A stretch of 58,063 nucleotides of DNA from Gemmatimonadales bacterium. GTDB taxonomy: Bacteria; Gemmatimonadota; Gemmatimonadetes; Palauibacterales; Palauibacteraceae. How positions within the stretch are numbered: the first letter of the stretch is position 1; each line of letters begins with the position of its first letter. Below, piece after piece: positions 1 to 58,063 of the stretch. The stretch lies in the NCBI GenBank assembly GCA_050114915.1, contig JASFRN010000003.1, positions 1-58,063 of the forward strand, written 5' to 3'. The translations under genes were made by a program, and so were the position numbers. The notes beneath the pieces were generated by a model. The model ran no database searches. It worked only from the letters and a program-made list of their open reading frames with translations, and had not been told where the DNA came from.

Positions 1-162
1 CCCGTAGTGGTTGATCAACAGCATCTGGCGCTGCTTCCACTCCTCCCAGCACTCCACGCAGATCTCCCGCAGGATCCGCTGGCCGCGCTCGTCGGCGAAC
101 GGGGCCGACTCGAGCGGGCGGGGATCGTCACGGTCGCAGCGTACGCAGTCGAAGTCGGCCAT
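1..162 (-). CDS. yggX: Fe(II)-trafficking / oxidative damage protection protein (YggX family), 3' part runs off the window
   Basis: Not in the ORF track; translated by hand from ATG at 162: MADFDCVRCDRDDPRPLESAPFADERGQRILREICVECWEEWKQRQMLLINHYG. The G-x-RI-x3-IC-x2-CW-x2-W-x3-Q-x-x-LIN pattern is typical of YggX. The start overlaps the USP stop (TGATG). Confidence 0.85.
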   Translation of the reverse strand, partial: MADFDCVRCDRDDPRPLESAPFADERGQRILREICVECWEEWKQRQMLLINHYG

Positions 163-1034
163 CAGAACGGGACGGTGAGCACCGAGCAGTTCGCGCCCTG
201 GATCACCTGGGTGGTGATTCCGCCCAGCAGGACTCGACTCTGGATCCCGGGTGCGTGCGCCTTGCCGACCACGATCAGGTCGGCGTTCTCGGCCTCGGCC
301 GCGTTGAGGATGTGCGTCACGATCGGCCGCCCGCGCACGATCGACGCCTGCACCTGCAGGTCCTTGCGAAGCGCCTGCGGGACCCGGGCGAGAGCGTCCT
401 CGCGTGCCTGGCGCTCGATGCGGTCCAGCGCTTCGTCCACCTTGTTCGGCGAGCTCACCGCCCGCAGGTACGCCTGCAACGTTCCCGGCATCGCGTGCAG
501 CAACACGAGGCGGGTGTGGAAGTACTCCGCGTACTCCGCCGCCGTCGCCGCCACCGGGGCGCTCCCTTCGCGCAGGTCGAGGGCGGCGATGATCGTCTTG
601 TCCTTCTCGGCCCTGACGGGACGCCACACGAGCACCGGGACCTGGGCTTTCCGGACGATCGCCGCGCAGGTGTTTCCGAGTTCGTCGGTAGGCCACACCC
701 GCTTCTGGTGGGCGCCGACCACGACGAGCTCGGAACCGTGCTCCTCGGCGGCCAGCTGAAGCGTCTCCGGCGTCCAGCCGTGGCGGATGTCGTACCTCGC
801 GTCGATGCCGAGCCGGTCGGCGATGTGCTCCAGGTTCGTCCGCACGTCGAGCTCCTTCTCCTCGAGCAGGTCGAGCCGGTCGCCCAGCTCGCGCAGGAGA
901 TACCCCGGCACGCTGAAGCGCTCGATCGAATGGAAGAGCACGAGGTCGGCGTTCGGAAAGCGCGAGACGGCCCAGCGGACCGTCTCGATCGACGAATCCG
1001 AGAAGTCGATGCCGATGAGGATTCTCTGATACAT
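162..1034 (-). CDS. Universal stress protein with tandem UspA domains
   Basis: N-terminal RILIGIDFSDSS, a second domain TIIAALD, and ADLIVVG...VLLGGITTQVIQGANCSVLTVP at the C-terminus. Confidence 0.92.
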   Translation of the reverse strand: MYQRILIGIDFSDSSIETVRWAVSRFPNADLVLFHSIERFSVPGYLLRELGDRLDLLEEKELDVRTNLEHIADRLGIDARYDIRHGWTPETLQLAAEEHGSELVVVGAHQKRVWPTDELGNTCAAIVRKAQVPVLVWRPVRAEKDKTIIAALDLREGSAPVAATAAEYAEYFHTRLVLLHAMPGTLQAYLRAVSSPNKVDEALDRIERQAREDALARVPQALRKDLQVQASIVRGRPIVTHILNAAEAENADLIVVGKAHAPGIQSRVLLGGITTQVIQGANCSVLTVPF

Positions 1035-1094
1035 GGCGTTGACCGGCGACCGGTTGTCGGGTGCGGGAGAGCGGGTCTTTGGCGCGGTGGGAAC

Positions 1095-2222
1095 CTACGC
1101 GCCCGAAGCGGCCGGCGCATCCTCGCCGGGTGCGTCCGGCCGCTGTCGTGCGGCGGATTCGGTCAGGTGCGCCGTCAGCTCGTCGAGCGCCGACCACGGA
1201 TCGCCGGTGCGCTCCGTGGCCGCGATCAGCGCATCGACGGCGGAGCCAACGCCGCCCTCCCGCTCGCAGAGGAGCTGGAAGTCGTCGAGGCGCGTGTAGT
1301 AGAGGAGTCTCGACAGGAGCCAGGCGTTGTCGACGCGGTCGGGATCGATCTCGCCGTAGCGTCCTCCCCGCAGCTGCGGCACGATCTCCGTGCGAAAACG
1401 GTCCGCGGCCGCCTCGATGATCTCGCGCTTGCGTCGCCGCTTCGAATCGTCGGGCGCATCACTCGCGTACAGGGCCGCGAGCGGCTCGTAGAGAGTATGG
1501 AAGAAACGGCCGAATACCCGGGTGTCGTGCCAGCGCTCGCGCGCCGTCTCGCAAGGGCCCGGGTCCGCCGTGGCGTTGCAGAAGTATTCGATCGCGCCCA
1601 CGTGGCCGACGAAATTCGCGAAGCTCTCGTTGAACTGCGCATGCCCCTTCGGAAAGAAGGTCGTATGCGTGATTTCGTGGATGACCGTCTCTGCGATCGA
1701 GACGCTGTCGCCTCGCAGGGCGGGCGAGAGGATCGGGTCGGGGAACCAGCCCAGCGTGCTGAACGCCGCGCTCGGCCGAACGTAGGTGTCGTACCCCTGT
1801 TTCTCGAGCTCGGCGGCCTCCGCGTACGCGGCCTCGAAATCGAAGTACCCCTTGTAGGGCAGGGAGCCCACGATCGGCCACCACCACGTCTTCCAGCGCA
1901 GCTCCAGCTCCGGCGCGGCCGACACCACCATGACCAGCGTGTCGCGGTCGAGCTGCGCGTAACTTCGGAAGCTGTCGCCCGAATTCAGCCCGAGCCGCCG
2001 CTCGGCGAACACGCGCACCTGTCGCACGAGCTCGAGCTTGGCCCGCAGCTCCGGGGGCACGTCGGGATCCTCCACCGCCGTCTCGATCGGCTGGCGGGCG
2101 GAGAGGATCTTCGCCTCCTGGTAGCCGGCGTGCAGGACGTACGCGGGCGAACACGCCGAGCAGGAGACGGCGAGGGCGGCCACGAGACCGAGCAGGACGC
2201 AAATCAGGACCGTGCGGCGCAT
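1095..2222 (-). CDS. Putative Zn-dependent aminopeptidase, exported or lipoprotein
   Basis: HEITH zinc motif followed by FNESFA, plus WWWPIVG-x-x-PYKGYF and AFSTLGWF-x-DP motifs. Hydrophobic N-terminus with Cys. GAGGT SD before ATG at 2222. Confidence 0.8.
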   Translation of the reverse strand: MRRTVLICVLLGLVAALAVSCSACSPAYVLHAGYQEAKILSARQPIETAVEDPDVPPELRAKLELVRQVRVFAERRLGLNSGDSFRSYAQLDRDTLVMVVSAAPELELRWKTWWWPIVGSLPYKGYFDFEAAYAEAAELEKQGYDTYVRPSAAFSTLGWFPDPILSPALRGDSVSIAETVIHEITHTTFFPKGHAQFNESFANFVGHVGAIEYFCNATADPGPCETARERWHDTRVFGRFFHTLYEPLAALYASDAPDDSKRRRKREIIEAAADRFRTEIVPQLRGGRYGEIDPDRVDNAWLLSRLLYYTRLDDFQLLCEREGGVGSAVDALIAATERTGDPWSALDELTAHLTESAARQRPDAPGEDAPAASGA

Positions 2223-2297
2223 ACCTCTTCGGGCGGCGGTGGACACCGGCCACCGTTTCGGCGACCTTCGCCTGAGGCAAAACGGGCGGGAGGTCGA

Positions 2298-3611
2298 GTG
2301 AGTTTCACGGACATTCTATACAGCCTCGGATGGCAGACGGTCCGTCCCCTCCTCTGGGTCGCGGGCCGGTTCTCCGACAAGCTGGCGCGCGCGGTCGCGG
2401 GGCGGAAGGCGGCGTCGGAGGCGCTGCAGACGTGGGCTGCGGCTCACAGGGCGGCTACGTCGCCTCTCGTCTGGCTGCATGGCGCCTCCGCCGGGGAGCT
2501 CGCCGGCGCGGCGCCGATCGTCGCTCGCCTGCGCGACCGGCGGCCGGAGATGCAGCTCGTCGTGACGTACTCTTCGCCTTCAGGCGAGGCGGCCGCCCGT
2601 CGGCTCCGGCCCGATCATCAGGGGTTCGTCCCCCTCGACCTGCTTGGCCACACCGCGCCCGCGATCGCGGCGCTCCGGCCCTCGGCCCTCGTGTATGCGA
2701 AGCACGACGTGTGGCCGCATCTCACGGCCGCCGCCCGCGCCCACTCCGTGCCGGTCGCTCTCGTCAACGCCACCGTCCGACCCGGGAGCGGGCGTCTCCG
2801 ACGGCCGGGTCGCGCCGTCCTGCGGCGCGCCTACGCCGCCCTCGACGCCGTCGGCGCCGTGGCCGAAGCCGACCGCGATCGGCTGGTCGCCCTCGGGGTT
2901 CGCCCCGGGGTGATCGAGGTCACGGGCGACGCGTCGTTCGACCAGGCCCTGGCGCGGCTCGAGGACGCCGGGGCGCAGGCGCGTCGCCTGCCGCCGCAGG
3001 TGTCGGGGGTGCTGCGCCTCATCGCCGGCTCCACGTGGCCGGAGGACGAGGAGTTCCTGGTCGAGGCGGCCGCGAACCTGGAAGCCCTCGAGCTCGTGCT
3101 CGTCCCGCACGAACCAACGCCGGAGGCGGTGACCAGGATCCGCAACCTCGTGAGCGAGCGCCTGGGACGGCCGATTCGCCTGTACAGCCGGCTGGACGAA
3201 ACGGAGGCTCCCCGTGGACGGCCCGGAGAAGCGCCTCCGCCGCTCGTCGTGGATGCCGTCGGCTTCCTGGCACAGCTCTACCCGGAGGGCGACGCCGCCT
3301 ACGTGGGAGGCGGCCTGGCGGGCACGGGGCTGCACTCGGTCGTCGAGCCCGCGGCGGCAGGGCGGCCCGTCCTGTTCGGGTCACGCCACGATCGTTGGGA
3401 AGCGGTTGCGCTCGTCGACGCCGAGGCCGCGTGTGAAGTGGACCCGACCAACGTCTACGCCGTTCTCGTATCGTTGATGGACGCGAGGCGGCGCCGCCGG
3501 ATGGGCGACGCCGCGCGCAACTGCGTGATGGCGCGGGCCGGGGCCGATGAGCGGGGGGCGGCGCTCGTCCGACGCCTGGTCGACGTCGATTGGGGCCGAC
3601 GTCGCGGTTGA
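2298..3611 (+). CDS. waaA: 3-deoxy-D-manno-octulosonic acid (Kdo) transferase
   Basis: GGAGG SD then GTG at 2298. VWLHGASAGE, LIAGSTW, LVLVPHEP and AYVGGG...HSVVEPAAAGRPVLFG motifs. This is the 3' part of the 255..3611 ORF. Confidence 0.88.
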   Translation: MSFTDILYSLGWQTVRPLLWVAGRFSDKLARAVAGRKAASEALQTWAAAHRAATSPLVWLHGASAGELAGAAPIVARLRDRRPEMQLVVTYSSPSGEAAARRLRPDHQGFVPLDLLGHTAPAIAALRPSALVYAKHDVWPHLTAAARAHSVPVALVNATVRPGSGRLRRPGRAVLRRAYAALDAVGAVAEADRDRLVALGVRPGVIEVTGDASFDQALARLEDAGAQARRLPPQVSGVLRLIAGSTWPEDEEFLVEAAANLEALELVLVPHEPTPEAVTRIRNLVSERLGRPIRLYSRLDETEAPRGRPGEAPPPLVVDAVGFLAQLYPEGDAAYVGGGLAGTGLHSVVEPAAAGRPVLFGSRHDRWEAVALVDAEAACEVDPTNVYAVLVSLMDARRRRRMGDAARNCVMARAGADERGAALVRRLVDVDWGRRRG

Positions 3612-3648
3612 CGGCGACAGGTCGACCCGCCGCTCACGGCGTCCCGCC

Positions 3649-4452
3649 TCAGCGGACCTGCAGGGTGGTCTCCGCCCGACCCGCGTTCCCCGTCTCGGCC
3701 GACACCGCCCGGACCTCGAGCCGGTACTCGCCCGCGGCGGGCGCGCCGAGCGACCCCTCGTAGGTGCTGTCGCCTCCCGAGTACTCGAGCGGCTCTTCGG
3801 CGGCGACGGCGCCGTCCGGCCCGATCAGGCGCGCCGTCACCGCGGGCGCCTCCCACAGGCCGCCCGGGGCGGTGGGGCAGGAGCAAAGCATGCGAACGCG
3901 GGCCCGCACGTCGATCCCGCTCCCCGCGGCCGCCTGCTCGGGCGCCTCGAGGATTTCGACGATGTAGCCCCACAACTCGAGCACGACCCCGTCCCCGGCC
4001 ACGTCCTCGCCCGGCACGAGCAGCAAAGTCGTCGAGGCGCTCGTGAGCGCTTGCGGGAAATCGAGTGGTCCCTCGGCTTCGACCGTGATCATCCGCGGGG
4101 TGGCCAGGTCCAGCGCCGTCGAGTAGACGGCGGCTCCCGGCGTCGTGAACACGTCGGCGTTGCGCTCGCGGGCGTCCATGATCAACCCCGTGTCACCGGT
4201 GCCACCCTCGTGCACGCCTTCGGCCAGCACCTCGCCGCTGGCGGCGTCGCGCACCGTGACCCGCGCGCCGCCGACGGAGCTTCCGATGAGCTTCGCGTCT
4301 CGGGCGACGACGTGAACCGTGAGCCGGGTCGTGTCCGACGCGGCCCGCGCGGCCGGCGAAGCGTCGCACGCGGCGAGCGTCACGAGACCGATCATGGTTC
4401 CGATCATGCCGATCGATGGCAGGAGCGCGCCGCATCGGCGGCTGGAGCGCAT
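3649..4452 (-). CDS. Conserved-looking hypothetical lipoprotein
   Basis: Lipobox LAAC, beta-rich mature region and a CSCP motif. GAGGA SD before ATG at 4452. Confidence 0.7.
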   Translation of the reverse strand: MRSSRRCGALLPSIGMIGTMIGLVTLAACDASPAARAASDTTRLTVHVVARDAKLIGSSVGGARVTVRDAASGEVLAEGVHEGGTGDTGLIMDARERNADVFTTPGAAVYSTALDLATPRMITVEAEGPLDFPQALTSASTTLLLVPGEDVAGDGVVLELWGYIVEILEAPEQAAAGSGIDVRARVRMLCSCPTAPGGLWEAPAVTARLIGPDGAVAAEEPLEYSGGDSTYEGSLGAPAAGEYRLEVRAVSAETGNAGRAETTLQVR

Positions 4453-4538
4453 TTCTGTCTTCCTCATCCTCGTCACTCCGGTGGTCTGCTGATTCCGGTC
4501 CCTGCGATTGTTGCTCGGCGAGCACGGCCGCGCGTCGT

Positions 4539-5216
4539 TTAGGTGTCGAGGCGCGGCCCGGCGGTTCCTCCGTCCGACGCGCGGGGCGCCAGTTCATCGA
4601 GGTCGGTGAACCAGTGGTCCACGATCCCTCGCAGCGCCGTCGCCATGTCCCCCGCCGCGAGCGCCGTGAGGATCCGGCGGTGGAGCCGGACGGACGTCGC
4701 GATCCGCTCCGGCCCCGGCGCGAAGAACGCGAACTCGTAGCGCCGCACCTTGGTCCGTACGCCCTCGACGATCTCGAGCAGGTGTGCGTTCGGGCAGCCG
4801 GCCAGGAGCGCCCGGTGCCACTCGGTGTTCAGGGCTATCCCTTCCGCGCCGTCGGCGGCGGCGTCCAGTCGCCGGTTGATCCGTTCCAGCTCGGCGAGCT
4901 GCTCCACCCCGGGGATGCCCGCCAGCTGCAGGGCGCTCGACTCCAGCAGCGCCAGGCATTCGTACAGCTCGCGCGCCTCTCCCGCCGAGAGGTCGGCCAC
5001 GAAGAACCCGTGATGCGGCCGCGATACGACGAGGCCCGCGCGGTGCAGGCGGCTGAGCGCCTCGCGCAGCGGCGTCCGGCTGGCTCCCATCTCCTCGGCC
5101 AGTCGACTCTCGTTGAGCCGGTCGCCGGCCGGCAGGGAGCCGTCGAGGATACGGTCGAGGAGCAGCTTCTCCAGCTGATCGGCAATCGAGCTGCGGTCCA
5201 CCGTCGCTATCGTCAT
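4539..5216 (-). CDS. GntR family transcriptional regulator (FCD C-terminal domain)
   Basis: wHTH ...GDRLNESRLAEEMGASRTPLREALSRL...G-x-V, followed by an FCD region with NTEWHRAL...N and HRRILTAL. Confidence 0.92.
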   Translation of the reverse strand: MTIATVDRSSIADQLEKLLLDRILDGSLPAGDRLNESRLAEEMGASRTPLREALSRLHRAGLVVSRPHHGFFVADLSAGEARELYECLALLESSALQLAGIPGVEQLAELERINRRLDAAADGAEGIALNTEWHRALLAGCPNAHLLEIVEGVRTKVRRYEFAFFAPGPERIATSVRLHRRILTALAAGDMATALRGIVDHWFTDLDELAPRASDGGTAGPRLDT

Positions 5217-5220
5217 GCGT

Positions 5221-5252
5221 TAAATACTGTATACAGAATACGATGGTGTCAA
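5221..5252 (-). promoter_or_regulatory. GntR promoter with probable autoregulatory operator
   Basis: Perfect TTGACA at 5252-5247, palindrome CTGTATACAG at 5227-5236, AT-rich patch and no SD. The best -10 (TACAGT) has an unusually short 15-nt spacer. Confidence 0.6.
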
Positions 5253-5310
5253 GCAGACCGGATCGGAGCGGCGGGCGGGCGATGGCGGGTCCATGGGCCG
5301 GGAGAGGTGG

Positions 5311-5511
5311 TCAGACCCGCGGCTTGGGCCCCAGCGCGTACCAGAACAGGCAGCCGAAAACGGGTACCGCGAGGACGACGGCTGCCCAGAGGACGATTTC
5401 GCGGATGCCCGGCCGGGCCTTCACGATCAGGCCGATCGACCATACGTCGAGGACCAGGAGCAGGAAGGCGAGGGCCCACCGGGTGTCCAGGGCGAGGATC
5501 CAGTCGAGCAT
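5311..5511 (-). CDS. Small membrane protein (PLDc_N-like)
   Basis: 66 aa, two hydrophobic helices, LDVWSI...ILWAAVVLAVPVFGCLFWYALG pattern. Starts 4 nt after the ABC transporter stop. Confidence 0.75.
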   Translation of the reverse strand: MLDWILALDTRWALAFLLLVLDVWSIGLIVKARPGIREIVLWAAVVLAVPVFGCLFWYALGPKPRV

Positions 5512-5515
5512 GGAG

Positions 5516-7390
5516 CTACGCCGCGTCCGGGGTGGCGAACTGCAATCGGTGCAACCGGGCGTACAGGCCGTCCAGTCGGAGGAGCTCGTCGTGGGTGCCG
5601 GTCTCCCGGATCTCGCCGTGGTGCAGCACCAGGATCCGGTCGGCGTTCTGGATCGTCGACAGCCGGTGCGCGATCACGAGGCTCGTGCGCCCCTGCATGA
5701 GCTCTTCGAGCGCCTCGTCGATCTTCGCCTCGATCTCCGAGTCGACCGAGCTCGTCGCCTCGTCGAGCAGGAGGATCGCGGGGTCGCCGGCGAGCGCGCG
5801 GGCGAAGCTCAGGAGCTGCCGCTCGCCGACGCTGAGGTTCCCGCCCCGCTCGGCGAGCTCCTGGTCGTAGCCATCGGGGAGGCGCCGCACGTATGGATCG
5901 GCCCCCACGCGCTCGGCGGCGGCGCGCACCTGCTCCGGGCCCACGCCCTCGCGGCCGAGGTCGATGTTCCAGCCGGCGCTGCCCGAGAACAAATAGACGT
6001 CCTGGAGCACGAGGCCCATGCTCGTCCGCAGCTCGCCGATCGGAAGGTCGCGGATGTCGATCCCGTCGAGCGTGATGCGCCCTCGCTGCGGCTCGTAGAA
6101 CCGCATCAGCAGGTTGATCAGGGTCGACTTCCCGGCGCCCGTCGCGCCGACGACGGCGACCCGCTCGCCGGGCTCGACCACGAAGTCGATACCCTTGAGC
6201 ACCCACTCCTCGGGGGGCTTACCTTCGGTCCCCGCGGCGTCCGCGGCGCCATCCGGCACGTCGCCCGGGGGCTCCTCGTCCGGCGGCGGCGTCACGTAGC
6301 GGAACCAGACGTCCTCGAACGCGATCCGACCCCTCACCGCGCCGAGGTGCTTCGGCTGCGCCGGCTCGCGGATCTCCGGCTCGCGGTCGAGGAGCCGGAA
6401 CACGCGCTCGGAGCTCGCCATCGCGTTCTGGAGCACGTTGTACTTCTCCGACAGGTCCTGGATCGGCCGGAAGAAGCGCCGCGCGTACTGCAGGAACGCC
6501 GCGATCGTGCCGATCGTCAGCGCCCCGTCCAGCGACCGGGAGCCGCCGTACCAGATGATCAGCGCCAGCGCCACCGCCGAGAGCAGCTCGATGACCGGGA
6601 AGAAGAGCGCGTAGTAAGTGATCGACTTGAGGTGCGCCTGGAGGTGCTCGTCGTTGATGCGGGCGAACTCGCGACGGCTCGGCTCCTGCTGGCCGAACAG
6701 CTGAACGACCGACATCCCGGTGATCCGCTCCTGCAGGTAGGCGTTGATTCGTGCCAGTCGAACCCGAATGTCGCGGTAGGCCTGGCGCACCTTGATCCGG
6801 AACACCATCGCGGCGAGGAACACCACGGGGAGGACCGCGAAGGTCACCAGCGCCAGGCGCCAGTCGAGGAGCAGCATCGCGGTGACGATGGCGCCGATCG
6901 TGAACACGTCGCCGAAGATCGTCACGACGCCCGAGGTGAACATCTCGTTCAGCACCTCGATGTCGCTCGTGACGCGGGTGATCAGCCGCCCCACCGGGTT
7001 CTTGTCGAAGAACTTGAGGTCGAGGCGCTCGAGGTGCCCGAACAGCTCGTCGCGCAGGTCGACCATCACCCGCTGGCCGATCCACGTGGTCAGCAGCGTC
7101 TGCACGTACCCGAGTCCCGCGGCGAGAACCAGCGAGCCGAGGTAGAGGAGGCCGAGCCTCGAGAGGTAGGCCGCGTCGCCCTGCGGGAAGGCCTTGTCGA
7201 TCGCGACCTTCGTCAGCCACGGTCCCACGAGCTCGAGTCCCGAGGCGGCGATCAGCATCAGGATCGCCCCCGTCACGTGCCACTTGTACGGGCGCAGGTA
7301 GGCCAGGAGGCGCTTCATGAGGCGCGAGTCGTACGCCTTTCCGAGCGCTTCCTCTTCCTGCAGGGTGGGGACGGCGGTGTCGCTGGCTAT
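5516..7390 (-). CDS. ABC exporter, fused permease/ATPase (MsbA/MdlB-like); start uncertain
   Basis: Walker A GATGAGKS, signature LSVGERQ, Walker B LLLDEATSSVD, IAHRLST, and a six-TM N-terminal domain. Start placed at ATA 7390 behind a GGAG SD (see findings); the ORF track uses TTG 7456. Confidence 0.9.
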   Translation of the reverse strand: MASDTAVPTLQEEEALGKAYDSRLMKRLLAYLRPYKWHVTGAILMLIAASGLELVGPWLTKVAIDKAFPQGDAAYLSRLGLLYLGSLVLAAGLGYVQTLLTTWIGQRVMVDLRDELFGHLERLDLKFFDKNPVGRLITRVTSDIEVLNEMFTSGVVTIFGDVFTIGAIVTAMLLLDWRLALVTFAVLPVVFLAAMVFRIKVRQAYRDIRVRLARINAYLQERITGMSVVQLFGQQEPSRREFARINDEHLQAHLKSITYYALFFPVIELLSAVALALIIWYGGSRSLDGALTIGTIAAFLQYARRFFRPIQDLSEKYNVLQNAMASSERVFRLLDREPEIREPAQPKHLGAVRGRIAFEDVWFRYVTPPPDEEPPGDVPDGAADAAGTEGKPPEEWVLKGIDFVVEPGERVAVVGATGAGKSTLINLLMRFYEPQRGRITLDGIDIRDLPIGELRTSMGLVLQDVYLFSGSAGWNIDLGREGVGPEQVRAAAERVGADPYVRRLPDGYDQELAERGGNLSVGERQLLSFARALAGDPAILLLDEATSSVDSEIEAKIDEALEELMQGRTSLVIAHRLSTIQNADRILVLHHGEIRETGTHDELLRLDGLYARLHRLQFATPDAA

Positions 7391-7495
7391 GCAGTCTCCC
7401 GTGTGCTTCCGGTCGTCTCGTTCCGGTCCGGCCGCGGAATTCCGTGGAGGCGACAAGGTATGCGGATCACCCGGCCGAGGCGATCCGTCCGCCGA

Positions 7496-7533
7496 TTGCT
7501 CCCGCCCCCGCCGGTCGGCAGTTTTCCCCCATG
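7496..7533 (+). promoter_or_regulatory. Putative sigma70 promoter giving a leaderless uvrA mRNA
   Basis: TTGCTC(7496)-N17-CAGTTT(7519)-N6-ATG(7531), with no SD. Confidence 0.4.
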
Positions 7534-10401
7534 CCGCGCTCCATCGTCGTACGCGGCGCCCGCCAGCACAATCTGAAGGGCGTCGACCTCGAGATCCCGC
7601 ACCGTTCCATGACGGTCGTCACCGGTCCCAGCGGGTCCGGAAAGTCGTCCCTCGCCTTCGACACGGTGTACGCCGAGGGCCAGCGGCGGTACGTGGAGTC
7701 GCTCTCGACCTATGCCAAACAGTTCCTCGAGCGGATGCCGAAGCCGAACATCGACCGGATCGACGGGATCTGCCCGTCGGTGGCGATCGATCAGCGGAAC
7801 GCGATCCGCTCCAGCCGCTCGACCGTCGGCACGGTGACCGAGGTCTACGACTACCTGCGGCTGCTCTGGGCCCGGATCGGGAAGACGATCTGCCCGGACT
7901 GCGGCGAGCCGGTGCTCCCCGACAGCCCGACGACGGCGGCCAACGAGGTGCTCGCCGCGGCCGCGAGCGAGCTCGCCTACGTCGCCTACCCGATGCCGGT
8001 GCCCGTCGCCACGGCGGCCGCCGACGTGGCGGAGAACCTCCGCGCAGAGGGGTTCGTGCGGGTGCTGGTGGACGGGAAGGAGGTCCACCTCGACGATCCC
8101 GAGCGCAGCGAGGCGGAGGTTGCCGCCGCGCTGTCGGCCGGCTCGGAGATGTTCGTGGTCGCCGACCGGCTGCGGCTGGAGGATGACGACCGCGAGCGGC
8201 TGACCAGCGCGCTGGCCGCGGCGTTCGCGGAGGGGCAGGGGCACGCGGTGGTGCTGGTGGTGGAGCGTGGTGATGATTCGGGGCTCGCGATCACCCGCCG
8301 GTTCAGCTTCTCCGAGCGCTACCAGTGCGACTCCTGCGGGCGCGAGTTCACCGAGCCGACGCCGCTCCTGTTCAGCTTCAACCACCCGACGGGCGCCTGC
8401 GAGACCTGCAACGGCTTCGGGGCGACGCTCGAGTACGACGAGTCGCTGATCGTCCCGGACCCGGACAGGGGCCTGGCCGACGGGGCGCTCGATCCGTGGA
8501 CGAAGCCGCGCTATAAGAAGGAACGGGCGCGGTTGATGGAGTTCGCGAAAGGACGGGACATCAACCCGCATACCCCCTGGCGCGAGCTTCCCGAGGACGT
8601 CCGGCACGATCTCCTGCACGGCGCCGACGACACCGAGGGCGTCCTCCCCTTCCTCCGTGACCGCGAGCGGAAGCGCTACAAGCAGTACATCCGCGTCTTC
8701 CTGCGCGGCTACCAGCTCCCGGTCACCTGCCCGGACTGCGGCGGCGCGCGGCTCAGTCCCGAGGCGCTGGCCGTGCAGATCGACGGCCGGACGATCGCGG
8801 AGGTTTCCGCGCTGATGATCGACGAGCTGACCGCCTGGATCGAGGCGCTGGCGCCGAAGCTGTCGCCGTTCGAGGGCGGGGTCTCGGCCACGGTCCGCGA
8901 GGAGATCACCGACCGGCTGCGCTTCCTCTCGTCCGTCGGCCTCGGCTACCTGACGCTCGACCGCCAGGCGCGCTCGCTGTCGGGCGGCGAGATGCAGCGC
9001 ATCCGGCTGGCCGGGAGCCTCGGGAGCCGGCTGGTCGACACGCTCTACGTGCTCGACGAGCCGACGATCGGCCTCCACGCCCGCGACGTCGAGCAGTTCA
9101 TCGGCGTGCTCGAGAGCCTGCGCGACCGCGGGAACACGCTCCTCGTGGTCGAGCACGAGGAGGCGGTGCTCGCCGCCGCCGACCGGATCGTCGAGCTCGG
9201 ACCGGCGGCGGGTGAGAAGGGCGGGGAAGTGGTGTTCGAGGGCACGTACGAAGGCCTGTTGGCGGCCGATACGACGACGGGCGAAGCGCTGAAGCAGGCG
9301 GTCGAATCGGGCCGGAAGCGGAAGCCGCGCCAGCCCCGCGGGCACGCCTGGCTGACGCTGGAGGGTGCGACGCTCCACAACGTGAAGGACGTCGACCTCG
9401 AGATCCCGGTCGGCTGCCTGACCGTCGTCACGGGCGTCTCCGGTTCCGGGAAGTCGACGCTCGTGCACGACGTGCTCTACCACGCGCTCGAGAGTCGGCT
9501 GTCCGGAGAGCACTCGGCGCGCCGGCACCTCGGCGAGGAAGTCGGGTCGTTCGAGCGTCTCGACGGCGCGGAGCGCTTCGACGAGGTCGTGCTCGTCGAC
9601 CAGAGCCCGATCGGCCGCACGCCGCGCTCGAATCCGGTCACCTACATCAAGGCGTACGGCGAGATCCGGAAGCTGTTCGCCGAGCTCCCCGAGTCGCGCC
9701 GCCGCGGCTACGAGCCGGGCCACTTCAGCTTCAACGTGAAGGGCGGCCGCTGCGAGGCCTGCAAGGGCGCAGGCGAGGAAACCGTCGAGATGGTGTTCCT
9801 CGCCGACGTATCGGTCCCGTGCGAGATCTGCGGAGGGACCCGGTTCAAGCCGGAGATCCTCGAGGTGAAGCACCGGGGGCTGAACATCGCCGACGTTCTC
9901 GAGCTCACCGTCGACGAGGCGATCCGCTTCTTCATCCGGCAGGACCGGCTCGGCCAGGCCCTGTGGCAGCTCCAGCGCGTCGGCCTCGGCTACCTCCGCC
10001 TCGGCCAGGCCGCGACCACGCTCTCCGGCGGCGAGGCCCAGCGCCTCAAGATCGCCCGCGAGCTCGCGCAGAGCGGCGGCGCCGAAGGGAACATCTACAT
10101 CCTCGACGAGCCCACCGTCGGCCTCGGCGCCGGCGAGGTGCGGAAGCTCGTCGACGTGCTCGACCAGCTCGTCGAGGCGGGCGGCACGATCGTCGTCATC
10201 GAGCACAACCTCGACCTCGTCGCCGCCGCCGACTGGATCGTCGACCTCGGCCCGGGGGCCGCCGACGAGGGCGGTCGGATCGTCGCGGCCGGCCCGCCGC
10301 CGGCGATCATGGAGAGCGAGGCGTCGCACACGGGCCGCTTCCTGCGGCGGCGGGCCGAGCGGGAGGCGGGGGAGCCCGTGGCGGTGGGGGGCGCGGCGTA
10401 G
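7531..10401 (+). CDS. uvrA: Excinuclease ABC subunit A
   Basis: RGARQHNLKG, two Walker A motifs (GPSGSGKSS, GVSGSGKST), two ABC signatures (LSGGE), Zn-finger CxxC pairs, and both the UvrB-binding and insertion domains. Confidence 0.96.
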   Translation: MPRSIVVRGARQHNLKGVDLEIPHRSMTVVTGPSGSGKSSLAFDTVYAEGQRRYVESLSTYAKQFLERMPKPNIDRIDGICPSVAIDQRNAIRSSRSTVGTVTEVYDYLRLLWARIGKTICPDCGEPVLPDSPTTAANEVLAAAASELAYVAYPMPVPVATAAADVAENLRAEGFVRVLVDGKEVHLDDPERSEAEVAAALSAGSEMFVVADRLRLEDDDRERLTSALAAAFAEGQGHAVVLVVERGDDSGLAITRRFSFSERYQCDSCGREFTEPTPLLFSFNHPTGACETCNGFGATLEYDESLIVPDPDRGLADGALDPWTKPRYKKERARLMEFAKGRDINPHTPWRELPEDVRHDLLHGADDTEGVLPFLRDRERKRYKQYIRVFLRGYQLPVTCPDCGGARLSPEALAVQIDGRTIAEVSALMIDELTAWIEALAPKLSPFEGGVSATVREEITDRLRFLSSVGLGYLTLDRQARSLSGGEMQRIRLAGSLGSRLVDTLYVLDEPTIGLHARDVEQFIGVLESLRDRGNTLLVVEHEEAVLAAADRIVELGPAAGEKGGEVVFEGTYEGLLAADTTTGEALKQAVESGRKRKPRQPRGHAWLTLEGATLHNVKDVDLEIPVGCLTVVTGVSGSGKSTLVHDVLYHALESRLSGEHSARRHLGEEVGSFERLDGAERFDEVVLVDQSPIGRTPRSNPVTYIKAYGEIRKLFAELPESRRRGYEPGHFSFNVKGGRCEACKGAGEETVEMVFLADVSVPCEICGGTRFKPEILEVKHRGLNIADVLELTVDEAIRFFIRQDRLGQALWQLQRVGLGYLRLGQAATTLSGGEAQRLKIARELAQSGGAEGNIYILDEPTVGLGAGEVRKLVDVLDQLVEAGGTIVVIEHNLDLVAAADWIVDLGPGAADEGGRIVAAGPPPAIMESEASHTGRFLRRRAEREAGEPVAVGGAA

Positions 10402-10413
10402 GAGCCGGGGACG

Positions 10414-10944
10414 CTAGCCGGCGCCGAATCGGACTCCGACGTCCAGGCGTGCCTGCCGCGCAGGCGCGTCGAGGTCGACGTCGAGCCAGCGCAGCTCCTT
10501 CATGGCGCGACCACCCACGTATCCGAGCGCGGTGCCGATCACCCCGACGATCGCGCAGCCGGATCCCGACGGGATGTCGAGGCCGGACTGCGAGGACTCT
10601 CCCGTGAGCTGCAACCCCACGAAGCATCCCGCCGCCGCTCCGAACACGGTGCCGAACCAGCGGTAGTCGGACGTGCCGCGCCGGACCTGGAGCTTCTTCA
10701 GCCGATCCCGCTCGATCCTGAGATCCCGCCCCGCGATGCGCAGGTGAACCGCCGCGTCGCTGACGCCTGCAAAGCTCGCTCGGGGCAGCCTGCGGGTCCA
10801 CGCGGAGCCGACGCTGTCGAAGCGCACGATCTCGCCCTGCTCGAGGTCGTGAAGTGTCTGGGCGCCTGCTGGTGATGGGGTGAAGATCGCCGCCGCCACG
10901 GCCGCGACGAGCGAGAGGGATGCCAGCCTCCGCGAAAAGCTCAT
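10414..10944 (-). CDS. Hypothetical exported or membrane protein
   Basis: Signal peptide ending AGA|Q, a short beta-rich domain, then two Gly-rich hydrophobic segments. Confidence 0.6.
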   Translation of the reverse strand: MSFSRRLASLSLVAAVAAAIFTPSPAGAQTLHDLEQGEIVRFDSVGSAWTRRLPRASFAGVSDAAVHLRIAGRDLRIERDRLKKLQVRRGTSDYRWFGTVFGAAAGCFVGLQLTGESSQSGLDIPSGSGCAIVGVIGTALGYVGGRAMKELRWLDVDLDAPARQARLDVGVRFGAG

Positions 10945-11078
10945 GGGGGCACTGCCTTCCGTTCCGGTCGCTTGAGGGGGCGCCGAACCGGCGGCACCGT
11001 AGACGTAAGTGGTGTGAGTGGCAAGCAGCGACCGAGTGCACCTTCCGCCCCGGCCCCCGCCACCCCTACCTTTCTCCC

Positions 11079-12164
11079 GTGGACACGCCACCGCCCGGCC
11101 CGCGCCCCCGCCTCTCCGTCCTCCTCCCCTGTCACGACGCCGCGCCGACCCTCCCCGACGCCATCGCCAGCCTCCGCGCCCAGACGCTGGAGAACTTCGA
11201 GGTCATCGCCGTCGACGACCGCTCGAGCGACGCCACCGCCGACCTCCTGGCCGATTGGGCGGCGCGAGACCCCCGCGTCACCGTTCTCACGCGCGCCCAG
11301 CAGATCATCGTCCACTCCGGCCTCGTCCCGGCCCTCAACCAGGCCGCCGCGGTCGCCCGCGCGCCCCTCCTGGCCCGCATGGACGCCGACGACGTCGCGC
11401 ACCCCGAGCGCTTCGAACGCCAGGCGAGCTACCTCGCCGCACACCCCGGCCTCGCCGGCTGCGGCGCGCATGTCGAGCTGTTCTCGCCGGGCCAGATCCG
11501 CTCGGGCTACCGGCGCTACGAGCGCTGGATCAACGGCATCGAGACCCCCGAGGACGTGCGGAAGAACGCCATCGTCGAGTGTCCGATCGCCCACCCGACG
11601 CTGGTGATCAAGAAGACCGTGTTCGACGCCCTCGGCGGCTACCGGGACATGGGCTGGCCCGAGGACCACGACCTGGTCCTCCGCGTGCTTGCCGCGGGCG
11701 CCCGGCTGGCGAACCTCCCCGGGAATCCGCTCCTCCGCTGGCGGATTCGCGAGGACCGTCTGTCCCTCACCTCCCCGGCCTACGAGCCGGCGGCCTTCCG
11801 CCGCTGCCGCGTACATTTCCTGCGAGCGGTGTTCCTCGACCCGATCCGGGACGTCGTCGTGTGGGGCGCCGGCCGCGTCGGGAAGCCGCTCGCCCGCGAG
11901 CTGATCCGGCAGGGGACGCCCGTCGCCGCCTTCGTGGACCTCGACGCGCGGAAGATCGGCCAGGAGATCCACGGGGCGCCGGTGCTGTCTCCGGACGAGT
12001 TCGCCGAGCGCGCGGAGGCGCAGACCGGGCCCCCGAAGGCAGCCTCATCACCCCGCCCCTACGTCCTGGTCGCCGTCGGTTCCCCCGGGGTCCGCGACGA
12101 GATCCGCGAGGCCCTCGAAGCCCGCGGCTTCCACGAGCTCGACGACTTCCGCTTCTGCGCCTGA
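11079..12164 (+). CDS. Glycosyltransferase family 2 with a C-terminal Rossmann-like domain
   Basis: LSVLLPCHDA, VDDRSSD, ARMDADD (DxD), EDHDL, then VVVWGAGRVGK. GTG start, no SD, preceded by TACCTT-N6. Confidence 0.88.
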   Translation: MDTPPPGPRPRLSVLLPCHDAAPTLPDAIASLRAQTLENFEVIAVDDRSSDATADLLADWAARDPRVTVLTRAQQIIVHSGLVPALNQAAAVARAPLLARMDADDVAHPERFERQASYLAAHPGLAGCGAHVELFSPGQIRSGYRRYERWINGIETPEDVRKNAIVECPIAHPTLVIKKTVFDALGGYRDMGWPEDHDLVLRVLAAGARLANLPGNPLLRWRIREDRLSLTSPAYEPAAFRRCRVHFLRAVFLDPIRDVVVWGAGRVGKPLARELIRQGTPVAAFVDLDARKIGQEIHGAPVLSPDEFAERAEAQTGPPKAASSPRPYVLVAVGSPGVRDEIREALEARGFHELDDFRFCA

Positions 12165-12435
12165 AAGACGGTCCGCGGCGGCCGGCGCCGCGAACCGGGA
12201 ATCGAGCTGTTCAGCCCTCGCGGCGGACCCCGCAAAGCCGTATATTTCTTGGGTTATCGGGCGATCGGGGAGTCCCGTTGGCGCCGCGTTGAGATCGCGC
12301 CGCAGGACCACGAGAGACGCGTGACGGAACACGCCGTGCCGCACCCGCCCGGGCGCGCCCGCCGCACGAGGCCGCAGCCGGCCCCGGGCGCCATCCCGAC
12401 AGGCACCACCAGACATACATCACACGCCGGAGCCT

Positions 12436-14982
12436 ATGGAAATCCTCGACAGAACCGACCGGATCGAACAGCGTCTGCTGGAAGACGAGATGCGAGATTC
12501 GTTCATCGACTATTCGATGAGCGTCATCGTCCAGCGGGCCCTTCCCGACGTTCGTGACGGCCTGAAGCCGGTGCACCGCCGGATCCTCTACGCGATGCAC
12601 GAGGGCGGGCTGGCGCCGAACCGGCCGTACAAGAAGAGCGCGACCGTGGTCGGTGACGTGCTCGGCAAATACCATCCGCACGGCGACAGCGCGGTCTACG
12701 ACTCGCTCGTGCGCATGGTGCAGGACTTCTCGCTCCGCTATCCGCTCGTCGACGGCCAGGGGAACTTCGGCTCGATCGACGGCGACAGCGCGGCGGCCTA
12801 CCGGTACACCGAGGCGCGGCTCGAGCGTCTCGCCACCGACATGCTGACCGACATCGAGAAGGAGACCGTCGACTTCTCGCCGAACTTCGACGACCGGCTC
12901 ATGGAGCCCATCGTTCTGCCTTCGGGGCCGCCGAACCTGCTGATCAACGGCTCTTCCGGGATCGCGGTCGGGATGGCGACGAACATCCCGCCGCACAATC
13001 TCGGAGAGGTCGTGGCCGCCTGCCAGGCGCTGATCGACGACCCCGAGCTCACCTCCGAAGACCTGATGGAGTACGTGAAGGGCCCCGACTTCCCGACCGG
13101 TGGTCTCGTCTACGGGAAGGACGGGATCCGCGAGGCGTACACCGAAGGGCGCGGCCGGGTCGTCATGCGCGGGCGCGCTCACATCGAGGAGCGTCCCGGG
13201 CAGGGCGAGCGGATCATCGTGACCGAGATCCCGTTCATGGTGAACAAGAGCCGGCTGATCGAGCAGATCGCTCAGCTCGTGCGCGACAAGAAGGTGACCG
13301 AGATCTCCGACCTGCGCGACGAGTCGGATCGCGAGGGGATCCGGATCGTGGTCGACCTGAAGCGCGACGCGATCCCGCAGATCGTGCTGAACCAGCTGTT
13401 CAAGCACACGCAGATGCAGTCGACGTTCGGCGTGATCATGCTGGCGCTCGACCACGGCATCCCGAAGGTCATGACGCTCAAGGAGGTGCTGTCCCACTTC
13501 CTCGACCACCGGCACGAAGTCGTCGTCCGGCGCTCCGAGTACGATCTGCGGGCCGCCCGCCAGCGGGAGCACATCCTCGAGGGACTGAAGATCGCCGTCG
13601 ACAACATCGACGAGGTCGTGGCGATGATCCGCGGGTCCTCCGACACCGACGAAGCGTCCACACGGCTGCAGGAGCGCTTCGAGCTCTCGGCCGAGCAGGC
13701 GTCGGCGATCCTGGCGATGCGCCTCTCGCGCCTCACCGGTCTCGAGATCGAGAAGCTCGAGCAGGAGCTCTCCGAAGTCCGCGCCGAGATCGCCCGGCTC
13801 GACGAGCTCCTCGCCTCGCGCGAGCTGCGGATGAAGACCATCCACGACGAGCTCGCCGAGATCGCCGATCGCTACGACGATCCGCGGCGCACCGAGATCG
13901 TGGGCGAGACCGCGAGCTTCGATCCGGAGGACCTGATCGCCGACGAGCCGATGGTGATCACCGTCTCGAACCAGGGCTACATCAAGCGCATCCCGCTCGA
14001 TACCTACCGCCAGCAGCGCCGCGGCGGCCGGGGCATCGCCGGGATGGGCACCAAGGACGAGGACTGGGTGGAGCACCTGTTCACCGCCTCGGCCCACGAT
14101 TACCTGATGTTCATCACCGAGCGCGGACAGCTCTACTGGCTGAAGGTGCACCAGATCCCGCAGGCTTCGCGCACGTCGCGCGGCAAGCCGATCATCAACC
14201 TGCTGCCCGTCGACCACGACGAGACGATCGCGTCGATCGTGCGCACGCGGGAGTTTCCGGAAGACCGCTACCTGCTGTTCGCCACCCGCCAGGGGCAGGT
14301 GAAGAAGACCAGCCTCGCGGCCTACTCGAACGTCCGCAGCGTCGGGCTCAACGCGATCAACATCGTCGACGGCGACGCGCTGATCGACGTGCAGCTGATC
14401 GACCCGGGCAATCACATCCTGCTCGTGACGCGAAAGGGAATGGCGATCCGCTTCGACGAGAGCGACGCCCGGCCGATGGGACGCGCCACGCAGGGTGTGC
14501 GCGGCATCCGGTTGAAGGGTGGTGACGAGGTCGTCGCGATGGTCGTCGAGCGCGAGGAGGAGGCGAGTATCCTGACCGTGACCGGCAAGGGGATGGGCAA
14601 GCGGACCAGCATCTCCGAGTATCGCGTGCAGCACCGGGGCGGGATGGGCCTGATCAACTTCCGCCTCTCGGGCAAGACCGGCGACGTCGTGGCCGCGAAG
14701 GAAGTCGTGGACGACGACGAGCTGATGCTGGTCACGCGAAACGGCGTGATCAACCGGCAGCGGGCCGACGAGATCCGGGTGATCGGCCGCAATACGCAGG
14801 GGGTGCGGGTCATCACGCTGGACGACGGGGACGATCTCGTCGACCTGGCCCGCGTGGCCCGCGACATCGACGAGGGGGACGAGGACGAGTCGCTGGACGG
14901 CGAGGCGGAGAACGGCGAAGAGGCCGACGCCGACGCCGACGAGCTCGAGGCCGCCGGGACCGGAGATGGCGCCGAGGGCTGA
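12436..14982 (+). CDS. gyrA: DNA gyrase subunit A
   Basis: [27 protein letters not shown], catalytic AAAYRYTE, GyrA-box QRRGGRG, beta-pinwheel repeats and an acidic tail. GGAG SD. Confidence 0.98.
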
Positions 14983-15991
14983 CCTCGCCTCCGGGCTCGT
15001 CTCGCTCGACGAGATCCGCGGCGCCGCGGCGCGGATTCGGGGGACGGCCGTCCGCACCCCGCTGCTGGACTCGTGGCTCGGCCGTCCGGGGGGCACGCGG
15101 GTGTGGCTCAAGTGCGAGTCGCTGCAGCACGTCGGCGCCTTCAAGCTGCGGGGCGCCTACAACTTCATCTCGTCGCTGGACCCTGCGGAGCGCGTTCGCG
15201 GCGTCGTGACCTACTCCTCGGGAAATCATGCCCAGGCCGTGGCGTGGAGCGCCCGCGAATTCGGGATCTCGGCCACCGTCGTCATGCCCGTCGACGCCCC
15301 CACGATCAAGCGCGATGCGGTCCTGGCGATGGGGGGAGACGTCGAGCAGGTCGGCACCACGACCACGGAGCGCAAGGCGCGGGCCGAAGAGATCGTCGCC
15401 GGCGGCGGCGGGGTCATGGTCCCGCCGTTCGACGATCCCACGATCATCGCGGGGCAGGGGACCGTGGGCCTCGAGATCGTCGAGCAGCTCACGGCCGCCC
15501 GTGAGCGCGATCCCGGCGTCGGCCGGCTCGGTCTCGTGGTCGTGCCGATCGGCGGCGGCGGGCTCCTGTCCGGCGTGGCCGCCGCCGTGCGGCGGCTCTC
15601 CCCGGAAACCCGAATCGTCGGCGTGGAGCCCGAGGGCGCTCCCAAGATGCGCCGGTCGCTCGACGCCGGTGAGCCGGTGACGCTCGAGACCATCGATACG
15701 ATCGCCGACGGCCTGAAGCCCGTGCGGCCCGGCGACCTGACGTTCACCCACACCCGAGAGCTGGTGGACGACGTCGTGACGCTGACCGACGAGTCGATGC
15801 GCGATGCCGTGCTGTGGTGCTACGGCCGCCGGCTCGTCGTCGAGCCCAGCGGCGCGGCGGCCGTGGCCGCCCTGCGCTCCGGCCGCGTGGTCCCCGCCCT
15901 CACCGGCGAGACCGTCGCGGTGCTGTCCGGCGGCAACCTCGACCCGACGCTCCTCCAGCGCTGGATGGAGACGGGAGGCGCCGATGGCTGA
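14966..15991 (+). CDS. PLP-dependent threonine/serine dehydratase family protein, short form with no ACT domain
   Basis: [36 protein letters not shown] and LSGGN motifs. Confidence 0.9.
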
Positions 15992-16745
15992 GTCGTTCGT
16001 GGCCGTCACGGCCGGGCTGGCGACGAGCGAGGCCGGGATCCGGCGCTCGGTCGTCGAGGCCGGTTATCTGCAGGGCGTCAGCGTCGCCGGCCTGCTACCG
16101 CTCGTCCTGTCGCCGCTCGACGAGCCGTCCACCTGGCGCCGCCTGTTCGACCGGGCCGAAGCGCTTCTGCTCACCGGCGGGGCGGACGTCGATCCGATGC
16201 GCTACGGCGAGTCGATGAACGGTGCCCGCCACACGGCGCCCGAGCGCGACGAGATGGAGTTCTCGCTCCTCGCCACGGCGCTCGAGCGTGGCCTGCCCGT
16301 GCTCGCCATCTGCCGGGGCATGCAGGTGCTGAACGTCGCGCTCGGCGGGAACCTCCATCAGGACCTGGCGGCCGACTTCGACGCCTCGATCTCGCACGAC
16401 AGCTGGCGGGACGTCGACGCCTCGATCCACGGAGTCGCGCCGGACGCCCCGGAGCTCCTGCGGGGCGTGTTCAACGGCGCGCCCACTGTGCAGAACTCCG
16501 CCCATCACCAGGGGGTGGAGCGCCTGGCCGAGGGGCTGACGGCGGTCGGCCGGGCGCCCGATGGACTGGTCGAAGCCGTGGAGTATCGCCGGTCCGGGTC
16601 GTGGGCCGTCGGCGTGCAGTGGCACCCGGAGCGGAAGATCGATCGCGACGACGGCGTGAACCGCCGGCTGTTCGAGCGCTTCGGCGCCGCGGTGCGCGGC
16701 GGGCCCGACGGCGGCTTCGGCGGCAACGGGGCGGACCGCCGATGA
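15984..16745 (+). CDS. Peptidase C26 / gamma-glutamyl-gamma-aminobutyrate hydrolase family (class I glutamine amidotransferase fold)
   Basis: LLLTGGADVDP, RDEME, nucleophile AICRGMQ, NSAHHQG and VQWHPE. Confidence 0.9.
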   Translation: MAESFVAVTAGLATSEAGIRRSVVEAGYLQGVSVAGLLPLVLSPLDEPSTWRRLFDRAEALLLTGGADVDPMRYGESMNGARHTAPERDEMEFSLLATALERGLPVLAICRGMQVLNVALGGNLHQDLAADFDASISHDSWRDVDASIHGVAPDAPELLRGVFNGAPTVQNSAHHQGVERLAEGLTAVGRAPDGLVEAVEYRRSGSWAVGVQWHPERKIDRDDGVNRRLFERFGAAVRGGPDGGFGGNGADRR

Positions 16746-17440
16746 ACAGGGCCGCCCTGCTGTTCGACGTCGACGGCACCCTCGCGGACACGCTGGGGGC
16801 CGGGAAGGCCGCTCTCGCCGCCGCGATGACGGAGGTGTGCGGCGAGACCGGCCCGGTCGAGCACTACGATTTCCATGGCCGTACCGATCCGGAGATCGTG
16901 CGCGGCCTGCTGCGAGCGGCCGGTTGGCCCGATGCGGAGATCGATCCGACCTTCGCCGAGCTGTGGCCCGCCTACCTGGGGCGCCTGCGCGACGAGCTCG
17001 CGGCGCGGGCCGGACGCGCTCGGGCCCTCGCCGGCGTTCCCGCGCTCCTCGACCGCCTGGCCGGCGACGAACGCTTCGCCTGCGGGCTGGTGACCGGGAA
17101 CGTAGAGCAGGGGGCGCGCCTCAAGCTCACCGCGATCGGCTGCGCGGACCGCTTCACGTTCGGCGCCTACGGCTCGGACGCCGAGGAGCGCGACTTGTTG
17201 CCGGCCGTGGCGCTCGCCCGAGCCGCCGAGCGGTACGGCACGCCGTTCGACGCGGGCCGCTCCGTGGTGATCGGTGACACTCCCGCCGACATCCGGTGCG
17301 CCCGCGCCGCCGGCACGCGCGTGCTGGCGGTGGCGACCGGGCGCCATCGTGCGGAGGAGCTCGCGGCCTGTGGGCCCGATGCGGTGTTCGCGGACCTCGG
17401 CGACGCCGACCGGGTCGTGGAGTTTCTCCTCGATGCCTGA
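16742..17440 (+). CDS. HAD family hydrolase (phosphoglycolate phosphatase-like)
   Basis: Motif I FDVDGT, motif II VTGN, motif IV IGDTPAD. Confidence 0.9.
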   Translation: MNRAALLFDVDGTLADTLGAGKAALAAAMTEVCGETGPVEHYDFHGRTDPEIVRGLLRAAGWPDAEIDPTFAELWPAYLGRLRDELAARAGRARALAGVPALLDRLAGDERFACGLVTGNVEQGARLKLTAIGCADRFTFGAYGSDAEERDLLPAVALARAAERYGTPFDAGRSVVIGDTPADIRCARAAGTRVLAVATGRHRAEELAACGPDAVFADLGDADRVVEFLLDA

Positions 17441-18842
17441 CTCGTCCGTTCGTCCCCTCGTGCTCGACGTATTCGTCCAGGGAGCCGGCGTGCAGCGCGA
17501 CGTCGCCGTCGAGGCGAACGCCGCCGGGATGCGCGTCGGTGACCGCACCGTGCCCTGGCGGGAGGTGCTCTGGGTGAGCCGTCGGTCGGGGATGATCCTC
17601 GTGTTCACGGCGCACGCGAACCTCGCGATCCAGGCGAGCGGCAAGCAGCTCGGGCAGGTCGAGAGCTGGTTCGAGACGCACGTCGACCAGACGGAGCTCC
17701 GGCGCGGTCTCGTGCGCCAGCTCGGGCACGAAGTCGTGCTGTTCGCCGCCGGTTGCGCGGTCGACGGACGACTGGAGGGCAGCCGACTGCGCGGACTGTT
17801 CCTCGCGGCGGCGACGCGTCGCGCCCTCTACCTGCTGTCCGGCGGCGGCCAGTATACCATCGAGTGGCCCGTCGATCGGGTGAAGCGGCAGCTCGCCCGG
17901 CCCGGGGAGATCGGCGGCGACGGGTTGCTGCTGAGCCGGGGCGACGACGAGGTGTTGCTCAGGTATCTCTTCCCCGAGGAAGTGGTCGCGCTCGCGACGG
18001 CCTGCCGCAAGCAGCCGCCGCCGCGTTCGGGCGACAGTCCCACGCTCGAGCTGTTCAGCCGCAAGGAAGTCTCGCCCCCTCCACCCGCCGAGCTTCCCCA
18101 GTTCTCGGTCGCGGCCGGGGCGCTGCACGAGGTGGCCGGCCGCGCGGCGGCGAACGTGCCCGGTGAGCTGCGCGGGCGCGCCGGTCTCGAGCCCGATTTC
18201 TTCGAGACGCACTTCCTCGAGCTCGGCGAGATCGCTCTCGGGCCGCTGATCCTCCGCAAATCAGCCGCCTCGACGGCCGGAAGCTTGCGCAAAGCGGCGG
18301 AGGCGATGGACGCCGAGGGTCTACGCGAGGATACGCACGCGGCCGTGGCGGCGGCCACGGAACGGATGCTGGGAGTGTTCACGGCGGAGGCGGAGCGACT
18401 CGCGGCCGAGCGCGGCCTGTCACTCGAGGCGGCGGACGACGATGCCGCGCTGGGCGACGCGGAACGCGAGGCACTGATCGATCGCATGCAGGCGCCGTTC
18501 GTGCGCCTGTGGGCGCGCTTCGAGGGCCTCGAGCAGCAGGGCACGGAGCTCATCGAATTGCTCGGCGCCTACGAAGAGGGACCTCCGGGTGACGACGACC
18601 GGATCGACGAGGCGGCCGGCGAGTGGCGAGCCACTCTGAGCCGGCTCGACGCCGGCTACGTGGGGGCCTGGCGAGAGCTCGTCGAGGAGATCGAGAAGAC
18701 GTGGTCCACGGAGTTGCTGCCGCGGCTCGTGCGGATCACGCTGCGCGAGCGGGAAGGACTGCCGGAGTGGGCGCAGCTCGCGGGCCTCGGTCTACTCACG
18801 CTGCTCGTCGTGGCGGCACTCGTGTTCTTCTTCGTGGTATGA
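17433..18842 (+). CDS. Hypothetical protein with a C-terminal membrane anchor
   Basis: 469 aa with typical codon usage. Start overlaps the HAD stop. Two beta-rich N-terminal units, a helical acidic region, and a single hydrophobic helix at the extreme C-terminus. Confidence 0.75.
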   Translation: MPDSSVRPLVLDVFVQGAGVQRDVAVEANAAGMRVGDRTVPWREVLWVSRRSGMILVFTAHANLAIQASGKQLGQVESWFETHVDQTELRRGLVRQLGHEVVLFAAGCAVDGRLEGSRLRGLFLAAATRRALYLLSGGGQYTIEWPVDRVKRQLARPGEIGGDGLLLSRGDDEVLLRYLFPEEVVALATACRKQPPPRSGDSPTLELFSRKEVSPPPPAELPQFSVAAGALHEVAGRAAANVPGELRGRAGLEPDFFETHFLELGEIALGPLILRKSAASTAGSLRKAAEAMDAEGLREDTHAAVAAATERMLGVFTAEAERLAAERGLSLEAADDDAALGDAEREALIDRMQAPFVRLWARFEGLEQQGTELIELLGAYEEGPPGDDDRIDEAAGEWRATLSRLDAGYVGAWRELVEEIEKTWSTELLPRLVRITLREREGLPEWAQLAGLGLLTLLVVAALVFFFVV

Positions 18843-18932
18843 CCGGGCGATAAGTTCTCCGGGGCCGGGAGACGGTCCGGCCGGCGAGACTCCCCAGACC
18901 AGACATCAAAGACCAGATCGAGGAGCGTGAAG

Positions 18933-19673
18933 GTGGCGAAGCAGACCCCGAAGAACCGGAGCGGCAAGAACGCACCGCGGCTGAAGAAGAAGAGCAGCAC
19001 GGGCTTCTACCTCATTCTCGGCCTCGTGGCCGTGGCCGGCGTGGCGGCGCTTCTGTTCGCGCGCGGCAGCGGCTCGAGCGCGCCGGAGAACCTGCCGGTG
19101 AGCGTTGCCAGCACCGACGTAGCGGCCAGCGGCGCGGCCGGGATCTCGTCCACCGACGAGGAGACGCCGGTGACGATCATCGAGTTCGAGGACTTCCTCT
19201 GTCCGCACTGCCGGGACTTCAACGCCTTCAGCGGCAAGTTGATCCGACGCGAGTTCGCGTTTACGGACGATCCCATCGTCCGCTGGGTGATCTACGAGTT
19301 TCCTCTCGGCCAGACCTCGTGGGCTCCCGCGATCGCGGCCCGCTGCGCGAGAGATCAGGGGGCCTACTGGGAGATGCACGACGTGCTCTACGCCCGAACC
19401 GAGGAGTGGGCTTCCGAGTCGAACCCCAACAGCGAGTTCATCGACTTCGCCGGCGAGCTGGGACTCGACACCGGCCAGTTCCGGGAGTGCCTCGCGAATC
19501 GTGACCACCTGTCCGACATCGCGGCCTCGCGCAAATACGGCGAGAGCCTCGGCGTGAACGGGACGCCGACCCTGTACATGAACGGGCGGCGGCTCGACCT
19601 GCGCAACGCGAACTACGAGTCGCTGAAGAACCGGATCCTCGAAGCGGCCGCCAACGCCCGGTCGGACGGCTGA
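18933..19673 (+). CDS. Membrane-anchored DsbA-family thioredoxin-fold oxidoreductase
   Basis: FEDFLCPHC active site, cis-Pro loop GVNGTPT and an N-terminal TM helix. GAGGAG SD fits GTG 18933. Confidence 0.88.
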   Translation: MAKQTPKNRSGKNAPRLKKKSSTGFYLILGLVAVAGVAALLFARGSGSSAPENLPVSVASTDVAASGAAGISSTDEETPVTIIEFEDFLCPHCRDFNAFSGKLIRREFAFTDDPIVRWVIYEFPLGQTSWAPAIAARCARDQGAYWEMHDVLYARTEEWASESNPNSEFIDFAGELGLDTGQFRECLANRDHLSDIAASRKYGESLGVNGTPTLYMNGRRLDLRNANYESLKNRILEAAANARSDG

Positions 19674-19675
19674 GG

Positions 19676-20131
19676 GTGGAACCCGTCACGCGCTACCGTG
19701 GCGTCGCGGTGCTGGCGCTGGTGGGCCTGTTCATCTCGGCCTACCTGCTGCTCCACAATCTCGGCTACTACGGCGACCTGATCTGCGGGACGGGTTCCTG
19801 CGAGGTCGTACAGACCTCCGAGTACGCCGTATTCCTCGGGGTGCCGGTGCCGGCCTGGGGGGCGGCGTGGTACGGGGGGATGCTCGTGTTGTCGCTGCTG
19901 GCGGCGGCCCGGCCTCCGGCCGATCCACGGGGGGTGAACGGAGCAGTCCGGCTCGTCGCCCTGGGGGCCACGGCCGGACTGGTGTTTTCCGCCTATCTCA
20001 CCTCGATCGAGGCGTTCGTGCTGGATGCCTGGTGCCGCTGGTGCATCGCGAGCGCCGTGCTCACGGTCCTGATCTTCGGGCTCGCCGCCCCCTGGCGGGC
20101 GCTGCGGACGGGCAGCCGCCCGCCGAGCTGA
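19676..20131 (+). CDS. Vitamin K epoxide reductase (VKOR) family protein
   Basis: Loop cysteines CGTGSC, V-x-x-SEY, GVPVP-x-x-G, and active site WCRWC. Confidence 0.92.
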   Translation: MEPVTRYRGVAVLALVGLFISAYLLLHNLGYYGDLICGTGSCEVVQTSEYAVFLGVPVPAWGAAWYGGMLVLSLLAAARPPADPRGVNGAVRLVALGATAGLVFSAYLTSIEAFVLDAWCRWCIASAVLTVLIFGLAAPWRALRTGSRPPS

Positions 20132-20144
20132 CGGCCGGGCCGGC

Positions 20145-21008
20145 TCAGGCGGAGGCCCGCCAGAACCCTTCGAGGGCTTCGCCGTCCGTCGAGTTCTTCA
20201 GCTTGTCGAACGCGCGGTTCCGGATCTGGCGGATCCGCTCGCGAGTGACGCCGAGCAGCTCGCCGATCTGCTCGAGGGTCATCTCCTCGCCGTCGTCCAG
20301 GCCGTAGTACAGGACGAGGATCTTCCGCTCGCGCTCGGTCAGGTACGTCTCGAACATCCGCTCGAGGAACTCCCGCCGGGCCTGCGACTCCACGTCGACC
20401 TCGATGTCGCCTTCATCGGCGCCCGAAAAGCGCTCGCCGAAGGAGGCGCTGTCACGGTCGGACTTGTCGAGCGGCGCGTCCAGGCTGAGCTCGGCGGATG
20501 CGACCCGGCGCAGGGCGCGCACCGTCTCGACCGGCTCCTTCATCTCCTCGGCGATCTCGCGGTCGGTCGGCGAGCGGCCGAGCTTCTGTGTGAGCGCGGT
20601 CTCGGTGCGCGACAGCTTGACCAGGTTCGAGTTCTGGTTCAGCGGGATACGGACGGAGCGGGTCTGCTCGGCCAGAGCCTGCAGCACGGTCTGTCGAATC
20701 CACCAGACGGCGTAAGAGATGAACTTCACGCCCTTCTCGGGATCGAACTTCTTGACCGCCTTCAGCAGGCCTTCGTTTCCGATGCAGACGAGCTCGGCCA
20801 GGTTCAGGCCCCGGCCCTGGTACTTCTTCACGTACGAGATCACGAAACGGAGGTTCGCCGTGACGAGGCGTTCCGCCGCCTGCTTGTCCCCTTCCCGCGC
20901 CCGCCGCGCGATCTCGCGCTCTTCTTTCGGGTCGTCGATGAGGGGGTAACGCTCGACGTCCTGCAGGTACTGATCGAAGGAATCGAGGGCTCGCGAATCG
21001 AAGAACAT
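20145..21008 (-). CDS. RNA polymerase sigma70-family factor (RpoD/RpoS-like, no region 1.1)
   Basis: Region 1.2 [12 protein letters not shown], region 2 LVTANLRFV...[27 protein letters not shown], region 4 [24 protein letters not shown] SD. Confidence 0.93.
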   Translation of the reverse strand: [287 protein letters not shown]

Positions 21009-21080
21009 GGCACTCCCTGCTTGAGCTAGCGGATGACCGAAACGGGGCGCCGCAACCCCGATGGAGAATCCGAAACTACC

Positions 21081-21110
21081 ATTATACGGTAAGTGGAACC
21101 CGAAGTTCCA
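21081..21110 (-). promoter_or_regulatory. Promoter of the sigma factor gene with an overlapping inverted repeat
   Basis: Perfect TATAAT at 21086-21081, GGAAC-N16-CGTA, and inverted repeat TGGAAC-N5-GTTCCA at 21094-21110. Confidence 0.6.
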
Positions 21111-21137
21111 ATCTGTCGTCCAATCGGCTCGGGGGCC

Positions 21138-21740
21138 TCAGCCGCCGATCGAGCGGCGCAACCAGGCCTCGTCCTCGGCGCTGAGGTCGCTCTCGGGCCC
21201 GGGACCTCCCGGGTCGGGCGGCGCATCCGGGTCTTCGGGCGCGCTCGCTCTCCGGGATGCGCCCGAAGCGGCGCTCCAGCGCCGCACCGCGAGGACCACC
21301 CAGGTGATCCCGCCGAGCAATGCGATCGCCGGCAGTACGTACACCAGCAGGCCGATTCCGGTCGCTCGCGGCTTGAGGATGATCCAGTCGCCGTACGATC
21401 CCCGGAAGTACGCGAGGATTTCGCGTTCGGACTGACCCTCGCCGAGCCGCTCGCGGATGACCTCCTGCATCTCCTGCGCGATGTCCGAGTTCGACTCCAG
21501 CACCGACTGGCCGCTGCACACCGGGCAGCGGAGCTGAGCTGCGATGTCGGCCGCCTTCGAGTCGAGCGCGGCGGCTTCCGGGTCCTTGAGCGCCGAGTCC
21601 GCCATCGGTTCGGCGGGTTGCATCGGTTCCTGGGCGGCCAGCCGCGCCGGCGCGCCCGCGAGCAGCGCTACGGCGAGCGCGCAGGCCGCTCCCGCGCCGA
21701 ATCGCCTCCAGGCTGGAGCCGGGGCGAGGCGCCGGCTCAT
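21138..21740 (-). CDS. ccmH: Cytochrome c biogenesis protein CcmH
   Basis: LRCPVC, IAQEMQ...YGDWIILKP and a C-terminal TM. ATGA overlap with ccmG. No TPR extension. Confidence 0.9.
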   Translation of the reverse strand: MSRRLAPAPAWRRFGAGAACALAVALLAGAPARLAAQEPMQPAEPMADSALKDPEAAALDSKAADIAAQLRCPVCSGQSVLESNSDIAQEMQEVIRERLGEGQSEREILAYFRGSYGDWIILKPRATGIGLLVYVLPAIALLGGITWVVLAVRRWSAASGASRRASAPEDPDAPPDPGGPGPESDLSAEDEAWLRRSIGG

Positions 21741-22264
21741 TCGGTTGCCGCCAGCAGCGAGTCGATCTTCGTCTGCATCACGTCCCACGTCAGTGGCCCG
21801 ATGTGCTTGTACGCCACCACCCCGCCGGGCGCCACGAAGAAGGTCTCGGGTACGCCGTGCACGCCGTAGTCGATCGCCGTCCGGCTGCCGGGGTCCAGCA
21901 CGTGACGCCACTCGTTCCCCATCGCGGCGAGGAACCGCTCCGCGTTGCGCTTCGTGTCGTCGTACACGAGGCCGATGATCGCCACGTCCTCGGTCGGCCA
22001 CGTGCGAGCGGCCTTCAGGAGAACCGGATGCTCCGCCCTGCACGGGATGCACCAGGAAGCCCAGAAGTTCAACACCACGACGCGATCCTCGAGCTCGCCG
22101 AGGGACAGCGAATCGCCGTCGAGCGTTTCGAGCGTCCAGGTCGGCGCCGGTTGTCCGATCAGGGGTGTCGGAAAGAACTGCGGATTCCGCGTCAGCCCGA
22201 ACGCCAGCAGCGCCAGGAAGGGGATGGCCGAGATCGGGAGCAGCCAGCGCCAGCGTCCTCTCAT
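21737..22264 (-). CDS. ccmG: Thiol-disulfide oxidoreductase CcmG/DsbE (TlpA-like)
   Basis: NFWASWCIPC, YGVHGVPETFFV, an N-terminal TM, and position within the ccm operon. Confidence 0.88.
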   Translation of the reverse strand: MRGRWRWLLPISAIPFLALLAFGLTRNPQFFPTPLIGQPAPTWTLETLDGDSLSLGELEDRVVVLNFWASWCIPCRAEHPVLLKAARTWPTEDVAIIGLVYDDTKRNAERFLAAMGNEWRHVLDPGSRTAIDYGVHGVPETFFVAPGGVVAYKHIGPLTWDVMQTKIDSLLAATE

Positions 22265-22271
22265 CGAGACC

Positions 22272-24266
22272 TCACGAACCTTCCGATCGGGCGGCCACCA
22301 TGCGCACGTGCGCCGACCGACGCTGCGGGGCCACGGAGAGTATCGCCCCCAGGCCGATGATCATCCCGCCGATCCACAGCCACGGCACGCCCGGGTTTAC
22401 GATCACCCGGACCGTCGCGTGATTGCCCTGCGGGTCGAACGACATGAGGGTCAGATAGAGGTCCTCGTCGACGAACGACCGGACGGCCGGCGTGGCGATC
22501 GGCTCGGACGCTCGCGCGTCCTGGCGGTAGAAGTTCGTGCGCGGCACGATCGTCCCGACGTCGGAGTCGCCGCGCCGCGCCGTGAACGCCGCCGCCACGA
22601 CGTCCCGATGTGGCTCCCGCCAGGCGCTGACGGAATCGAACCGCAGCGTGTAGTCGCCGATCACCATCTCCTGCCCCCGCTCGAGCGTCGCTTCGCGTTC
22701 GAAGCGCCAGGTGCCCGATACCGACAGGGCGACGACGATGACGACGATGCCGACGTGGACGATGTAGCCGCCGTAGCGCCGGTTGTTGCGAACCAGCAGC
22801 TGGCCCAGGGCCCGCAGGGGGCCGATTCCCGAGATGCGCCGCCGCGCCGCGACGCCCTTCCAGAACTCGTCGACGATGGTCGCCATCACGAAGGCCGCGA
22901 AGCCGAAGGTGATCAGCGGGTACACTTCGCGGATCCCGAGTACGAACGCCAGCCCCGATGCGGCGAGTCCCGTCAACAGGGGCGCCACGAACGTGCGGCG
23001 CAGCTTCTCGCCCGAGGTGCGGCGCCACGGGAGGGCGGGGCCGACGCCCATCAGGAACAGCAGGAGCAGGCCGAGCGGCACGCTGACCATGTTGAAATAC
23101 GGGGGACCGACGCTGATCCGGTCGCCGTTGATCGCCTCGATGATCAGCGGGAAGGTGGTTCCCAGCAGTACGGTGAACGTGAACGCGGCGAAGATCAGGT
23201 TGTTGAGGATGAACGAGCTCTCCCGCGACACGACCCCGTCCAGCGACCCCGGCGAGTGCAGCCGGTCGGCCCGCCACGCGATGAGCGTCAACGAGACCAG
23301 CGTGATGAACACGATGAACCCGAGGAAAAGCGGTCCGATGAAGCCCTCGGTGAACGCGTGCACCGAGTCGAGCACGCCCGAGCGCGTGAGGAAGGTGCCG
23401 AACAGCGACAGCAGGAACGTGCCGATGATCAGGGTCAGGTTCCACGTCTTCAGCATCCCCCGCCGCTCCTGGACCATCACCGAGTGCAGGAACGCGGTGG
23501 CCGTGAGCCAGGGCAGGAACGAGGCGTTCTCGACCGGATCCCACGCCCAGTATCCGCCCCAGCCGAGCACCTCGTAGGACCACCAGGCGCCGGCGACGAT
23601 GCCGAGCGACAGGAAGGCCCACGGAGTGATCGTCCAGCGCCGGATCGTGCGGATCCACTCCTCGTCCACTTTTCCGCTGAGCAGGGCCCCGATCGCGAAC
23701 GCGAACGGCACGGCCAGTCCCACGTAGCCCAGGTAGAGCAGCGGTGGGTGGAGTCCCATGAGCGGGTGGTTCTGGAGCAGCGGGTTCGGTCCGGGCCCGT
23801 TCGCCGGGGCCGGCGAGACGACGCCGAACGGGTTCGCCACGGTCGCGACGAGACCGTAGAAGAAGATTCCCACGACGCCCAGCGTGCCGAGCGCGAACGG
23901 CAGCAACCGGGAGCGGGAGCGTCGCTGCACCCACACCACGACCGCCGTGTACGCGGCGAGGATGAAGCCCCAGAACAGGATCGAGCCTTCCAGGCTGCTC
24001 CACAGCGAGATCGCCGTGTAGTAGGGCGGCGTGTCCAGGCTGCCGACCTGCGCCACGTACTCGACGCTGAAGTCGTGCGTCAGGAGCGCGACTTCCATCG
24101 CGCCGACGGCGGTGACCATCGCGGCGAACACGAAGCCGGCGGCGTACTTGGCGCCGCGAAGCAGCGGATCGCTGCGCCGGAAGCCGGCCGCCATGCCGAG
24201 CACGGCGAGGGCCGCGGCGCCCAGCCACGCGGCGGTGATCGCCACGGTCCCGATCACGTTGATCAT
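22272..24266 (-). CDS. ccmF: Cytochrome c heme lyase CcmF
   Basis: WSSLEGS, LQNHPLMGLHPPLLYLGY, WGGYWAWDPVENASFLPW, LHS and TRSG...SVHAF motifs. GGAGG SD. Confidence 0.96.
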   Translation of the reverse strand: MINVIGTVAITAAWLGAAALAVLGMAAGFRRSDPLLRGAKYAAGFVFAAMVTAVGAMEVALLTHDFSVEYVAQVGSLDTPPYYTAISLWSSLEGSILFWGFILAAYTAVVVWVQRRSRSRLLPFALGTLGVVGIFFYGLVATVANPFGVVSPAPANGPGPNPLLQNHPLMGLHPPLLYLGYVGLAVPFAFAIGALLSGKVDEEWIRTIRRWTITPWAFLSLGIVAGAWWSYEVLGWGGYWAWDPVENASFLPWLTATAFLHSVMVQERRGMLKTWNLTLIIGTFLLSLFGTFLTRSGVLDSVHAFTEGFIGPLFLGFIVFITLVSLTLIAWRADRLHSPGSLDGVVSRESSFILNNLIFAAFTFTVLLGTTFPLIIEAINGDRISVGPPYFNMVSVPLGLLLLFLMGVGPALPWRRTSGEKLRRTFVAPLLTGLAASGLAFVLGIREVYPLITFGFAAFVMATIVDEFWKGVAARRRISGIGPLRALGQLLVRNNRRYGGYIVHVGIVVIVVALSVSGTWRFEREATLERGQEMVIGDYTLRFDSVSAWREPHRDVVAAAFTARRGDSDVGTIVPRTNFYRQDARASEPIATPAVRSFVDEDLYLTLMSFDPQGNHATVRVIVNPGVPWLWIGGMIIGLGAILSVAPQRRSAHVRMVAARSEGS

Positions 24267-24299
24267 CGGGATCCACCTCCCACGGTGAACGGCACGGTG

Positions 24300-24749
24300 C
24301 TACTCCTGGCTGTTGGAGATCAGCGATTCATACATCGCTTCGGGCACCGAATCGCCATGCGGGGGGCGATACTCGTTGGAGTGCTTCACCATCAGGTTCG
24401 TCGATTCGAACGTCCCGTCGGGGCGCATCGACCCTTCGACCACGACGCCGATGCCGTCCCGGAACATCGCCGGGGGCGCGCCCGTCGAGGCCACGTGGAC
24501 TTCGCTGACGCTGTCCTGCACGACGAACCGCAGATCGAGCTGCTCGGCGTTCCAGCTCACGGAGCCGGGCTTCACCTGGCCGCCGAGCCGCATCGGCCGA
24601 TCGACGGCCGACGTGCCCTGCGCCACCAGCTCGCTGGGGGTCAGGAAGTAGACGACGTTCTCCTTCAGGCCGCCGGCCAGGAGCATGCCGATCGCGCCGA
24701 TCACCGCCAGGGCGCCGACACCCGCCCACATCTTCTTCGATCTATTCAT
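24300..24749 (-). CDS. ccmE: Heme chaperone CcmE
   Basis: VYFLTPSE, RLGGQV, F-x-DG-x-GVVVEG and the heme-binding KHSNEY (HxxxY) motif. Confidence 0.93.
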   Translation of the reverse strand: MNRSKKMWAGVGALAVIGAIGMLLAGGLKENVVYFLTPSELVAQGTSAVDRPMRLGGQVKPGSVSWNAEQLDLRFVVQDSVSEVHVASTGAPPAMFRDGIGVVVEGSMRPDGTFESTNLMVKHSNEYRPPHGDSVPEAMYESLISNSQE

Positions 24750-24757
24750 CGTTCGAT

Positions 24758-24901
24758 TCACCGAGTCTCGGAATTGGATTCGCGCTTCGCGGCCGCGAGC
24801 CGCCGTTCCGCGGCGCGCATGCGCCGCCAGCTCCGCCACGTGTACCAGATGATCGATCCCCAGATCAGGCCATAACCGGCCGCCACGTACCCGTTAATCA
24901 T
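24758..24901 (-). CDS. ccmD: Heme exporter protein CcmD
   Basis: 47 aa: YVAAGYGLIWGSIIWY TM followed by a basic tail. Lies between ccmC and ccmE. Confidence 0.8.
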   Translation of the reverse strand: MINGYVAAGYGLIWGSIIWYTWRSWRRMRAAERRLAAAKRESNSETR

Positions 24902-25565
24902 ACGCCATCCGCGTCTCGAGTTCCCCTTCCAGCTTGTGGATGCGGGCACGCCGAATCGTCAGGTATATGAAAACGAGCAGAAAGGCCAGAAAGTTCAGCA
25001 TCCAGGTCCACAGGATCTCGCTCGCCACCGAGCGGGGACTCGACGGCGGCTGGTGGAGCGTGCGCCACCAGACCACCGACAGGTAGACGATCGGCACCTG
25101 GATGAAGCCGAGGATGCCGACGATCGCCGACCAGCGCGCCCGGCGCTCCGGGTCGTCGGCGAAGCCCCGCACCGCCAGGTAGCCGATGAAGATCGCCAGG
25201 AGCAGCGCCGTCGTCGTCAGCCGCGGGTCCCAGGTCCACCATACGCCCCACGTCGGCTTGCCCCAGAGCATTCCGGTGAGGAGCGTCAGCGAGATGAACA
25301 CGACGCCCACCTCGGCGGCGCTCGCCGCGACGCGGTCGGTGCGCGGGTCTCGCTGGACGAGGTAGAGGACGCTGGTCACGAATACCACGAAGAAGGCGAC
25401 GAACGCGGTCCAGGCGGCCGGGACGTGGACGTACATGAGCCGCTGCACCTCGCCCATCTCGGCGTCGGCGCGGACCACGAACAGCCCGACGAAGCTGCCC
25501 ACCGCCATGAGTACGAAGGCGGCGGCGCCCAGCCAGCGAACGAACGGCGCACTGCGTTCCTGCAT
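24894..25565 (-). CDS. ccmC: Heme exporter protein CcmC
   Basis: YVHVP, WWD domain WGKPTWGVWWTWDPRLT, and WWRTLHQ. Confidence 0.95.
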   Translation of the reverse strand: MQERSAPFVRWLGAAAFVLMAVGSFVGLFVVRADAEMGEVQRLMYVHVPAAWTAFVAFFVVFVTSVLYLVQRDPRTDRVAASAAEVGVVFISLTLLTGMLWGKPTWGVWWTWDPRLTTTALLLAIFIGYLAVRGFADDPERRARWSAIVGILGFIQVPIVYLSVVWWRTLHQPPSSPRSVASEILWTWMLNFLAFLLVFIYLTIRRARIHKLEGELETRMAYD

Positions 25566-25570
25566 CGGCT

Positions 25571-26248
25571 CTATTCTTCCACGGCGAGGGGAAACAACCA
25601 CGTGCACACGACGAAGAAGACTACGTCGTAGGCCACGAGAAGTCGAACCCAGAGCACGGCCTCTCCGAAGGGGTTTCCATCCAGTGCGAGCTGGGTCGCG
25701 TTGACCGCTCCGAGCAGTGGCGGAACCAGCGCCGGGATCAGCAGAAGAGGCAGCATGATCTCCCGGGCCCGCAGGTGCAGCGTGAGGGCCGCGTAGAACG
25801 TCCCGGCGATCGAAAACGCGAGCGTTCCGAGCAGCGCGATTCCGGCCAGGGGCAGCGCGTGCGGCCACAACTCGACCTGGAACAGCACCGCCGCCGCCGG
25901 AAACAGGACGACCTCGAGGCCGAGCAACAGGAGCACGTTGCCGGCGAGCTTGCCGAGATAGATGGCGCGTGGATCGCCGGGGGACATCCGCAGGCCCTCG
26001 AGCCCGCCCGCCGCCTCCTCGGACTGGTAGGTTCGGCTGAGCGACAGCAACCCGGTGAACACGATCGCCACCCAGAGAAGGCCCGCCGCGATGCGGCGCA
26101 GCAGCGGCGTGTCGGGACCGATCGCGAACGAGAACACGAACAGCACCAGCGCCGAGAACGCCAGCATGGAGTGGAAGCTGGCCTTCGTCCGGGCTTCGAT
26201 GAGCAGGTCCTTCCAGACGATCGCCGCCACGCGTCCGGGCATCGACAT
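25571..26248 (-). CDS. ccmB: Heme exporter protein CcmB
   Basis: IVWKDLLIEAR, GLLWV, multiple TMs, and LLPLLLIP-like IMLPLLLIP. Confidence 0.92.
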   Translation of the reverse strand: MSMPGRVAAIVWKDLLIEARTKASFHSMLAFSALVLFVFSFAIGPDTPLLRRIAAGLLWVAIVFTGLLSLSRTYQSEEAAGGLEGLRMSPGDPRAIYLGKLAGNVLLLLGLEVVLFPAAAVLFQVELWPHALPLAGIALLGTLAFSIAGTFYAALTLHLRAREIMLPLLLIPALVPPLLGAVNATQLALDGNPFGEAVLWVRLLVAYDVVFFVVCTWLFPLAVEE

Positions 26249-26967
26249 CAGCTCGCCTCCGGCGTCGGGAGCGCGGCGAGGTCCGAGGCGGCCTCGACCA
26301 GGCGGCCCTCGTCGAGACGCAACGTGCGAGTGGCGCGCCGCGTCGCCTCGCCGGACTGGTGCGAAGCGAGGATCACCGTGGTCCCGCCGTCGACCAGATC
26401 CATGACGAGTCGGTCGACGAGCGCCATGCCCTCGTCGTCCAGCGCCGCGTATGGCTCGTCGATCAGCGCCAGGCGCAGGGGGCGAAGCCGAAGACCGGCG
26501 AGCGCCAGCCGCCGCCGCATGCCGGTCGAGAAGGTGCGTACGGTCTGGTCCGCGACGTGGTCGAGGCCGACTTCACCGAGCAGCTCACCGACCCGCGCGT
26601 CGGTGAGATTCGCGCCGGCCAGCCGGGCGCCGAACCGCAGGTTCTCGGCGGCCGTGAGGTCGTCGTAGACGAACCCTCGGGCCGACACGTAGGCCGACCG
26701 GGCGCGGATCTGGTCGCCCTGCTCACGAATCGACAGGCCGTCCACCGTGCCCTCGCCCCTCGAGGGGCGCAGCAGGGTGGCGATGATGCGCAGCAGGGTC
26801 GTCTTGCCGGCCCCGTTCGACCCGACCAGCACGAGGGTCGAGCCCGGAGAAACGGACAGGTCGACGCCGCGCAGGACGCGCTTGCGCCCGAAGCGCTGAT
26901 GGATGTCGTGCAGCTCGACCGCCGGTCCAGAACCGGCGGCCGGCGCTCCGGCCGTGGATGCGGGAAT
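26248..26967 (-). CDS. ccmA: Heme ABC exporter ATP-binding protein CcmA; start uncertain
   Basis: GSNGAGKT, FSTGMRRR, LIDEPYAALD and ASHQ. Coupled to ccmB (TGATG). Start proposed at ATT 26967. Confidence 0.9.
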   Translation of the reverse strand: MPASTAGAPAAGSGPAVELHDIHQRFGRKRVLRGVDLSVSPGSTLVLVGSNGAGKTTLLRIIATLLRPSRGEGTVDGLSIREQGDQIRARSAYVSARGFVYDDLTAAENLRFGARLAGANLTDARVGELLGEVGLDHVADQTVRTFSTGMRRRLALAGLRLRPLRLALIDEPYAALDDEGMALVDRLVMDLVDGGTTVILASHQSGEATRRATRTLRLDEGRLVEAASDLAALPTPEAS

Positions 26968-26978
26968 TGCTCGCTTCC

Positions 26979-27491
26979 TTACTGTTCGTTCAGCCGGCGC
27001 TGGATCTCGTTGCCCACGTGCTCGACGTACTGCCAGCTCGGGTGCGCGTTCGGCAGTGTACGCAGACGGGCCCACTGCGTCGGTTCGGTGGGGAGGTCGA
27101 CCGGATTGTAGAGTGGTTCGACGTAGAGGCGCGTGCCCCCGCGGAACGGTTCGGCCCACAGGAGCAGCTTCACGTAGCGCTCGTTTTCCGCAACGCCGCT
27201 GAGCGGCGCCGACGGATAGACGTTGGGGATGTAGATCCAGTCCGTCTCCATCCGGGCCACGTTCGTCGTGTCGCCGGCCATCCGCTGGAACGAGCGCGTC
27301 ATCACTCCGTCGCTTCGCAGCACCTCCCAGGCGACCTGGATCACGGAATCGGGCGGCGATCCGAAGTCGGCGATCACGGCGCGACTCGACGGGCCCCGGT
27401 TGAGCCCCGTGGATCCGCCGCCGGTGGCGCAGGCCGCGAGGCCCGCGGCGAACACCGCGACATATAGGGAAGAACGGACGTTGCGGGTCAT
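26979..27491 (-). CDS. Hypothetical lipoprotein heading the ccm operon
   Basis: Lipobox LAAC, 170 aa, GAGGA upstream. Its stop abuts the putative ccmA SD. Confidence 0.75.
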   Translation of the reverse strand: MTRNVRSSLYVAVFAAGLAACATGGGSTGLNRGPSSRAVIADFGSPPDSVIQVAWEVLRSDGVMTRSFQRMAGDTTNVARMETDWIYIPNVYPSAPLSGVAENERYVKLLLWAEPFRGGTRLYVEPLYNPVDLPTEPTQWARLRTLPNAHPSWQYVEHVGNEIQRRLNEQ

Positions 27492-27565
27492 GTCCCTGTG
27501 TCCTCTGTTCGAGTACTCGCGTCCCGACTCGCGGGTCGAGAATCCCGGGGCCGGCGACGCGGTAA

Positions 27566-27599
27566 ACTATAGCCTCGAGGCGTGCCGCGTCTATTTTTT
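27566..27599 (-). promoter_or_regulatory. Putative sigma70 promoter of the lipoprotein-ccm operon
   Basis: TAGACG(27593-27588)-N16-TATAGT(27571-27566) with an upstream A-tract, flanked by the inverted repeat GACGCGG/CCGCGTC. Confidence 0.45.
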
Positions 27600-27669
27600 G
27601 CACGACGAGGCCTGCCTATCTTCCGCTACACCGAAGTCGTCGAGATTGATCACCGCGAACGGAGGGATC

Positions 27670-28878
27670 GTGGAGCTGGCCGATATCCGAGAGCTGAGGA
27701 TCACCGAGGGAGAATCGATCCTCCTTCTCGTCCTCGACGGGCTCGGTGGGCTACCCATGGAACCGGGTGGGCCCACGGAGCTCGAAGCGGCCCGGACGCC
27801 GAACCTCGACGCCCTCGCGGCGGCGGGTGATCTCGGCCTCCATTGGCCCGTAGCGCCGGCCGTGACGCCGGGCAGCGGTCCCGGGCACCTGTCGCTGTTC
27901 GGCTACGATCCGCTCCGTTACCGGATCGGGCGCGGGGTGCTCGAGGCTCTCGGGGTGGAATTCGACCTCCAGCCCGGCGACATCGCGGCTCGCGGGAACC
28001 TCTGCACCGTCGATTCCGACGGAGTCGTTTCCGACCGGCGGGCCGGCCGCATCTCGACCGAGAAGGCGGTGCCCGCCTGCGAGGCGCTGGACGAGATCGA
28101 GGTACCCGGCGCGCGGGTGTTCGTCCAGGCGGTCAAAGAGCATCGTTTTCTCGTCGTGATCCGGATGGACGAGCCGAGCGAGGCCGACCTGGACGATACG
28201 GATCCGGGCCGCGTCGGGGCTCCGCCGCGTCCGGTCGAGGCCGGGACGGCCGGCTCGGAGCCGCTCGCCCGCGTCGTCCGGAGCTGGTTGGACGGCGTTC
28301 CGGACGCGCTCTCCGGTCACGACCCCGCCAACATGGTGCTGCTGCGCGGCTTTTCGCAGCAGCCCGACTGGCCCGGCTTTCCCGAGGTGTTCGGCCTCCG
28401 CCCGTTGGGGGTGGCCGCGTATCCGATGTACCGCGGCGTCGCCCGTCTCGTGGGGATGCAAGCGATCACCGTACCCGAAGGTCCGGAGCACCTGCTGGCG
28501 GCGGTCCGCGAGCATGGGCCGGATCATGATTTCATGTTTCTTCACGTGAAGGCCACCGACAAGGCGGGAGAAGACGGAAGCTTCGACCGCAAGGTGGCCG
28601 CCATCGAGGAGGTGGACGCCATAGTGTCCGAGCTCGTCGACGCTTATCCCGGAGTACACCTGGTGACCGGAGACCACTCGACCCCCGCCGCCATGAAGAG
28701 TCACAGCTGGCACCCGGTGCCGTTCCTGCTGCACGGGGGACCGGGCCGGGGCGAGCCGACCGGGGTCGAGTTCGGCGAGTGCGCCTGCGCCGCCGGCAGC
28801 CTCGGCCGCGTCCACGGCCGCGCCTTGATGCCGCTGGCGATGTCACGGGCCGGCCGGCTCGGGAAGTTCGGCGCGTGA
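27670..28878 (+). CDS. apgM: 2,3-bisphosphoglycerate-independent phosphoglycerate mutase (ApgM/archaeal type)
   Basis: VLDGLGGLP, ARTPNLD, TPGSGPGHLSLFGYDP, HVKATDKAGEDG and TGDHSTP. GGAGG SD. Confidence 0.92.
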   Translation: MELADIRELRITEGESILLLVLDGLGGLPMEPGGPTELEAARTPNLDALAAAGDLGLHWPVAPAVTPGSGPGHLSLFGYDPLRYRIGRGVLEALGVEFDLQPGDIAARGNLCTVDSDGVVSDRRAGRISTEKAVPACEALDEIEVPGARVFVQAVKEHRFLVVIRMDEPSEADLDDTDPGRVGAPPRPVEAGTAGSEPLARVVRSWLDGVPDALSGHDPANMVLLRGFSQQPDWPGFPEVFGLRPLGVAAYPMYRGVARLVGMQAITVPEGPEHLLAAVREHGPDHDFMFLHVKATDKAGEDGSFDRKVAAIEEVDAIVSELVDAYPGVHLVTGDHSTPAAMKSHSWHPVPFLLHGGPGRGEPTGVEFGECACAAGSLGRVHGRALMPLAMSRAGRLGKFGA

Positions 28879-29681
28879 GCGCCGCGACGAGGGTCTGCCC
28901 GGCGTGCGGAGCGGAGGGAGACGGGAACTTCTGCGCCAGGTGCGGCCAGGCGATGCCGGCGGCGGACGCCGACCGCTTCTGCCCGCGATGCGGCGCCGCC
29001 CACGAATCCGGCGCGCTGTACTGCAGCGAGTGCGGTGCTCCGGTTTCGGCCCGTCCGTCGAAGTCCATCCGCGACCGGATGCCGTGGATTCTCTCCGGCC
29101 TGGCGCTGGTGGCGTTCGCCGTGGCGATCACGCTGATGATCGGGGAGTCGACCGGCGACCGCGCCGAGGGCATGCCGCCCACGGGCGGTGTGATCCAGAG
29201 CCCCGGCCAGGGGGCCGCCGCCGGGGGCCAGGGGGCCGCCGGGGTCGACCTGGCCAGCATGACGCCGCGCGAGCGGGCGGATCGGCTGTTCGACCGGGCG
29301 ATGCGCACCGAGGCCTCGGGCGATACCTCGCAGGCGCAGTTCTTCGCGCGGATGGGCGTGCAGGCCTACGGAATGGTGCCGCCGGCCGACATCGACGCCG
29401 ACGCGCGGTTCCACATCGGCCTTCTCGAGCTCATGCAGGGAAATCCGGGAGCGGCGCGGCAGTCCGCCGACGCGATCCTGGCCGGGAACCCAGACCACCT
29501 GCTCGGCTGGATACTCCGGGGTCAGATCGCGGAGGCCGAAGGTGACGACGCGGCGCTGGCGGAGGCTCGCCGGAACTTCCAGGCGGCGCTTGCCAGCGAG
29601 CGGAGCGCGGGACGCCCGGAGTACGAGCAGCACGCCAACCTGATCGACCAGCAGGCCGCGGAGTTCGGGGCGTCGCCCTGA
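28875..29681 (+). CDS. Double zinc-ribbon, single TM, periplasmic helical/TPR-like protein
   Basis: CPACG...CARCG...CPRCG...CSECG, one TM, a Gly-rich linker and helical repeats. GTGA overlap with apgM. Confidence 0.8.
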   Translation: MSAATRVCPACGAEGDGNFCARCGQAMPAADADRFCPRCGAAHESGALYCSECGAPVSARPSKSIRDRMPWILSGLALVAFAVAITLMIGESTGDRAEGMPPTGGVIQSPGQGAAAGGQGAAGVDLASMTPRERADRLFDRAMRTEASGDTSQAQFFARMGVQAYGMVPPADIDADARFHIGLLELMQGNPGAARQSADAILAGNPDHLLGWILRGQIAEAEGDDAALAEARRNFQAALASERSAGRPEYEQHANLIDQQAAEFGASP

Positions 29682-29705
29682 GAAGGGCCACGCGCCGGGT
29701 CGCGG

Positions 29706-32012
29706 TCACTCCGGTGGGTGACCGTCCCCGGCGCGTGGATCGAGGCTCACGCGGCGGAGCCCGTTGGCGTTCGTCACGACCGTGATCGAGCTGCCGGCCA
29801 TCGCGGCCTCGGCCAGGAGCGGGTGGAGCAGGCCGAGCATCGCGACGGGAATCGCCAGGGCGTTGTAGAAGTAGGCCCAGAACAGGTTCTGGCGGATCTT
29901 CCCGAACGTGGCGCGCGCCAGGTTCACGCCCCGCACGACGCCCCACAGGCTGCCGCTCGTCAGGGTCATGTCCGCCGCCTCGATCGCGATGTCGGTGCCC
30001 GTGCCGATCGCGAGTCCGACGTCGGCCTGCTTCAACGACGGCGCATCGTTGATCCCGTCCCCCACCATCGCGACCGCCAGTCCGCTCGCCTGCAGCTCGC
30101 GGATGGCGTCGACCTTGCCCTCGGGCAGGAGGCCGGCCCGCACCTCGTCGATGCCCACGGCCGCCGCTACCGCTCGCGCCGTGCGCTCGTTGTCGCCCGT
30201 CAGCATCACGGTTCGCAGGCCCATTCGGCGCAGCTCGCCGATCGCGGCGATGCTGTCCGCCTTGGTCTCGTCCGCGATCGCCAGCAGGCCGATCGGCGCC
30301 CCGTCGAGAGCGACGTACACGACCGTGCGACCTTCGGCTTCCAGGGCATCGGCGGATTCGCGCAGCGCTTCGGTGGCGACGCCTTCGTCTTCCAGCAGCA
30401 GCCGTCGACCGGCCAACGCCGGCTTCCCTTCGTACTCCGCGACGACGCCGAACCCCGTCTTCGCGCCGAACCCCGCGACCCTTCGCGGAGTCACACCACG
30501 GGCGTCTGCCGCCTCGACGATCGCGCGGCCCAGCGGATGCTCGGAATGCTGCTCGAGAGAGACCGCGAGCTCGAGCAGCTCCTCCTCCGTCCGCCCCTCA
30601 GCGGGTCGGACGTCGGTGACGGTCGGCTGTCCGCGCGTGATCGTGCCGGTCTTGTCGAACACCACGACGTCGATCCCGTCGAGGACCTGGATCGCCTTGC
30701 CGTCGCGCACCAGGATGCCGTTCTCGGCGCCGAGTCCCGTGCCCACCATCAAGGCGGTCGGCGTAGCGAGTCCCAGCGCGCAGGGGCAGGCGATGACCAG
30801 GACCGCCAGGCCGGCGTACACCGCGAGCGACACCGGACCGAGACCCGGTTGGACCCACGGGAGAAACTGGCCCGCCCATTCGGATACGGTGCGCAACGGT
30901 CCCGGCGCGACCAGCCACACGAGCAGCGTCGCGGCGGCCAGCGCGAGGACGATGGGCACGAACACCGCGGTGACGCGGTCGGCGAACTCCTGGATCGGCA
31001 CCTTGCTGCCCTGCGCCTGTTGGACCATGCGCACCACGCCGGCCAGGAAGGTGTCCTCGCCGACGCCCGTGGCCCGCACGCGCAGGACCCCCTGGCCGTT
31101 CACCGTGGAACCGATGACGGGGTCGCCCCGTCCCCGGTCGACCGGGATCGACTCGCCCGTGGCCAGCGACTCGTCCACCGCGCTCTGGCCGTCGATCACG
31201 ACCCCGTCGGTCGGAATCCGTTCGCCGGGACGGACGATCATCACGTCCCCCACCACGACGTCACGGATCGGGACCTCGACCTCCGAGCCGTCGCGCTCGA
31301 CCCGGGCGGCCCTGGCCTCGAGGGACAGCAGCCGGCTGATCGCCGCCGACGAGCGACCGCGCGCCCTCGCTTCGATGTACCGGCCGGTGAGGTGGATGGC
31401 CATGATCATCGCGCCGACCCCCGCGTAGTTCATCAGCGGCGGGCCGATGCCGAGGCGGTGGGACACCGTGATCGCGCCGGTGATCACGGCCGCGCCGCTG
31501 CCGAGGGCAATCAGCGAGTCCATGTTCGGCCGGAAACGCCGCAGCGCTTCCAGCCCGCTGCGCATGGTGTCGCGACCGGGGCCCGCCAGGACCGGCAGGG
31601 CGAGGAGGAGGATGCCGAGGTCGAACACGGTGGCCGAGGGCCAGCGGATGTGGAACAACATCTCGGGCAGCATCCAGAGGGCGATCGGCACGGCCAGCGC
31701 CCATGCGACGATCATCCGCCGCCGCGCCAGGTCGGTGCGCTCTTCCCGCCGCTCCGCCTGCTCGCGTTCGCGCTCGGCCGCGCTCGCCCCGCCGGCCGGC
31801 TCGGAACGCAGGCGGTACCCTGCCTGCAGGACCACGTCGGCCAGATCGGCGAACGGAATCGCGTCCGGATCGTAGGTGACGGTGGCCGACTCGGCCGGCA
31901 GGCTGACCGAGGCTTCGACGCCCTCGACCTGGTTCAAGCTGCGCTCCACTGCGCTGCTGCAGCCGGCGCAGTGCATCCCCTCTACCTCGTATACCTTCGT
32001 CTGTACGCTCAT
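29706..32012 (-). CDS. copA: Heavy-metal P1B-type ATPase, Cu(I) type
   Basis: N-terminal [37 protein letters not shown], and YN / MAGSS in the last TMs (P1B-1 signature). Confidence 0.92.
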
Positions 32013-32116
32013 GCGGTCCCCCTCGCGACTCCCGGATCCCGTCGCCCTTCAACTTCGCTGTCTCCGCGAGCCCATACAACAAGTAACCGTTCCCGGGAGT
32101 TCACACGGCGGGTCGG

Positions 32117-32155
32117 TGGACGGATCCCGGGCCGCCGGCTAGACTGACGCTCATG
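32117..32155 (+). promoter_or_regulatory. Putative sigma70 promoter giving a leaderless pspA mRNA
   Basis: TGGACG(32117)-N17-TAGACT(32140)-N7-ATG(32153), with no SD. Confidence 0.5.
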
Positions 32156-32824
32156 TTCAAGAAGCTGAAGGACGCGATCGACGGAGCCTTGTCGGCGCTC
32201 GAGGGGCGGACCGACGCGGCGGGCAACGTGGACGAGCTGCTGGCCGGCATGCGCGAGGAGCTGATCGAGGCGAAAGCGGCGTTGCCGCGTCTCGAGCAGG
32301 GACTCGAGAAGCTGCGCCGCATGCAGGCCGAAGAGCGCAAGCGGGCCGAGGATTGCGTGCGCCGCGCCGGCCAGGCGCGGGACATCGGGGACGAGGAGAC
32401 GCTGCGCCTCGCCGTCGAGTACGCGGAACGCCACCAGGAGAGGGTGGGCGTGTACGGCGAGAAGATCGAGGCGGCCCGGGCGGAGCTCGCGATGCAGCGC
32501 AAGGCGGTGAGCGAGATGACCACCCAGCTCAAGTCGGCGATGACCAGCCGCGACGTGCTGAAGGTGCGCTCCCGGCGCTCGCGGACCACCGAGGCGCTGC
32601 GCGGGTCGGGCGACACGGCCGCCGATCGCTTCGACCGGATGACCCGGGAGATCGAGGACGAGACGGCCCGTGCCGAGGCCGCTCGCGATCTCGACGAGGA
32701 GTTCGGCGGCGACTTCGACGCCGGGTATGCGCCGCGGTCCGGCCCGGGTCGCCTCGACCCGGACGACCTCGCCGAGCTCCAGCTCGAGGAGCTCAAGCGC
32801 CGGATGCGGGAAGAGAACTCCTGA
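32153..32824 (+). CDS. PspA/IM30 (Vipp1) family protein
   Basis: MFKKLKDAI N-terminal helix, long coiled coil, FDRMTREIE...AEA, and C-terminal ELQLEELKRRM. Confidence 0.82.
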   Translation: MFKKLKDAIDGALSALEGRTDAAGNVDELLAGMREELIEAKAALPRLEQGLEKLRRMQAEERKRAEDCVRRAGQARDIGDEETLRLAVEYAERHQERVGVYGEKIEAARAELAMQRKAVSEMTTQLKSAMTSRDVLKVRSRRSRTTEALRGSGDTAADRFDRMTREIEDETARAEAARDLDEEFGGDFDAGYAPRSGPGRLDPDDLAELQLEELKRRMREENS

Positions 32825-32851
32825 CCGGGTGGGCGCCGGTCGGCGCCGTCG

Positions 32852-33955
32852 TCAGGCGCGCGCGAGGCGCGCCAGCTCGTCGATCTGCTCCGGCTTCCCG
32901 AGGACGATGAGCGCGTCATCGGGCTTCAACGTCTGTTCCGGGCCGGGGTTGTAGCGCCACTCCCACTTCGCGGCCGCGATGCCGGCCGAGCGGCCGCCCC
33001 GGCGCCGCGGTTCCCCACCCGGCGTCCCGGCGTCGGCGCCCCCGGCCCGGATGGCGATCACGATGAGGCCGGTGCGCTGGGGGATTCGGGCCTCGGCGAG
33101 GCTCATCCCGGCCAGCGGCGAGTCCGGCGTGATGTCGACCTGCTCGAGTCGCAGGGCCAATCCCTCGCCCCGGGCCATCACGTCGAGGAACGACACCACG
33201 TTCGGGCGCAGCAGCACCGACGCCATCCGCACCCCCCCGGTGACGTTCGGGCTCACCACGTGGTCGGCGCCCGCCACGTAGAGCTTCTGCATGGTCTGCT
33301 CGTCGTAGGCGCGCGCGACGATCGTCAGCTCCGGCTGCAGGTCCCGGGCGCTCAGGCACACGAACAGGTTGTCGGTGTCCGAGCTGAGGCAGGCGACGAG
33401 GCCGCGGGCGGTCTCGATCCGTGACTGGACGAGCGACTCGTCCCGCGTGGCGTCGGCGACCAGGATCAAGGCCTCCTCGTCGACGCGCCGAATCGTCTCG
33501 GCGCGCGCCTCGTCGCGGTCGATGATCACGTAGGGAACGCCGGCGGACTTGAGCTCCGCGACGATCTGGCGGCCGGTGCGGCCGCCTCCGCACACGATTA
33601 CGTGATGTTCGAGCTTCTCGATCCTCTTCATATCGCGCCGGGTTCTGAATACGTGAGCGAGGTCCATCTCGACGATGGCCGAAGTGAGCGCCGCGAACCA
33701 GACGCCCATGAGCGTGATGCCGCCGCCGAGCAGGCCGGCCGCGATGAAACGCGTGGTGTGGGTGAGCGGCCGCACTTCCTCGTAGCCGACGGCGGTGACC
33801 GTGATCACCGTCATCCACAGCGCGTCCGCGGCGGGCCAGCCGCCCACGACGACGAAGGCCAGCGTACCCGCGAGCACCAGCAGCACGAGCGCGGAGAGGA
33901 CCGCGGAGAGACGGTGGAGAAAAGTGCGCCAGGGGCGCGTCGCGGCCGCGAACAA
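32852..33955 (-). CDS. Two-TM potassium channel protein with RCK (TrkA-N and TrkA-C) domains
   Basis: TM-pore (DALWMTVITVTAVGY)-TM, then HVIVCGGGRTG, ADATRDE, NLFVCLSAR and a TrkA-C region. Confidence 0.88.
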   Translation of the reverse strand: MFAAATRPWRTFLHRLSAVLSALVLLVLAGTLAFVVVGGWPAADALWMTVITVTAVGYEEVRPLTHTTRFIAAGLLGGGITLMGVWFAALTSAIVEMDLAHVFRTRRDMKRIEKLEHHVIVCGGGRTGRQIVAELKSAGVPYVIIDRDEARAETIRRVDEEALILVADATRDESLVQSRIETARGLVACLSSDTDNLFVCLSARDLQPELTIVARAYDEQTMQKLYVAGADHVVSPNVTGGVRMASVLLRPNVVSFLDVMARGEGLALRLEQVDITPDSPLAGMSLAEARIPQRTGLIVIAIRAGGADAGTPGGEPRRRGGRSAGIAAAKWEWRYNPGPEQTLKPDDALIVLGKPEQIDELARLARA

Positions 33956-33960
33956 GAGTT

Positions 33961-35550
33961 TCAGCTTTCCCGGTCGCGCCGGACCGGCACGGTCCTCCCG
34001 CGAATCGTCACGCCGTCGAGCTTCCGCATCACGTCGTCCGCCACCTGCGAGTCGATGTCGACCAGCGAGAAGTTGCCCATGATCTCGATCTTGCCGACCT
34101 GGGCGCCCGCGATTCCCGTCTCACCGGTGATCGCGCCGACGATGTCGCCCGGCTTCGCCTCGTCGCGCCGACCGATGCCGAAGTAGAGGCGTGTCCATGC
34201 GGGTCGCGCGCCGCGCGGCACCTCGGACGTCCGGTCGCCACGCCGCCCGCGGTCGCCGGGCGACGCGCCCGAACGGCTCGAGGCGGCCTCCACGTCAGCC
34301 CAGGGGCGAACGGGCGCGCCGTCGCCCTGCCCGCGGGCCCGCAACAGCTCCGAAAGAGCCGCTGCCACCCGCACGGCCCCGAGCTCTTCGAACAGGGGCT
34401 CGAGAATGAGCAGCTCCGACATGAGGTCCGTCGCTTCAACCGCTTCACGGATGCGCATTCGGTAGCGATGCACGGGATCCAGCTCCTCGTGCAGGAGCTG
34501 TCCGGGCAGGGGGCGCACGGTTCGCCCGAGGCGGGCGAGCAGCAGGTGGAGCTGCGCGGCGTGCCTGGGTTCGGCCACCGCGTAACGCGGGCCGTCGCCT
34601 TCGAACGTCCGGCGCAGCGTCTCGAGGCGGAAGGGAAGCCCGACGCGCGCGACGGCGCGCTCTCCCTCGCCCGGCAGCGCGACTGCCACGGTCGATTCGT
34701 CCGTCCCGACGCCGGCGTCGAGACCGGCCACGGCGAGCTCCGCGGCCGCACGGGCCGCATCCGCCGGCGTGCGGAACGCCAGGTCGATGCGGGCGCAGCC
34801 CAGGCGGTCCGCGTCCCGTACGCAACGTTCGAGAGCCTCGATGAAATCGCCGCGAGGCACCAGGGCGCACCGCACGGGCGGCGCGCCCCCGTCGGACGCC
34901 GAGTCGTCCTCGTCGACGGGAGCCACGGCCACCGGCAGGAGTGCTTCGGGCCAGCGGCGCGCGCGCGGCAGCTGGCGATCCACGAGTGCCGTGAAACCGG
35001 GGTCCTCCCGGTCGGAGATCGCGACCTTTCGCGCGTCCTTCGGCAGGGTCTCGAGGATCGGCTCGACGCTGCCCCACTCCTCGAGCGCCATCAGGTCGGC
35101 GACCCGGTCGAGGACGAGCAGCCGGAGTCCCGAGATCGAGTGGCGGCCCGCCCGAATATCGGGCAGCAGCATCGAGGGCCGTCCCACGAGGACGTGCGCG
35201 ACGCGCTCCGCACGGGCGGCATCCGCCGGCCTGTCGTCCTCGGGTACGGCCGTCGGGCAGGCGACCACCAGGCCCTCGGGTCCGACGACCCGCTGCACCG
35301 CCGCCGCGAGACGCCACGCATGGGCCGCTTCCGGCACCAGCACCAGGGCCTGCAGGCTCTCGAGCTCCGGATCGCAGGTCTCCGCGGCCGCGAGAGCGAC
35401 GACGGAGGCCTTGCCCGACCCTTCGCCGGCGAGCAGGGCGACATGATGCCCGCGTCGGAGGGGCGTCTCCGCGGCCTCCAGCACCTCGGGCGTCTCCGTG
35501 AAACCGAGCCGCCGGCAGATTTCTTCGACTTCGAGCTGTCCGTCCGTCAT
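33961..35550 (-). CDS. Degenerate DEAD-box-like protein with a C-terminal DbpA RNA-binding domain
   Basis: Residual GSGK and LLVLD. Well-conserved RLYFGIGRRD...PGDIVGAI...VGKIEI...FSLVD C-terminus as in DeaD/DbpA. GGAG SD. Confidence 0.8.
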   Translation of the reverse strand: MTDGQLEVEEICRRLGFTETPEVLEAAETPLRRGHHVALLAGEGSGKASVVALAAAETCDPELESLQALVLVPEAAHAWRLAAAVQRVVGPEGLVVACPTAVPEDDRPADAARAERVAHVLVGRPSMLLPDIRAGRHSISGLRLLVLDRVADLMALEEWGSVEPILETLPKDARKVAISDREDPGFTALVDRQLPRARRWPEALLPVAVAPVDEDDSASDGGAPPVRCALVPRGDFIEALERCVRDADRLGCARIDLAFRTPADAARAAAELAVAGLDAGVGTDESTVAVALPGEGERAVARVGLPFRLETLRRTFEGDGPRYAVAEPRHAAQLHLLLARLGRTVRPLPGQLLHEELDPVHRYRMRIREAVEATDLMSELLILEPLFEELGAVRVAAALSELLRARGQGDGAPVRPWADVEAASSRSGASPGDRGRRGDRTSEVPRGARPAWTRLYFGIGRRDEAKPGDIVGAITGETGIAGAQVGKIEIMGNFSLVDIDSQVADDVMRKLDGVTIRGRTVPVRRDRES

Positions 35551-35580
35551 CTATTCTCCGATCGGGCCGGCGTCCGCGAA

Positions 35581-35610
35581 TTGACGTGGCCGGGGTGTCG
35601 TCTCTAACCT
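35581..35610 (+). promoter_or_regulatory. Putative sigma70 promoter of the AGCS transporter
   Basis: TTGACG-N18-TAACCT. Confidence 0.4.
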
Positions 35611-35668
35611 GAGCCGCGCCGCGAGCGCCTCCGCCAGCCGCATGGTGTGAATCCAAGCCCACCCGAGA

Positions 35669-37090
35669 ATGATCGAAGCCGCTGCCCGTCTGCGAGACGT
35701 GACATGGGGACTCCCGTTGATCCTCCTGCTGGCGGGCATGGGGCTATATCTAACTGTCCTGCTTCGCGGCCTGCAATTCCGCGGCCTGTTCCGCGGCCTC
35801 GATCTCGCCTTCGTCCGGCGCGACGAAACCGACGCCGAAGGGGACGTCTCCCACTTTCAGGCCCTGATGATCTCCCTCGCGGCCACCATCGGCACGACGG
35901 GCGTAGTCGGTATCGCCGCGGTGCTGGTGGCCGGGGGACCCGGCGCCCTGGTGTGGATGTGGATCGCGGCGCTTCTCGCGATGGCCACCAGGTTCGCGGA
36001 GGCCGTGCTCGGCGTACGGTTCCGCGAAACCGACGAACGCGGCCACAAGAGCGGCGGCCCGATGTACTATCTCGAAAACGGTCTGCGGTGGGGCCGGTTC
36101 GGGCGTGGTCTCGCTCTCGTATTCGCCGTGTCGACGGGCCTCGCGGCGCTGGGGATCGGCAACGGTCTCCCGTCGTACTCCGTCGCCACCTCTCTCGGCG
36201 GCGTCAGCGGGCTGCCGCCGATTCTCGTGGGCGCGGCGACCGCCACGCTGGTCGGGATCGTCGTGCTCGGCGGGGTACGGTCGATCGGCCGCTTCGCCGG
36301 CGTGTTCGTTCCACTCAGCCTCCTCGCCTACCTGGCGATCGCCGGGTGGGTGCTGTGGAGCCGGGCCGATCTGCTTCCCGAGTTGCTGCGCTCCGCTCTC
36401 CGGACGGCGTTCGACGGCCGCGCGGCCGGGGGCGGGCTGGCGGGCTACACGCTCGCGCAGGCGCTCCGGCAGGGCGCTTCCCGCGGATTGCTCGGAGGCG
36501 AGGCGGGCCTCGGCACGGGTGGGATCGCGGCGGCCGCGGCTCGCACGCGAGAGCCGGTGCGACAGGCGCTGGTCGCGATGACCGGCCCACTGATCGACAC
36601 GATCCTGGTGGGCACCGTCACGGGGATGGTCATCCTCGCGCTCGGCCCCGGCGCCGGGCCCGCGGCGACGGCGAGCGCCGTCCAGACCCTTCCGACGGCC
36701 GGTCTGCCGGCCGTTCAACGGGCGCTGGCGGCGGCGCTCCCGGGGGCGCCCGGCGCCTGGGCGGTGGCCCTCACCTTCGCCGGGCTGGCGTTCACGACGA
36801 TCGTGGCCTGGGCCTATTTCGGCGAGCGCTGCGTCCAGTACGTCGCCGGTCAGCGCGCGGTGCTCCCCTTCCGTCTCCTGTTCATCGGCATCATACCTCT
36901 CGGCTCGGTCCTCCCGCTCCATCTCCCGTGGGCACTCTCGGACGCGCTGCGGGCCGTGGCGGCGCTGGTGAACCTCCTCGGGCTCGTGCTTCTGTCCGGG
37001 ATCGTCGTACGGGAGGCGAAGCGGACCTGGCGGCACCGTGCGCCGGATTCGGAGCCGGCCGGAGAACCGGGAGTCGCGACGCAGGGCTGA
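35669..37090 (+). CDS. Alanine/glycine:cation symporter (AGCS) family protein, divergent
   Basis: GDVSHFQAL, GGPGALVWMW, GGPMYYLENG, EAGLG, AAAA...PVRQALV and WAYFGERC. Confidence 0.88.
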   Translation: MIEAAARLRDVTWGLPLILLLAGMGLYLTVLLRGLQFRGLFRGLDLAFVRRDETDAEGDVSHFQALMISLAATIGTTGVVGIAAVLVAGGPGALVWMWIAALLAMATRFAEAVLGVRFRETDERGHKSGGPMYYLENGLRWGRFGRGLALVFAVSTGLAALGIGNGLPSYSVATSLGGVSGLPPILVGAATATLVGIVVLGGVRSIGRFAGVFVPLSLLAYLAIAGWVLWSRADLLPELLRSALRTAFDGRAAGGGLAGYTLAQALRQGASRGLLGGEAGLGTGGIAAAAARTREPVRQALVAMTGPLIDTILVGTVTGMVILALGPGAGPAATASAVQTLPTAGLPAVQRALAAALPGAPGAWAVALTFAGLAFTTIVAWAYFGERCVQYVAGQRAVLPFRLLFIGIIPLGSVLPLHLPWALSDALRAVAALVNLLGLVLLSGIVVREAKRTWRHRAPDSEPAGEPGVATQG

Positions 37091-37132
37091 CGAAGAGGCG
37101 TCGGGTCGACGCCCCGTCACGAAGACCGACCG

Positions 37133-37432
37133 TCAGCCTTCGAAGCGTCGATGGTGTCCGAGGTCGTAGGCGCGGATCGCCAGGATCTCACGGGGCTGGA
37201 ACCCGATCTCCGACAGCGAGCGTGACTCGTCCTTCACCTGGCGTTCCGCGTACTCGACGTAGTAGTCGGCGGGATCGTCCACGTCGCGTTGCAGCAGCAT
37301 CCGAAGGCCTTCCGTCTTCACGTCGGCGACGGAAGCCGACGGCGGAAAATCCGCCACCTGTTCGAGCCATCGGTCGGGCATCACCAGGCGTACGGTGATC
37401 GCCCCGCCTACGGTGTCGGAGCTCGCGCTCAT
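37133..37432 (-). CDS. Small hypothetical protein, possibly beta-grasp (YukD/EsaB-like)
   Basis: 99 aa with a ubiquitin-like pattern: beta-beta, SVADVK helix, Y-x-V-x-Y, DESRSLSEIG, and a final strand. ATGA overlap with the upstream gene. Confidence 0.65.
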   Translation of the reverse strand: MSASSDTVGGAITVRLVMPDRWLEQVADFPPSASVADVKTEGLRMLLQRDVDDPADYYVEYAERQVKDESRSLSEIGFQPREILAIRAYDLGHHRRFEG

Positions 37433-37689
37433 ACGTGTCCCAGCGTGTAGAGGAAACGCTTGGTCAGATCGGTAACGTCGAGGCCGGCGACCCGGTCGGT
37501 CGACACGCGCACGTTCGTGTGGCCGTGGGCCCTGTCCACCCGGATCTCCGCCGTGCCGATGTCGCCGGTGAGCGTCAGAGCGCCGGCCTCGGGCTCCCGC
37601 ACGGCGAGGCGCGAGTTCGTCGCGAAGAACGTCTTCGCGCGCTCGATCACGTCTTCTGGAGACACCTCGGTCATCACGTGGTATCGCAT
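37429..37689 (-). CDS. Hypothetical protein, 86 aa
   Basis: Helix, four strands, helix pattern with typical codon usage. Coupled to the downstream gene. Confidence 0.7.
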   Translation of the reverse strand: MRYHVMTEVSPEDVIERAKTFFATNSRLAVREPEAGALTLTGDIGTAEIRVDRAHGHTNVRVSTDRVAGLDVTDLTKRFLYTLGHV

Positions 37690-37796
37690 GGCCCGAACTT
37701 CGGAGCCGACGCCGACGGCGTCAACTCCGGGGCGGGTGCCGCGCAACCCACGGACCGCATCTTGTCTTCGCTCCGCCAGTGACGGAATTTGGGGGC

Positions 37797-38957
37797 ATGA
37801 ATCCACAGCCTGAGTTCGGCAGCTTCTTCCTTCCGGGTCCCACCGAAGTCCATCCCGAGGTCCTGGCGGCGATGGCCCGGCCCGTCATCGGACACCGCGG
37901 ACCGGCGATGACGGAGCTGCTGGCCGATGTCGATCCGGGCCTGCGCGCGGTGTTCGGCACCCGGCGGCCCGTCTATATCTCGACCTCTTCCGCCACCGGC
38001 CTGATGGAGACCGCGGTGCGCAACCTCACGCGGCGGCGCATGCTCTGCCTCGTGTGCGGCGCGTTCAGCGCCCGCTTCCATGCGATCGCCGAGAGCTGCG
38101 GCCGACCGGCCGACCGGCTCGACGTCGAGTGGGGACTTCCGAACACGCCGGACCAGCTTCGCGAAGCCCTGCGTGCCGCGGACGGCCGATACGACCTCGT
38201 CACGCTGGTTCACTCCGAGACGTCGACCGGCGTGTTGAATCCGGTCGCCGACATCGCCGCCGTCGTGCGGGAGTTCGACGACGTGCTGCTCGCGGTGGAC
38301 GGGGTGAGCTCGGTGGGCGGGGTGCGGATCGCGTTCGACGAGTGGGGACCCGACTTCATGCTCACGGGGTCGCAAAAAGCGCTGGCGCTACCGCCGGGCC
38401 TCGCCTTCGGGGTCGCGTCCGAGCGGGCGCTCGCACGCGCCGAAGAGATCTCGGACAGGAGCTACTACTTCGACCTGCTCGAGTTCGAACGCAGGGCGGC
38501 CAGCCACTCGACGACCAATACGCCGGCCGTGTCGCTCCTGTTCGCGCTCCAGCATCAACTCCGCCGGATCGGCGCCGAAGGCCTGGCGGTCCGGTTCGCG
38601 CGGCACGAGCGTATGGCGAGCCGGACTTACGAGTGGGTCGACTGGCTCGCGGCCGCGTCCGGCCGGGACTTCTCGGTTCTGGCGCCGGAGGGTTACCGGT
38701 CGCCCACGGTGACCGCCGTTCGGTTGCCCGACGGCTTCAACGGCCCCGAGATCGTCGGCGGGCTGGCGGCGCGCGGAATCACCATCGCGCCGGGCTACGG
38801 GAAGCTGAAGGCGGGTGCGATCCGCATCGGGCACATGGGCGATCACACCCCGGACGAGCTCGAGGCCGTTCTCGCCGCGATCGCCGAGGTGCTCGACGTG
38901 GCGGGACCCGAGGCGACGCCGGCCGGCGTGGGACACGGGGAGGCGTCCGGTGGCTGA
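37797..38957 (+). CDS. Class V PLP aminotransferase (alanine-glyoxylate / serine-pyruvate / SerC-like)
   Basis: LPGPTEV, VHSETSTG, VDGVSS, TGSQKALALPPG and RIGHMG. Confidence 0.93.
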   Translation: MNPQPEFGSFFLPGPTEVHPEVLAAMARPVIGHRGPAMTELLADVDPGLRAVFGTRRPVYISTSSATGLMETAVRNLTRRRMLCLVCGAFSARFHAIAESCGRPADRLDVEWGLPNTPDQLREALRAADGRYDLVTLVHSETSTGVLNPVADIAAVVREFDDVLLAVDGVSSVGGVRIAFDEWGPDFMLTGSQKALALPPGLAFGVASERALARAEEISDRSYYFDLLEFERRAASHSTTNTPAVSLLFALQHQLRRIGAEGLAVRFARHERMASRTYEWVDWLAAASGRDFSVLAPEGYRSPTVTAVRLPDGFNGPEIVGGLAARGITIAPGYGKLKAGAIRIGHMGDHTPDELEAVLAAIAEVLDVAGPEATPAGVGHGEASGG

Positions 38958-40560
38958 CAAGCGTCTCGTACTCGCCGATCCGCTCTCCGAAGAGGGGATG
39001 GAGATTCTCGAGTCCGCCGGCGGGCTCGTCGTCGACGATCTCTCGTCCCGTTCGCGGCCCGAGCTGCTCGAGGCGCTGAACGGCACGTCCGGCATCATCG
39101 TGCGCAGCGCCACGCAGGCCGACGAGGAATTGCTCGAGCACGCGTCGTCGCTCGAAGTGATCGGCCGAGCCGGGGTCGGGCTCGACAACATCGATCTCGA
39201 AGCGGCCACGCGCCGGGGAATCGCGATCATCAACGCGCCCGCCGGCAACACGCTGTCGACGGCCGAGCACGCGTTCGCCCTCTTGCTGGCGCTCGCGCGC
39301 GGGATCCCCGCGGCCGATGCCTCGATGCGGGCCGGGCGCTGGGAGCGCAAGGCGCTGAAGGGCTCCCAGATTGCCGGGAAGACCCTGGGCGTCGTCGGTG
39401 TCGGTCGGATCGGGACCGAGATCGTCCGGCGGGCCCGGGCCTTCGGAATGACGGTCGTGGTGTCGGACCCGTACCTGTCCGACGCCCGCGCCCGCGAGCT
39501 GGGAGTGGACGCGCTGGCCCTCGAGGCGCTGCTAGAACGTTCCGATTTCGTGACGCTCCATCTGCCGCTCGTCGACGAGACACGTCACCTGATCGGGGCG
39601 AACGAACTCGCCCGGATGAAGCCCTCGGCCTTTCTCGTGAACGCGGCGCGCGGGGGCATCGTGGACGAAACGGCCCTGGTCGCGGCGCTGCGCGCCGGGA
39701 CGATTGCGGGCGCGGCGCTCGACGTCTACGAAGCGGAGCCGCTGTCCGAGCAGGATCCGCTCCGTGACTGCCCCAACCTCATCATGACGCCGCATCTGGG
39801 AGCCTCCACCCCGGAGGCGCAGCGCGAGGTGGCGATCGAGATCGCCCGCGCCGTCCGTGACGCCCTGCTCGACGGAAACATCGCGACGGCCGTTAACCTG
39901 CCGAGCCCCGCGCCCGAGGATCGGCCGCGCGCCGACGCGCTGCTCGACCTGTCGCGGCGCCTCGGCCGGTTGCTCGGCGAGCTCACCGATGGTGCGGTCG
40001 GCTCGATCTCGGTCCGTTGCTCGACCTGTTCGTCGGATGCCGTGCGCGAGCTCGGCGTGTCGGCGGCGCTCGAAGGCTTTCTCTCCGTCCGGCTGGCCGG
40101 GCCGCTCAACCTGATCAACGCGAAGCTGCTCGCCGCGGAGCGGGGGATCGAGGTCGGCAGTTTCGAGGTGCGGCCCGAGGGCCGTGGCCGCGACTGGATC
40201 GAGATCGTGTCGGAGTCCCGCGGTCGTCGTCGTTCGGTGGCCGGCAAGCTGACCAGCGGTGGTGGGGCGCGCCTGCTGCAGGTCGACGGCTTCCGGGTCG
40301 AGGGCTCGCCGGCAGGCACGCTGCTGTTCGTGCGCAACGACGACGTGCCCGGCGTGATCGGGGCGCTCGGGACGATCCTCGCCGGGGCGGGCGTGAATAT
40401 CGGCGAATTCCACCAGGCGCGGGATCGCGAGCGGGGCGAAGCACTGGGTGTCGTCAGCCTCGACGCGGCCCTCGGAGCCGACCGACTGGCGGCGTTGCGT
40501 GAGATCGAAGGGGTGCGCGACGTCCGGCAGGTGAAGTTGCCCCCGCCGCGAGACGACTGA
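38950..40560 (+). CDS. serA: D-3-phosphoglycerate dehydrogenase with ASB and ACT domains
   Basis: IGRAGVGLDNID, GKTLGVVGVGRIG, NAARGG, ALDVYEAEP, TPHLGASTPEAQ and ACT region DVPGVIG. Confidence 0.93.
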   Translation: MADKRLVLADPLSEEGMEILESAGGLVVDDLSSRSRPELLEALNGTSGIIVRSATQADEELLEHASSLEVIGRAGVGLDNIDLEAATRRGIAIINAPAGNTLSTAEHAFALLLALARGIPAADASMRAGRWERKALKGSQIAGKTLGVVGVGRIGTEIVRRARAFGMTVVVSDPYLSDARARELGVDALALEALLERSDFVTLHLPLVDETRHLIGANELARMKPSAFLVNAARGGIVDETALVAALRAGTIAGAALDVYEAEPLSEQDPLRDCPNLIMTPHLGASTPEAQREVAIEIARAVRDALLDGNIATAVNLPSPAPEDRPRADALLDLSRRLGRLLGELTDGAVGSISVRCSTCSSDAVRELGVSAALEGFLSVRLAGPLNLINAKLLAAERGIEVGSFEVRPEGRGRDWIEIVSESRGRRRSVAGKLTSGGGARLLQVDGFRVEGSPAGTLLFVRNDDVPGVIGALGTILAGAGVNIGEFHQARDRERGEALGVVSLDAALGADRLAALREIEGVRDVRQVKLPPPRDD

Positions 40561-40594
40561 GCGCCGCACTCGAGCGCCGGGCGTCCAGGTCCGG

Positions 40595-42043
40595 CTAGTA
40601 GACGGGCAGGTCCGGGTCCACGTCCCGCGCCCAGCCGTTGATGCCCCCGGCCAGGTTCAGCGCCCGATCGAATCCGCGGCTGTGGAGGAACTCCACCACC
40701 TCGGCGGATCGCCGTCCCGTCCGGCAGAACCACACCGAGTCACGCTCGGGATCGAGGTCGCCGAGACGCGCCTCGAGCTCGTCCATCGGGATCGCCACGG
40801 CGCCGAGATCGTCGAGGTTCGACACCTCGTGCTCTTCGACCTCCCGCACGTCTACGAGGACGCCCGCCCATCCGGCGTCGATCATCTCGCGCAGCTCGCG
40901 CGCGTCCACTTCCGGCAGCGGCACGGGGAGGTGAAAGTCGTCGGGGACGTCGAACGCGGACCCTTCCTCGTCCACGCCGCAGAATGCCTCGTAATCGATC
41001 GGCTCCGTGATCGTCGGGGCGTCACCGCAGGCGGGGCAGGCCGGATCGCGTCGCACCTCGACGGTGCGGTACTCCTGTCCCAGCGCGTCGATCAGTAGCA
41101 GGCGGCCGACCAGCGGCTCACCGAGGCCCGTGATCAGCTTGATCGCCTCGGTGGCCTGGATCGAGCCCACGATGCCGGGGAGGGCCCCCAGCACGCCCGC
41201 CTCCGCGCAGCTCGGCACGAGGCCGGCGGGCGGCGGATCGCGGAACAGGCAGCGGTAGCACGGCCCGTCCGGGGCACCGAACACGGACGCCTGGCCGTCG
41301 AACCGGAAGATCGCCCCGTACACGAGCGGAATGCCGAGGAGCACGCAGACGTCGTTGACGAGGTAGCGGGTGGGGAAGTTGTCGCTCCCGTCGAGCACGA
41401 CGTCCCATCCCTCCAGGACAGCCCGCGCGTTCTCCGAGGTGAGCCGTTCGGGAACCTCCACGATCTCCACGTCTGGATTCAGGGCTTCGAGGCGGGCCCG
41501 GCCCGAGGTCGTCTTCGAGGCGCCGACGTCGTTCGTGTCGTGGAGGATCTGCCGATGCAGGTTCGAAAGCTCCACCCGATCGCCGTCGACGAGGCCGATC
41601 CGACCGACGCCCGCAGCCGCCAGGTAGAGCGCCGCGGGCGAGCCCAGGCCGCCGGCTCCGACGACCAGCGCCGATGCGGCCTTGAGCCGCTCCTGCCCGG
41701 CGGCGCCGAGGCCCGGCAGGATCAGCTGCCGGTGATAGCGGATCTTCTCCTCGCGGCTCAGCGGACGCCCTCCGGCGATCGACGGCACGATCGTGAGTTC
41801 GGCGGCGGCCGTGATCTGGCGCTCCTCCGACGTCAGGGTCCGGACGTCGCGGCCGTCGAGAAACAGATTGACATGAGGCCGCACCGAGCCGTCGTCGGAC
41901 AGGAGCCGGTCGGCCAGGGCCGGGCACTGCGTCCGCACCGCATCCAGGGCTTCGGCGACGGTTCCGGCCTCGACGTCGAGCGTCGCCCGCCCGCTCGTGA
42001 ATTCGCGCAGCGGGACCGGAACGTGGAGGCTCACCGCGGGCAC
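40595..42043 (-). CDS. Fusion of MoaD/ThiS-like Ubl, MoeB/ThiF (E1-like) adenylyltransferase and rhodanese
   Basis: Ubl ending PSIAGG continues in frame into RYHRQ, VGAGGLG, SNLHRQ, CYRC, PSCAEAGVLG, CPAC and rhodanese CRTGRRS. Start at GTG 42043 (GGAGG SD) or GTG 42034. Confidence 0.92.
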   Translation of the reverse strand: MPAVSLHVPVPLREFTSGRATLDVEAGTVAEALDAVRTQCPALADRLLSDDGSVRPHVNLFLDGRDVRTLTSEERQITAAAELTIVPSIAGGRPLSREEKIRYHRQLILPGLGAAGQERLKAASALVVGAGGLGSPAALYLAAAGVGRIGLVDGDRVELSNLHRQILHDTNDVGASKTTSGRARLEALNPDVEIVEVPERLTSENARAVLEGWDVVLDGSDNFPTRYLVNDVCVLLGIPLVYGAIFRFDGQASVFGAPDGPCYRCLFRDPPPAGLVPSCAEAGVLGALPGIVGSIQATEAIKLITGLGEPLVGRLLLIDALGQEYRTVEVRRDPACPACGDAPTITEPIDYEAFCGVDEEGSAFDVPDDFHLPVPLPEVDARELREMIDAGWAGVLVDVREVEEHEVSNLDDLGAVAIPMDELEARLGDLDPERDSVWFCRTGRRSAEVVEFLHSRGFDRALNLAGGINGWARDVDPDLPVY

Positions 42044-42477
42044 GGCGACCTCCCGTCGACGACGAGGCGCGCCGGGGCCTCGTCGCGCCAGGCGAACAGT
42101 TCGGCCCCGCCATCCGCCGATTCGGCCGCGGCGCGGTCGCCGATCACGACGTACCAGTAGCCCGCCAGCGCTTCCGCCGCGTCCAGCGCCGAGAAGTCGG
42201 CCGGACCGTGGGGGTGGGAGTGATAGAAACCGATCACGGAAGCCGTGCGGAAGAGGGGCTCGAGGTCGGCCGGATCGACGCGATACGCGTCGCGCGGCCG
42301 TTCCGCCCGGTTGGGAAGCGGCACGATGTCGACGACCGTCGCTCCCTCTCCGGTCTCGTGGCCGAGCAGCGCGCCGCAAACCTCTTCCGGGCGACCCGCC
42401 CGGGCCGCGGCGACGAGTCGTCGCCGCAGCTCTGCCGGCAGGCGGAGGGCAGGAGCCTCCGGGTCAGTCGACGGCAT
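42031..42477 (-). CDS. JAB/MPN (M67) metalloprotease
   Basis: EEVCGALLG and GFYHSHPHGPADFSALD give a complete E...HxH-x7-S-x2-D motif. Confidence 0.92.
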   Translation of the reverse strand: MPSTDPEAPALRLPAELRRRLVAAARAGRPEEVCGALLGHETGEGATVVDIVPLPNRAERPRDAYRVDPADLEPLFRTASVIGFYHSHPHGPADFSALDAAEALAGYWYVVIGDRAAAESADGGAELFAWRDEAPARLVVDGRSPCPR

Positions 42478-43138
42478 CGATGGCCGCGCGAATCGCCGCG
42501 TAGTTCTCGCCGATGCTGCCCGCGCCCCGGAAGATCGAAGACCCGGCCACCAGCACGTCGGCGCCGGCCCGCGCGGCCCCGGGGGCGGTCTCGACGCCGA
42601 TGCCGCCGTCGACCTGTACGTGCAGCCCCTCGATCCCGGCGGCGGCCGCCATCTCTCGCACCCGGGAGACTTTGGCGACGGCCGCTTCGATGAACGCCTG
42701 CCCCCCGAATCCGGGGTTCACCGTCATCACGAGCACGAGGTCGAGCGCCGGGAGGATCTCCCGCAGCGTCTCGACCGGCGTGGCCGGGTTCAAGGCCACC
42801 CCGACCCGCGGGCCGAGGCGGCGGATTTCGTGCACGTCCCGGTGAAGATGCGTGGAGGCTTCCTGGTGCACCGTGATCATGTCGGCCCCGGCCTCGGCGA
42901 ACGGAGCCAGGAAATCTTCCGGGTTGTCGATCATCAGGTGCACGTCGATGAACGAATCGGTGACTCGTCGCAGCGACTTCAGCACCGGGATGCCGATGCT
43001 CAGGTTCGGCACGTAGTGCCCGTCCATCACGTCGAAGTGAAACCAGGTGGCGCCGGCCGCTTCGCAGTCGGCCACCTCGTCGCCCAGGCGGGCGAAGTCG
43101 GCGGCGAGCAGCGAGGGGGCGAGGATTCGTTCGCGCAC
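42464..43138 (-). CDS. rpe: Ribulose-phosphate 3-epimerase
   Basis: APSLLAADF, HFDVMDGHYVPN, DVHLMI, MTVNPGFGGQ and QVDGG. Confidence 0.97.
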   Translation of the reverse strand: MRERILAPSLLAADFARLGDEVADCEAAGATWFHFDVMDGHYVPNLSIGIPVLKSLRRVTDSFIDVHLMIDNPEDFLAPFAEAGADMITVHQEASTHLHRDVHEIRRLGPRVGVALNPATPVETLREILPALDLVLVMTVNPGFGGQAFIEAAVAKVSRVREMAAAAGIEGLHVQVDGGIGVETAPGAARAGADVLVAGSSIFRGAGSIGENYAAIRAAIDAVD

Positions 43139-43140
43139 GC

Positions 43141-44367
43141 TCAGATCACTCCAAGCTGGCCGCCCACCTTCGCCAGCGCCCGGAGCGCCCGGTCGAGGTG
43201 TTCGGTTTCGTGAGCCGCCGAGACCTGGCAGCGAATCCGTGCCTCGCCCTGCGGGACGACCGGGAAGCCGAACCCGATCACGAACACGCCCTCGTCGAGG
43301 AGCTTCGTGCTCATCTCGATCGCCTTGGCGGTCTCGCCGACCACGACCGGGACGATCGGCGTGTCGCCCTCGATCGGCGAGAATCCGAGCCCGACGAGCT
43401 CCTTGCGGAAGTAGGCCGTGTTCTCGCGCAGCTTCGTGACGAGCTGCGGGTGTGTTTCCAGCACGTCGACGGCCGCGAGGGCGCCCGCCGCCGAGTGCGG
43501 CGGGATCGCGTTCGTGAACAACTGGGTGCGCGACCGCTGCGTCAGGTAGTCGATCACCGGCCGGCTGCTGGCCACGAACCCCCCGGCCATTCCGCCGAGC
43601 GCCTTGCCGAGCGTCGAGGTGATGATGTCCACCTCGCCATGCATGCCGAAGTGCTCGGGCGTACCCCGTCCCGTATCGCCGAGCACGCCCGTGGCGTGTG
43701 AATCGTCAACCGCCAGAATCGCGTCGTAACGGTCGCAGAGTTCCCGCAGCTCGGGCAGCGGCGCGATCTCGCCCTCCATGCTGAACACGCCGTCCGTGAC
43801 GACCAGGCGGTGCCGGGCGTCCTTCGTCTCCTGCAGGAGCTCCTCGAGGTGGTCCACGTCGAGGTGCCGGTAAATGTGGCGCTGCGCCTTGCACAGGCGG
43901 ATCCCGTCGATGATCGAGGCGTGGTTCAGCGCGTCGGAGATGAGGGCGTCTTCCTCACTCAGCAGCGGTGCGAACAGCCCCTCGTTCGCGTTCCAGCACG
44001 AGGTGAAGGTGAGTGCGGCCTCGGTCTCGAGGAAATCGGCGAGGCGGTCTTCGAGCTCGCGGTGAATGTCGAACGTGCCGCAGATGAAGCGCACAGAAGA
44101 GGTGCCCGCGCCGTATTTCCGCGCTCCGGCCTCCACCGCTTCTACGACTTCGGGCCGGTCGCAGAGGCCGAGGTAGTTGTTCGAGCACAGGTTGACCGTC
44201 TCGCCATAGCCTTCCAGCTCGACCACGGCGCCCTGTGGGCTCGCGATATGTTGCAGGCGCTTCCAGACGCCCTCGGCCTTCATCTCCGCCAGCTCCTGCG
44301 CCAGGCGCTGATTGAACCCGCGGTTCACAGCCGTCGACGTCACGTCGGATTCGTCGTACAGGACCAT
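43141..44367 (-). CDS. kbl: Glycine C-acetyltransferase (2-amino-3-ketobutyrate CoA ligase)
   Basis: SNNYLGL, VRFICGT, NHASIIDGIRLCKA, TDGVFSMEG, DDSHATG, STLGKALGG and ARIRCQVSAAH. Confidence 0.9.
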   Translation of the reverse strand: MVLYDESDVTSTAVNRGFNQRLAQELAEMKAEGVWKRLQHIASPQGAVVELEGYGETVNLCSNNYLGLCDRPEVVEAVEAGARKYGAGTSSVRFICGTFDIHRELEDRLADFLETEAALTFTSCWNANEGLFAPLLSEEDALISDALNHASIIDGIRLCKAQRHIYRHLDVDHLEELLQETKDARHRLVVTDGVFSMEGEIAPLPELRELCDRYDAILAVDDSHATGVLGDTGRGTPEHFGMHGEVDIITSTLGKALGGMAGGFVASSRPVIDYLTQRSRTQLFTNAIPPHSAAGALAAVDVLETHPQLVTKLRENTAYFRKELVGLGFSPIEGDTPIVPVVVGETAKAIEMSTKLLDEGVFVIGFGFPVVPQGEARIRCQVSAAHETEHLDRALRALAKVGGQLGVI

Positions 44368-44395
44368 CTGCCCTCTCCCCGGCGGCCGAGCCGCC

Positions 44396-45067
44396 TCACT
44401 TCTCGTAGTAGTCGTTCACCGTCCGCTCCAGCACCCTGATCTCCGACACCCGAATGGCGGGCCGGGATCCGAAGCTACCGCATAGTGTGAACCCGGACAG
44501 GGTTCCGCGCACGTATACGAGGCGTCGTCCCTCGAACGCGGGCTGCAGATCGGCGTTCGCCAGGGCGCGGCCGATCAGTGCGAACGGCCGCTGATTGCCG
44601 CCCAGCTGGCCCGGCCCGAACAGCGTGCAGGCACCCACGTCGCGCACGGTGCCGGTGCCGACGGCCCGCATCGACGAGAATGGACCGCCCTCCAGCGAGA
44701 CGATCCGTCCCAGCTCTCCGGTGGGCGTCCGGACGGCGTAAGCCCCCGCCGGGAGCTCGAGAGACCGCACCTCGTAGAAGCTGATCGGCAGACGCGAACA
44801 GCTGGTGTCGAAGGTCGTCCTCCGGCCCCGGAGTTCGATCGACGTGTCGGTGACGGTCGCGATCGCCGTGTCCAGGCGTCCGCAGGAGTTGGGCGTGATC
44901 GGCCCCGCGAACTCGAAGGCGAACGGAGCGCCGGCGGTCACGGTGTCGGGAAACGCGGCCCACGAGACCACGGCCTCGCTGGACGTGGGCTCACCGAGTC
45001 TCCAGCAGCCCGTTGCGAGCAGGAGAACGGCGAGGATCGGTGCCGGATGGATCCTGGATGTGCTCAA
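44396..45067 (-). CDS. Hypothetical lipoprotein
   Basis: Lipobox-like LATGC, beta-rich sequence and four more Cys. Confidence 0.65.
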   Translation of the reverse strand: MSTSRIHPAPILAVLLLATGCWRLGEPTSSEAVVSWAAFPDTVTAGAPFAFEFAGPITPNSCGRLDTAIATVTDTSIELRGRRTTFDTSCSRLPISFYEVRSLELPAGAYAVRTPTGELGRIVSLEGGPFSSMRAVGTGTVRDVGACTLFGPGQLGGNQRPFALIGRALANADLQPAFEGRRLVYVRGTLSGFTLCGSFGSRPAIRVSEIRVLERTVNDYYEK

Positions 45068-45145
45068 TGGACCGGCAATCTGACCGCGTCGCGCGGGGCC
45101 TGCAACCGACGGCAGGAACTAACGTCCGCCTGAGGCGATACAACC

Positions 45146-45907
45146 ATGCACGTACGAAGCAGGCGGACGCGCGCGTTCCTCGAACGCCGTGTCCGGGGGC
45201 GTGGTTACGGGGGGATGCCCGTGGGTGACAACGAACGTTCGGCCATCGCGCCGAGCCGACGGAATTCCGAACGGCAGCGGCGTGCGCTGTGGGTGGGGTT
45301 CGCCATCTCGGCGGCCATCCACGCGCTGTTGCTGTTCGGCTGGCGTTCGTCGTCCCAATCCGTCCAGGGGTCGCTCGCCGCCGGACCGAGGTCCGGCGAC
45401 TATCGAGCCGCCGCCGGCGGTGGGGCGATGACCGCGATCTCCATTGCGCCCCCGAAGCCGATCGAAGTGCCCGCTCCGCCCGCCACGCGTCCCCGCCTGC
45501 GTGATCCCCAGGTGGACGTACAGACGACGAGTCCGCCGATCATCGCGGCCTCCCTGTCGGGTCCCGGAAACCAGGGCGAGCGCTCCGGTCCGGGCCTGCC
45601 CGGCGCCGAGGGCGCCGGGGACGGGGGGTCCGATCAGCGGGGTGGAGACCGCTGGAGCGATCCCACCCCCCGGTCGATCACGCCGCGCTGGGATCCGCCG
45701 CGCGAGCTGAAGGGGCATCGCGTGACCTTCCGCGTCCAGGTGGACGCGACCGGCGAGCCGACGGGCGAGATCGAGATCCAGCCGAAGATCGCCGAATCGG
45801 CGTTCATGCGCCGGGTTCGGAACGACCTGCTGACCATGGATTATCTGCCCGGACGGCGCGACGGACGGCCGGTCCCGGGCTGGGCGGAATTGACGCTCAC
45901 CTTCTGA
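45146..45907 (+). CDS. TonB-like energy transducer
   Basis: TM with SAAIH (SxxxH), Pro/Gly-rich linker, and a TonB_C-like domain (V-x-F-x-V-x-VD-x-x-G...Y-x-PG-x-x-DG-x-PV...F). Start uncertain. Confidence 0.7.
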   Translation: MHVRSRRTRAFLERRVRGRGYGGMPVGDNERSAIAPSRRNSERQRRALWVGFAISAAIHALLLFGWRSSSQSVQGSLAAGPRSGDYRAAAGGGAMTAISIAPPKPIEVPAPPATRPRLRDPQVDVQTTSPPIIAASLSGPGNQGERSGPGLPGAEGAGDGGSDQRGGDRWSDPTPRSITPRWDPPRELKGHRVTFRVQVDATGEPTGEIEIQPKIAESAFMRRVRNDLLTMDYLPGRRDGRPVPGWAELTLTF

Positions 45908-45955
45908 TCGGGGCTTTGTTTCCCCGCTTCGCCAGCCCGTCTATATTCAGCCGCC

Positions 45956-46009
45956 ATGGCTGATTTCCTTCGTGCACAACGCTTCTCCGCCGTCTCTCGT
46001 CCGGTGTGA
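45956..46009 (+). CDS. Putative 17-aa upstream ORF coupled to sprA
   Basis: MADFLRAQRFSAVSRPV*. TATATT lies 8 nt upstream, and the stop overlaps the sprA GTG (GTGA). Confidence 0.3.
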   Translation: MADFLRAQRFSAVSRPV

Positions 46010-49000
46010 GCGGACCCTCGAGTCCCGGGGCCCCCCTCCGGTGTGCGTACGCCGTCCGCCGTGTCCTTCGGACGGCCGCCCTCCCATTGCTCCTGTGGTC
46101 TCCGGGTCTCGCGCCCGCGCAGGAGGTCGTGCGCCCCGACAGCGTGGCCGTCGACTCCATTCCGTCCGACACCCTCGATGTCGCCCGGGGCGCCGGGGGC
46201 GACTCGGTGATCGTCCTCGAGCCGCTCCAGGCCGAGGTCCCGGACACGGTGAAGGGTCTTCGCGTCGGGCTCGGCCGGATTCCGCTCGTCTGGTCGACCG
46301 ATCTGCGGGTCGCGGTCTCCCAGGCCCAACCCGAGGCGCGACAGCCGGGCGAGCCGGTGTTCGAGTGGCTCGCCGACCGCATCCGGGACGAAGAGGTGAG
46401 GCGGGCGGCGCGGCGGGACACGATGTGGGCCGCGATCCTGGATCTCGACAAGCTCCCGCCGGGCTTCGACGCGCGCCGGTTCTTCGGCCGTGACACCACG
46501 AGTCTCGTCGTCGACTCGGCCGGCCGTCCGGGACCGCGGCGAGGCAACGTGGATCTGCTCCCGGAGGCGCTCGCCGGGGTGGCGGACCTCGATCTCGACA
46601 TCGAGGGGACCGGCCAGATCGGCTCGCAATGGGAGTCGTTCGATCCCTGCACGGTGACCGCCGGCCAGCGCTGCAACCCGAGCGCCATTCCGACCATCAA
46701 GCCCGACTTCCAGCTCAAGGCCAGGGTCCAGGGGCTGATTTCGGAGCGCGTGCACGTGGACGTCGACTTCGACCAGACGCGCGAGTTCGACGCGACGAAC
46801 AACCTGCAGGTCTGGTACGAGGGGAAGCCGGGCGAGATCCTCGAGCGGGCCGACGTGGGCGAGGTCACGCTCGAGATGCCGCGCGGGTCGCGCTTCATCT
46901 CGCGCGGCATCCCGGCCGGCAACTTCGGCCTCAGCGCGCGCGGCCGCCTCGGCCCGCTGACGCTTCGCGGCGTCCTGGCGGAACAGAACGGCAGCGTGAC
47001 CTCTCGAAATCTCACGCTCGACGTGGGTGGCGGCGAGACCGGCGTCCTCCAGGATCTCGAGACGGTGGTGGACGATGCCAGCTACACGAGCGGGCAGTTC
47101 TTCTTCATCGTCGATCCACGCGACCTGGCCGGCTATCCGGACGTCGACGTGACGTCGCTGCAGGCCGCCGACGCCCCGGCGAATCTGCGGCCCGCCTCGG
47201 GAATCAAGCTGTATCGGCACGAGGTGCAGGCGGGGCAGCAGAACATCGAAGACGGGGTGATCCAAGCGCGTGCGATCGCCCGGCGACCCGCCGGCGCGGA
47301 TCCCGCGCTCCCCGACTCGGCCGAGTTCCAGGGCTTCTTCCGTCCGCTGGTCGAGGGCGAGGACTACGTCGTGCACAGCAGCGGCCTGTGGATCGTGCTG
47401 AAGTCGCGCGCCCTCGAAGGCGAAGCGCTCGCCGTGACGTACGTGACGGCGGCCGGCGACACGGTGGGCGACTACAACGCCGAAGCCCTGTTCCGGGAGA
47501 TCGCCAACACCGGCACCGGCCAGCTCCCGGAGCTCGAGCTCCTGCGCGACCCGGCCACGCATCGGCCGGGCGGCGTGACGTGGGAGCGCGAGATGCACCA
47601 GGTCTACCGGATCTCGAGCTCCGACGACGTCGAGGCCGGCAGCGTCCAGCTCACGATCTCGCAGGGTCCGATCGAGTCCGGTCCGATCGTGCGCAACCTC
47701 GACGGGTCGGACTACAGCTTCCTCCAGATCTTCGGGCTCGACGAGCAGCCGACCGACGACAGGCTGGACGGTGGCCGGATCTGGCGTCCCGCCGCCTCCG
47801 GGGGGCAGGGCATCGTGACCGGCAGCTTCCTGGTGTTCCCGACCCTGGAGCCGTTCAAAGATCCGCCGCCGATCGCCGCGCTCGACGGCACGGCCTTCCC
47901 GCTCGCCGGGGGAGACCGGAACGTCGACATGTATGACGAGCCTGTCGATCAGCTGAGGCGCTCCAGCTTCCGCTACCGGCTCAACTTCCAGTACCGCGCG
48001 CGCAGCTCCGGCCGTGCGAGCGAGTTTTCGCTCGGCGCGATCGGGATCCGCGAGGGCAGCGAGCGCGTCACCCTCGACGGACGCGACCTCGAGCGCGGCC
48101 GCGATTACGCGATCAACTACGAGATCGGGCAGCTGGAGATCCTCCGGCCCACCGAGCTGTTCGGCACCAGCCAGAGTCCCGATCTGGAGGTGCAGTTCGA
48201 GCAGAAGCCGATCTTCCAGGTCCAGCCGACCAGCATTCTCGGGCTCACCGGCCAGTACAAGTTCGGCGAGAACAAGACGATCGACTTCGTGGGCCTGTTG
48301 CAGCGCGAGGGGTCGGTCCTGAACCGACCCGAGCTCGGCACCGAGCCCGGGGCCGTGAGCCTGGGCGGGGCCGTGGCCGATTTCGAGTTCCAGCCGGCGG
48401 CCCTGGACCGGTTCGTGAACGCGCTGCCGGGGATCAGCACCGACCTGCCCTCGAGCGTGAACTTCACCGCCGAGGTGGCCGGCTCCCTGCCGACGACGAA
48501 CCGGAAGGGCCTGACCTACGTCGACGATTTCGAGGGCAGCTCACGCCTCCGCATCGCCCTCGGGAGCAACGCGTGGCGGCGCGGCAGCGTCGTCAGCCGC
48601 GCCGACGCGGACGGCGACGACTTCCTGCCCGACGTGCCCGACCTGTCGAACCAGCTCCGGGGCGTATGGCAGTCACAATGGTCCTCCGACGGGCGAATCC
48701 AGGGTCCCCTTCCGACCAGCGAGATCGACCCGCAGATCAACACCCTGAATCCGCAGTCCACCGAGAGCGTGCTCTGGGTGTCGCTCAACGATGCGCCCCA
48801 GGGAGAGAACGGGTGGTTCACCATCACCCAGACCCTGTCGGAGACCGGGATCGACCTGACGGCCACGGAGTTCCTCGAGTTCTACGCCCTCACGCTGAAT
48901 TCCACGTCGTCGCGCATCGCGCTGATCATCGACATCGGTACGGTGTCCGAAGACGCCCTGGTCGCCGACTCGCTCGGCCTCCCGGCCGGCGTCGGCGTGC

Positions 49001-52000
49001 TCGACCAGGAGGTCGATCCTCTCGTCGGCGTGTGGGGCAACCAGGACGACACCGGGCTGTGGGACCAGGCCTGCGTCGCGGAACCCAACGTCACGGCCTA
49101 CCCGCTCAACGATCCGCGCGCCAACTGCACGAACAACAACGGCCGCGAGGACACCGAAGACCTGAACCGCGACAACTTCCTGAACCAGGACGAGCGCTAC
49201 ATCCGGTTCGTCGTGCCGCTGAACGGTCCGTCGCCGTACTTCGACCGCGAGACGTCCGGGAGCTTCCCGTTCCGGCGTTACCGCATCCCGCTGGCGCTGC
49301 CCGACCTGCTCGAGAACGTCACCGCCGGGGCGCGCCAGAACGTGAAGCACATCCGGCTCACCTTCGCGAGCGACCGGGCGGAGACGGTCCTCCTCACCCG
49401 GATGGAGTTCTCCGGGTCGCCGTGGCTGAAGCGCGGCGGCACCGGGAGCGTCGACGGGTTCGTGGGCGACGACCCCGGCACGGCCGGTCAGGTCGCGGTC
49501 GGCCCCATCGCCACCACGGACGGCGGGTACGTGTCGCCGCCGGGCATCTCGGACCAGCAGGCGCAGAGCACCGACGAGATCACGGCCGGTTCGCAGCCGA
49601 TCAACGAGCAATCGCTGCGGCTCCTGTTCGAAGACGTCCCCGCCGGGCAGCGGGTCGAGGTGTACCGGCGCTTCACGGAGCGACCGCGAGACTTCCTCCT
49701 CTATCGACAGATGCGCGCCTGGGCGCTGCCGGTGGAAGGCGACTTCGGACCCGATGCGCCGCTGCGCTTCTACATGCGGCTCGGATTCGACACCGAGAAC
49801 TTCTACCTCTATCGGACCCCGCTGCAGCCGCCGGTGGGCGACTCGCCGCAGCGGGAGGACTGGACCCCGGAGCGGTTCGTCGACTTCGACCGCTGGATCG
49901 AGCTGCGTGCGGTCGCGGAGCAGGAGCTCATCGCGGCCGGCGGGACCCTGCCGCCCGATTCCACGATCACGGTGTGGGACGTGGACGTCTTCCCGGACGG
50001 CGACAGCACGCACGCCGTCGTGGTCAGTGACCGGTCGCGGGCTCCGAACCTGGCGGCGGTGCGCGAGATCGCGATGGGCGTCGAGAACGTCGGGGACATC
50101 ACGGCGGGTCCCGGCGAGCTCTGGATCGACGACCTGCGGCTCGGCGACGCGACGGACCGCGCCGGCAGCGCGGTGCGGGCGGGCGTGGCGGTCGATCTCG
50201 CAGACATCGCGCACTTCGAGACGAACCTCACCCGGCGAAACCCCTTCTTCCGCCAGCTCGGCGGCACGCCGAGCTACGAGGCGCAGAACACGTTCGACTC
50301 ACGGGCGCGCCTGGAGTTCGGGCGGTTCCTCCCGTCCGGCCTCGGGCTCGCGATGCCGGTCGAGTTCCAGCATTTGTCGGACAGTTCCACGCCGTTCTTC
50401 ACGCAGAGCGGCGACGTGCTGGCGGAGCGGATTCCGAATCTCCGCACGCCGTCCAATTCCTCGACGCTGTTCAGCGTAGGGCTGTCGAAACGGACTCCGT
50501 CGGAGAATCCGATTCTGAATGCGACGATCGACGGCCTGACGCTGCGCTACTCCCGCCGCTCGCTGGAGCAGGTTGCGACCCAGAGCGAGACGCAGGGCCG
50601 ATCGTGGAGCGCCTCCGCCACGTGGTCGCGCTCGGTCACCGACCTTTCGTTCCCGATGCTGCCGGGCTTCCTGCGCACCCTGCTTGACGGCCTGCCGGGG
50701 TTCATCTCGAACTCGACGGTCGTCGAGAACCTGAAGAACCTCCGGTTCCGCTACACGCCGCGGCAGCTATCGGCCGGGGCGAGTCTGAACCAGAACCGGA
50801 CGGAGCGCCGCAGGTTCACGAGCTCGGTGCGCGGCGCCGAAACGGCCGTCGCGCCGACGATCGATCGCCAGCACACGCTCGCGCCACGGGCCGGCTTCCA
50901 GCTGCAGCCATTCCCGTCGCTCGTGGCGGGTCTGAACATCAGCGGTGTCCGCGACCTGGTCGATCCCTCTCTCAGGCTCGACGGCCCCGCGGCGGTGCAG
51001 GTGCTCGAGGACCAGCAGAGCGAGTTCCTCGGCCTGGCGATCGGCTGGGAGATGCAGCGCGCGGTCACCACCAACATCAGCTATCAACCCGAGCTCGCGA
51101 GCTGGTTCGACCCGCGGTTCACGCTGAACACGACCTATCAGTCGAGCCGCAATCCCTCGTACGTCACCTCGCTAGCCGAGAACGCGGACACGACCTTCGT
51201 GCGCGACGTTCGCCTCGGGCGCGACTGGACGCTGGACGTCAACGTGAAGCCGGTCGACCTGCTCACCATGCTGGGCGTTCCGCGCGGACCCGAGGCCGAG
51301 GGGCTGGCGGCCGGTGTACGCTCGGTGTGGGATCGGCTGCGTCCCGTTCGCTTTTCGTGGACGCGCACCGTGGCAGCCTCCTACGATCGGCGGGAGCTCG
51401 ACCCCCGGTTCGTCGATCAGCTCGTGTTCAACGGGTTCGAGCGGCTCCGGTTTCTCGAGGAGGGAGACACCGCATCGTCCGCGACCAACCGGCGCCGGTT
51501 CCAGCTCAGCGGCGGCGTGGACCTGCCCGTGAACCTCGCCGCGGAGATCGACTACGGCTGGACCGACAACGACGCGTACAACTTGCGCAGCCGGCGCGGC
51601 ACCTACGAGACGGAGTGGCCGTCCGTGCGGCTGCGCTGGCGGGGCGTCCCGATCCCGGGCTTCCTCGAGGAGCGCATGCGCACGATCACGCTCACCGGCC
51701 AGTGGCGGGTCCGTGACCGGGAGATCCGGACGTCGACGGGCCAGGACCAGGGGATCCAGAGCCTCGACCGCTCGGTGATCGTCACCTTCGTGTTCATGAA
51801 CGGTTTCAATCTCAGCTACGAGCTGACGAACAGCCGCAACGAGCGCACGGACGGCTCCGGGTTCAGCCGCTCCATCCGTAACTCCCACACCGTCCGGGGA
51901 ACGGGCACCGTGCCCCCGCCGGGCCTGCTCTCGTTCGCGAAGAACCCGCTGCGCCTGACGGCCGAGTTCGTCCTGAACGGCAATAGCGACTGCCGCGAGC

Positions 52001-52275
52001 TCGGTGGCACCGGCTTCACGGGGACGACGAATCCCTCGACGCTCGGTGGCGAGGGCTGCGTGGCACACATCGATCAGACCCAGAACTCCGTTCGCCTCGC
52101 GGCGGACACCGACTTCGCGAGCGGTCTCGGCGTCGGCGTACAGTTCCAGTGGGTGCGCCGCGCAAGCGCGGTCGGCACGCAGCAGACGTCCAATCAGTAC
52201 AACTTCGACGTGTTCGGACGCTTCCTGCTTCGCTCGAACACGTCCGACATCCCGCCTCCCGCCGCTACGCGATGA
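46006..52275 (+). CDS. sprA: SprA/Sov-like giant outer-membrane beta-barrel (T9SS translocon homologue)
   Basis: 2089 aa with a signal peptide. SprA-type segments recognised: VDFDQTREFDATNNLQVWYEG-x-x-GEIL...GEVTL, GSERVTLDGR-x-L-x-RG-x-DY-x-INYEIGQL, EDLNRDN-x-LN, GELWIDDLRL. Amphipathic strands throughout. Confidence 0.85.
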   Translation: MSGPSSPGAPLRCAYAVRRVLRTAALPLLLWSPGLAPAQEVVRPDSVAVDSIPSDTLDVARGAGGDSVIVLEPLQAEVPDTVKGLRVGLGRIPLVWSTDLRVAVSQAQPEARQPGEPVFEWLADRIRDEEVRRAARRDTMWAAILDLDKLPPGFDARRFFGRDTTSLVVDSAGRPGPRRGNVDLLPEALAGVADLDLDIEGTGQIGSQWESFDPCTVTAGQRCNPSAIPTIKPDFQLKARVQGLISERVHVDVDFDQTREFDATNNLQVWYEGKPGEILERADVGEVTLEMPRGSRFISRGIPAGNFGLSARGRLGPLTLRGVLAEQNGSVTSRNLTLDVGGGETGVLQDLETVVDDASYTSGQFFFIVDPRDLAGYPDVDVTSLQAADAPANLRPASGIKLYRHEVQAGQQNIEDGVIQARAIARRPAGADPALPDSAEFQGFFRPLVEGEDYVVHSSGLWIVLKSRALEGEALAVTYVTAAGDTVGDYNAEALFREIANTGTGQLPELELLRDPATHRPGGVTWEREMHQVYRISSSDDVEAGSVQLTISQGPIESGPIVRNLDGSDYSFLQIFGLDEQPTDDRLDGGRIWRPAASGGQGIVTGSFLVFPTLEPFKDPPPIAALDGTAFPLAGGDRNVDMYDEPVDQLRRSSFRYRLNFQYRARSSGRASEFSLGAIGIREGSERVTLDGRDLERGRDYAINYEIGQLEILRPTELFGTSQSPDLEVQFEQKPIFQVQPTSILGLTGQYKFGENKTIDFVGLLQREGSVLNRPELGTEPGAVSLGGAVADFEFQPAALDRFVNALPGISTDLPSSVNFTAEVAGSLPTTNRKGLTYVDDFEGSSRLRIALGSNAWRRGSVVSRADADGDDFLPDVPDLSNQLRGVWQSQWSSDGRIQGPLPTSEIDPQINTLNPQSTESVLWVSLNDAPQGENGWFTITQTLSETGIDLTATEFLEFYALTLNSTSSRIALIIDIGTVSEDALVADSLGLPAGVGVLDQEVDPLVGVWGNQDDTGLWDQACVAEPNVTAYPLNDPRANCTNNNGREDTEDLNRDNFLNQDERYIRFVVPLNGPSPYFDRETSGSFPFRRYRIPLALPDLLENVTAGARQNVKHIRLTFASDRAETVLLTRMEFSGSPWLKRGGTGSVDGFVGDDPGTAGQVAVGPIATTDGGYVSPPGISDQQAQSTDEITAGSQPINEQSLRLLFEDVPAGQRVEVYRRFTERPRDFLLYRQMRAWALPVEGDFGPDAPLRFYMRLGFDTENFYLYRTPLQPPVGDSPQREDWTPERFVDFDRWIELRAVAEQELIAAGGTLPPDSTITVWDVDVFPDGDSTHAVVVSDRSRAPNLAAVREIAMGVENVGDITAGPGELWIDDLRLGDATDRAGSAVRAGVAVDLADIAHFETNLTRRNPFFRQLGGTPSYEAQNTFDSRARLEFGRFLPSGLGLAMPVEFQHLSDSSTPFFTQSGDVLAERIPNLRTPSNSSTLFSVGLSKRTPSENPILNATIDGLTLRYSRRSLEQVATQSETQGRSWSASATWSRSVTDLSFPMLPGFLRTLLDGLPGFISNSTVVENLKNLRFRYTPRQLSAGASLNQNRTERRRFTSSVRGAETAVAPTIDRQHTLAPRAGFQLQPFPSLVAGLNISGVRDLVDPSLRLDGPAAVQVLEDQQSEFLGLAIGWEMQRAVTTNISYQPELASWFDPRFTLNTTYQSSRNPSYVTSLAENADTTFVRDVRLGRDWTLDVNVKPVDLLTMLGVPRGPEAEGLAAGVRSVWDRLRPVRFSWTRTVAASYDRRELDPRFVDQLVFNGFERLRFLEEGDTASSATNRRRFQLSGGVDLPVNLAAEIDYGWTDNDAYNLRSRRGTYETEWPSVRLRWRGVPIPGFLEERMRTITLTGQWRVRDREIRTSTGQDQGIQSLDRSVIVTFVFMNGFNLSYELTNSRNERTDGSGFSRSIRNSHTVRGTGTVPPPGLLSFAKNPLRLTAEFVLNGNSDCRELGGTGFTGTTNPSTLGGEGCVAHIDQTQNSVRLAADTDFASGLGVGVQFQWVRRASAVGTQQTSNQYNFDVFGRFLLRSNTSDIPPPAATR

Positions 52276-52293
52276 GCCAGGGTTGAACGGTCC

Positions 52294-52311
52294 CCGGAGG
52301 CTCTCCTCCGG
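52294..52311 (+). other. Perfect 7-bp hairpin between sprA and comEA that overlaps the comEA SD
   Basis: CCGGAGG-CTCT-CCTCCGG; the SD GGAGG is at 52310-52314. Confidence 0.5.
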
Positions 52312-52319
52312 AGGCCGTC

Positions 52320-52979
52320 ATGCTGCGACTCACCGCGACGGAACGAAGAACACTATCGCTGGCCGTGGCACTGCTCGGCCTCGGGACCGGCGTGCGCCTG
52401 GCGCTGGACCCCGGTCCGGCGGAGTACGCCTGGCAACCGACCAGCGCTGAGCGGCCCGCCGAAACGCTCGACGAAGTGCGCCGCTCGGTGGCCGACACCC
52501 TCGCCCGCGCCGCGGAGGCCGAGCGTCCTCTCGCGCCCGGCGAGACGATCGATCCGAATCGGGCGGACGCCGTCCAGCTACAGCGGCTGCCCGGCGTGGG
52601 ACCGGCGCGGGCCGCGGCCATTCTGCGCGAACGCGAGCGAGGGGGCCCGTTCGCCACGCCCTCGGATTTGACGCGGGTCTCCGGCATCGGCCCGGCGCTC
52701 GTCGAGCGCTGGTCGGACGCGGTCCGCCTCTCTCCGCCGCGCCACCCGATTCGCCCGCCCGACCGGGCCGCCGCGACGGAGTCCGGTCGGGTCGACCTGA
52801 ATCGGGCACATCCCAAGGAACTGGAGCAAATCACGGGGATTGGGCCGGCCCTGGCCCGCCGCATCGTGGATCACCGGAAGCGCCGAGGCCGCTTCGATAC
52901 GGTGGACGAGCTGCTCGAGATCCCGGGAATCGGCGCGAAAACACTGGAAATCGTGCGAAAACAGGCATACGTGCGGTGA
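52320..52979 (+). CDS. comEA: ComEA family DNA-binding protein with two helix-hairpin-helix modules
   Basis: N-terminal TM, then IDPNRAD...LPGVGPARA...F...DL-x-RVSGIGP and VDLNRA...ITGIGPALARRI...F-x-TVDELLEIPGIG. Confidence 0.9.
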   Translation: MLRLTATERRTLSLAVALLGLGTGVRLALDPGPAEYAWQPTSAERPAETLDEVRRSVADTLARAAEAERPLAPGETIDPNRADAVQLQRLPGVGPARAAAILRERERGGPFATPSDLTRVSGIGPALVERWSDAVRLSPPRHPIRPPDRAAATESGRVDLNRAHPKELEQITGIGPALARRIVDHRKRRGRFDTVDELLEIPGIGAKTLEIVRKQAYVR

Positions 52980-53057
52980 TCGGATCGTCCCCCGGGCCCG
53001 CTTTCCGCGGCTGATTCGCCGGGATCGCGCCCGCGGTTCGGGCCCGTCGCCTGGGGC

Positions 53058-53073
53058 GGGCACGCAAGTTGCG
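53058..53073 (+). promoter_or_regulatory. Putative sigma54 (-24/-12) promoter upstream of pilB
   Basis: gGGCACGcaagTTGCg, with GG at 53059-60 and GC at 53071-72 (N10 spacing). Matches TGGCACG-N4-TTGC except at the first base. Confidence 0.65.
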
Positions 53074-53173
53074 CCCCCCGAAGCTGCGCAATGTGCGGCA
53101 TCCATCGCCGGAAGCCGCCGGGACTTTCAGGTGCCGCCCGTGTCGGCAGGGCGAGCTCAAAGCACGGACGACG

Positions 53174-54886
53174 ATGGCATCGATCTCACTGGGAAGCGAA
53201 CAGATCGGGGAGCTGCTGCTCCGGGCGAACCTCGTCAGCCGCGAGGAACTCGACAAGGCGCTCGAACAGCAGAAGGAGACGGGTACGCGTCTCGGATTCG
53301 CGCTGGTAACGAACGGCGCGGTATCGGAGGCCGACCTGACCCGTGTCCTGTCCCGCCAGTTCAAGGTACCGGCGATCGATCTCTCCAACGTCGAGATCGA
53401 CGCCAAGGTCCTCAAGCTCGTCCCGGCCGACTTCGCCAACAAACACCTGATCCTCCCGGTGCGTCGCGTCGGCCGCACGCTCACCGTCGCGATGGCCAAC
53501 CCCACCGACCTGAGCGTCATCGACGACCTGAAGTTCGTCACCCGGTTCGACGTCGACCCCGTGGTCGCGGGGGAATACACGCTGCGCAAGGCGATCGACC
53601 GCTACTACGAAATCGGCAACGACGGTCTCGGCGACTTGCTCGAGGAGCTCGAGGACCAGGAAGTGGAGGTCGTCGAGGAGGAAGAGGAGGTCTACTCGGC
53701 CTCGCAGCTCGCCGCCCAGGTCGAGGAAGCGCCGGTCGTCCGCCTCATCAACGGCCTGCTGACGGACGCCGTGAAGCGGGGCGCCTCCGACATCCACATC
53801 GAGCCGTATGAAAAAGAAGTCCGTGTCCGCTACCGCATCGACGGCACGCTCCAGGAGATCATGAAGCCCCCCACGCGGATGAAGGCCGCGCTGATCTCGC
53901 GTGTGAAGATCCTCGCCGACCTGAACATCGCCGAGCGCCGCGTACCGCAGGACGGCCGCATCAAGCTGAAGATCGGGCGCCGCGTGATCGACTTCCGTGT
54001 CTCGACGCTCCCGGTGCTGTTCGGCGAGAAGATCGTGCTCCGCATTCTCGACAAGGGGAACCTGACCCTCGATCTCGAGAAGTTCGGCATGGAGGAACGG
54101 GCCGAGAAGCAGTTCCTCGAAGCGATCGCACAGCCGTACGGCATGGTGCTCGTCACCGGTCCGACCGGGTCCGGTAAGACGACGACGCTGTACAGCGCGC
54201 TGAGCCGGATCAACACGGGCGATACGAACATCATGACGGCCGAAGACCCCGTCGAGTACAACCTCCGCGGGATCAACCAGACGCAGGTGAGGACGGACAT
54301 CGGGATGACGTTCGCTGCCGCCCTGAAGGCATTCCTGCGCCAGGACCCCAACATCATCATGGTCGGTGAGATCCGGGACCTCGAGACGGGCAGCATCGCG
54401 GTCAAGGCCGCGCTCACCGGCCACCTCGTCCTTTCGACGCTACATACGAACGACGCGGCGTCCACCGTGACCCGCATGATCGACATGGGCATCGAGCCCT
54501 TCAACGTGGCCTCGGCCGTCAACCTGATCACGGCCCAGCGCCTGGTCCGCCGGATCTGCAACAACTGCCGGGTGGAGGCGCGCTACACGCCTGAAGTGCT
54601 CGAGGCCTCGGGGCTGACCGAGGAAGAAATCCGCTCGACCACGTTTCACCGCGGCGAAGGCTGCGATGCGTGCAACGGGCAAGGGTACAGCGGACGCCAG
54701 GGCCTCTACGAGGTCATGGCGATGACGGCCGAGCTCCGCAGGATGATCCTGCAGGGGTCCTCGGCCGCCGAGCTCAAGGAGGCCGCGGTGCGCGGCGGCA
54801 TGCTGACCCTGCGCATGGACGGGCTCTCGAAGGTGCGTAAAGGCATCACCACCCTGGACGAAGTCATCAAGGAGACGACGCTGTGA
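53174..54886 (+). CDS. pilB: Type IV pilus assembly ATPase
   Basis: MshEN-like N-terminus, ASDIHIEP, AERRVPQDGR, GPTGSGKTT, TAEDPVEY, LRQDPNII-x-VGEIRD, TGHLVLSTLH and a Zn tetracysteine motif. Confidence 0.95.
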   Translation: MASISLGSEQIGELLLRANLVSREELDKALEQQKETGTRLGFALVTNGAVSEADLTRVLSRQFKVPAIDLSNVEIDAKVLKLVPADFANKHLILPVRRVGRTLTVAMANPTDLSVIDDLKFVTRFDVDPVVAGEYTLRKAIDRYYEIGNDGLGDLLEELEDQEVEVVEEEEEVYSASQLAAQVEEAPVVRLINGLLTDAVKRGASDIHIEPYEKEVRVRYRIDGTLQEIMKPPTRMKAALISRVKILADLNIAERRVPQDGRIKLKIGRRVIDFRVSTLPVLFGEKIVLRILDKGNLTLDLEKFGMEERAEKQFLEAIAQPYGMVLVTGPTGSGKTTTLYSALSRINTGDTNIMTAEDPVEYNLRGINQTQVRTDIGMTFAAALKAFLRQDPNIIMVGEIRDLETGSIAVKAALTGHLVLSTLHTNDAASTVTRMIDMGIEPFNVASAVNLITAQRLVRRICNNCRVEARYTPEVLEASGLTEEEIRSTTFHRGEGCDACNGQGYSGRQGLYEVMAMTAELRRMILQGSSAAELKEAAVRGGMLTLRMDGLSKVRKGITTLDEVIKETTL

Positions 54887-55989
54887 TGAACGAATCGACG
54901 AACGCGAACCTCCGGCCTCTCCTCGAGGAGATGATCGAGCGGGGGGCGTCCGACCTGCACATCACGGTGGGCCAGGTGCCGAAGCTGCGCATCGACGGTT
55001 CGCTGCGCGACAGCCACTACGGGTCGCCCCTGGCCCCGCAGGACAGCCAGGCGCTGGCCTTCTCGGTCCTTTCCGACGACCAGCGCGAGCGGTTCGAACG
55101 CGAGGACGAGCTCGATCTTTCCTTCTCCGTGCAGAACCTGTCCCGCTTCCGCGGCAACGTGTTCCGCCAGCGTGGTTCCGTCGCGATGGCGATCCGGCAG
55201 ATTCCGTTCGAGATCCTCGGATTCGACGAGCTCGGGCTGCCGAACGTCGTCGCCGAGCTGGCCGAGCGACCGCGCGGCCTGGTCCTGGTGACCGGTCCGA
55301 CCGGTTCGGGGAAGTCGACCACGCTCGCCGCGATGCTCGACAAGATCAACAGCGAGCGCACCGGCCACATCATGACGGTCGAGGACCCGATCGAGTTCGT
55401 CCATCGCCACAAGCGCTGCATCGTCAACCAGCGCGAGGTCGGTTCGGATACGGGCTCGTTCGCCCGCGCCCTCAAGTACGTCCTGCGGCAGGACCCGGAC
55501 GTGATCCTCGTGGGTGAGATGCGAGACCTGGAGACGGTGCAGGCCGCCCTGACGATTGCCGAGACGGGTCACCTAGCGCTCGCCACGTTGCACACGAACT
55601 CGGCCGCCGAGTCGATCAACCGGATCATCGACGTGTTCCCGGCGCACCAGCAGCAGCAGGTGAGGGCGCAGCTGGCCTTCGTGCTCGAAGGCGTGGTCAC
55701 GCAGGCACTGCTCCCGAAACGCACCGGGCAGGGCCGGGCGATGGCCATGGAGGTGCTGGTGGCCACCCCGGCGATCCGCGCCATGATCCGCGAGGACAAG
55801 GTGCACCAGATCTACTCGGCCATGCAGGCGGGGAAGAAGTTCGGGATGCAGACCCTGAACGATTCCCTGTACGGTCTCTACATGCAGGATCTGGTCACGA
55901 TGGAGGAGTGCGCCCGCGTCAGCCCCGACCCGACCGAGCTCAAACGGATGATCGGCGAGCCGGAAGCCGCCGCCGCGCACGTACGTTGA
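54886..55989 (+). CDS. pilT: Type IV pilus retraction ATPase
   Basis: GASDLHITVG, FRGNVFRQRG, GPTGSGKST, EDPIEF, GEMRD, ETGHL...TLHT and AIRAMIRE. Start is ATG 54886 or GTG 54883. Confidence 0.95.
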   Translation: MNESTNANLRPLLEEMIERGASDLHITVGQVPKLRIDGSLRDSHYGSPLAPQDSQALAFSVLSDDQRERFEREDELDLSFSVQNLSRFRGNVFRQRGSVAMAIRQIPFEILGFDELGLPNVVAELAERPRGLVLVTGPTGSGKSTTLAAMLDKINSERTGHIMTVEDPIEFVHRHKRCIVNQREVGSDTGSFARALKYVLRQDPDVILVGEMRDLETVQAALTIAETGHLALATLHTNSAAESINRIIDVFPAHQQQQVRAQLAFVLEGVVTQALLPKRTGQGRAMAMEVLVATPAIRAMIREDKVHQIYSAMQAGKKFGMQTLNDSLYGLYMQDLVTMEECARVSPDPTELKRMIGEPEAAAAHVR

Positions 55990-56029
55990 CCGGCCCAGAC
56001 TCGCGCATAGCCAGGGAGATCACTTAGCC

Positions 56030-57229
56030 ATGCCCGTCTTCAACTACAGCGCCCGCACCGTATCGGGTGAGCTGCGCCGCGACGAGATCGACGTCCCGAC
56101 GAAGGACGACGTCATCGCGTTTCTGCGCAGTCAGCGCCTGATCCCGGTATCGGTACGGGAGAAGCCGAAGGCGCTGAAGCTGTCGTTCGGCAAGAAGGCG
56201 AAAACCCGCGACATCGTCATCATGACGCGGCAGTTCGCCACGATGGTCAACGCGGGCCTGCCCCTCGTCCAGGCCCTCGACATCCTCGTCAAGCAGGCCG
56301 ACAACGAGCTCCTGAAGACGACGCTCGAGGGCGTCCTGCACGACGTCGAGTCCGGAAACACGCTGGCCGACGCCCTCGGCGACCAGCCGAAGGTGTTCAG
56401 CCCCCTGTACGTCAACATGGTCGCCGCCGGCGAGACCGGCGGTATCCTCGACACGATCATGAACCGGCTGGCCGTGTTCCTCGAGAAGAGCGAGGCGCTG
56501 CAGCGCAAGGTGAAGGCGGCGATGATCTATCCCGGCGTGATCAGCTTCGTCGCCGTGGCCGCGATCATCGTTCTCCTCCTGTTCGTGATCCCGACCTTCC
56601 AGGAGATGTTCGCCTCGTTCGACCAGACGTTGCCGCTGCCGACGCGCGTCGTCATCGGCATGTCGGCGTTCCTGCAGGGCTACTGGTGGGCGCTGATCGC
56701 CGGCGGGATCGGCGGGACGATCCTGTTCCGGAGCTGGATCGCGACCGACGGGGGACGTCTCACCTTCGACCGCATGTTGCTGCGGCTGCCGATCCTCGGG
56801 AATCTCGCCCGCAAGTCGGCCGTGGCCCGGTTCACCCGTACGCTCGGCACCCTGCTGAGCTCGGGCGTCGCGATCCTCGAGGGCCTGGAGATCACCGCGA
56901 AGACGTCGGGCAATCGCGTCATCCACGACGCGGTGATGAGCAGCCGCAGCTCCATCGCCGGCGGTGAGTCGATTTCCGAGCCGCTCAAGCGCGCGGAGGT
57001 CTTCCCGCCGATGGTCACGCAGATGATCAGCGTGGGCGAAGAGACCGGCGACCTCGACGGCATGCTCACCAAGATCGCCGACTTCTACGACGACGAGGTC
57101 GACGTGGCGGTGGAAGGCCTGCTGAAGGCGATGGAGCCGGCGATGATCGTCATCCTCGGCTCGATCGTGGGCGGCATGATCGTCGCGATGTACCTGCCGA
57201 TCTTCGGGGTCATCAACACGATCCAGTAG
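56030..57229 (+). CDS. pilC: Type IV pilus inner-membrane platform protein (T2SS F family)
   Basis: TRQFATMVNAGLPL, LYVNMVAAGETGG, AMIYP, FPPMVTQMISVGEETG and AMYLPIF. GGAG SD. Confidence 0.95.
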   Translation: MPVFNYSARTVSGELRRDEIDVPTKDDVIAFLRSQRLIPVSVREKPKALKLSFGKKAKTRDIVIMTRQFATMVNAGLPLVQALDILVKQADNELLKTTLEGVLHDVESGNTLADALGDQPKVFSPLYVNMVAAGETGGILDTIMNRLAVFLEKSEALQRKVKAAMIYPGVISFVAVAAIIVLLLFVIPTFQEMFASFDQTLPLPTRVVIGMSAFLQGYWWALIAGGIGGTILFRSWIATDGGRLTFDRMLLRLPILGNLARKSAVARFTRTLGTLLSSGVAILEGLEITAKTSGNRVIHDAVMSSRSSIAGGESISEPLKRAEVFPPMVTQMISVGEETGDLDGMLTKIADFYDDEVDVAVEGLLKAMEPAMIVILGSIVGGMIVAMYLPIFGVINTIQ

Positions 57230-57268
57230 GAGGCCGGCAGCCCGGCAGCGGCCGGCCCGCTGCAGACG

Positions 57269-58063
57269 TCACCCGGTGCCGGCCAGCACCCCCATCGCGA
57301 TCGCTCCGAGCGTGAACAGCGCGAGGATTCGCGGCAGCGTGTGTCGTGGCCGGGTCAGCAGGTAGAGGGTGAGAACGCCGCCGACGGGGGCGGCGAACAG
57401 GTAGGTCAGGATGAAGGTCATGAACACCTGCCCGACCCAGTTCCCGGCCAGCGCCCCGACGCCGGGCAACCCCGCCCCCGAGACGAGCGGTACCAGGACA
57501 CCGGGCACCACGTCCAGCAGCAGGAACACGGCGCTGAAGCCGGCCCCCAGCTCGACGTAGAGCCGAACCTCCGCCCGGGCCTTGCGGCGAAAGGGCGCCC
57601 ACAGGATGCCGAGGCCGGAGCGCAGGAGAAGCCCGAGCGGCGATGCCGGTTCGTTGTAGTAGTAGAACAGCCGCAGCCGGTGGGTCCAGCGCGTGAGGGC
57701 CCGGAACCCGGGGACGTCGTCGAGCCAGTCCGGTCCCGCTCCGAGGCTGATCATGCCGCACAGGACCACGACCGCGAACACCGCCTCGAGGGCACCGGGC
57801 TCGCCGATCACGGTCCCGAGTGCCATGCCGGCCGCGAAGAGGACCAGCATGTCGCCGCCCAGGCGAAGCCACCGGCGGGAGCGGCCCCGCCGGCTCCACG
57901 CCTTCACCCAGTCGGGCGTCTCGTCGAGCCTTCGGTCGTCCAGCGGGGGCATGCCCGCCATCTCCACCGGGGGACGGCCCGTCTGCTCCCGCGCTTCCTG
58001 CTCGCGGTTGTGCTCGCGCACCATCCGGTTGATCGCGCCGGCATCGATCAGCCACCAGACGAG
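57269..58063 (-). CDS. Hypothetical membrane protein, 5' end outside the window
   Basis: The frame stays open from 58024 to the window edge (LVWWLIDAGAINRM...). Several hydrophobic helices. Confidence 0.65.
   Translation of the reverse strand, partial: LVWWLIDAGAINRMVREHNREQEAREQTGRPPVEMAGMPPLDDRRLDETPDWVKAWSRRGRSRRWLRLGGDMLVLFAAGMALGTVIGEPGALEAVFAVVVLCGMISLGAGPDWLDDVPGFRALTRWTHRLRLFYYYNEPASPLGLLLRSGLGILWAPFRRKARAEVRLYVELGAGFSAVFLLLDVVPGVLVPLVSGAGLPGVGALAGNWVGQVFMTFILTYLFAAPVGGVLTLYLLTRPRHTLPRILALFTLGAIAMGVLAGTG

Follow-up and report, generated by a model that had tools for sequence, protein, structure and literature searches.

The window, ie the whole 58,063-nucleotide stretch of DNA that was analysed, carries on its reverse strand a complete coding sequence of 529 aa (33961..35550, (-)), which starts with ATG, stops with TGA and has the same N- and C-terminal ends as its full-length homologues. 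A Shine-Dalgarno-like GGAG can be read directly from the sequence 5 nt 5' of the ATG (35556..35559, (-)). An uninterrupted reading frame with a good Shine-Dalgarno sequence had been noted in a preliminary description of this DNA, and both points hold. No sigma-70 promoter was found in a promoter scan, and the one terminator-like hairpin directly 3' of the stop codon does not exceed chance expectation. The window gave no match to Rfam at gathering thresholds and none with ARAGORN, and PADLOC did not relate the gene or its neighbours to a defence system. The sequence runs listed as holding the gene are DNA metagenomes from wetland, mangrove and marine sediment only, none of them being RNA-seq. 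A gene for a TrkA/RCK-type K+ channel (32852..33955, (-); Pfam Ion_trans_2, TrkA_N and TrkA_C) starts 5 nt past the stop codon and is given at this point as context.

The protein is laid out as RecA1, RecA2, a helical segment of the DeaD dimerisation type, a linker and a DbpA-type RNA-binding domain (RBD), which is the domain order of the dimeric helicases DeaD/CsdA of E. coli, CshA of Geobacillus/Bacillus and Hera of Thermus thermophilus. The Pfam DbpA profile (PF03880) scored 83.3 bits (cut-off 25.6), the DEAD profile matched weakly at 39.9 bits over aa 30-179, and Helicase_C (PF00271) matched neither the window protein at E <= 1 nor any relative listed. The scores for the NCBIfam equivalogs DbpA (NF008744, 85.6 against a cut-off of 524), DeaD (NF008642, 53.7 bits against 989) and CshA (NF053631, 25.2 against 646) were all far below threshold. 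An AlphaFold model of the full-length protein has a mean pLDDT of 86. Foldseek gave full-length DbpA (7pli, E 1e-19) and CshA (5ivl) as its best matches; DbpA, CshA, MjDEAD and eIF4A were matched across both RecA-like domains, so that two tandem RecA-like domains, the dimerisation-type segment and the RBD are recovered in the model.

RecA1 (aa 1-205; 34936..35550, (-)) is degenerate in sequence, folded and under the purifying selection described below. Besides the Pfam DEAD match, AlphaFold gives it a pLDDT above 93 over most of its length and 68-74 at aa 101-120, and Foldseek matches it to the N-terminal domain of eIF4A and that of DeaD with TMt of 0.79-0.84. It ends in a family-specific motif, RQLPRARRWPE (aa 192-202; 34945..34977, (-)), which was recognised by its conservation. 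Within the window's clade, R196, W200 and P201 do not vary; the R-R-A core is common to all Gemmatimonadota clades and missing in canonical relatives. A variable acidic linker with pLDDT of about 53 (aa 206-224; 34879..34935, (-)) joins this domain to a trimmed, degenerate RecA2 (aa 225-350; 34501..34878, (-)), which has lost motifs IV, V and VI along with all the ATP-site residues. The RecA2 domain is about 126 aa long compared to 156 in canonical relatives, ie some 30 aa shorter, and its net charge is -4.6 compared to +3.0. Predicted in isolation, the RecA2 segment reaches a pLDDT of 95 and its best structural matches are the RecA2 domains of DEAD-box proteins, with Hera (3eaq/3ear) at the top followed by DDX6 and CshA (TMq 0.60-0.72, best E 3.6e-3). 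A profile of this segment gave no significant match to PDB sequences, only a sub-threshold, motif-IV-like hint of RecQ domain 2, and the profile of aa 355-410 gave no significant match either; homology of RecA2 and of the helical segment is therefore shown by fold and by profile-profile comparison. In addition to RQLPRARRWPE, the core carries two new conserved motifs, RGHH and EWxSVEPIL.

The catalytic motif strings quoted in the preliminary description were all found, each where the alignment to E. coli DbpA and DeaD places the corresponding canonical motif. The Q-motif remnant GFTETPEVL, compared to GFxxPTxIQ (aa 16-24; 35479..35505, (-)), has Leu24 in place of Gln, and Leu is found there in 109 of the 116 family sequences used for residue counts. 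Motif I, AGEGSGKA compared to AxTGSGKT (aa 41-48; 35407..35430, (-)), keeps its Lys in the window protein and has Ala in place of Ser/Thr; no member of the 116 has Ser or Thr at position 48, and 67 have Glu. Motifs Ia and Ib read PEAAHA (aa 73-78) and RPSML (aa 124-128). Motif II is DRVAD rather than DEAD (aa 148-152; 35095..35109, (-)); its first Asp is retained here and in 113/116, and the position of the catalytic Glu is occupied by Gly in 94/116 and by Arg in 12/116, including the window protein. Motif III is SDR where the canonical alignment has SAT (aa 179-181; 35008..35016, (-)), and the position of motif VI, HRxGRxGR, aligns to RTFEGDGP, so that both arginines are gone. Core features of RNA binding are absent as well, namely the GG doublet, the Arg of motif Ib, motifs IV and V, and the basic patch of DbpA. 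The earlier statement that every catalytic motif is eroded was accurate, with the nuance that the motifs are eroded and not erased: Gly44-Ser45-Gly46, Lys47 and Asp148 are still there.

That description had also proposed an ATPase-dead protein. The loss of catalytic residues is family-wide, and the sequence strongly predicts that the protein has neither ATPase nor unwinding activity. In the window's lineage, ATP binding has very probably been lost too. The remaining glycine-rich loop can nevertheless be read as an ATP or phosphate site, in which a ligand held by the GSGK loop and Asp148 would support a non-canonical hydrolysis or a binding-only switch. G44, S45 and G46 are near-invariant in the 116 sequences, D148 is nearly so, Lys47 is conserved inside the window's sub-clade, where residual phosphate or nucleotide binding through Lys47 and the GSG loop may persist, and in a sister clade 15/15 loci examined have GSGKT together with a perfect Q motif, which suggests that nucleotide binding persisted there. 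Against this, the window's clade has lost the Gln that reads adenine, the Ser/Thr that binds Mg, the catalytic Glu, SAT and both motif-VI arginines, the trimmed RecA2 brings no ATP-site residue, and the Walker-A Lys is Lys in just 44/116 relatives, the other 72, otherwise conserved, having Val, Glu, Arg, Ile or Leu. A nucleotide switch in the window protein is decidedly unlikely on this evidence.

The distribution of the lesion was examined among 515 relatives found with an RBD pattern, the best 80 of which were scored for motifs. In none of the 73 Gemmatimonadota loci of this set do the aligned positions show DEAD, SAT or motif VI, and all 7 matches from other phyla are fully canonical. Motif VI is absent in a further 138/140 representatives at 50% identity. 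The canonical proteins among the top-150 representatives numbered two, and these are from Myxococcota or carry no taxon name; no canonical helicase that combines DeaD_dimer with DbpA was seen in Gemmatimonadota among the 73 loci (best 80 of 515) and these top-150 representatives. The closest canonical sequences, of about 570-600 aa, are from Planctomycetota, Acidobacteriota, Actinomycetota and Myxococcota, and have both the helical segment and the RBD motif DLVGAITGE in common with the family. In a neighbour-joining tree (Poisson correction, 100 bootstraps) the degenerate Gemmatimonadota sequences form one clade in 100/100 replicates, sister to the canonical helicases of other phyla in 83/100; long-branch attraction among fast-evolving sequences could exaggerate the monophyly in a tree of this type. 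The derived motifs are common to all the Gemmatimonadota clades, which are otherwise graded, some still having the Q motif and GSGKT or NYDVP-like motifs. The relatives are single-copy positional orthologues with conserved synteny. Because of this monophyly and positional orthology, the gene looks like the Gemmatimonadota orthologue of a DeaD-type helicase that has gone dead, rather than a dead paralogue beside a live one.

These observations bear directly on a further suggestion of the preliminary description, that the protein is a regulator which heterodimerises with an active helicase. In such a model, pairing through the DeaD-type dimerisation domain with an active DeaD/CshA-type helicase of the same cell would tune or target the activity of the latter. 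The dimerisation segment is present, Gemmatimonadota do encode active DEAD-box helicases, and 11 loci of the Gemmatimonadaceae type have a canonical RhlE-like gene at about 3.3 kb distance from the pseudo-helicase. However, the canonical helicases found nearby are RhlE-like only, about 430 aa long and devoid of a dimerisation or DbpA domain, and no canonical helicase is encoded within the 58-kb window. A live partner of the same domain architecture was not seen in the phylum in the sample given above, and monophyly and positional orthology point to an orthologue gone dead, not to a paralogue; the heterodimer is accordingly disfavoured, and we consider it unlikely.

Selection on the gene was estimated from dN/dS among orthologues, the closest pair having a dS of 0.40. 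The overall ratio is 0.14-0.24 (0.18 in the closest pair). By domain, the values are 0.10-0.20 for RecA1 (0.10 in the closest pair, about equal to the RBD), 0.14-0.40 for RecA2 (0.21), 0.10-0.21 for the dimerisation segment (0.105) and 0.06-0.11 for the RBD (0.11). Only the interdomain linker at aa 206-224 is approximately neutral (about 0.4 to >1). Every folded domain is under purifying selection. There are hundreds of intact full-length orthologues, and the frameshifts or neutral decay that had been named as evidence against a selected gene were not seen, all full-length loci that were inspected having an intact frame. A pseudogene in decay, or an artefact of annotation, might be suspected from the lost catalytic motifs and from database names that disagree, the entries being called "DbpA RNA binding domain-containing protein" or mislabelled "DeaD", 'ATP-dependent RNA helicase DeaD' or 'DEAD/DEAH box helicase'. 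Intact frames, ratios well below 1 in the folded domains, the high structure confidence and retention as a single clade, phylum-wide and in a conserved position, rule out decay and leave this explanation next to no probability. With its fold kept, its catalytic motifs lost and purifying selection maintained, the protein is a pseudohelicase, its inactivity being predicted.

The helical segment at aa 355-410 (34321..34488, (-)) has conserved ELLxLEPL and AAALSxLLR motifs and forms three helices of moderate confidence in the model (pLDDT 65-84). Its likeness to DeaD had been pointed out before and could be confirmed by hhalign, which aligned the family segment to the dimerisation region of canonical and E. 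coli DeaD with a probability of 85.5% and an E of 5.7e-6. The Pfam DeaD_dimer profile (PF25399, cut-off 23) is below threshold in the window protein itself, reaches 27.3 and 29.4 bits at the same position in two members of the sister clade, and falls slightly short, at 22.0 bits, in a third (L065). On these comparisons the segment is homologous to the DeaD dimerisation domain; the dimer itself is predicted, and the protein is probably dimeric. The monomeric helicases DbpA of E. coli and YxiN of B. subtilis, which are specific for hairpin 92 of 23S rRNA, have no such segment. A DbpA-type origin was considered and rejected in favour of a DeaD-type one on the presence of the segment and the hhalign and PF25399 evidence, and the ancestry is of the DeaD/Hera type; the top structural match of RecA2, to Hera, has been noted above. 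Compared to DeaD, CshA and Hera, the family has lost motifs Q, I, II, III and VI and the RNA motifs of RecA2, its RecA2 is shorter, acidic and devoid of Helicase_C, and it has gained motifs of its own. The Arg/Gly-rich C-terminal tail of E. coli DeaD is also missing. What follows the segment is a disordered linker (aa 411-450; 34201..34320, (-)), with pLDDT below 50 for aa 426-449, which starts with a conserved (R)PWADVEAAS, similar to the 'IPDVE' of canonical relatives, and continues as a variable Arg/Gly/Ser-rich stretch.

The RRM-like RBD (aa 451-527; 33970..34200, (-)) has a pLDDT of 93-96, and its best match in both sequence and structure is the RBD of E. coli DbpA (7pli). The claim that this domain is intact was well founded: in addition to the Pfam score, five residues that correspond to positions where YxiN, DbpA and Hera contact RNA, namely G472, A473, T475, G476 and G486, show little or no variation, the contact residues being taken from the Hera/YxiN comparison in PMC3695512. 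T475, which corresponds to T405 of DbpA, is invariant in 57/57 Gemmatimonadota sequences, and T405 belongs to the HP92 site (PMC8536315). A main-chain motif that reads guanine, [I/V]-G-x-[I/V], is common to Hera and YxiN (PMC3695512) and is conserved here as V485-G486-K487-I488, so that the RBD keeps both the hairpin-92-site Thr and the guanine-reading IGxI, as in DbpA and YxiN. The protein is probably an ATP-independent RNA-binding factor, and the RNA bound is likely to be rRNA. The choice of target is qualified by two differences from DbpA. The charge of the RBD is +1 to +2, less basic than the +8 of E. coli DbpA, and the basic patch R92/R96/K102 of the DbpA RecA_N domain, which contacts the hairpin-92 stem and is needed for hairpin-92-stimulated closure, is replaced by Q86/G90/V95 in the window protein and is variable across the family; with this patch missing, hairpin-92 specificity cannot be assumed.

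The same ancestry can be read in favour of a role in RNA decay or with mRNA, as a degradosome-like scaffold or a cold-shock mRNA-binding factor in which the RBD provides general RNA binding and the core provides protein contacts. CshA pairs with RNase Y, and CsdA and RhlB pair with RNase E. The relatives of the DeaD/CshA/Hera type take part in RNA chaperoning of a general kind as well as in degradosomes, Hera being described as a general RNA binder (PMC7566566, PMC3695512), and the new conserved, non-basic surfaces of the core suggest contacts with protein rather than with RNA. On the other side, no RNase or RNA-metabolism gene is linked to the pseudo-helicase in any clade examined, and helix alpha-1 of the RBD, GAITGE, is closest to the GALTGD of the hairpin-92-specific E. 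coli DbpA. We regard this explanation as rather unlikely overall. The evidence collected here does not itself separate an RNA-decay adaptor from the rRNA model.

The neighbourhood contains no ribosomal or RNA genes, and transporters and the K+ channel are found instead. The adjacency of the channel recurs at most loci of the window's clade and of the Palauibacter clade and at some Gemmatimonadaceae-type loci, where identity is only about 30%, and in the window and at L082 and L085-L087 the channel gene lies on the same strand after a gap of 3-8 bp. Such an arrangement would fit a pseudo-helicase that acts as a cytoplasmic partner or regulator of a putatively co-transcribed TrkA/RCK-type channel, or a pair that links the state of RNA or ribosomes to K+ homeostasis. 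However, L002, L019, L021 and L088 lack the channel gene downstream, as do two clades in their entirety, the ~480-aa clade and Longimicrobiales, and in L083 an HU gene lies between the two genes. Since the whole block, including a symporter, PspA, a P-type ATPase and an aminotransferase, is syntenic, mere inheritance may account for the adjacency. We know of no mechanism that links DbpA-domain proteins to RCK channels, which also counts against this explanation, and a function with the channel appears very improbable.

The reading which we prefer is that an orthologue of the DeaD/CsdA-CshA-Hera type has become a folded, selected pseudo-helicase that serves as an ATP-independent, probably dimeric, RBD-anchored binder of RNA, likely rRNA, and we give this a probability of about 0.6. 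Starting from an ancestor with RecA1, RecA2, the DeaD dimerisation domain and the DbpA RNA-binding domain, ATP hydrolysis would have been lost before the sampled Gemmatimonadota lineages diverged, with purifying selection ever since. The C-terminal RBD would bind structured RNA with the surface used by DbpA, YxiN and Hera, the most likely target being 23S rRNA in or near the H89-H93/hairpin-92 region of assembling 50S subunits. The DeaD-type helical segment would form a homodimer, and a homodimer with its two RBDs would make a bivalent RNA tether or chaperone. The remodelled two-RecA core would no longer provide an ATP-dependent clamp for single-stranded RNA and would act as a rigid scaffold that displays RGHH, EWxSVEPIL and RQLPRARRWPE, presumably to a new partner. 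Since such a protein would have no ATP-dependent clamp, release of the RNA must depend on competition or on RNA folding, not on hydrolysis.

Some precedent for an RBD-anchored DEAD-box protein without ATP hydrolysis, as predicted for this family, is given by the engineered R331A mutant of DbpA, which showed long-lived binding to pre-50S particles and a 45S intermediate (PMC8536315, PMC4911913). DbpA itself is an active ATPase; its knock-outs are without phenotype, and one ATPase-dead mutant is dominant negative (PMC8536315). The dominant-negative effect of R331A arises because the mutant has kept its binding of ATP and RNA and becomes locked in the closed state. A natural protein that has no residues for binding ATP or for closing on RNA should therefore bind through its RBD alone and need not be toxic.

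Pseudohelicases have been documented for eukaryotic Utp25 and for PriA of Deinococcus radiodurans; in the literature, no account was found of a family of bacterial DEAD-box pseudo-helicases. Utp25/Def, the DEAD-box 'pseudohelicase' of the SSU processome, likewise keeps a two-RecA fold with degenerate motifs under selection, and it acts in ribosome assembly with helicase motifs that are degenerate or dispensable (PMC9539457). Its origin is independent, the family described here being bacterial, derived from a DeaD-type helicase and equipped with two parts which Utp25 lacks, a dimerisation segment and a DbpA RBD. For Utp25, the dispensability of the motifs and the role in ribosome assembly have been demonstrated, whereas the present family is known from sequence and models. 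PriA of D. radiodurans is a bacterial SF2 orthologue retained in spite of the loss of its helicase motifs (PMC4504706), as in this family. It belongs to a different SF2 family, concerns the restart of DNA replication and is confined to one lineage, compared to an RNA-helicase derivative that is phylum-wide.

Tentatively, a wider proposal can be made, which is possible but still doubtful: that the whole phylum swapped its DeaD-type helicase for an ATP-independent, dimeric, RBD-anchored factor, in which the conserved surfaces RGHH, EWxSVEPIL and RQLPRARRWPE gave the remodelled RecA core a new binding function. The factor would then be a bacterial counterpart of Utp25, possibly coupled to K+ status via the RCK channel. 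If this were true, it would present a pseudo-helicase as a structural factor in ribosome assembly or RNA quality control. The new invariant motifs in any case point to a further interaction. The family can also be regarded as a natural, long-running experiment in which the ATP-independent roles of DeaD/DbpA-type proteins, ie tethering, chaperoning and scaffolding, are split from ATP-driven unwinding, and its graded clades offer a stepwise picture of the passage from enzyme to pseudoenzyme. For annotation, more than 1000 Gemmatimonadota proteins among the matches listed, many of them now labelled helicase, almost certainly do not hydrolyse ATP.

The window, a stretch of bacterial chromosome of about 70% GC, contains housekeeping genes (uvrA, gyrA, ccmF, a serA-like gene, a ThiF/MoeB-like gene and a gene for a PilB-type ATPase). 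On its reverse strand, at 33961-35550, lies an uninterrupted ORF of 529 aa with an ATG start and GGAG 5 nt ahead of it, in agreement with the open frame and good Shine-Dalgarno sequence of the preliminary description. The DbpA-type RNA-binding domain (RBD), which had been called intact, gives a strong Pfam match at aa 454-524 (83.3 bits, cut-off 25.6). The Pfam DEAD match is weak (aa 30-179, 39.9 bits), Helicase_C gives no Pfam match in the protein, and its scores against the NCBIfam equivalog models DbpA, DeaD and CshA are far under each cut-off. In a DEAD-box helicase the Q motif reads adenine, Lys and Thr of motif I bind phosphate and Mg, the Glu of motif II activates water, motif III links ATP binding to RNA binding, and the arginines of motif VI contact the gamma-phosphate. 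Residue-by-residue alignment to E. coli DbpA, DeaD and CshA gave the replacements TPVQ to PEVL (Q motif), AKTGSGKT to AGEGSGKA (I), PTRELA to PEAAHA (Ia), TPGR to RPSM (Ib), DEAD to DRVA (II), SAT to SDR (III) and HRIGRTAR to RTFEGDGP (VI). The motif strings quoted earlier were thus correct in every detail and all fall exactly at canonical motif positions. The one qualification is that Gly44-Ser45-Gly46-Lys47 and Asp148 survive. By catalytic criteria the protein falls outside the DEAD-box helicases on every count.

A word-indexed search returned 156 relatives; the 120 matches listed are 39-87% identical to the window protein and nearly all full length, and their named sources are Gemmatimonadota. 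In an alignment of 116 sequences the Walker-A Lys is present in 44 (otherwise Val in 40, Glu in 10, Arg in 9, or other residues), the Ser/Thr position of motif I is Ser or Thr in none and Glu in 67, the Glu position of DEAD is Gly in 94, and the Q position is Leu in 109. Residual nucleotide binding is therefore unlikely in the window's clade. Complete or almost complete conservation is seen elsewhere, at R33-G-H35-H36, E158-W159-x-S-V-E-P, R192-Q-L-P-R196-A-R-R-W200-P201, ELLxLEP385, AAxLS400, W417-x-D-x-E421 and most of the RBD. Pairwise dN/dS (NG86) between the window gene and four orthologues fetched as DNA was 0.14-0.24 overall. By region, in the closest, unsaturated pair (dS 0.40), it was 0.10 for RecA1, 0.21 for RecA2, 0.105 for the helical segment and 0.11 for the RBD; the interdomain linker evolves about neutrally. 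Since the value for RecA1 is close to that for the RBD, the degenerate core is constrained about as strongly as the RBD. Decay of the gene is refuted; it is a pseudoenzyme and not a pseudogene, and the earlier impression that it was selected rather than decaying was borne out.

The AlphaFold model, built with 116 family sequences as input, has a mean pLDDT of 86. RecA1 (aa 1-200) is above 93 over most of its length, with 68-74 at aa 101-120, and is followed by a poorly predicted interdomain linker, a second alpha/beta domain (RecA2, aa 226-350, >91), three helices (aa 359-407, 65-84), a disordered stretch and the RBD (aa 452-525, 93-96). The top Foldseek matches were full-length DbpA (7pli, E 1e-19), CshA (5ivl), a M. 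jannaschii DEAD protein and eIF4A, with alignments spanning both core domains. The second domain, which is acidic and falls about 30 residues short of its canonical counterparts, had no significant match to the PDB by sequence profile. Modelled alone (pLDDT 95), it matched DEAD-box RecA2 domains, the top one being a Hera RecA2-plus-dimerisation fragment, at TMq 0.60-0.72 and a probability of at least 0.97, with modest E-values (best 3.6e-3). The helical segment had no significant match among PDB sequences. It can be aligned with its counterpart in E. coli DeaD and in the nearest canonical helicases (profile-profile probability 85.5%, E 5.7e-6). At its position PF25399 (DeaD_dimer, cut-off 23 bits) scores 27.3 and 29.4 bits in the sister-clade proteins P0262 and P0289, 22.0 bits, under the cut-off, in L065 of the clade of about 480 aa, 37.7 bits in the canonical relative L063 and 64.7 bits in E. 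coli DeaD. Because this segment aligns with that of DeaD and is missing from E. coli DbpA, the predicted architecture is that of DeaD/CsdA, CshA and Hera, not that of DbpA, and the sequence places the protein's descent in the DeaD/CshA/Hera subfamily.

When the window's clade is compared with canonical relatives, conservation is highest in the RBD, at 51% identity against 16-23% for the other domains. Its helix alpha-1 reads GAITGE, as in canonical relatives, and is close to the GALTGD of E. coli DbpA. T475, the counterpart of DbpA T405 in the hairpin-92 site (PMC8536315), is invariant in 57 of 57 Gemmatimonadota sequences. The [I/V]-G-x-[I/V] main-chain motif that reads guanine in both the Hera and YxiN complexes, and the RNA-contact positions G423, T424 and K427 of YxiN (PMC3695512), correspond to V485-G486-K487-I488 and to G472, A473 and G476, all invariant or nearly so. 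The helicase core has lost its GG doublet, the Arg of motif Ib and the RNA motifs of RecA2; the DbpA basic patch R92/R96/K102 has become Q86/G90/V95, and the mean RecA2 charge is -4.6 versus +3.0 in canonical relatives. As judged by alignment, the RNA-binding elements of the core are gone and the contact positions of the RBD are conserved.

A genome scan, with one genome per species, found 515 relatives with the RBD pattern. Of the best 80 loci, 73 are from Gemmatimonadota (including Palauibacter, Longimicrobiales, Gemmatimonadaceae, Kutchimonas and Carthagonibacter), and in none of these 73 do the aligned positions hold DEAD, SAT or motif VI. The other seven (Planctomycetota, Acidobacteriota, Actinomycetota) are perfectly canonical, with GTGKT, DEAD, SAT and HRIGRxGR. 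Erosion is graded. A sister clade, of proteins of about 480 aa, keeps Q (TALQ) and ASAGSGKT and has DGAS where DEAD stands; it may represent an intermediate, nucleotide-binding but non-hydrolysing state, and residual nucleotide binding is plausible where GSGKT is kept. Its loci (L029, L033, L034, L036, L038, L040, L041, L047, L049, L050, L053, L056, L059, L062 and L065) have TALQ or TAFQ and G[S/C]GKT, without DEAD, SAT or motif VI. Gemmatimonadaceae-type proteins have TPLQ, AGPGSGTL, DQAD and ALP and still keep (S)YDVP, and the motifs are most derived in the window's clade. When 1.84 billion representatives were searched exhaustively with the profile, 367 clusters matched at E <= 1e-30; among the top 150, two of the 140 new members were canonical, one of them from Myxococcota. 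RG[H/N/G][H/N], an R-R-A core, LLxLEPL and AAxxxLLR are derived traits common to all Gemmatimonadota clades and missing in canonical relatives. In a neighbour-joining tree the degenerate proteins are monophyletic (100/100 bootstraps) and sister to canonical helicases of about 570-600 aa (83/100), support which long-branch attraction may inflate. Apart from one gene split over two contigs, no genome in the scan contributed two loci. The simplest reading is that catalysis was lost once, in the DeaD-type orthologue ancestral to the lineages sampled, and that the gene was then inherited vertically while the motifs, no longer needed, went on eroding in a lineage-specific way. One contig labelled as an Akkermansiaceae MAG (L008, CAXMRU010000139.1) has a gene belonging to the window's clade (45% identity) within the full Gemmatimonadota syntenic block and is probably mis-binned.

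We propose that the protein would use its RBD to bind structured RNA without need of ATP, and would probably homodimerise through the DeaD-type segment to act as a bivalent tether or chaperone, with the core as a scaffold whose new conserved motifs would serve a partner. By analogy with DbpA, YxiN, DeaD and Hera, the RNA is most likely 23S rRNA in assembling 50S subunits; a role as a degradosome or mRNA adaptor is a less probable alternative. The engineered, ATPase-dead DbpA R331A occupies pre-50S particles for long periods and blocks maturation, which depends on its retained closure on ATP and RNA (PMC8536315). The window protein, in contrast, is predicted to have no means to close, and should therefore bind reversibly, through the RBD alone. 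The heterodimer with an active helicase suggested in the preliminary description, here taken to be an active DeaD, is disfavoured: among the best 80 of 515 loci and the top 150 representatives, the phylum showed no canonical helicase that carries a dimerisation domain. Canonical genes do lie nearby, in synteny, at 11 Gemmatimonadaceae-type loci (L035, L039, L042, L044, L045, L048, L052, L057, L068, L074 and L080), about 3.3 kb upstream of the degenerate gene on the opposite strand, with a fructosamine-kinase-like gene and a class I/II aminotransferase gene between. Their products, however, are RhlE-like (GTGKT, DEAD, SAT and HRIGRTGR present) and lack both the dimerisation domain and the DbpA domain.

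The protein fits, on present evidence, the sense of pseudohelicase defined for eukaryotic Utp25 (PMC9539457) and for D. radiodurans PriA (PMC4504706). A full-text literature search found no published description of the family, which would be a phylum-wide bacterial DEAD-box pseudo-helicase previously undescribed as such. The sole trace is a passing remark, with data not shown, by Lopez-Ramirez et al. 2011 (PMC3093544) that, DEAD-Helicase_C proteins apart, the DbpA RBD is confined to three Treponema species and Gemmatimonas aurantiaca, "in small genes". At L070 (about 6001-6790 of CP070823.1, a complete 3.04-Mb MAG chromosome) the protein is naturally short, at 262 aa, and its match to the family profile is limited to the C-terminal half (RecA2 in part, dimerisation segment and RBD), with no N-terminal half in any frame within 3 kb; the small genes of G. 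aurantiaca may be of this kind. Database names for the relatives are DbpA RNA binding domain-containing protein, DEAD/DEAH box helicase and ATP-dependent RNA helicase DeaD, the last two of which claim an activity that the sequences do not support.

The conserved gene order is Aminotran_5, two small ORFs, Na/Ala symporter, pseudo-helicase, K+ channel, PspA and HMA P-type ATPase, and even clades with only about 30% identity to each other share recognisable parts of it. The gene for the TrkA/RCK-type K+ channel (Ion_trans_2, TrkA_N and TrkA_C; 32852-33955, reverse strand) lies downstream on the same strand, 5 nt away in the window and 3-8 bp away in close relatives. It is also downstream in L082, L085-L087, L004-L017, L025-L032, L035, L042, L044 and L064, which include several distant clades, and missing there in L002, L019, L021, L088, the clade of about 480 aa and Longimicrobiales. 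A function coupled to the channel is highly improbable, as the linkage, though frequent, is not universal; the adjacency could be an operon or merely deep synteny. A terminator-like hairpin at 33926-33938 (reverse strand; GCGCC-CCT-GGCGC, then ACTTTTCTCC) lies 23 nt past the pseudo-helicase stop codon, in the first codons of the called channel ORF, and may mean nothing, with one such site observed against 0.7 expected by chance. The two small ORFs (37133-37432, 99 aa, and 37429-37806, 125 aa; overlapping, both on the reverse strand) have no Pfam or PADLOC match. Wherever gene calls were available for a locus of the window's clade, they are syntenic between the genes for the Na/Ala symporter and Aminotran_5. 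Elsewhere in the window, an ORF of 2089 aa (46006-52275, forward strand) has a weak match to SprA_N (motility/secretion, T9SS-type) at aa 1174-1465.

Follow-up and report, generated by a model that had tools for sequence, protein, structure and literature searches.

A CysO-type ubiquitin-like carrier fused to its activating enzyme in Gemmatimonadota and probably released by an adjacent JAMM protease

A single reading frame in a Gemmatimonadales bacterium encodes a ubiquitin-like (Ubl) sulfur carrier, its activating enzyme (E1) and a rhodanese domain, and the gene for a JAMM metalloprotease overlaps its start (Table 1). Judged by gene content and sequence similarity within the window (the whole 58,063-nt stretch of DNA analysed) and among related loci, the locus is evidently a trimmed-down version of a widespread and known bacterial cluster, that for cysteine synthesis by CysM, Mec+, CysO and MoeZR. 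Our explanation for its unusual form, to which we assign a probability of about 70% and whose mechanistic steps are all inferred, is that the product is a pro-protein, a CysO-type Ubl-E1/rhodanese that would be matured by the JAMM protease.

Table 1. Features of the Ubl-E1-rhodanese locus and its upstream neighbours (window coordinates)
Feature	Coordinates	Strand	Basis or remark
kbl, glycine C-acetyltransferase, first gene of the co-directional run	43141..44367	-	NCBIfam NF005394 532.9 bits, cut-off 460
rpe, ribulose-phosphate 3-epimerase	42464..43138	-	Pfam 257.7 bits; translationally coupled, upstream of JAMM
JAMM/MPN+ metalloprotease (Mec+/QbsD-like), 148 aa	42031..42477	-	Prok-JAB 65.9 bits (Pfam)
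Ubl-E1-rhodanese single ORF, 482 aa	40595..42043	-	CysO-type carrier fused to MoeB/MoeZ-R type activating enzyme
Ubl, beta-grasp sulfur-carrier domain, aa 1-92, ending IVPSIAGG	41768..42043	-	Pfam ThiS
Gly91-Gly92 codons	41768..41773	-	Predicted scissile bond between G92 and R93 (between bases 41768 and 41767)
ThiF/MoeB adenylation domain	41030..41737	-	Pfam ThiF 274.7 bits, aa 103-338
E1 nucleotide-loop-region motif GAGGLGSP	41659..41636	-	Motif scan
E1 Zn CxxC pairs CYRC, CPAC	41260..41249; 41038..41027	-	Motif scan
E1 conserved Cys in SCAEAG	41212..41195	-	Motif scan
Rhodanese domain, aa 381-473	40625..40903	-	Pfam Rhodanese 45.7 bits
Rhodanese active-site loop CRTGRRS, with active-site Cys	40726..40706	-	Motif scan

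The longest ORF in the fusion frame is 42379..40595 (-). Its start is likely the GTG at 42043, with GGGAGG 7 nt 5′ of it, and the database gene call for the same protein (P0001) also has 482 aa. The ThiS match (aa 9-92) scores 25.5 bits against a Pfam cut-off of 22.5, and the Ubl has full-length sequence matches in the PDB to 4n6e_B, 1v8c_A, SAMP1 and 3dwg_C (Mycobacterium tuberculosis CysO), all of which terminate at GG. Here no stop follows IAGG (aa 89-92, 41779..41768) and the frame runs on into the E1, whose PDB sequence matches are Uba4, MoeB and ThiF. Searched against NCBIfam, the fusion scores 436.7 bits with MoeB and 434.9 bits with MoeZ (cut-off 647), and neither reaches its equivalog cut-off. 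The JAMM gene shares its last 13 nt with the fusion start and its first 14 nt with the end of rpe. The metal-site motif E...HSHPx7SxxD of JAMM is intact, with the Glu at 42390..42373 and HSHPHGPADFSALD at 42222..42181, and its orthologues in related loci sit between cysM and Ubl. An earlier note on this DNA had described a ThiS/MoaD-type domain of about 92 aa read through into an E1 and a Cys-active rhodanese, with an overlapping upstream JAB gene; ORF, Pfam and motif analysis bear out each of these elements.

As encoded, the carrier has no free C-terminal GG; 390 residues trail it in frame, so proteolysis would be needed to expose it. The (I/V)VPSIAGG end is invariant across the family (invariant Ubl residues S88, A90, G91 and G92), while the linker downstream of GG ranges from 5 to ~60 residues and in the window is near zero in length (GG-R-PLSREEK). 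Unfused E1s of close relatives start 1-3 residues past the predicted scissile point, and an AF2 model of the fusion has pLDDT <50 at aa 89-91 only, being confident elsewhere. Among unfused Ubl ORFs, 2 of 47 stop directly at GG (best 80 of at least 591 loci, plus three), and almost all carry a post-GG tail of 1-21 residues. A search of a representative library, in which fused proteins cluster with E1s and which bears on the distribution of tails and not on the fused fraction, had 47 of 150 family representatives finishing at GG and the remainder tailed. Several Ubls of JAMM-less Acidobacteriaceae still have 1-2 residues past GG, so adjacency of JAMM is not strictly required for tailed forms.

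Related loci were found by a locus scan with a 16-sequence Ubl alignment, selecting for the IVPSIAGG pattern. This yielded at least 591 loci, of which the best 80 were analysed with three fetched earlier (83 in all); in four fused loci the JAMM gene was too divergent for tblastn and came to light when motifs and ORFs were scanned. The loci surveyed span at least six phyla, and the order cysM-JAMM-Ubl-E1 was seen in Gemmatimonadota, Acidobacteriota, Chloroflexota, Rhodothermales, Myxococcota and Armatimonadota. Of the 73 loci that have enough upstream sequence, 58 encode a CysM-type synthase immediately ahead of the module (best 80 of at least 591, plus three). Counted over these 73 with kinship ignored, JAMM and CysM occur together in 56, JAMM alone in 7, CysM alone in 2 and neither in 8. 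Over the 83 loci, surveyed by synteny and by tblastn with a query set without MoaE and ThiG, it is CysM and not moaE or thiG that stands beside the Ubl. Fusion of Ubl and E1 is seen in 33 of the 77 loci that could be scored (again the best 80 of at least 591, plus three), and JAMM is adjacent in all 33 fused loci versus 34 of the 44 unfused (Fisher p = 0.004, in a test that ignores phylogeny). Ubl and E1 also persist without cysM or JAMM, in L091-type loci (see below) and in Acidobacteriaceae loci, so the carrier may have another acceptor.

These counts change how the missing acceptor is read. The earlier note had stressed that none is encoded nearby, which holds for the 58-kb window: no MoaE, ThiG, CysK/M or tRNA thiolase was found there (Pfam over all sizeable ORFs, tblastn with CysM), and Pfam scans of the same 58 kb gave no TtuA/NcsA-like thiolase. 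With cysM beside the module in most relatives, the absence is a secondary loss. The further suggestion of a system class without assigned role is not supported, since the module matches the CysM/Mec+/CysO/MoeZR pathway. The sole PALP gene of the window (14783..15991) was considered as the missing cysM and rejected, as NCBIfam assigns it to Thr/Ser dehydratase. The operon-linked CysM of one cysM-bearing Gemmatimonadota locus (L007, 6273..7346) scores 207 bits to E. coli CysM versus 160 bits to the O-phosphoserine-specific CysM of M. tuberculosis, so substrate details should not be transferred from the latter.

Other neighbours and classes were also tried. The position behind kbl and rpe, to which the earlier note drew attention, is confirmed; as functional partners both were rejected, because relatives keep the two beside a bare E1 in the same position, which makes the placement a matter of clade-specific synteny only. 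The adjoining serA and class-V aminotransferase genes, a conceivable O-phosphoserine source for a CysM of the M. tuberculosis type, were set aside, their synteny being found with or without the module; the greater similarity of operon-type CysM to the E. coli enzyme is a second point against such a supply. An anti-phage Ubl system (CBASS Cap2/Cap3, Bil) was likewise rejected, PADLOC giving generic E1-domain matches of at most 70 bits, against ~435 bits for MoeB/MoeZ, and a JAB match of 19 bits. Riboswitch, promoter and terminator signals around the operon did not rise above chance.

Within the kbl-rpe...serA synteny block, the Gemmatimonadota loci were scored as a series of states: cysM-JAMM-Ubl~E1 (L007, L015, L021 and L068), JAMM-Ubl~E1 (the window, L005, L006, L008, L013, L088 and L089), Ubl with a stop at GG followed by E1 and without JAMM (L091), and E1 alone (L001-L004 and L090). 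L091 is the one Gemmatimonadota locus examined that has a Ubl without JAMM, and its separate Ubl stops exactly at GG; in the cysM-less clade, JAMM is kept only where the Ubl is fused. The L090 E1 begins at the same ATG, embedded in the end of rpe, as the JAMM of the window and reads MPSDRGPGNRAT followed directly by RPLGREERV, an in-frame deletion scar. The E1-only loci are nested within the fused clade in an NJ tree, and deletion of JAMM with Ubl occurred at least twice in the nearest relatives. By this reconstruction, the clade of the window evidently lost the operon cysM, and its closest relatives then dropped JAMM and Ubl jointly. For the Ubl, dN/dS is 0.21-0.43, for JAMM 0.30-0.53 and for the E1 0.11-0.14, at dS of ~0.6-1.2; repeated loss and the higher ratios suggest that in this clade JAMM and Ubl are only weakly selected.

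Invariance of GG, adjacency of JAMM, the tails, the GG-stop in L091, joint loss and published precedent together make it well supported that JAMM would free the Ubl by cutting after GG, which the earlier note had thought probable from the fusion and the overlapping protease gene. The full scheme would run as follows. The Ubl is presumably made as the first 92 residues of a chain that continues into its own MoeB/MoeZ-type E1 with C-terminal rhodanese, and JAMM from the overlapping upstream gene would cut past Gly92 to leave a free Gly-Gly carboxylate. Enzymes of the MoeZR/MOCS3/Uba4 family adenylate their carrier and then form a thiocarboxylate with persulfide-derived sulfur; by the same route, the E1 would adenylate the carboxylate and the rhodanese persulfide would convert it to the thiocarboxylate. 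In the cluster that appears to be ancestral and is commonest, cysM-JAMM-Ubl-E1/rhodanese, a CysM-type cysteine synthase would use this thiocarboxylate, and JAMM would in addition hydrolyse the Ubl-cysteine adduct, as Mec+ does in M. tuberculosis. Because the protease would cut whatever trails GG, tails up to a whole E1 could be tolerated, and Ubl and E1 would be free to fuse and split. JAMM was probably retained in the Gemmatimonadota lineage of the window because a fused carrier could not work without it.

A CysM encoded elsewhere is one option for the acceptor in this lineage. Every relative has the E1/rhodanese at this position and some keep it alone, so it probably serves other carriers too. 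Nearby, a ubiquitin-fold protein specific to the clade (37432..37133) has an invariant single Gly as its last residue. It would be a long shot that in cysM-less Gemmatimonadota the released Ubl is a protein modifier or a sulfur donor to an undescribed acceptor, or that the E1/rhodanese also activates the protein at 37432..37133; if true, this would be a bacterial Ubl system beyond the known sulfur-carrier and defence classes.

Three functional alternatives to JAMM maturation of a CysO-type carrier were weighed. The Ubl of cysM-less lineages might be mainly a modifier like SAMP, TtuB or Urm1, or a sulfur donor to something other than CysM, with JAMM as both maturase and deconjugase. Such a role fits the want of an acceptor gene in the operon and the 58-kb window, the several lineages that keep Ubl and E1 without cysM, and NCBIfam similarity to SAMP1 (56.8 bits, cut-off 60), UbaA (320.6 bits, cut-off 450) and desampylase (76.7 bits, cut-off 130); those scores all miss the equivalog cut-offs, however, a TtuA/NcsA-type thiolase and an E2 are both absent, CysM is the dominant and ancestral partner of the module, and the nearest relatives have repeatedly lost JAMM and Ubl, which speaks against an important regulatory modifier. 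We consider it unlikely. The fusion might instead stay uncleaved, with the Ubl acting in cis as a docking or regulatory part of the E1, a role proposed for the Ubl-ThiF fusions of Campylobacter; JAMM would then do something unrelated or have a Mec-type function alone. Ubl-ThiF fusions found together with a standalone ThiS imply some other role for the fused domain, according to the part of Iyer et al. available (PMC1779556), and the almost absent linker of the window points the same way; but the operon has no standalone Ubl gene, the linker varies freely next to an invariant GG, unfused orthologues at the same place in the operon are ordinary GG carriers, and JAMM accompanies the fused state in 33 of 33 loci and, in the cysM-less clade, in that state only, which leaves an uncleaved fusion with little to recommend it.

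With cysM gone, at least two deletions of JAMM and Ubl among the nearest relatives and dN/dS of both at 2-4 times the E1 value, the pair might also be a relic of the cysM operon that is decaying and has no function, leaving the E1/rhodanese as the only part that matters in this organism. Yet the ratios lie well below 1, the overlapping starts and stops are preserved, and the window, L088, L089 and L005 all have intact reading frames, an intact JAMM motif and an intact SIAGG; decay seems improbable. There is finally the chance that a stop or frameshift past GG was missed, a general possibility for metagenome-derived sequence of 70% GC, which the earlier note had raised as a stop after GG. No stop lies in the frame. 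About 90 of the 120 best protein clusters share the in-frame fusion, as do 33 genome loci that represent several phyla and many independent assemblies; this recurrence argues that the fusion is no artefact, and the chance of one is negligible.

If the pro-protein explanation is right, precursor synthesis of the Ubl is routine in a prokaryotic sulfur-carrier system, the part past GG ranging from one residue to the entire activating enzyme, and JAMM has a place in maturation and not only in product release. The logic of deubiquitinase-processed eukaryotic ubiquitin precursors would then recur among the sulfur-transfer relatives that are the presumed source of ubiquitin signalling. Automatic annotation, which names such proteins only "MoeB", can be corrected. 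One protease with one substrate would make a simple experimental system for bacterial JAMM specificity, and the Gemmatimonadota series, in which cysM and then JAMM with Ubl appear to have been lost, offers a natural experiment on how the parts depend on one another.

Cysteine synthesis by CysO, CysM, Mec+ and MoeZR of M. tuberculosis was reportedly described by Burns in 2005 and O'Leary in 2008. It depends on thiocarboxylate (Voss 2011, PMC3227635), and the system shares with the window a GG beta-grasp carrier, an E1 with rhodanese and a JAMM with intact metal site; the carriers align end to end (3dwg_C). In M. tuberculosis, CysO ends at GG, MoeZR is encoded elsewhere and CysM is present, whereas in the window the carrier is fused to the E1 with GG internal, the E1 keeps both CxxC pairs and is MoeB/MoeBR-like, and the operon and 58 kb lack cysM. 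Iyer, Burroughs and Aravind 2006, in the part available (PMC1779556), define operon type 4b as ThiS/MoaD, JAB and E1-rhodanese and type 4c as adding a cysteine synthase, gene contents equal to those of the window and of its relatives, respectively; cleavage of fused ThiS/MoaD by JAB to free the C-terminus was already proposed there. The Ubl-E1-rhodanese fusion, the tails that nearly all unfused Ubls carry past GG and the stepwise reduction seen here are absent from the same part of that paper, and our literature search found no paper on the CysO-E1 fusion itself.

Residues or a whole protein past GG are known from other carriers. JAMM proteins trim the post-GG tail in the pairs QbsD/QbsE and CxnF/CxnE (PMC5925218), and in the pair MoaD-MoaE/DR0402 of Deinococcus radiodurans the fusion is cleaved by JAMM (PMC8832034); the fused MoaX of M. 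tuberculosis needs cleavage for activity, the part of the source available naming no protease (PMC4326299). For QbsE, CxnE and MoaD-MoaE, removal of the post-GG part by a JAMM is shown or proposed, as predicted for the window with its adjacent JAMM gene, but in all these carriers, MoaX included, GG is followed by a short tail or by the acceptor MoaE, and in the window by the activating enzyme itself. Archaeal SAMP1/UbaA/HvJAMM1 and Thermus TtuB/TtuC resemble the window in sequence in all three parts, and HvJAMM1 cleaves linear fusions too (PMC8832034); the window differs in lacking a tRNA thiolase and in having the rhodanese fused to the E1. From MoaD/MoaE (Moco) and ThiS/ThiG (thiamine) it differs in that neither moaE nor thiG is linked to the Ubl in the 58-kb window. 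Eukaryotic poly-ubiquitin and ubiquitin-ribosomal protein precursors are an analogy only: they too are linear Ubl fusions cut at GG by a dedicated protease, with a different protease class, fusion partner (here the E1) and output (here sulfur transfer).

Four co-directional genes with overlaps, encoding Kbl, Rpe, a JAMM metalloprotease and a 482-aa protein, lie on the minus strand of the window, whose G+C content is about 70%. The earlier note had described the last gene as a single ORF joining a ubiquitin-like (Ubl) sulfur carrier, an activating enzyme (E1) and a rhodanese, and this was accurate in every checked detail (frame, Pfam domains and motifs). The Ubl domain ends in IVPSIAGG at 41768 without a stop, and the frame continues into an E1 with its nucleotide loop GAGGLGSP intact and both CxxC pairs and the SCAEAG cysteine present, and then into a rhodanese with the loop CRTGRRS. 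The upstream protease carries the motif E...HSHPx7SxxD. The best protein matches come from metagenome-assembled Gemmatimonadota genomes.

Coordinates of features in the window and, where a locus is named, in related loci
Feature	Position	Strand	Remarks
kbl	44367..43141	-	
rpe	43138..42464	-	
JAMM protease gene	42477..42031	-	Pfam Prok-JAB
482-aa ORF (Ubl-E1-rhodanese)	42043..40595	-	start GTG 42043, preceded by GGGAGG
ThiS domain	aa 9-92 of ORF		Pfam
ThiF domain	aa 103-338 of ORF		Pfam, 275 bits
Rhodanese domain	aa 381-473 of ORF		Pfam
PALP and glutamine amidotransferase genes	14783..16745	+	
Overlapping gene pair	37133..37432, 37429..37689	-	
Hypothetical protein	44396..45067	-	no Pfam match
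Hypothetical protein	45134..45907	+	no Pfam match
Xoo5 sRNA match	45225..45359	-	27.8 bits, E = 0.02
SprA-like gene	46006..52275		2089 aa
L090 junction	7978..8060		compared with window 42440..42500 and 41730..41800
L091 separate Ubl	5335..5619		
L034 Cys-rich tail	4288..4326		

As that note also stated, the operon holds no moaE, thiG, cysM or tRNA thiolase gene; it has no cysK either, and none of these was found across the whole 58-kb window. The sole PALP gene in the window, followed by one for a peptidase C26/class-I glutamine amidotransferase, was ruled out as a cysteine synthase, being of the Thr/Ser dehydratase type. Two hypothetical proteins are encoded between kbl and the SprA-like gene; five related loci (L005, L006, L088, L090 and L091) have unannotated ORFs there that are alike in size and position. 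The weak Rfam match to the Xanthomonadaceae sRNA Xoo5, scoring below the gathering score of 50, is probably due to chance.

The fusion is real and common. The reading through GG recurs in about 90 of the best 120 protein clusters, from many independent assemblies, as full-length fusions of 470-525 aa, all with a Ubl ending in (I/V)VPSIAGG; G91 and G92 are invariant. A low-complexity linker of 5 to about 60 residues then leads to the conserved E1 start RYxRQ/H. In the window's subclade it is practically zero (GG-R-PLSREEK); in close relatives, E1s without a fused Ubl start MSLGREEK. The AlphaFold2 model of the fusion is confident (pLDDT 87.7 overall) and falls below 50 at residues 89-91 only, pointing to a flexible tail where Ubl and E1 meet.

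Related loci were sought by scanning species-representative genomes for the Ubl motif, which gave at least 591; the best 80 and three others, from Gemmatimonadota, Acidobacteriota, Chloroflexota, Rhodothermales, Myxococcota, Armatimonadota and others, were analysed. Among these the dominant order, on a single strand, is cysM - JAMM - Ubl - E1/rhodanese, and the idea of an orphan module lacking a role is not supported. Where enough upstream sequence was available (73 loci), JAMM and CysM occur together in 56, neither in 8, JAMM without CysM in 7 and CysM without JAMM in 2. Components need not adjoin, since in two Acidobacteriaceae loci (L043 and L066) cysM-JAMM sits on the opposite strand, 5-6 kb from Ubl and E1. 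A cysM may be encoded outside the window in the source genome. Because Ubl-E1 pairs persist without cysM or JAMM, in Acidobacteriaceae and in loci of the L091 type, we leave room for an acceptor other than CysM.

The frame kbl-rpe-[...]-E1 is common to the Gemmatimonadota relatives, and after it come convergent serA and a class-V aminotransferase gene. Four states occupy it: cysM-JAMM-Ubl~E1 (~ denoting fusion; L007, L015, L021, L068), JAMM-Ubl~E1 (the window, L005, L006, L008, L013, L088, L089), separate Ubl and E1 (L091) and E1 alone (L001-L004, L090). In L091 the order is kbl-rpe-Ubl-E1/rhodanese, without JAMM or cysM; about 15 clusters of 384-403 aa match its E1 at 77-85% identity, and this state therefore appears common. 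In the E1-domain neighbour-joining tree, built without bootstrap, the E1-only loci nest in one clade with the window and the fused loci related to it, which implies at least two joint losses of JAMM and Ubl. Taken with that tree, the series of states explains the missing acceptor: the operon lost its cysM secondarily. The kbl-rpe placement, which the earlier note had pointed out, is a clade frame that also holds a bare E1, and has no functional meaning. Against L088, L089 and L005, the window gave dN/dS of 0.21-0.43 for Ubl, 0.30-0.53 for JAMM, 0.11-0.14 for E1 and 0.10-0.15 for rpe; purifying selection on the module persists, weaker than on its neighbours.

The earlier note held it probable that the JAMM protease cleaves the fusion. 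A JAMM gene lies directly upstream in 33/33 fused versus 34/44 unfused loci (Fisher p = 0.004, phylogeny ignored). Only 2 of 47 unfused Ubl genes stop at GG, the others carrying 1-21 extra residues and a few much longer tails; among 150 family representatives, an unbiased set, 47 finish at GG and the remainder are tailed. L091, the sole type in the Gemmatimonadota block with a Ubl and without JAMM, has a Ubl ending ...IVPSVAGG-stop. JAMM and Ubl are absent together in the E1-only loci, where rpe is followed directly by E1. Translation of the L090 E1 starts at an ATG inside the end of rpe, the codon that begins JAMM in the window; its N-terminus reads MPSDRGPGNRAT and then RPLGREERV, so that after 12 codons RPLGREE matches the window's post-GG residues. 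This junction is an in-frame deletion scar, left by a loss that runs from the opening codons of JAMM as far as the GG of the Ubl. Precedents are a natural MoaD-MoaE fusion cut by a JAMM protease (PMC8832034), fused MoaX, whose activity needs cleavage (PMC4326299), and QbsE and CxnE, whose post-GG tails are trimmed by JAMMs (PMC5925218). From all of these we infer JAMM cleavage after Gly92, the best-supported mechanism. The proposal of protease maturation is supported, and the literature had anticipated it; the value of the locus lies mainly in the generality of precursor forms and the clean co-loss pattern.

Some CysO-like carriers (P0134, P0141, P0162, P0177, P0206, P0258, and one at L034) have Cys-rich post-GG tails; those seen are CCCCCCL, ACACYCPCRMNA, CCPPAACCCR, CCR, CF and CCALI. 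A Cys-first tail mimics the Ubl-Cys adduct, the substrate hydrolysed by Mec+-type JAMMs. Two tandem proteins, P0156 (190 aa) and P0192 (172 aa), contain two CysO-like domains per chain, each GG-ended, and may be likened to a small poly-Ubl precursor.

The overlapping gene pair 3.2 kb from the window's only E1 is clade-specific, and is conserved throughout the Gemmatimonadota loci examined, whether or not JAMM and Ubl are there. The 99-aa product of one of the two genes (37133..37432) has 182 homologues, none with a Pfam or NCBIfam match; all those with a named source are from Gemmatimonadota or a related marine benthic group. The C-terminus is invariant (...IRAYDLGH..F.G-stop). The AlphaFold2 model (pLDDT 70) has a beta-grasp fold and a disordered tail, and Foldseek ranked ubiquitin and UBL domains at the top of its PDB matches, with a TM of about 0.8 and an rmsd of 1.8 A. 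The product is a predicted ubiquitin-fold protein ending in a single invariant Gly.

Over its full length the window's Ubl aligns with solved carriers of the CysO type, among them 3dwg_C, the Mycobacterium tuberculosis CysO in complex with CysM (chain 3dwg_A). Its best structure match, 4n6e_B, labelled only "ThiS/MoaD family protein", is presumably Amycolatopsis CysO. Similarity to SAMP1, UbaA and desampylase was below curated cut-offs, and defence-system models gave generic matches only. The neighbouring serA was set aside as support for a cysteine role because the operon-type CysM resembles the E. coli enzyme more closely than the M. tuberculosis one, which is O-phosphoserine-specific. The dominant cluster has the same gene content as the M. 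tuberculosis CysM/Mec+/CysO/MoeZR cysteine pathway (PMC3227635), and matches operon types 4b and 4c of Iyer, Burroughs and Aravind (PMC1779556). The window module is a variant of this known sulfur-carrier system, with a fused carrier and a reduced operon.

Follow-up and report, generated by a model that had tools for sequence, protein, structure and literature searches.

[quoted passage not shown] The solved barrel (6H3I) has an external cap and a lateral opening, and ruvA adjoins sprA in Bacteroidota, a linkage that is not used as evidence here. To our knowledge, SprA has so far been studied in Bacteroidota only. The protein has already been described as FCB-wide (PMC12611786), and one review states that a T9SS "may" be present in Gemmatimonadetes (PMC11285876); TXSScan scored Gemmatimonas aurantiaca T-27 as T9SS=0 (Abby 2016, Table S3). 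A search of the literature gave no specific report that ties SprA to ComEA or to pili or that describes a Gemmatimonadota T9SS, and neither secretion nor competence is discussed in two genomics papers on the phylum.

Two further described systems are relevant. Diderm type IVa pilus (T4aP) and competence systems include the Myxococcus-type pilB-pilT-pilC-pilS-pilR-pilA cluster and the ComEA proteins of Vibrio and Thermus, which are accompanied by PilQ. In Riemerella anatipestifer, an FCB-group organism whose natural transformation involves no secretin, DNA uptake requires a periplasmic helix-hairpin-helix (HhH) protein, and a non-secretin barrel serves at the outer membrane (PMC8459023). The component recovered there in a transposon screen and proposed for this step is a CarboxypepD_reg β-barrel with a partner protein, not SprA, and no pilus ATPases are involved (PMC8459023).

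Here, we analyzed a 58,063-nt stretch of Gemmatimonadota DNA (the window), in which six plus-strand open reading frames (ORFs) encode, in order, a TonB-like protein, SprA, a ComEA-type protein, PilB, PilT, and PilC. The ORF positions were verified, and the spacers measure 98, 44, 194, ~0, and 40 nt, as the first-pass annotation had reported; the ~0-nt junction is an overlap of the pilB stop with the pilT start. Family models also upheld that annotation's naming of SprA, the ComEA-type protein, PilB, PilT, and PilC.

Gene content of the window

The second gene (46006..52275, + strand) encodes an SprA/Sov orthologue, a giant outer-membrane β-barrel. Like the Bacteroidota proteins, its product is a single chain of ~2,000 aa (2089 aa counted from GTG; 2062 aa in the public gene call) that passes the equivalog model TIGR04189 (483.5 bits, cutoff 200, with the match in four stretches); it also passes Pfam SprA_N (47.1 bits, cutoff 27). 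The match to F. johnsoniae SprA (6h3i) had an E value of 1.3e-32 with the single sequence and 1.8e-74 with a profile. Modeling of the barrel had been proposed as a check at the outset. An AF2 model of residues 890 to 2089 (1200 of 2089 aa; pLDDT 76.9; ~26 long strands in the modeled part) retrieved four SprA structures from the PDB as its top matches (E from 3e-39 to 7e-32; TMq 0.41 to 0.43), and the next match of this C-terminal model was at 6e-6. Compared to F. johnsoniae SprA (2403 aa), the window protein is ~300 aa shorter and shares ~13% identity in structural alignment.

The window protein also differs from Bacteroidota T9SS SprA in coming from another phylum, with no GldKLMN, PorV, or CTD cargo seen in the window. 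Pfam scanning of the 44 other candidate ORFs in the window yielded no Gld, PorV, PilQ, or ComEC domains, in agreement with the initial statement that gldKLMN, porV, pilQ, and comEC are absent from it. Rescanning eight window ORFs that lack a Pfam match against NCBIfam did not change this result, and NCBIfam gave no match for the unknown ORFs hyp223, hyp251, the small ORF after pilC, and the 1038-aa insert. Beyond the six-gene block, the 58-kb window holds no further T9SS or pilus-system genes, and among 16 related loci, the annotated flanks likewise contained no T9SS component other than SprA. The T9SS C-terminal sorting domain (PF18962) was matched by none of the window proteins and did not occur in the Pfam lists of related loci, together a very small sample.

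The gene downstream of sprA (52320..52979, + strand) encodes a protein with a hydrophobic N terminus, serving as a putative membrane anchor or signal, followed by two HHH_3 domains (Pfam, E 2e-37, two stretches), the fold of ComEA. It scored 100.1 bits against TIGR00426 (cutoff 53.1) and matched ComEA structures 8dss/8dfk and 2duy in the PDB. Because its score against the full-length comE subfamily model TIGR01259 (113.7 bits) is below the cutoff of 152.35, we refer to it as ComEA-type by domain and not as a certified orthologue. In contrast to the diderm competence systems, this gene lies upstream of pilB, not beside comEC, and its product carries two HHH_3 domains. A GC-rich hairpin (52287..52318, + strand) fills the spacer between sprA and comEA and covers the comEA Shine-Dalgarno sequence GGAGG; stable hairpins were predicted, without shuffle comparison, in 16/16 folded sprA-comEA spacers of the window's clade. 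Given that this 44-nt spacer is hairpin forming and that no promoter was found in it, sprA and the downstream comEA-type gene are probably cotranscribed. The promoter scan of the region detected no sigma-70 site.

The first gene of the block (45146..45907, + strand) had been labeled TonB-like, and this label is weakly supported. An N-terminal transmembrane helix and a Pro-rich linker are visible in the sequence, and the C-terminal domain weakly resembles TonB_C. The window protein itself has no Pfam or NCBIfam match (E<0.01), and subthreshold Pfam matches to TonB_C or TonB_2 were obtained for 7 of 12 homologues (best E 0.0036); the family profile, however, retrieves TonB2 (2k9k) first from the PDB (E 2e-4), followed by other TonB structures. 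The gene was found only in the window's clade, where it is kept in all loci that extend far enough upstream and always adjoins a divergent gene (44396..45067, − strand) for a 223-aa putative lipoprotein (lipobox LATGC; no Pfam/NCBIfam match). Elsewhere, divergent lptFG occupy its place upstream of sprA. The TonB-like gene is a clade-specific upstream neighbor of sprA. Its co-orientation 98 nt upstream of sprA, its retention within the clade, and the weakly supported TonB_C-like C terminus of its product would suit a minimal secretion channel in which the TonB-like protein couples proton motive force to SprA in place of GldLM. We judge such a channel very unlikely, since the gene is clade specific and no other lineage carries it upstream of sprA. 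It is further opposed by the lack of ExbB/MotA and ExbD domains in any window ORF, by the subthreshold TonB_C assignment, and by a weak terminator-like hairpin with a T-rich tail (45947..45963, + strand) between the two genes, although terminator-like sites in the region, including this one, are no commoner than shuffled expectation.

Conservation of the sprA neighborhood

A new finding is that all sampled Gemmatimonadota lineages retain the order sprA-comEA-(pilB)-pilT-pilC. The arrangement recurs in 15/15 close-clade loci and 29/38 distant-clade loci with enough downstream sequence, and pilT-pilC occur without pilB in some Longimicrobiales loci. SprA identity between the sampled lineages is only 25 to 37%, and both flanks differ, leaving this block as the sole part of the neighborhood common to all of them. 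The arrangement is far from chance, and the first-pass annotation's refuting condition of a nonconserved sprA-comEA-pil adjacency was contradicted phylum-wide. Such long retention usually means coregulation or a functional link.

Within the block, sprA is followed by comEA in all 17 informative loci of the window's clade and in 45/51 distant-clade loci; Gemmatimonadaceae and a third Gemmatimonadota cluster show the same order. Six loci have an intact sprA without comEA (L030, L035, L038, L073, L085, and L086). Two of these, L085 and L086, lack the pil genes as well, and at the corresponding site their neighbor L082 carries an insertion of sprA-comEA-pilT-pilC-psd. In many loci, one or two M28 peptidase genes or a 1038-aa ORF lie between sprA and comEA.

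The SprA profile search returned almost only Gemmatimonadaceae, so that other phyla were reached through cluster representatives, with one or two contexts each. Two loci that fall outside the SprA clusters of Gemmatimonadota have sprA without comEA or pil genes, namely a Krumholzibacteria contig (L170), where sprA is intact, and L168. One Latescibacterota contig carries a ComEA-like gene 5 nt after sprA and no pil genes, and because of this contig we retain a SprA-ComEA link among the readings. SprA and the ComEA-type protein could be a functional pair, with the HhH protein acting at the SprA channel or through it, for example when DNA or nucleoprotein is taken up or exported, and with the T4aP motor recruited alongside in Gemmatimonadota. 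The conserved order, the short hairpin-bearing spacers, and the lack of a canonical T9SS in G. aurantiaca by TXSScan are consistent with this pairing, which we nonetheless regard as unlikely. The loci in which sprA stands intact without comEA argue against it, as do the M28 peptidase genes that often separate the two and the single example seen outside Gemmatimonadota. In addition, the solved SprA barrel is closed by its external cap and opens to the side. R. anatipestifer offers a precedent for an HhH protein working with a non-secretin barrel, but the screen there did not yield SprA (PMC8459023).

On the other side of sprA, lptG-lptF are divergent from it in Gemmatimonadales, Longimicrobiales, and Gemmatimonadaceae, accompanied in the last by mlaE-mlaD, and also in Krumholzibacteria, Latescibacterota, and L168. 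An M28 peptidase gene directly downstream of sprA recurs across phyla. Divergent lptFG and the M28 peptidase are the most widely conserved neighbors of SprA seen; its conserved neighbors are lptFG, the M28 peptidase, comEA, and pilBTC, unlike those of the Bacteroidota T9SS protein. These neighbors raise the alternative that SprA functions with outer-membrane and lipopolysaccharide (LPS) biogenesis and that the pilus genes are bystanders. SprA could then share its regulation with LptFG (and MlaED), and one conceivable role would be that of a T9SS-type exporter that delivers LPS-attached cargo. We consider this alternative quite improbable: in the window's own clade lptFG do not adjoin sprA, the divergent adjacency may reflect a shared regulatory region only, and we know of no biochemical link between SprA and LptFG or LPS biogenesis.

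Type IV pilus genes, sigma-54 element, and PilQ

The three distal genes correspond closely to those of diderm T4aP systems, with PilB and PilT passing equivalog or subfamily cutoffs. PilB, the extension ATPase (53174..54886, + strand), scored 753.7 bits against TIGR02538 (cutoff 675.65) and 61.7 bits against NF053729 (cutoff 38); it matches Pfam T2SSE and MshEN, and its N terminus carries the MshEN c-di-GMP-binding motif. PilT, the retraction ATPase (54883 [or 54886]..55989, + strand), scored 491.3 bits against TIGR01420 (cutoff 319.1). PilC, the inner-membrane platform protein (56030..57229, + strand), has two T2SSF domains (Pfam, E 7e-65), and its best NCBIfam match is PilC of the Myxococcus type, with a score of 483.6 bits, which is below the cutoff of 700. 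In close relatives, the genes form a T4aP cluster of classical layout, pilB-pilT-pilC-(small ORF)-pilS-pilR-pilA.

About 100 nt upstream of pilB lies a sigma-54-type −24/−12 promoter element, GGCACGcaagTTGC (53059..53072, + strand), which is the sole match within the 58-kb window. The element is kept in 19/19 comEA-pilB spacers of the window's clade and in 0/29 spacers of distant clades, so that in the window's clade pilBTC has its own conserved, predicted sigma-54 promoter. In this respect the locus departs from the Myxococcus-type pil cluster, since here the element precedes pilB and not, or not only, pilA.

The position of sprA beside pilBTC, in a window without pilQ, would allow the pilus to cross the outer membrane through SprA instead of the PilQ secretin. 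We rejected this replacement, which we consider extremely improbable, because a Gemmatimonadales contig bears a canonical pilM-pilN-pilO cluster with AMIN/Secretin (PilQ). The order to which that contig belongs also keeps sprA-comEA-pilBTC, and in some loci sprA lacks nearby pil genes. The PilQ evidence comes from Gemmatimonadales and not from the window's own clade or genome: among metagenome loci anchored on PilR, the closest relative (L088) shows only glycosyltransferases downstream of pilA, and PilQ was not reached there.

A neighborhood of separable modules

The first-pass annotation had proposed that the six genes form one new envelope machine, a proposal that our data do not support; its idea of a repurposed SprA-like pore is weakened. 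A single machine is disfavored because pilBTC has a separate predicted sigma-54 promoter and continues into pilS-pilR-pilA in relatives, because a PilQ cluster is present in Gemmatimonadales, because sprA persists intact where comEA-pilT-pilC are absent, and because only one clade has the TonB-like gene, with no ExbBD beside it. It is instead probable, in our judgment, that the locus is a conserved envelope-gene neighborhood of separable, individually known modules.

Within such a neighborhood, sprA encodes the T9SS-type translocon orthologue, a protein that occurs throughout the FCB superphylum, and SprA may act as a protein-export channel in Gemmatimonadota. The ComEA-type protein would be anchored in the inner membrane, face the periplasm, and bind incoming double-stranded DNA. 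The pilB-pilT-pilC genes would be transcribed from their own sigma-54 promoter, presumably upon activation by PilSR, and their products would drive T4aP extension and retraction, with the pilus crossing the outer membrane via a conventional PilQ secretin encoded elsewhere. Together, the pilus and ComEA may support twitching and/or DNA uptake, the latter as a putative competence function. A more far-reaching suggestion, which we think rather improbable, is that SprA without GldKLMN and PorV has become an outer-membrane channel tied to the ComEA-type protein (and to the pilus motor in Gemmatimonadota) as a route for DNA or nucleoprotein, perhaps also in other non-Bacteroidota FCB phyla.

If the link is coregulation only, the locus would be an ordinary pair of envelope systems. 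These data place sprA between lptFG and the M28, comEA, and pilBTC genes, in an old, stable neighborhood whose modules are separable and whose comEA-pilBTC part is shared phylum-wide in Gemmatimonadota.

Gene content of the locus

ORF coordinates and family scans confirmed the arrangement described in the first-pass annotation: six plus-strand genes, namely a TonB-like gene (45146 to 45907), sprA (46006 to 52275), comEA (52320 to 52979), pilB (53174 to 54886), pilT (54883 to 55989), and pilC (56030 to 57229), with intergenic gaps of 98, 44, 194, ~0, and 40 nt in a window of ~70% G+C. The scans identified SprA/Sov (TIGR04189 equivalog, 483.5 bits; cutoff 200), a ComEA-type protein (two HHH_3 domains), PilB (TIGR02538, 753.7 bits), PilT (TIGR01420, 491.3 bits), and PilC (two T2SSF domains). 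Flavobacterium johnsoniae SprA matched the window SprA with E values of 1.3 × 10−32 (single sequence) and 1.8 × 10−74 (profile), and an AlphaFold model of the C-terminal 1,200 residues (pLDDT 76.9; ~26 long strands) matched four SprA structures (E = 3 × 10−39 to 7 × 10−32; next fold, 6 × 10−6). The window SprA is clearly homologous to the F. johnsoniae protein of known structure; source records label the window protein's homologues Gemmatimonadota. The PilB N terminus (53174 to 53360) carries an MshEN domain and an MshE-type c-di-GMP-binding motif (NF053729, 61.7 bits; cutoff 38), a hint that c-di-GMP may regulate pilus extension.

The first gene's own sequence had no database match. Its protein comprises a transmembrane (TM) helix, a Pro-rich linker, and a C-terminal domain. 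Because this domain gave weak TonB_C matches in 7 of 12 aligned family members (best E = 0.0036) and among PDB entries the family profile ranked the C-terminal domains of TonB highest (2k9k; E = 2 × 10−4), the label "TonB-like" is acceptable but soft. Among the loci compared, the gene was confined to the window's clade (SprA >50% identical); no ExbBD genes lie near it, and a weak terminator-like hairpin lies 3' of it. A TonB-energized SprA would accord with the gene's position beside sprA and is unlikely.

Housekeeping functions account for the remaining window genes (among them uvrA-like, gyrA, ccm genes, a sigma-70 factor gene, serA, and rpe); gld, porV, pilQ, and comEC are absent from the window, as previously stated. 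At 40595 to 42379 (minus strand), the longest ORF encodes a ThiS-like segment joined to ThiF/MoeB and rhodanese domains; relatives encode ThiS or JAB separately beside ThiF-rhodanese, and the fusion may be an artifact of a start called too far upstream. Genes for a DsbA-like thioredoxin and VKOR lie side by side (18927 to 20131, plus strand); with the nearby ccmB/E/F genes for cytochrome c maturation and a periplasmic redoxin gene (21.7 to 26.2 kb), they make up an ordinary envelope redox neighborhood.

Gene order within and beyond Gemmatimonadota

Synteny was compared across 80 Gemmatimonadota sprA loci from a genome scan plus extra contigs fetched by protein look-up, and a tblastn survey of sprA loci resolved two deep groups. 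The window's clade carries rpe, aminotransferase, and lipoprotein genes on the minus strand and TonB-like, sprA, comEA, pilB, pilT, pilC, a small ORF, pilS, pilR, and pilA on the plus strand; comEA was present in 17 of 17 loci with at least 1.5 kb of downstream sequence and the full block in 15 of 15 with at least 7 kb. In the distant group (Gemmatimonadales and Longimicrobiales; SprA 35 to 42% identical by tblastn), lptG-lptF is divergent from sprA, which precedes an optional M28 peptidase gene, comEA, pilB, pilT, and pilC or, in a variant without pilB, comEA-pilT-pilC-psd. There, comEA occurred in 45 of 51 loci and comEA, pilT, and pilC together in 29 of 38. Two more SprA sequence clusters, also Gemmatimonadota, have sprA-M28-M28-comEA-pilB-pilT-pilC divergent from lptGF and sprA-comEA-pilB-pilT-pilC divergent from mlaD-mlaE-lptG-lptF. 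Since the order recurs in every lineage with differing flanks, sprA-comEA-(pilB)-pilT-pilC is the sole element common to all. The adjacency, whose lack of conservation the first-pass annotation had listed among the observations that would refute its proposal, is conserved in the Gemmatimonadota lineages sampled.

Several flanking features were also observed. In the window, a multi-TM membrane-protein ORF without a family match (57269 to 58024, minus strand) is convergent with pilC; the small ORF-pilS-pilR-pilA follows pilC in nine other clade members, including the two closest whose sequence extends beyond pilC. In metagenome contig L088, pilS-pilR-pilA is likewise detached from pilBTC, and YfhO-like, PMT_2-type, and GT2 glycosyltransferase genes 3' of pilA (12133 to 18885) may form a pilin glycosylation module. 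In Gemmatimonadaceae, mlaE-mlaD accompany the divergent lptG-lptF. Gemmatimonadota-type sprA genes, 55 to 56% and 36 to 37% identical to the window's, occur on contigs binned as "Akkermansiaceae" and "Gammaproteobacteria" (L013 and L053), which are probably misbinned.

SprA has been described as FCB specific and, among FCB phyla, missing only from Chlorobiota (PMC12611786). An exhaustive search of cluster representatives returned 1,780 SprA-like clusters, and gene neighborhoods were retrieved for three that lie outside the SprA clusters of Gemmatimonadota. Divergent from lptGF were sprA-M28-rimP-nusA in Krumholzibacteria, sprA-M28-prmA in a member of a cluster including Latescibacterota, and, on a Latescibacterota contig with no pil genes, sprA followed 5 nt on by a 134-aa TM+HHH_3 ComEA-like gene. 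The sprA-comEA pair thus occurs in two phyla, the second represented by one example; among the contexts examined, pilBTC adjoins sprA in Gemmatimonadota only. Given these orders inside and beyond Gemmatimonadota, no neighbors of sprA are as widely conserved as lptFG and the M28 peptidase gene. Divergent lptG-lptF was seen in Gemmatimonadales, Longimicrobiales, Gemmatimonadaceae, Krumholzibacteria, and Latescibacterota (L020-L086 and L168-L172), often with M28 3' of sprA. A SprA linked primarily to LPS and outer-membrane biogenesis would fit this partnership; we consider it quite improbable.

Candidate regulatory elements and separability of the modules

A sigma-54-type −24/−12 element, GGCACGcaagTTGC (53059 to 53072, plus strand), lies ~100 nt 5' of pilB, with no second match in the window. 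All 19 comEA-pilB spacers from the window's clade retain it, compared with 0 of 29 from the distant group. This conserved element implies that pilBTC has its own promoter. The pilSR pair lies just 3' of pilBTC in relatives, and the element suggests that the genes for the pilus motor are themselves regulated through PilR/sigma-54. A GC-rich hairpin with 14-nt arms is predicted at 52287 to 52318 (plus strand), occupying the 44-nt sprA-comEA spacer and covering the comEA GGAGG. Comparable hairpins of differing sequence were predicted in 16 of 16 folded window-clade spacers; the element may serve as an attenuator between the two cistrons or may control translation.

The phylum also has a conventional T4aP secretin: a Gemmatimonadales contig encodes pilR, pilins, pilM, pilN, pilO, and AMIN+Secretin genes. 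A SprA standing in for the secretin would suit a window lacking pilQ and is, alongside this cluster, unlikely. The Gemmatimonadales PilQ (L167, 12745 to 14845) was annotated as an AMIN gene (320 aa) that overlaps a Secretin_N+Secretin gene (399 aa), which may reflect a frameshift, an assembly error, or a truly split secretin.

At two loci (L085 and L086), sprA, divergent from lptGF, is followed directly by a Na/alanine symporter gene; in the related L082, comEA-pilT-pilC-psd lies between the two, and sprA is full length in all three. Elsewhere, M28 peptidase genes lie between sprA and comEA, and one genome has three unrelated ORFs there. A true SprA-ComEA functional pair, favored by the recurrence of the pair in a second phylum and disfavored by these loci, is improbable, though slightly less so than the LPS-centered role. 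The modules are separable, as seen in the pilB promoter, the PilQ cluster, L085 and L086, the intervening genes, and the clade-limited TonB-like gene. The first-pass interpretation is thus supported in part: the synteny is conserved, and the proposed joining of the genes into one new envelope machine is unsupported, given the promoter, the PilQ cluster, and sprA without comEA or pil genes.

Favored reading: a conserved neighborhood of known systems

The best-supported reading, which we favor with moderate confidence, is a conserved envelope neighborhood of known systems. An SprA-type translocon, with sprA probably cotranscribed with comEA, would adjoin a sigma-54-controlled T4aP motor working with a PilQ from another locus, and the pilus together with ComEA would serve DNA uptake and/or twitching. 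A review states that T9SSs "may" exist in Gemmatimonadetes (PMC11285876), and TXSScan lists none for G. aurantiaca T-27 (T9SS = 0, T4P = 0; PMC4793230, Table S3). R. anatipestifer depends for transformation on an HhH protein in the periplasm and an outer-membrane CarboxypepD_reg barrel, and the hits of the transposon screen did not include SprA (PMC8459023). Our literature search found no paper connecting SprA with ComEA or pili. The sprA-comEA-pil synteny is real and unreported in the papers searched, and the locus offers a tractable route to the role of SprA outside Bacteroidota.
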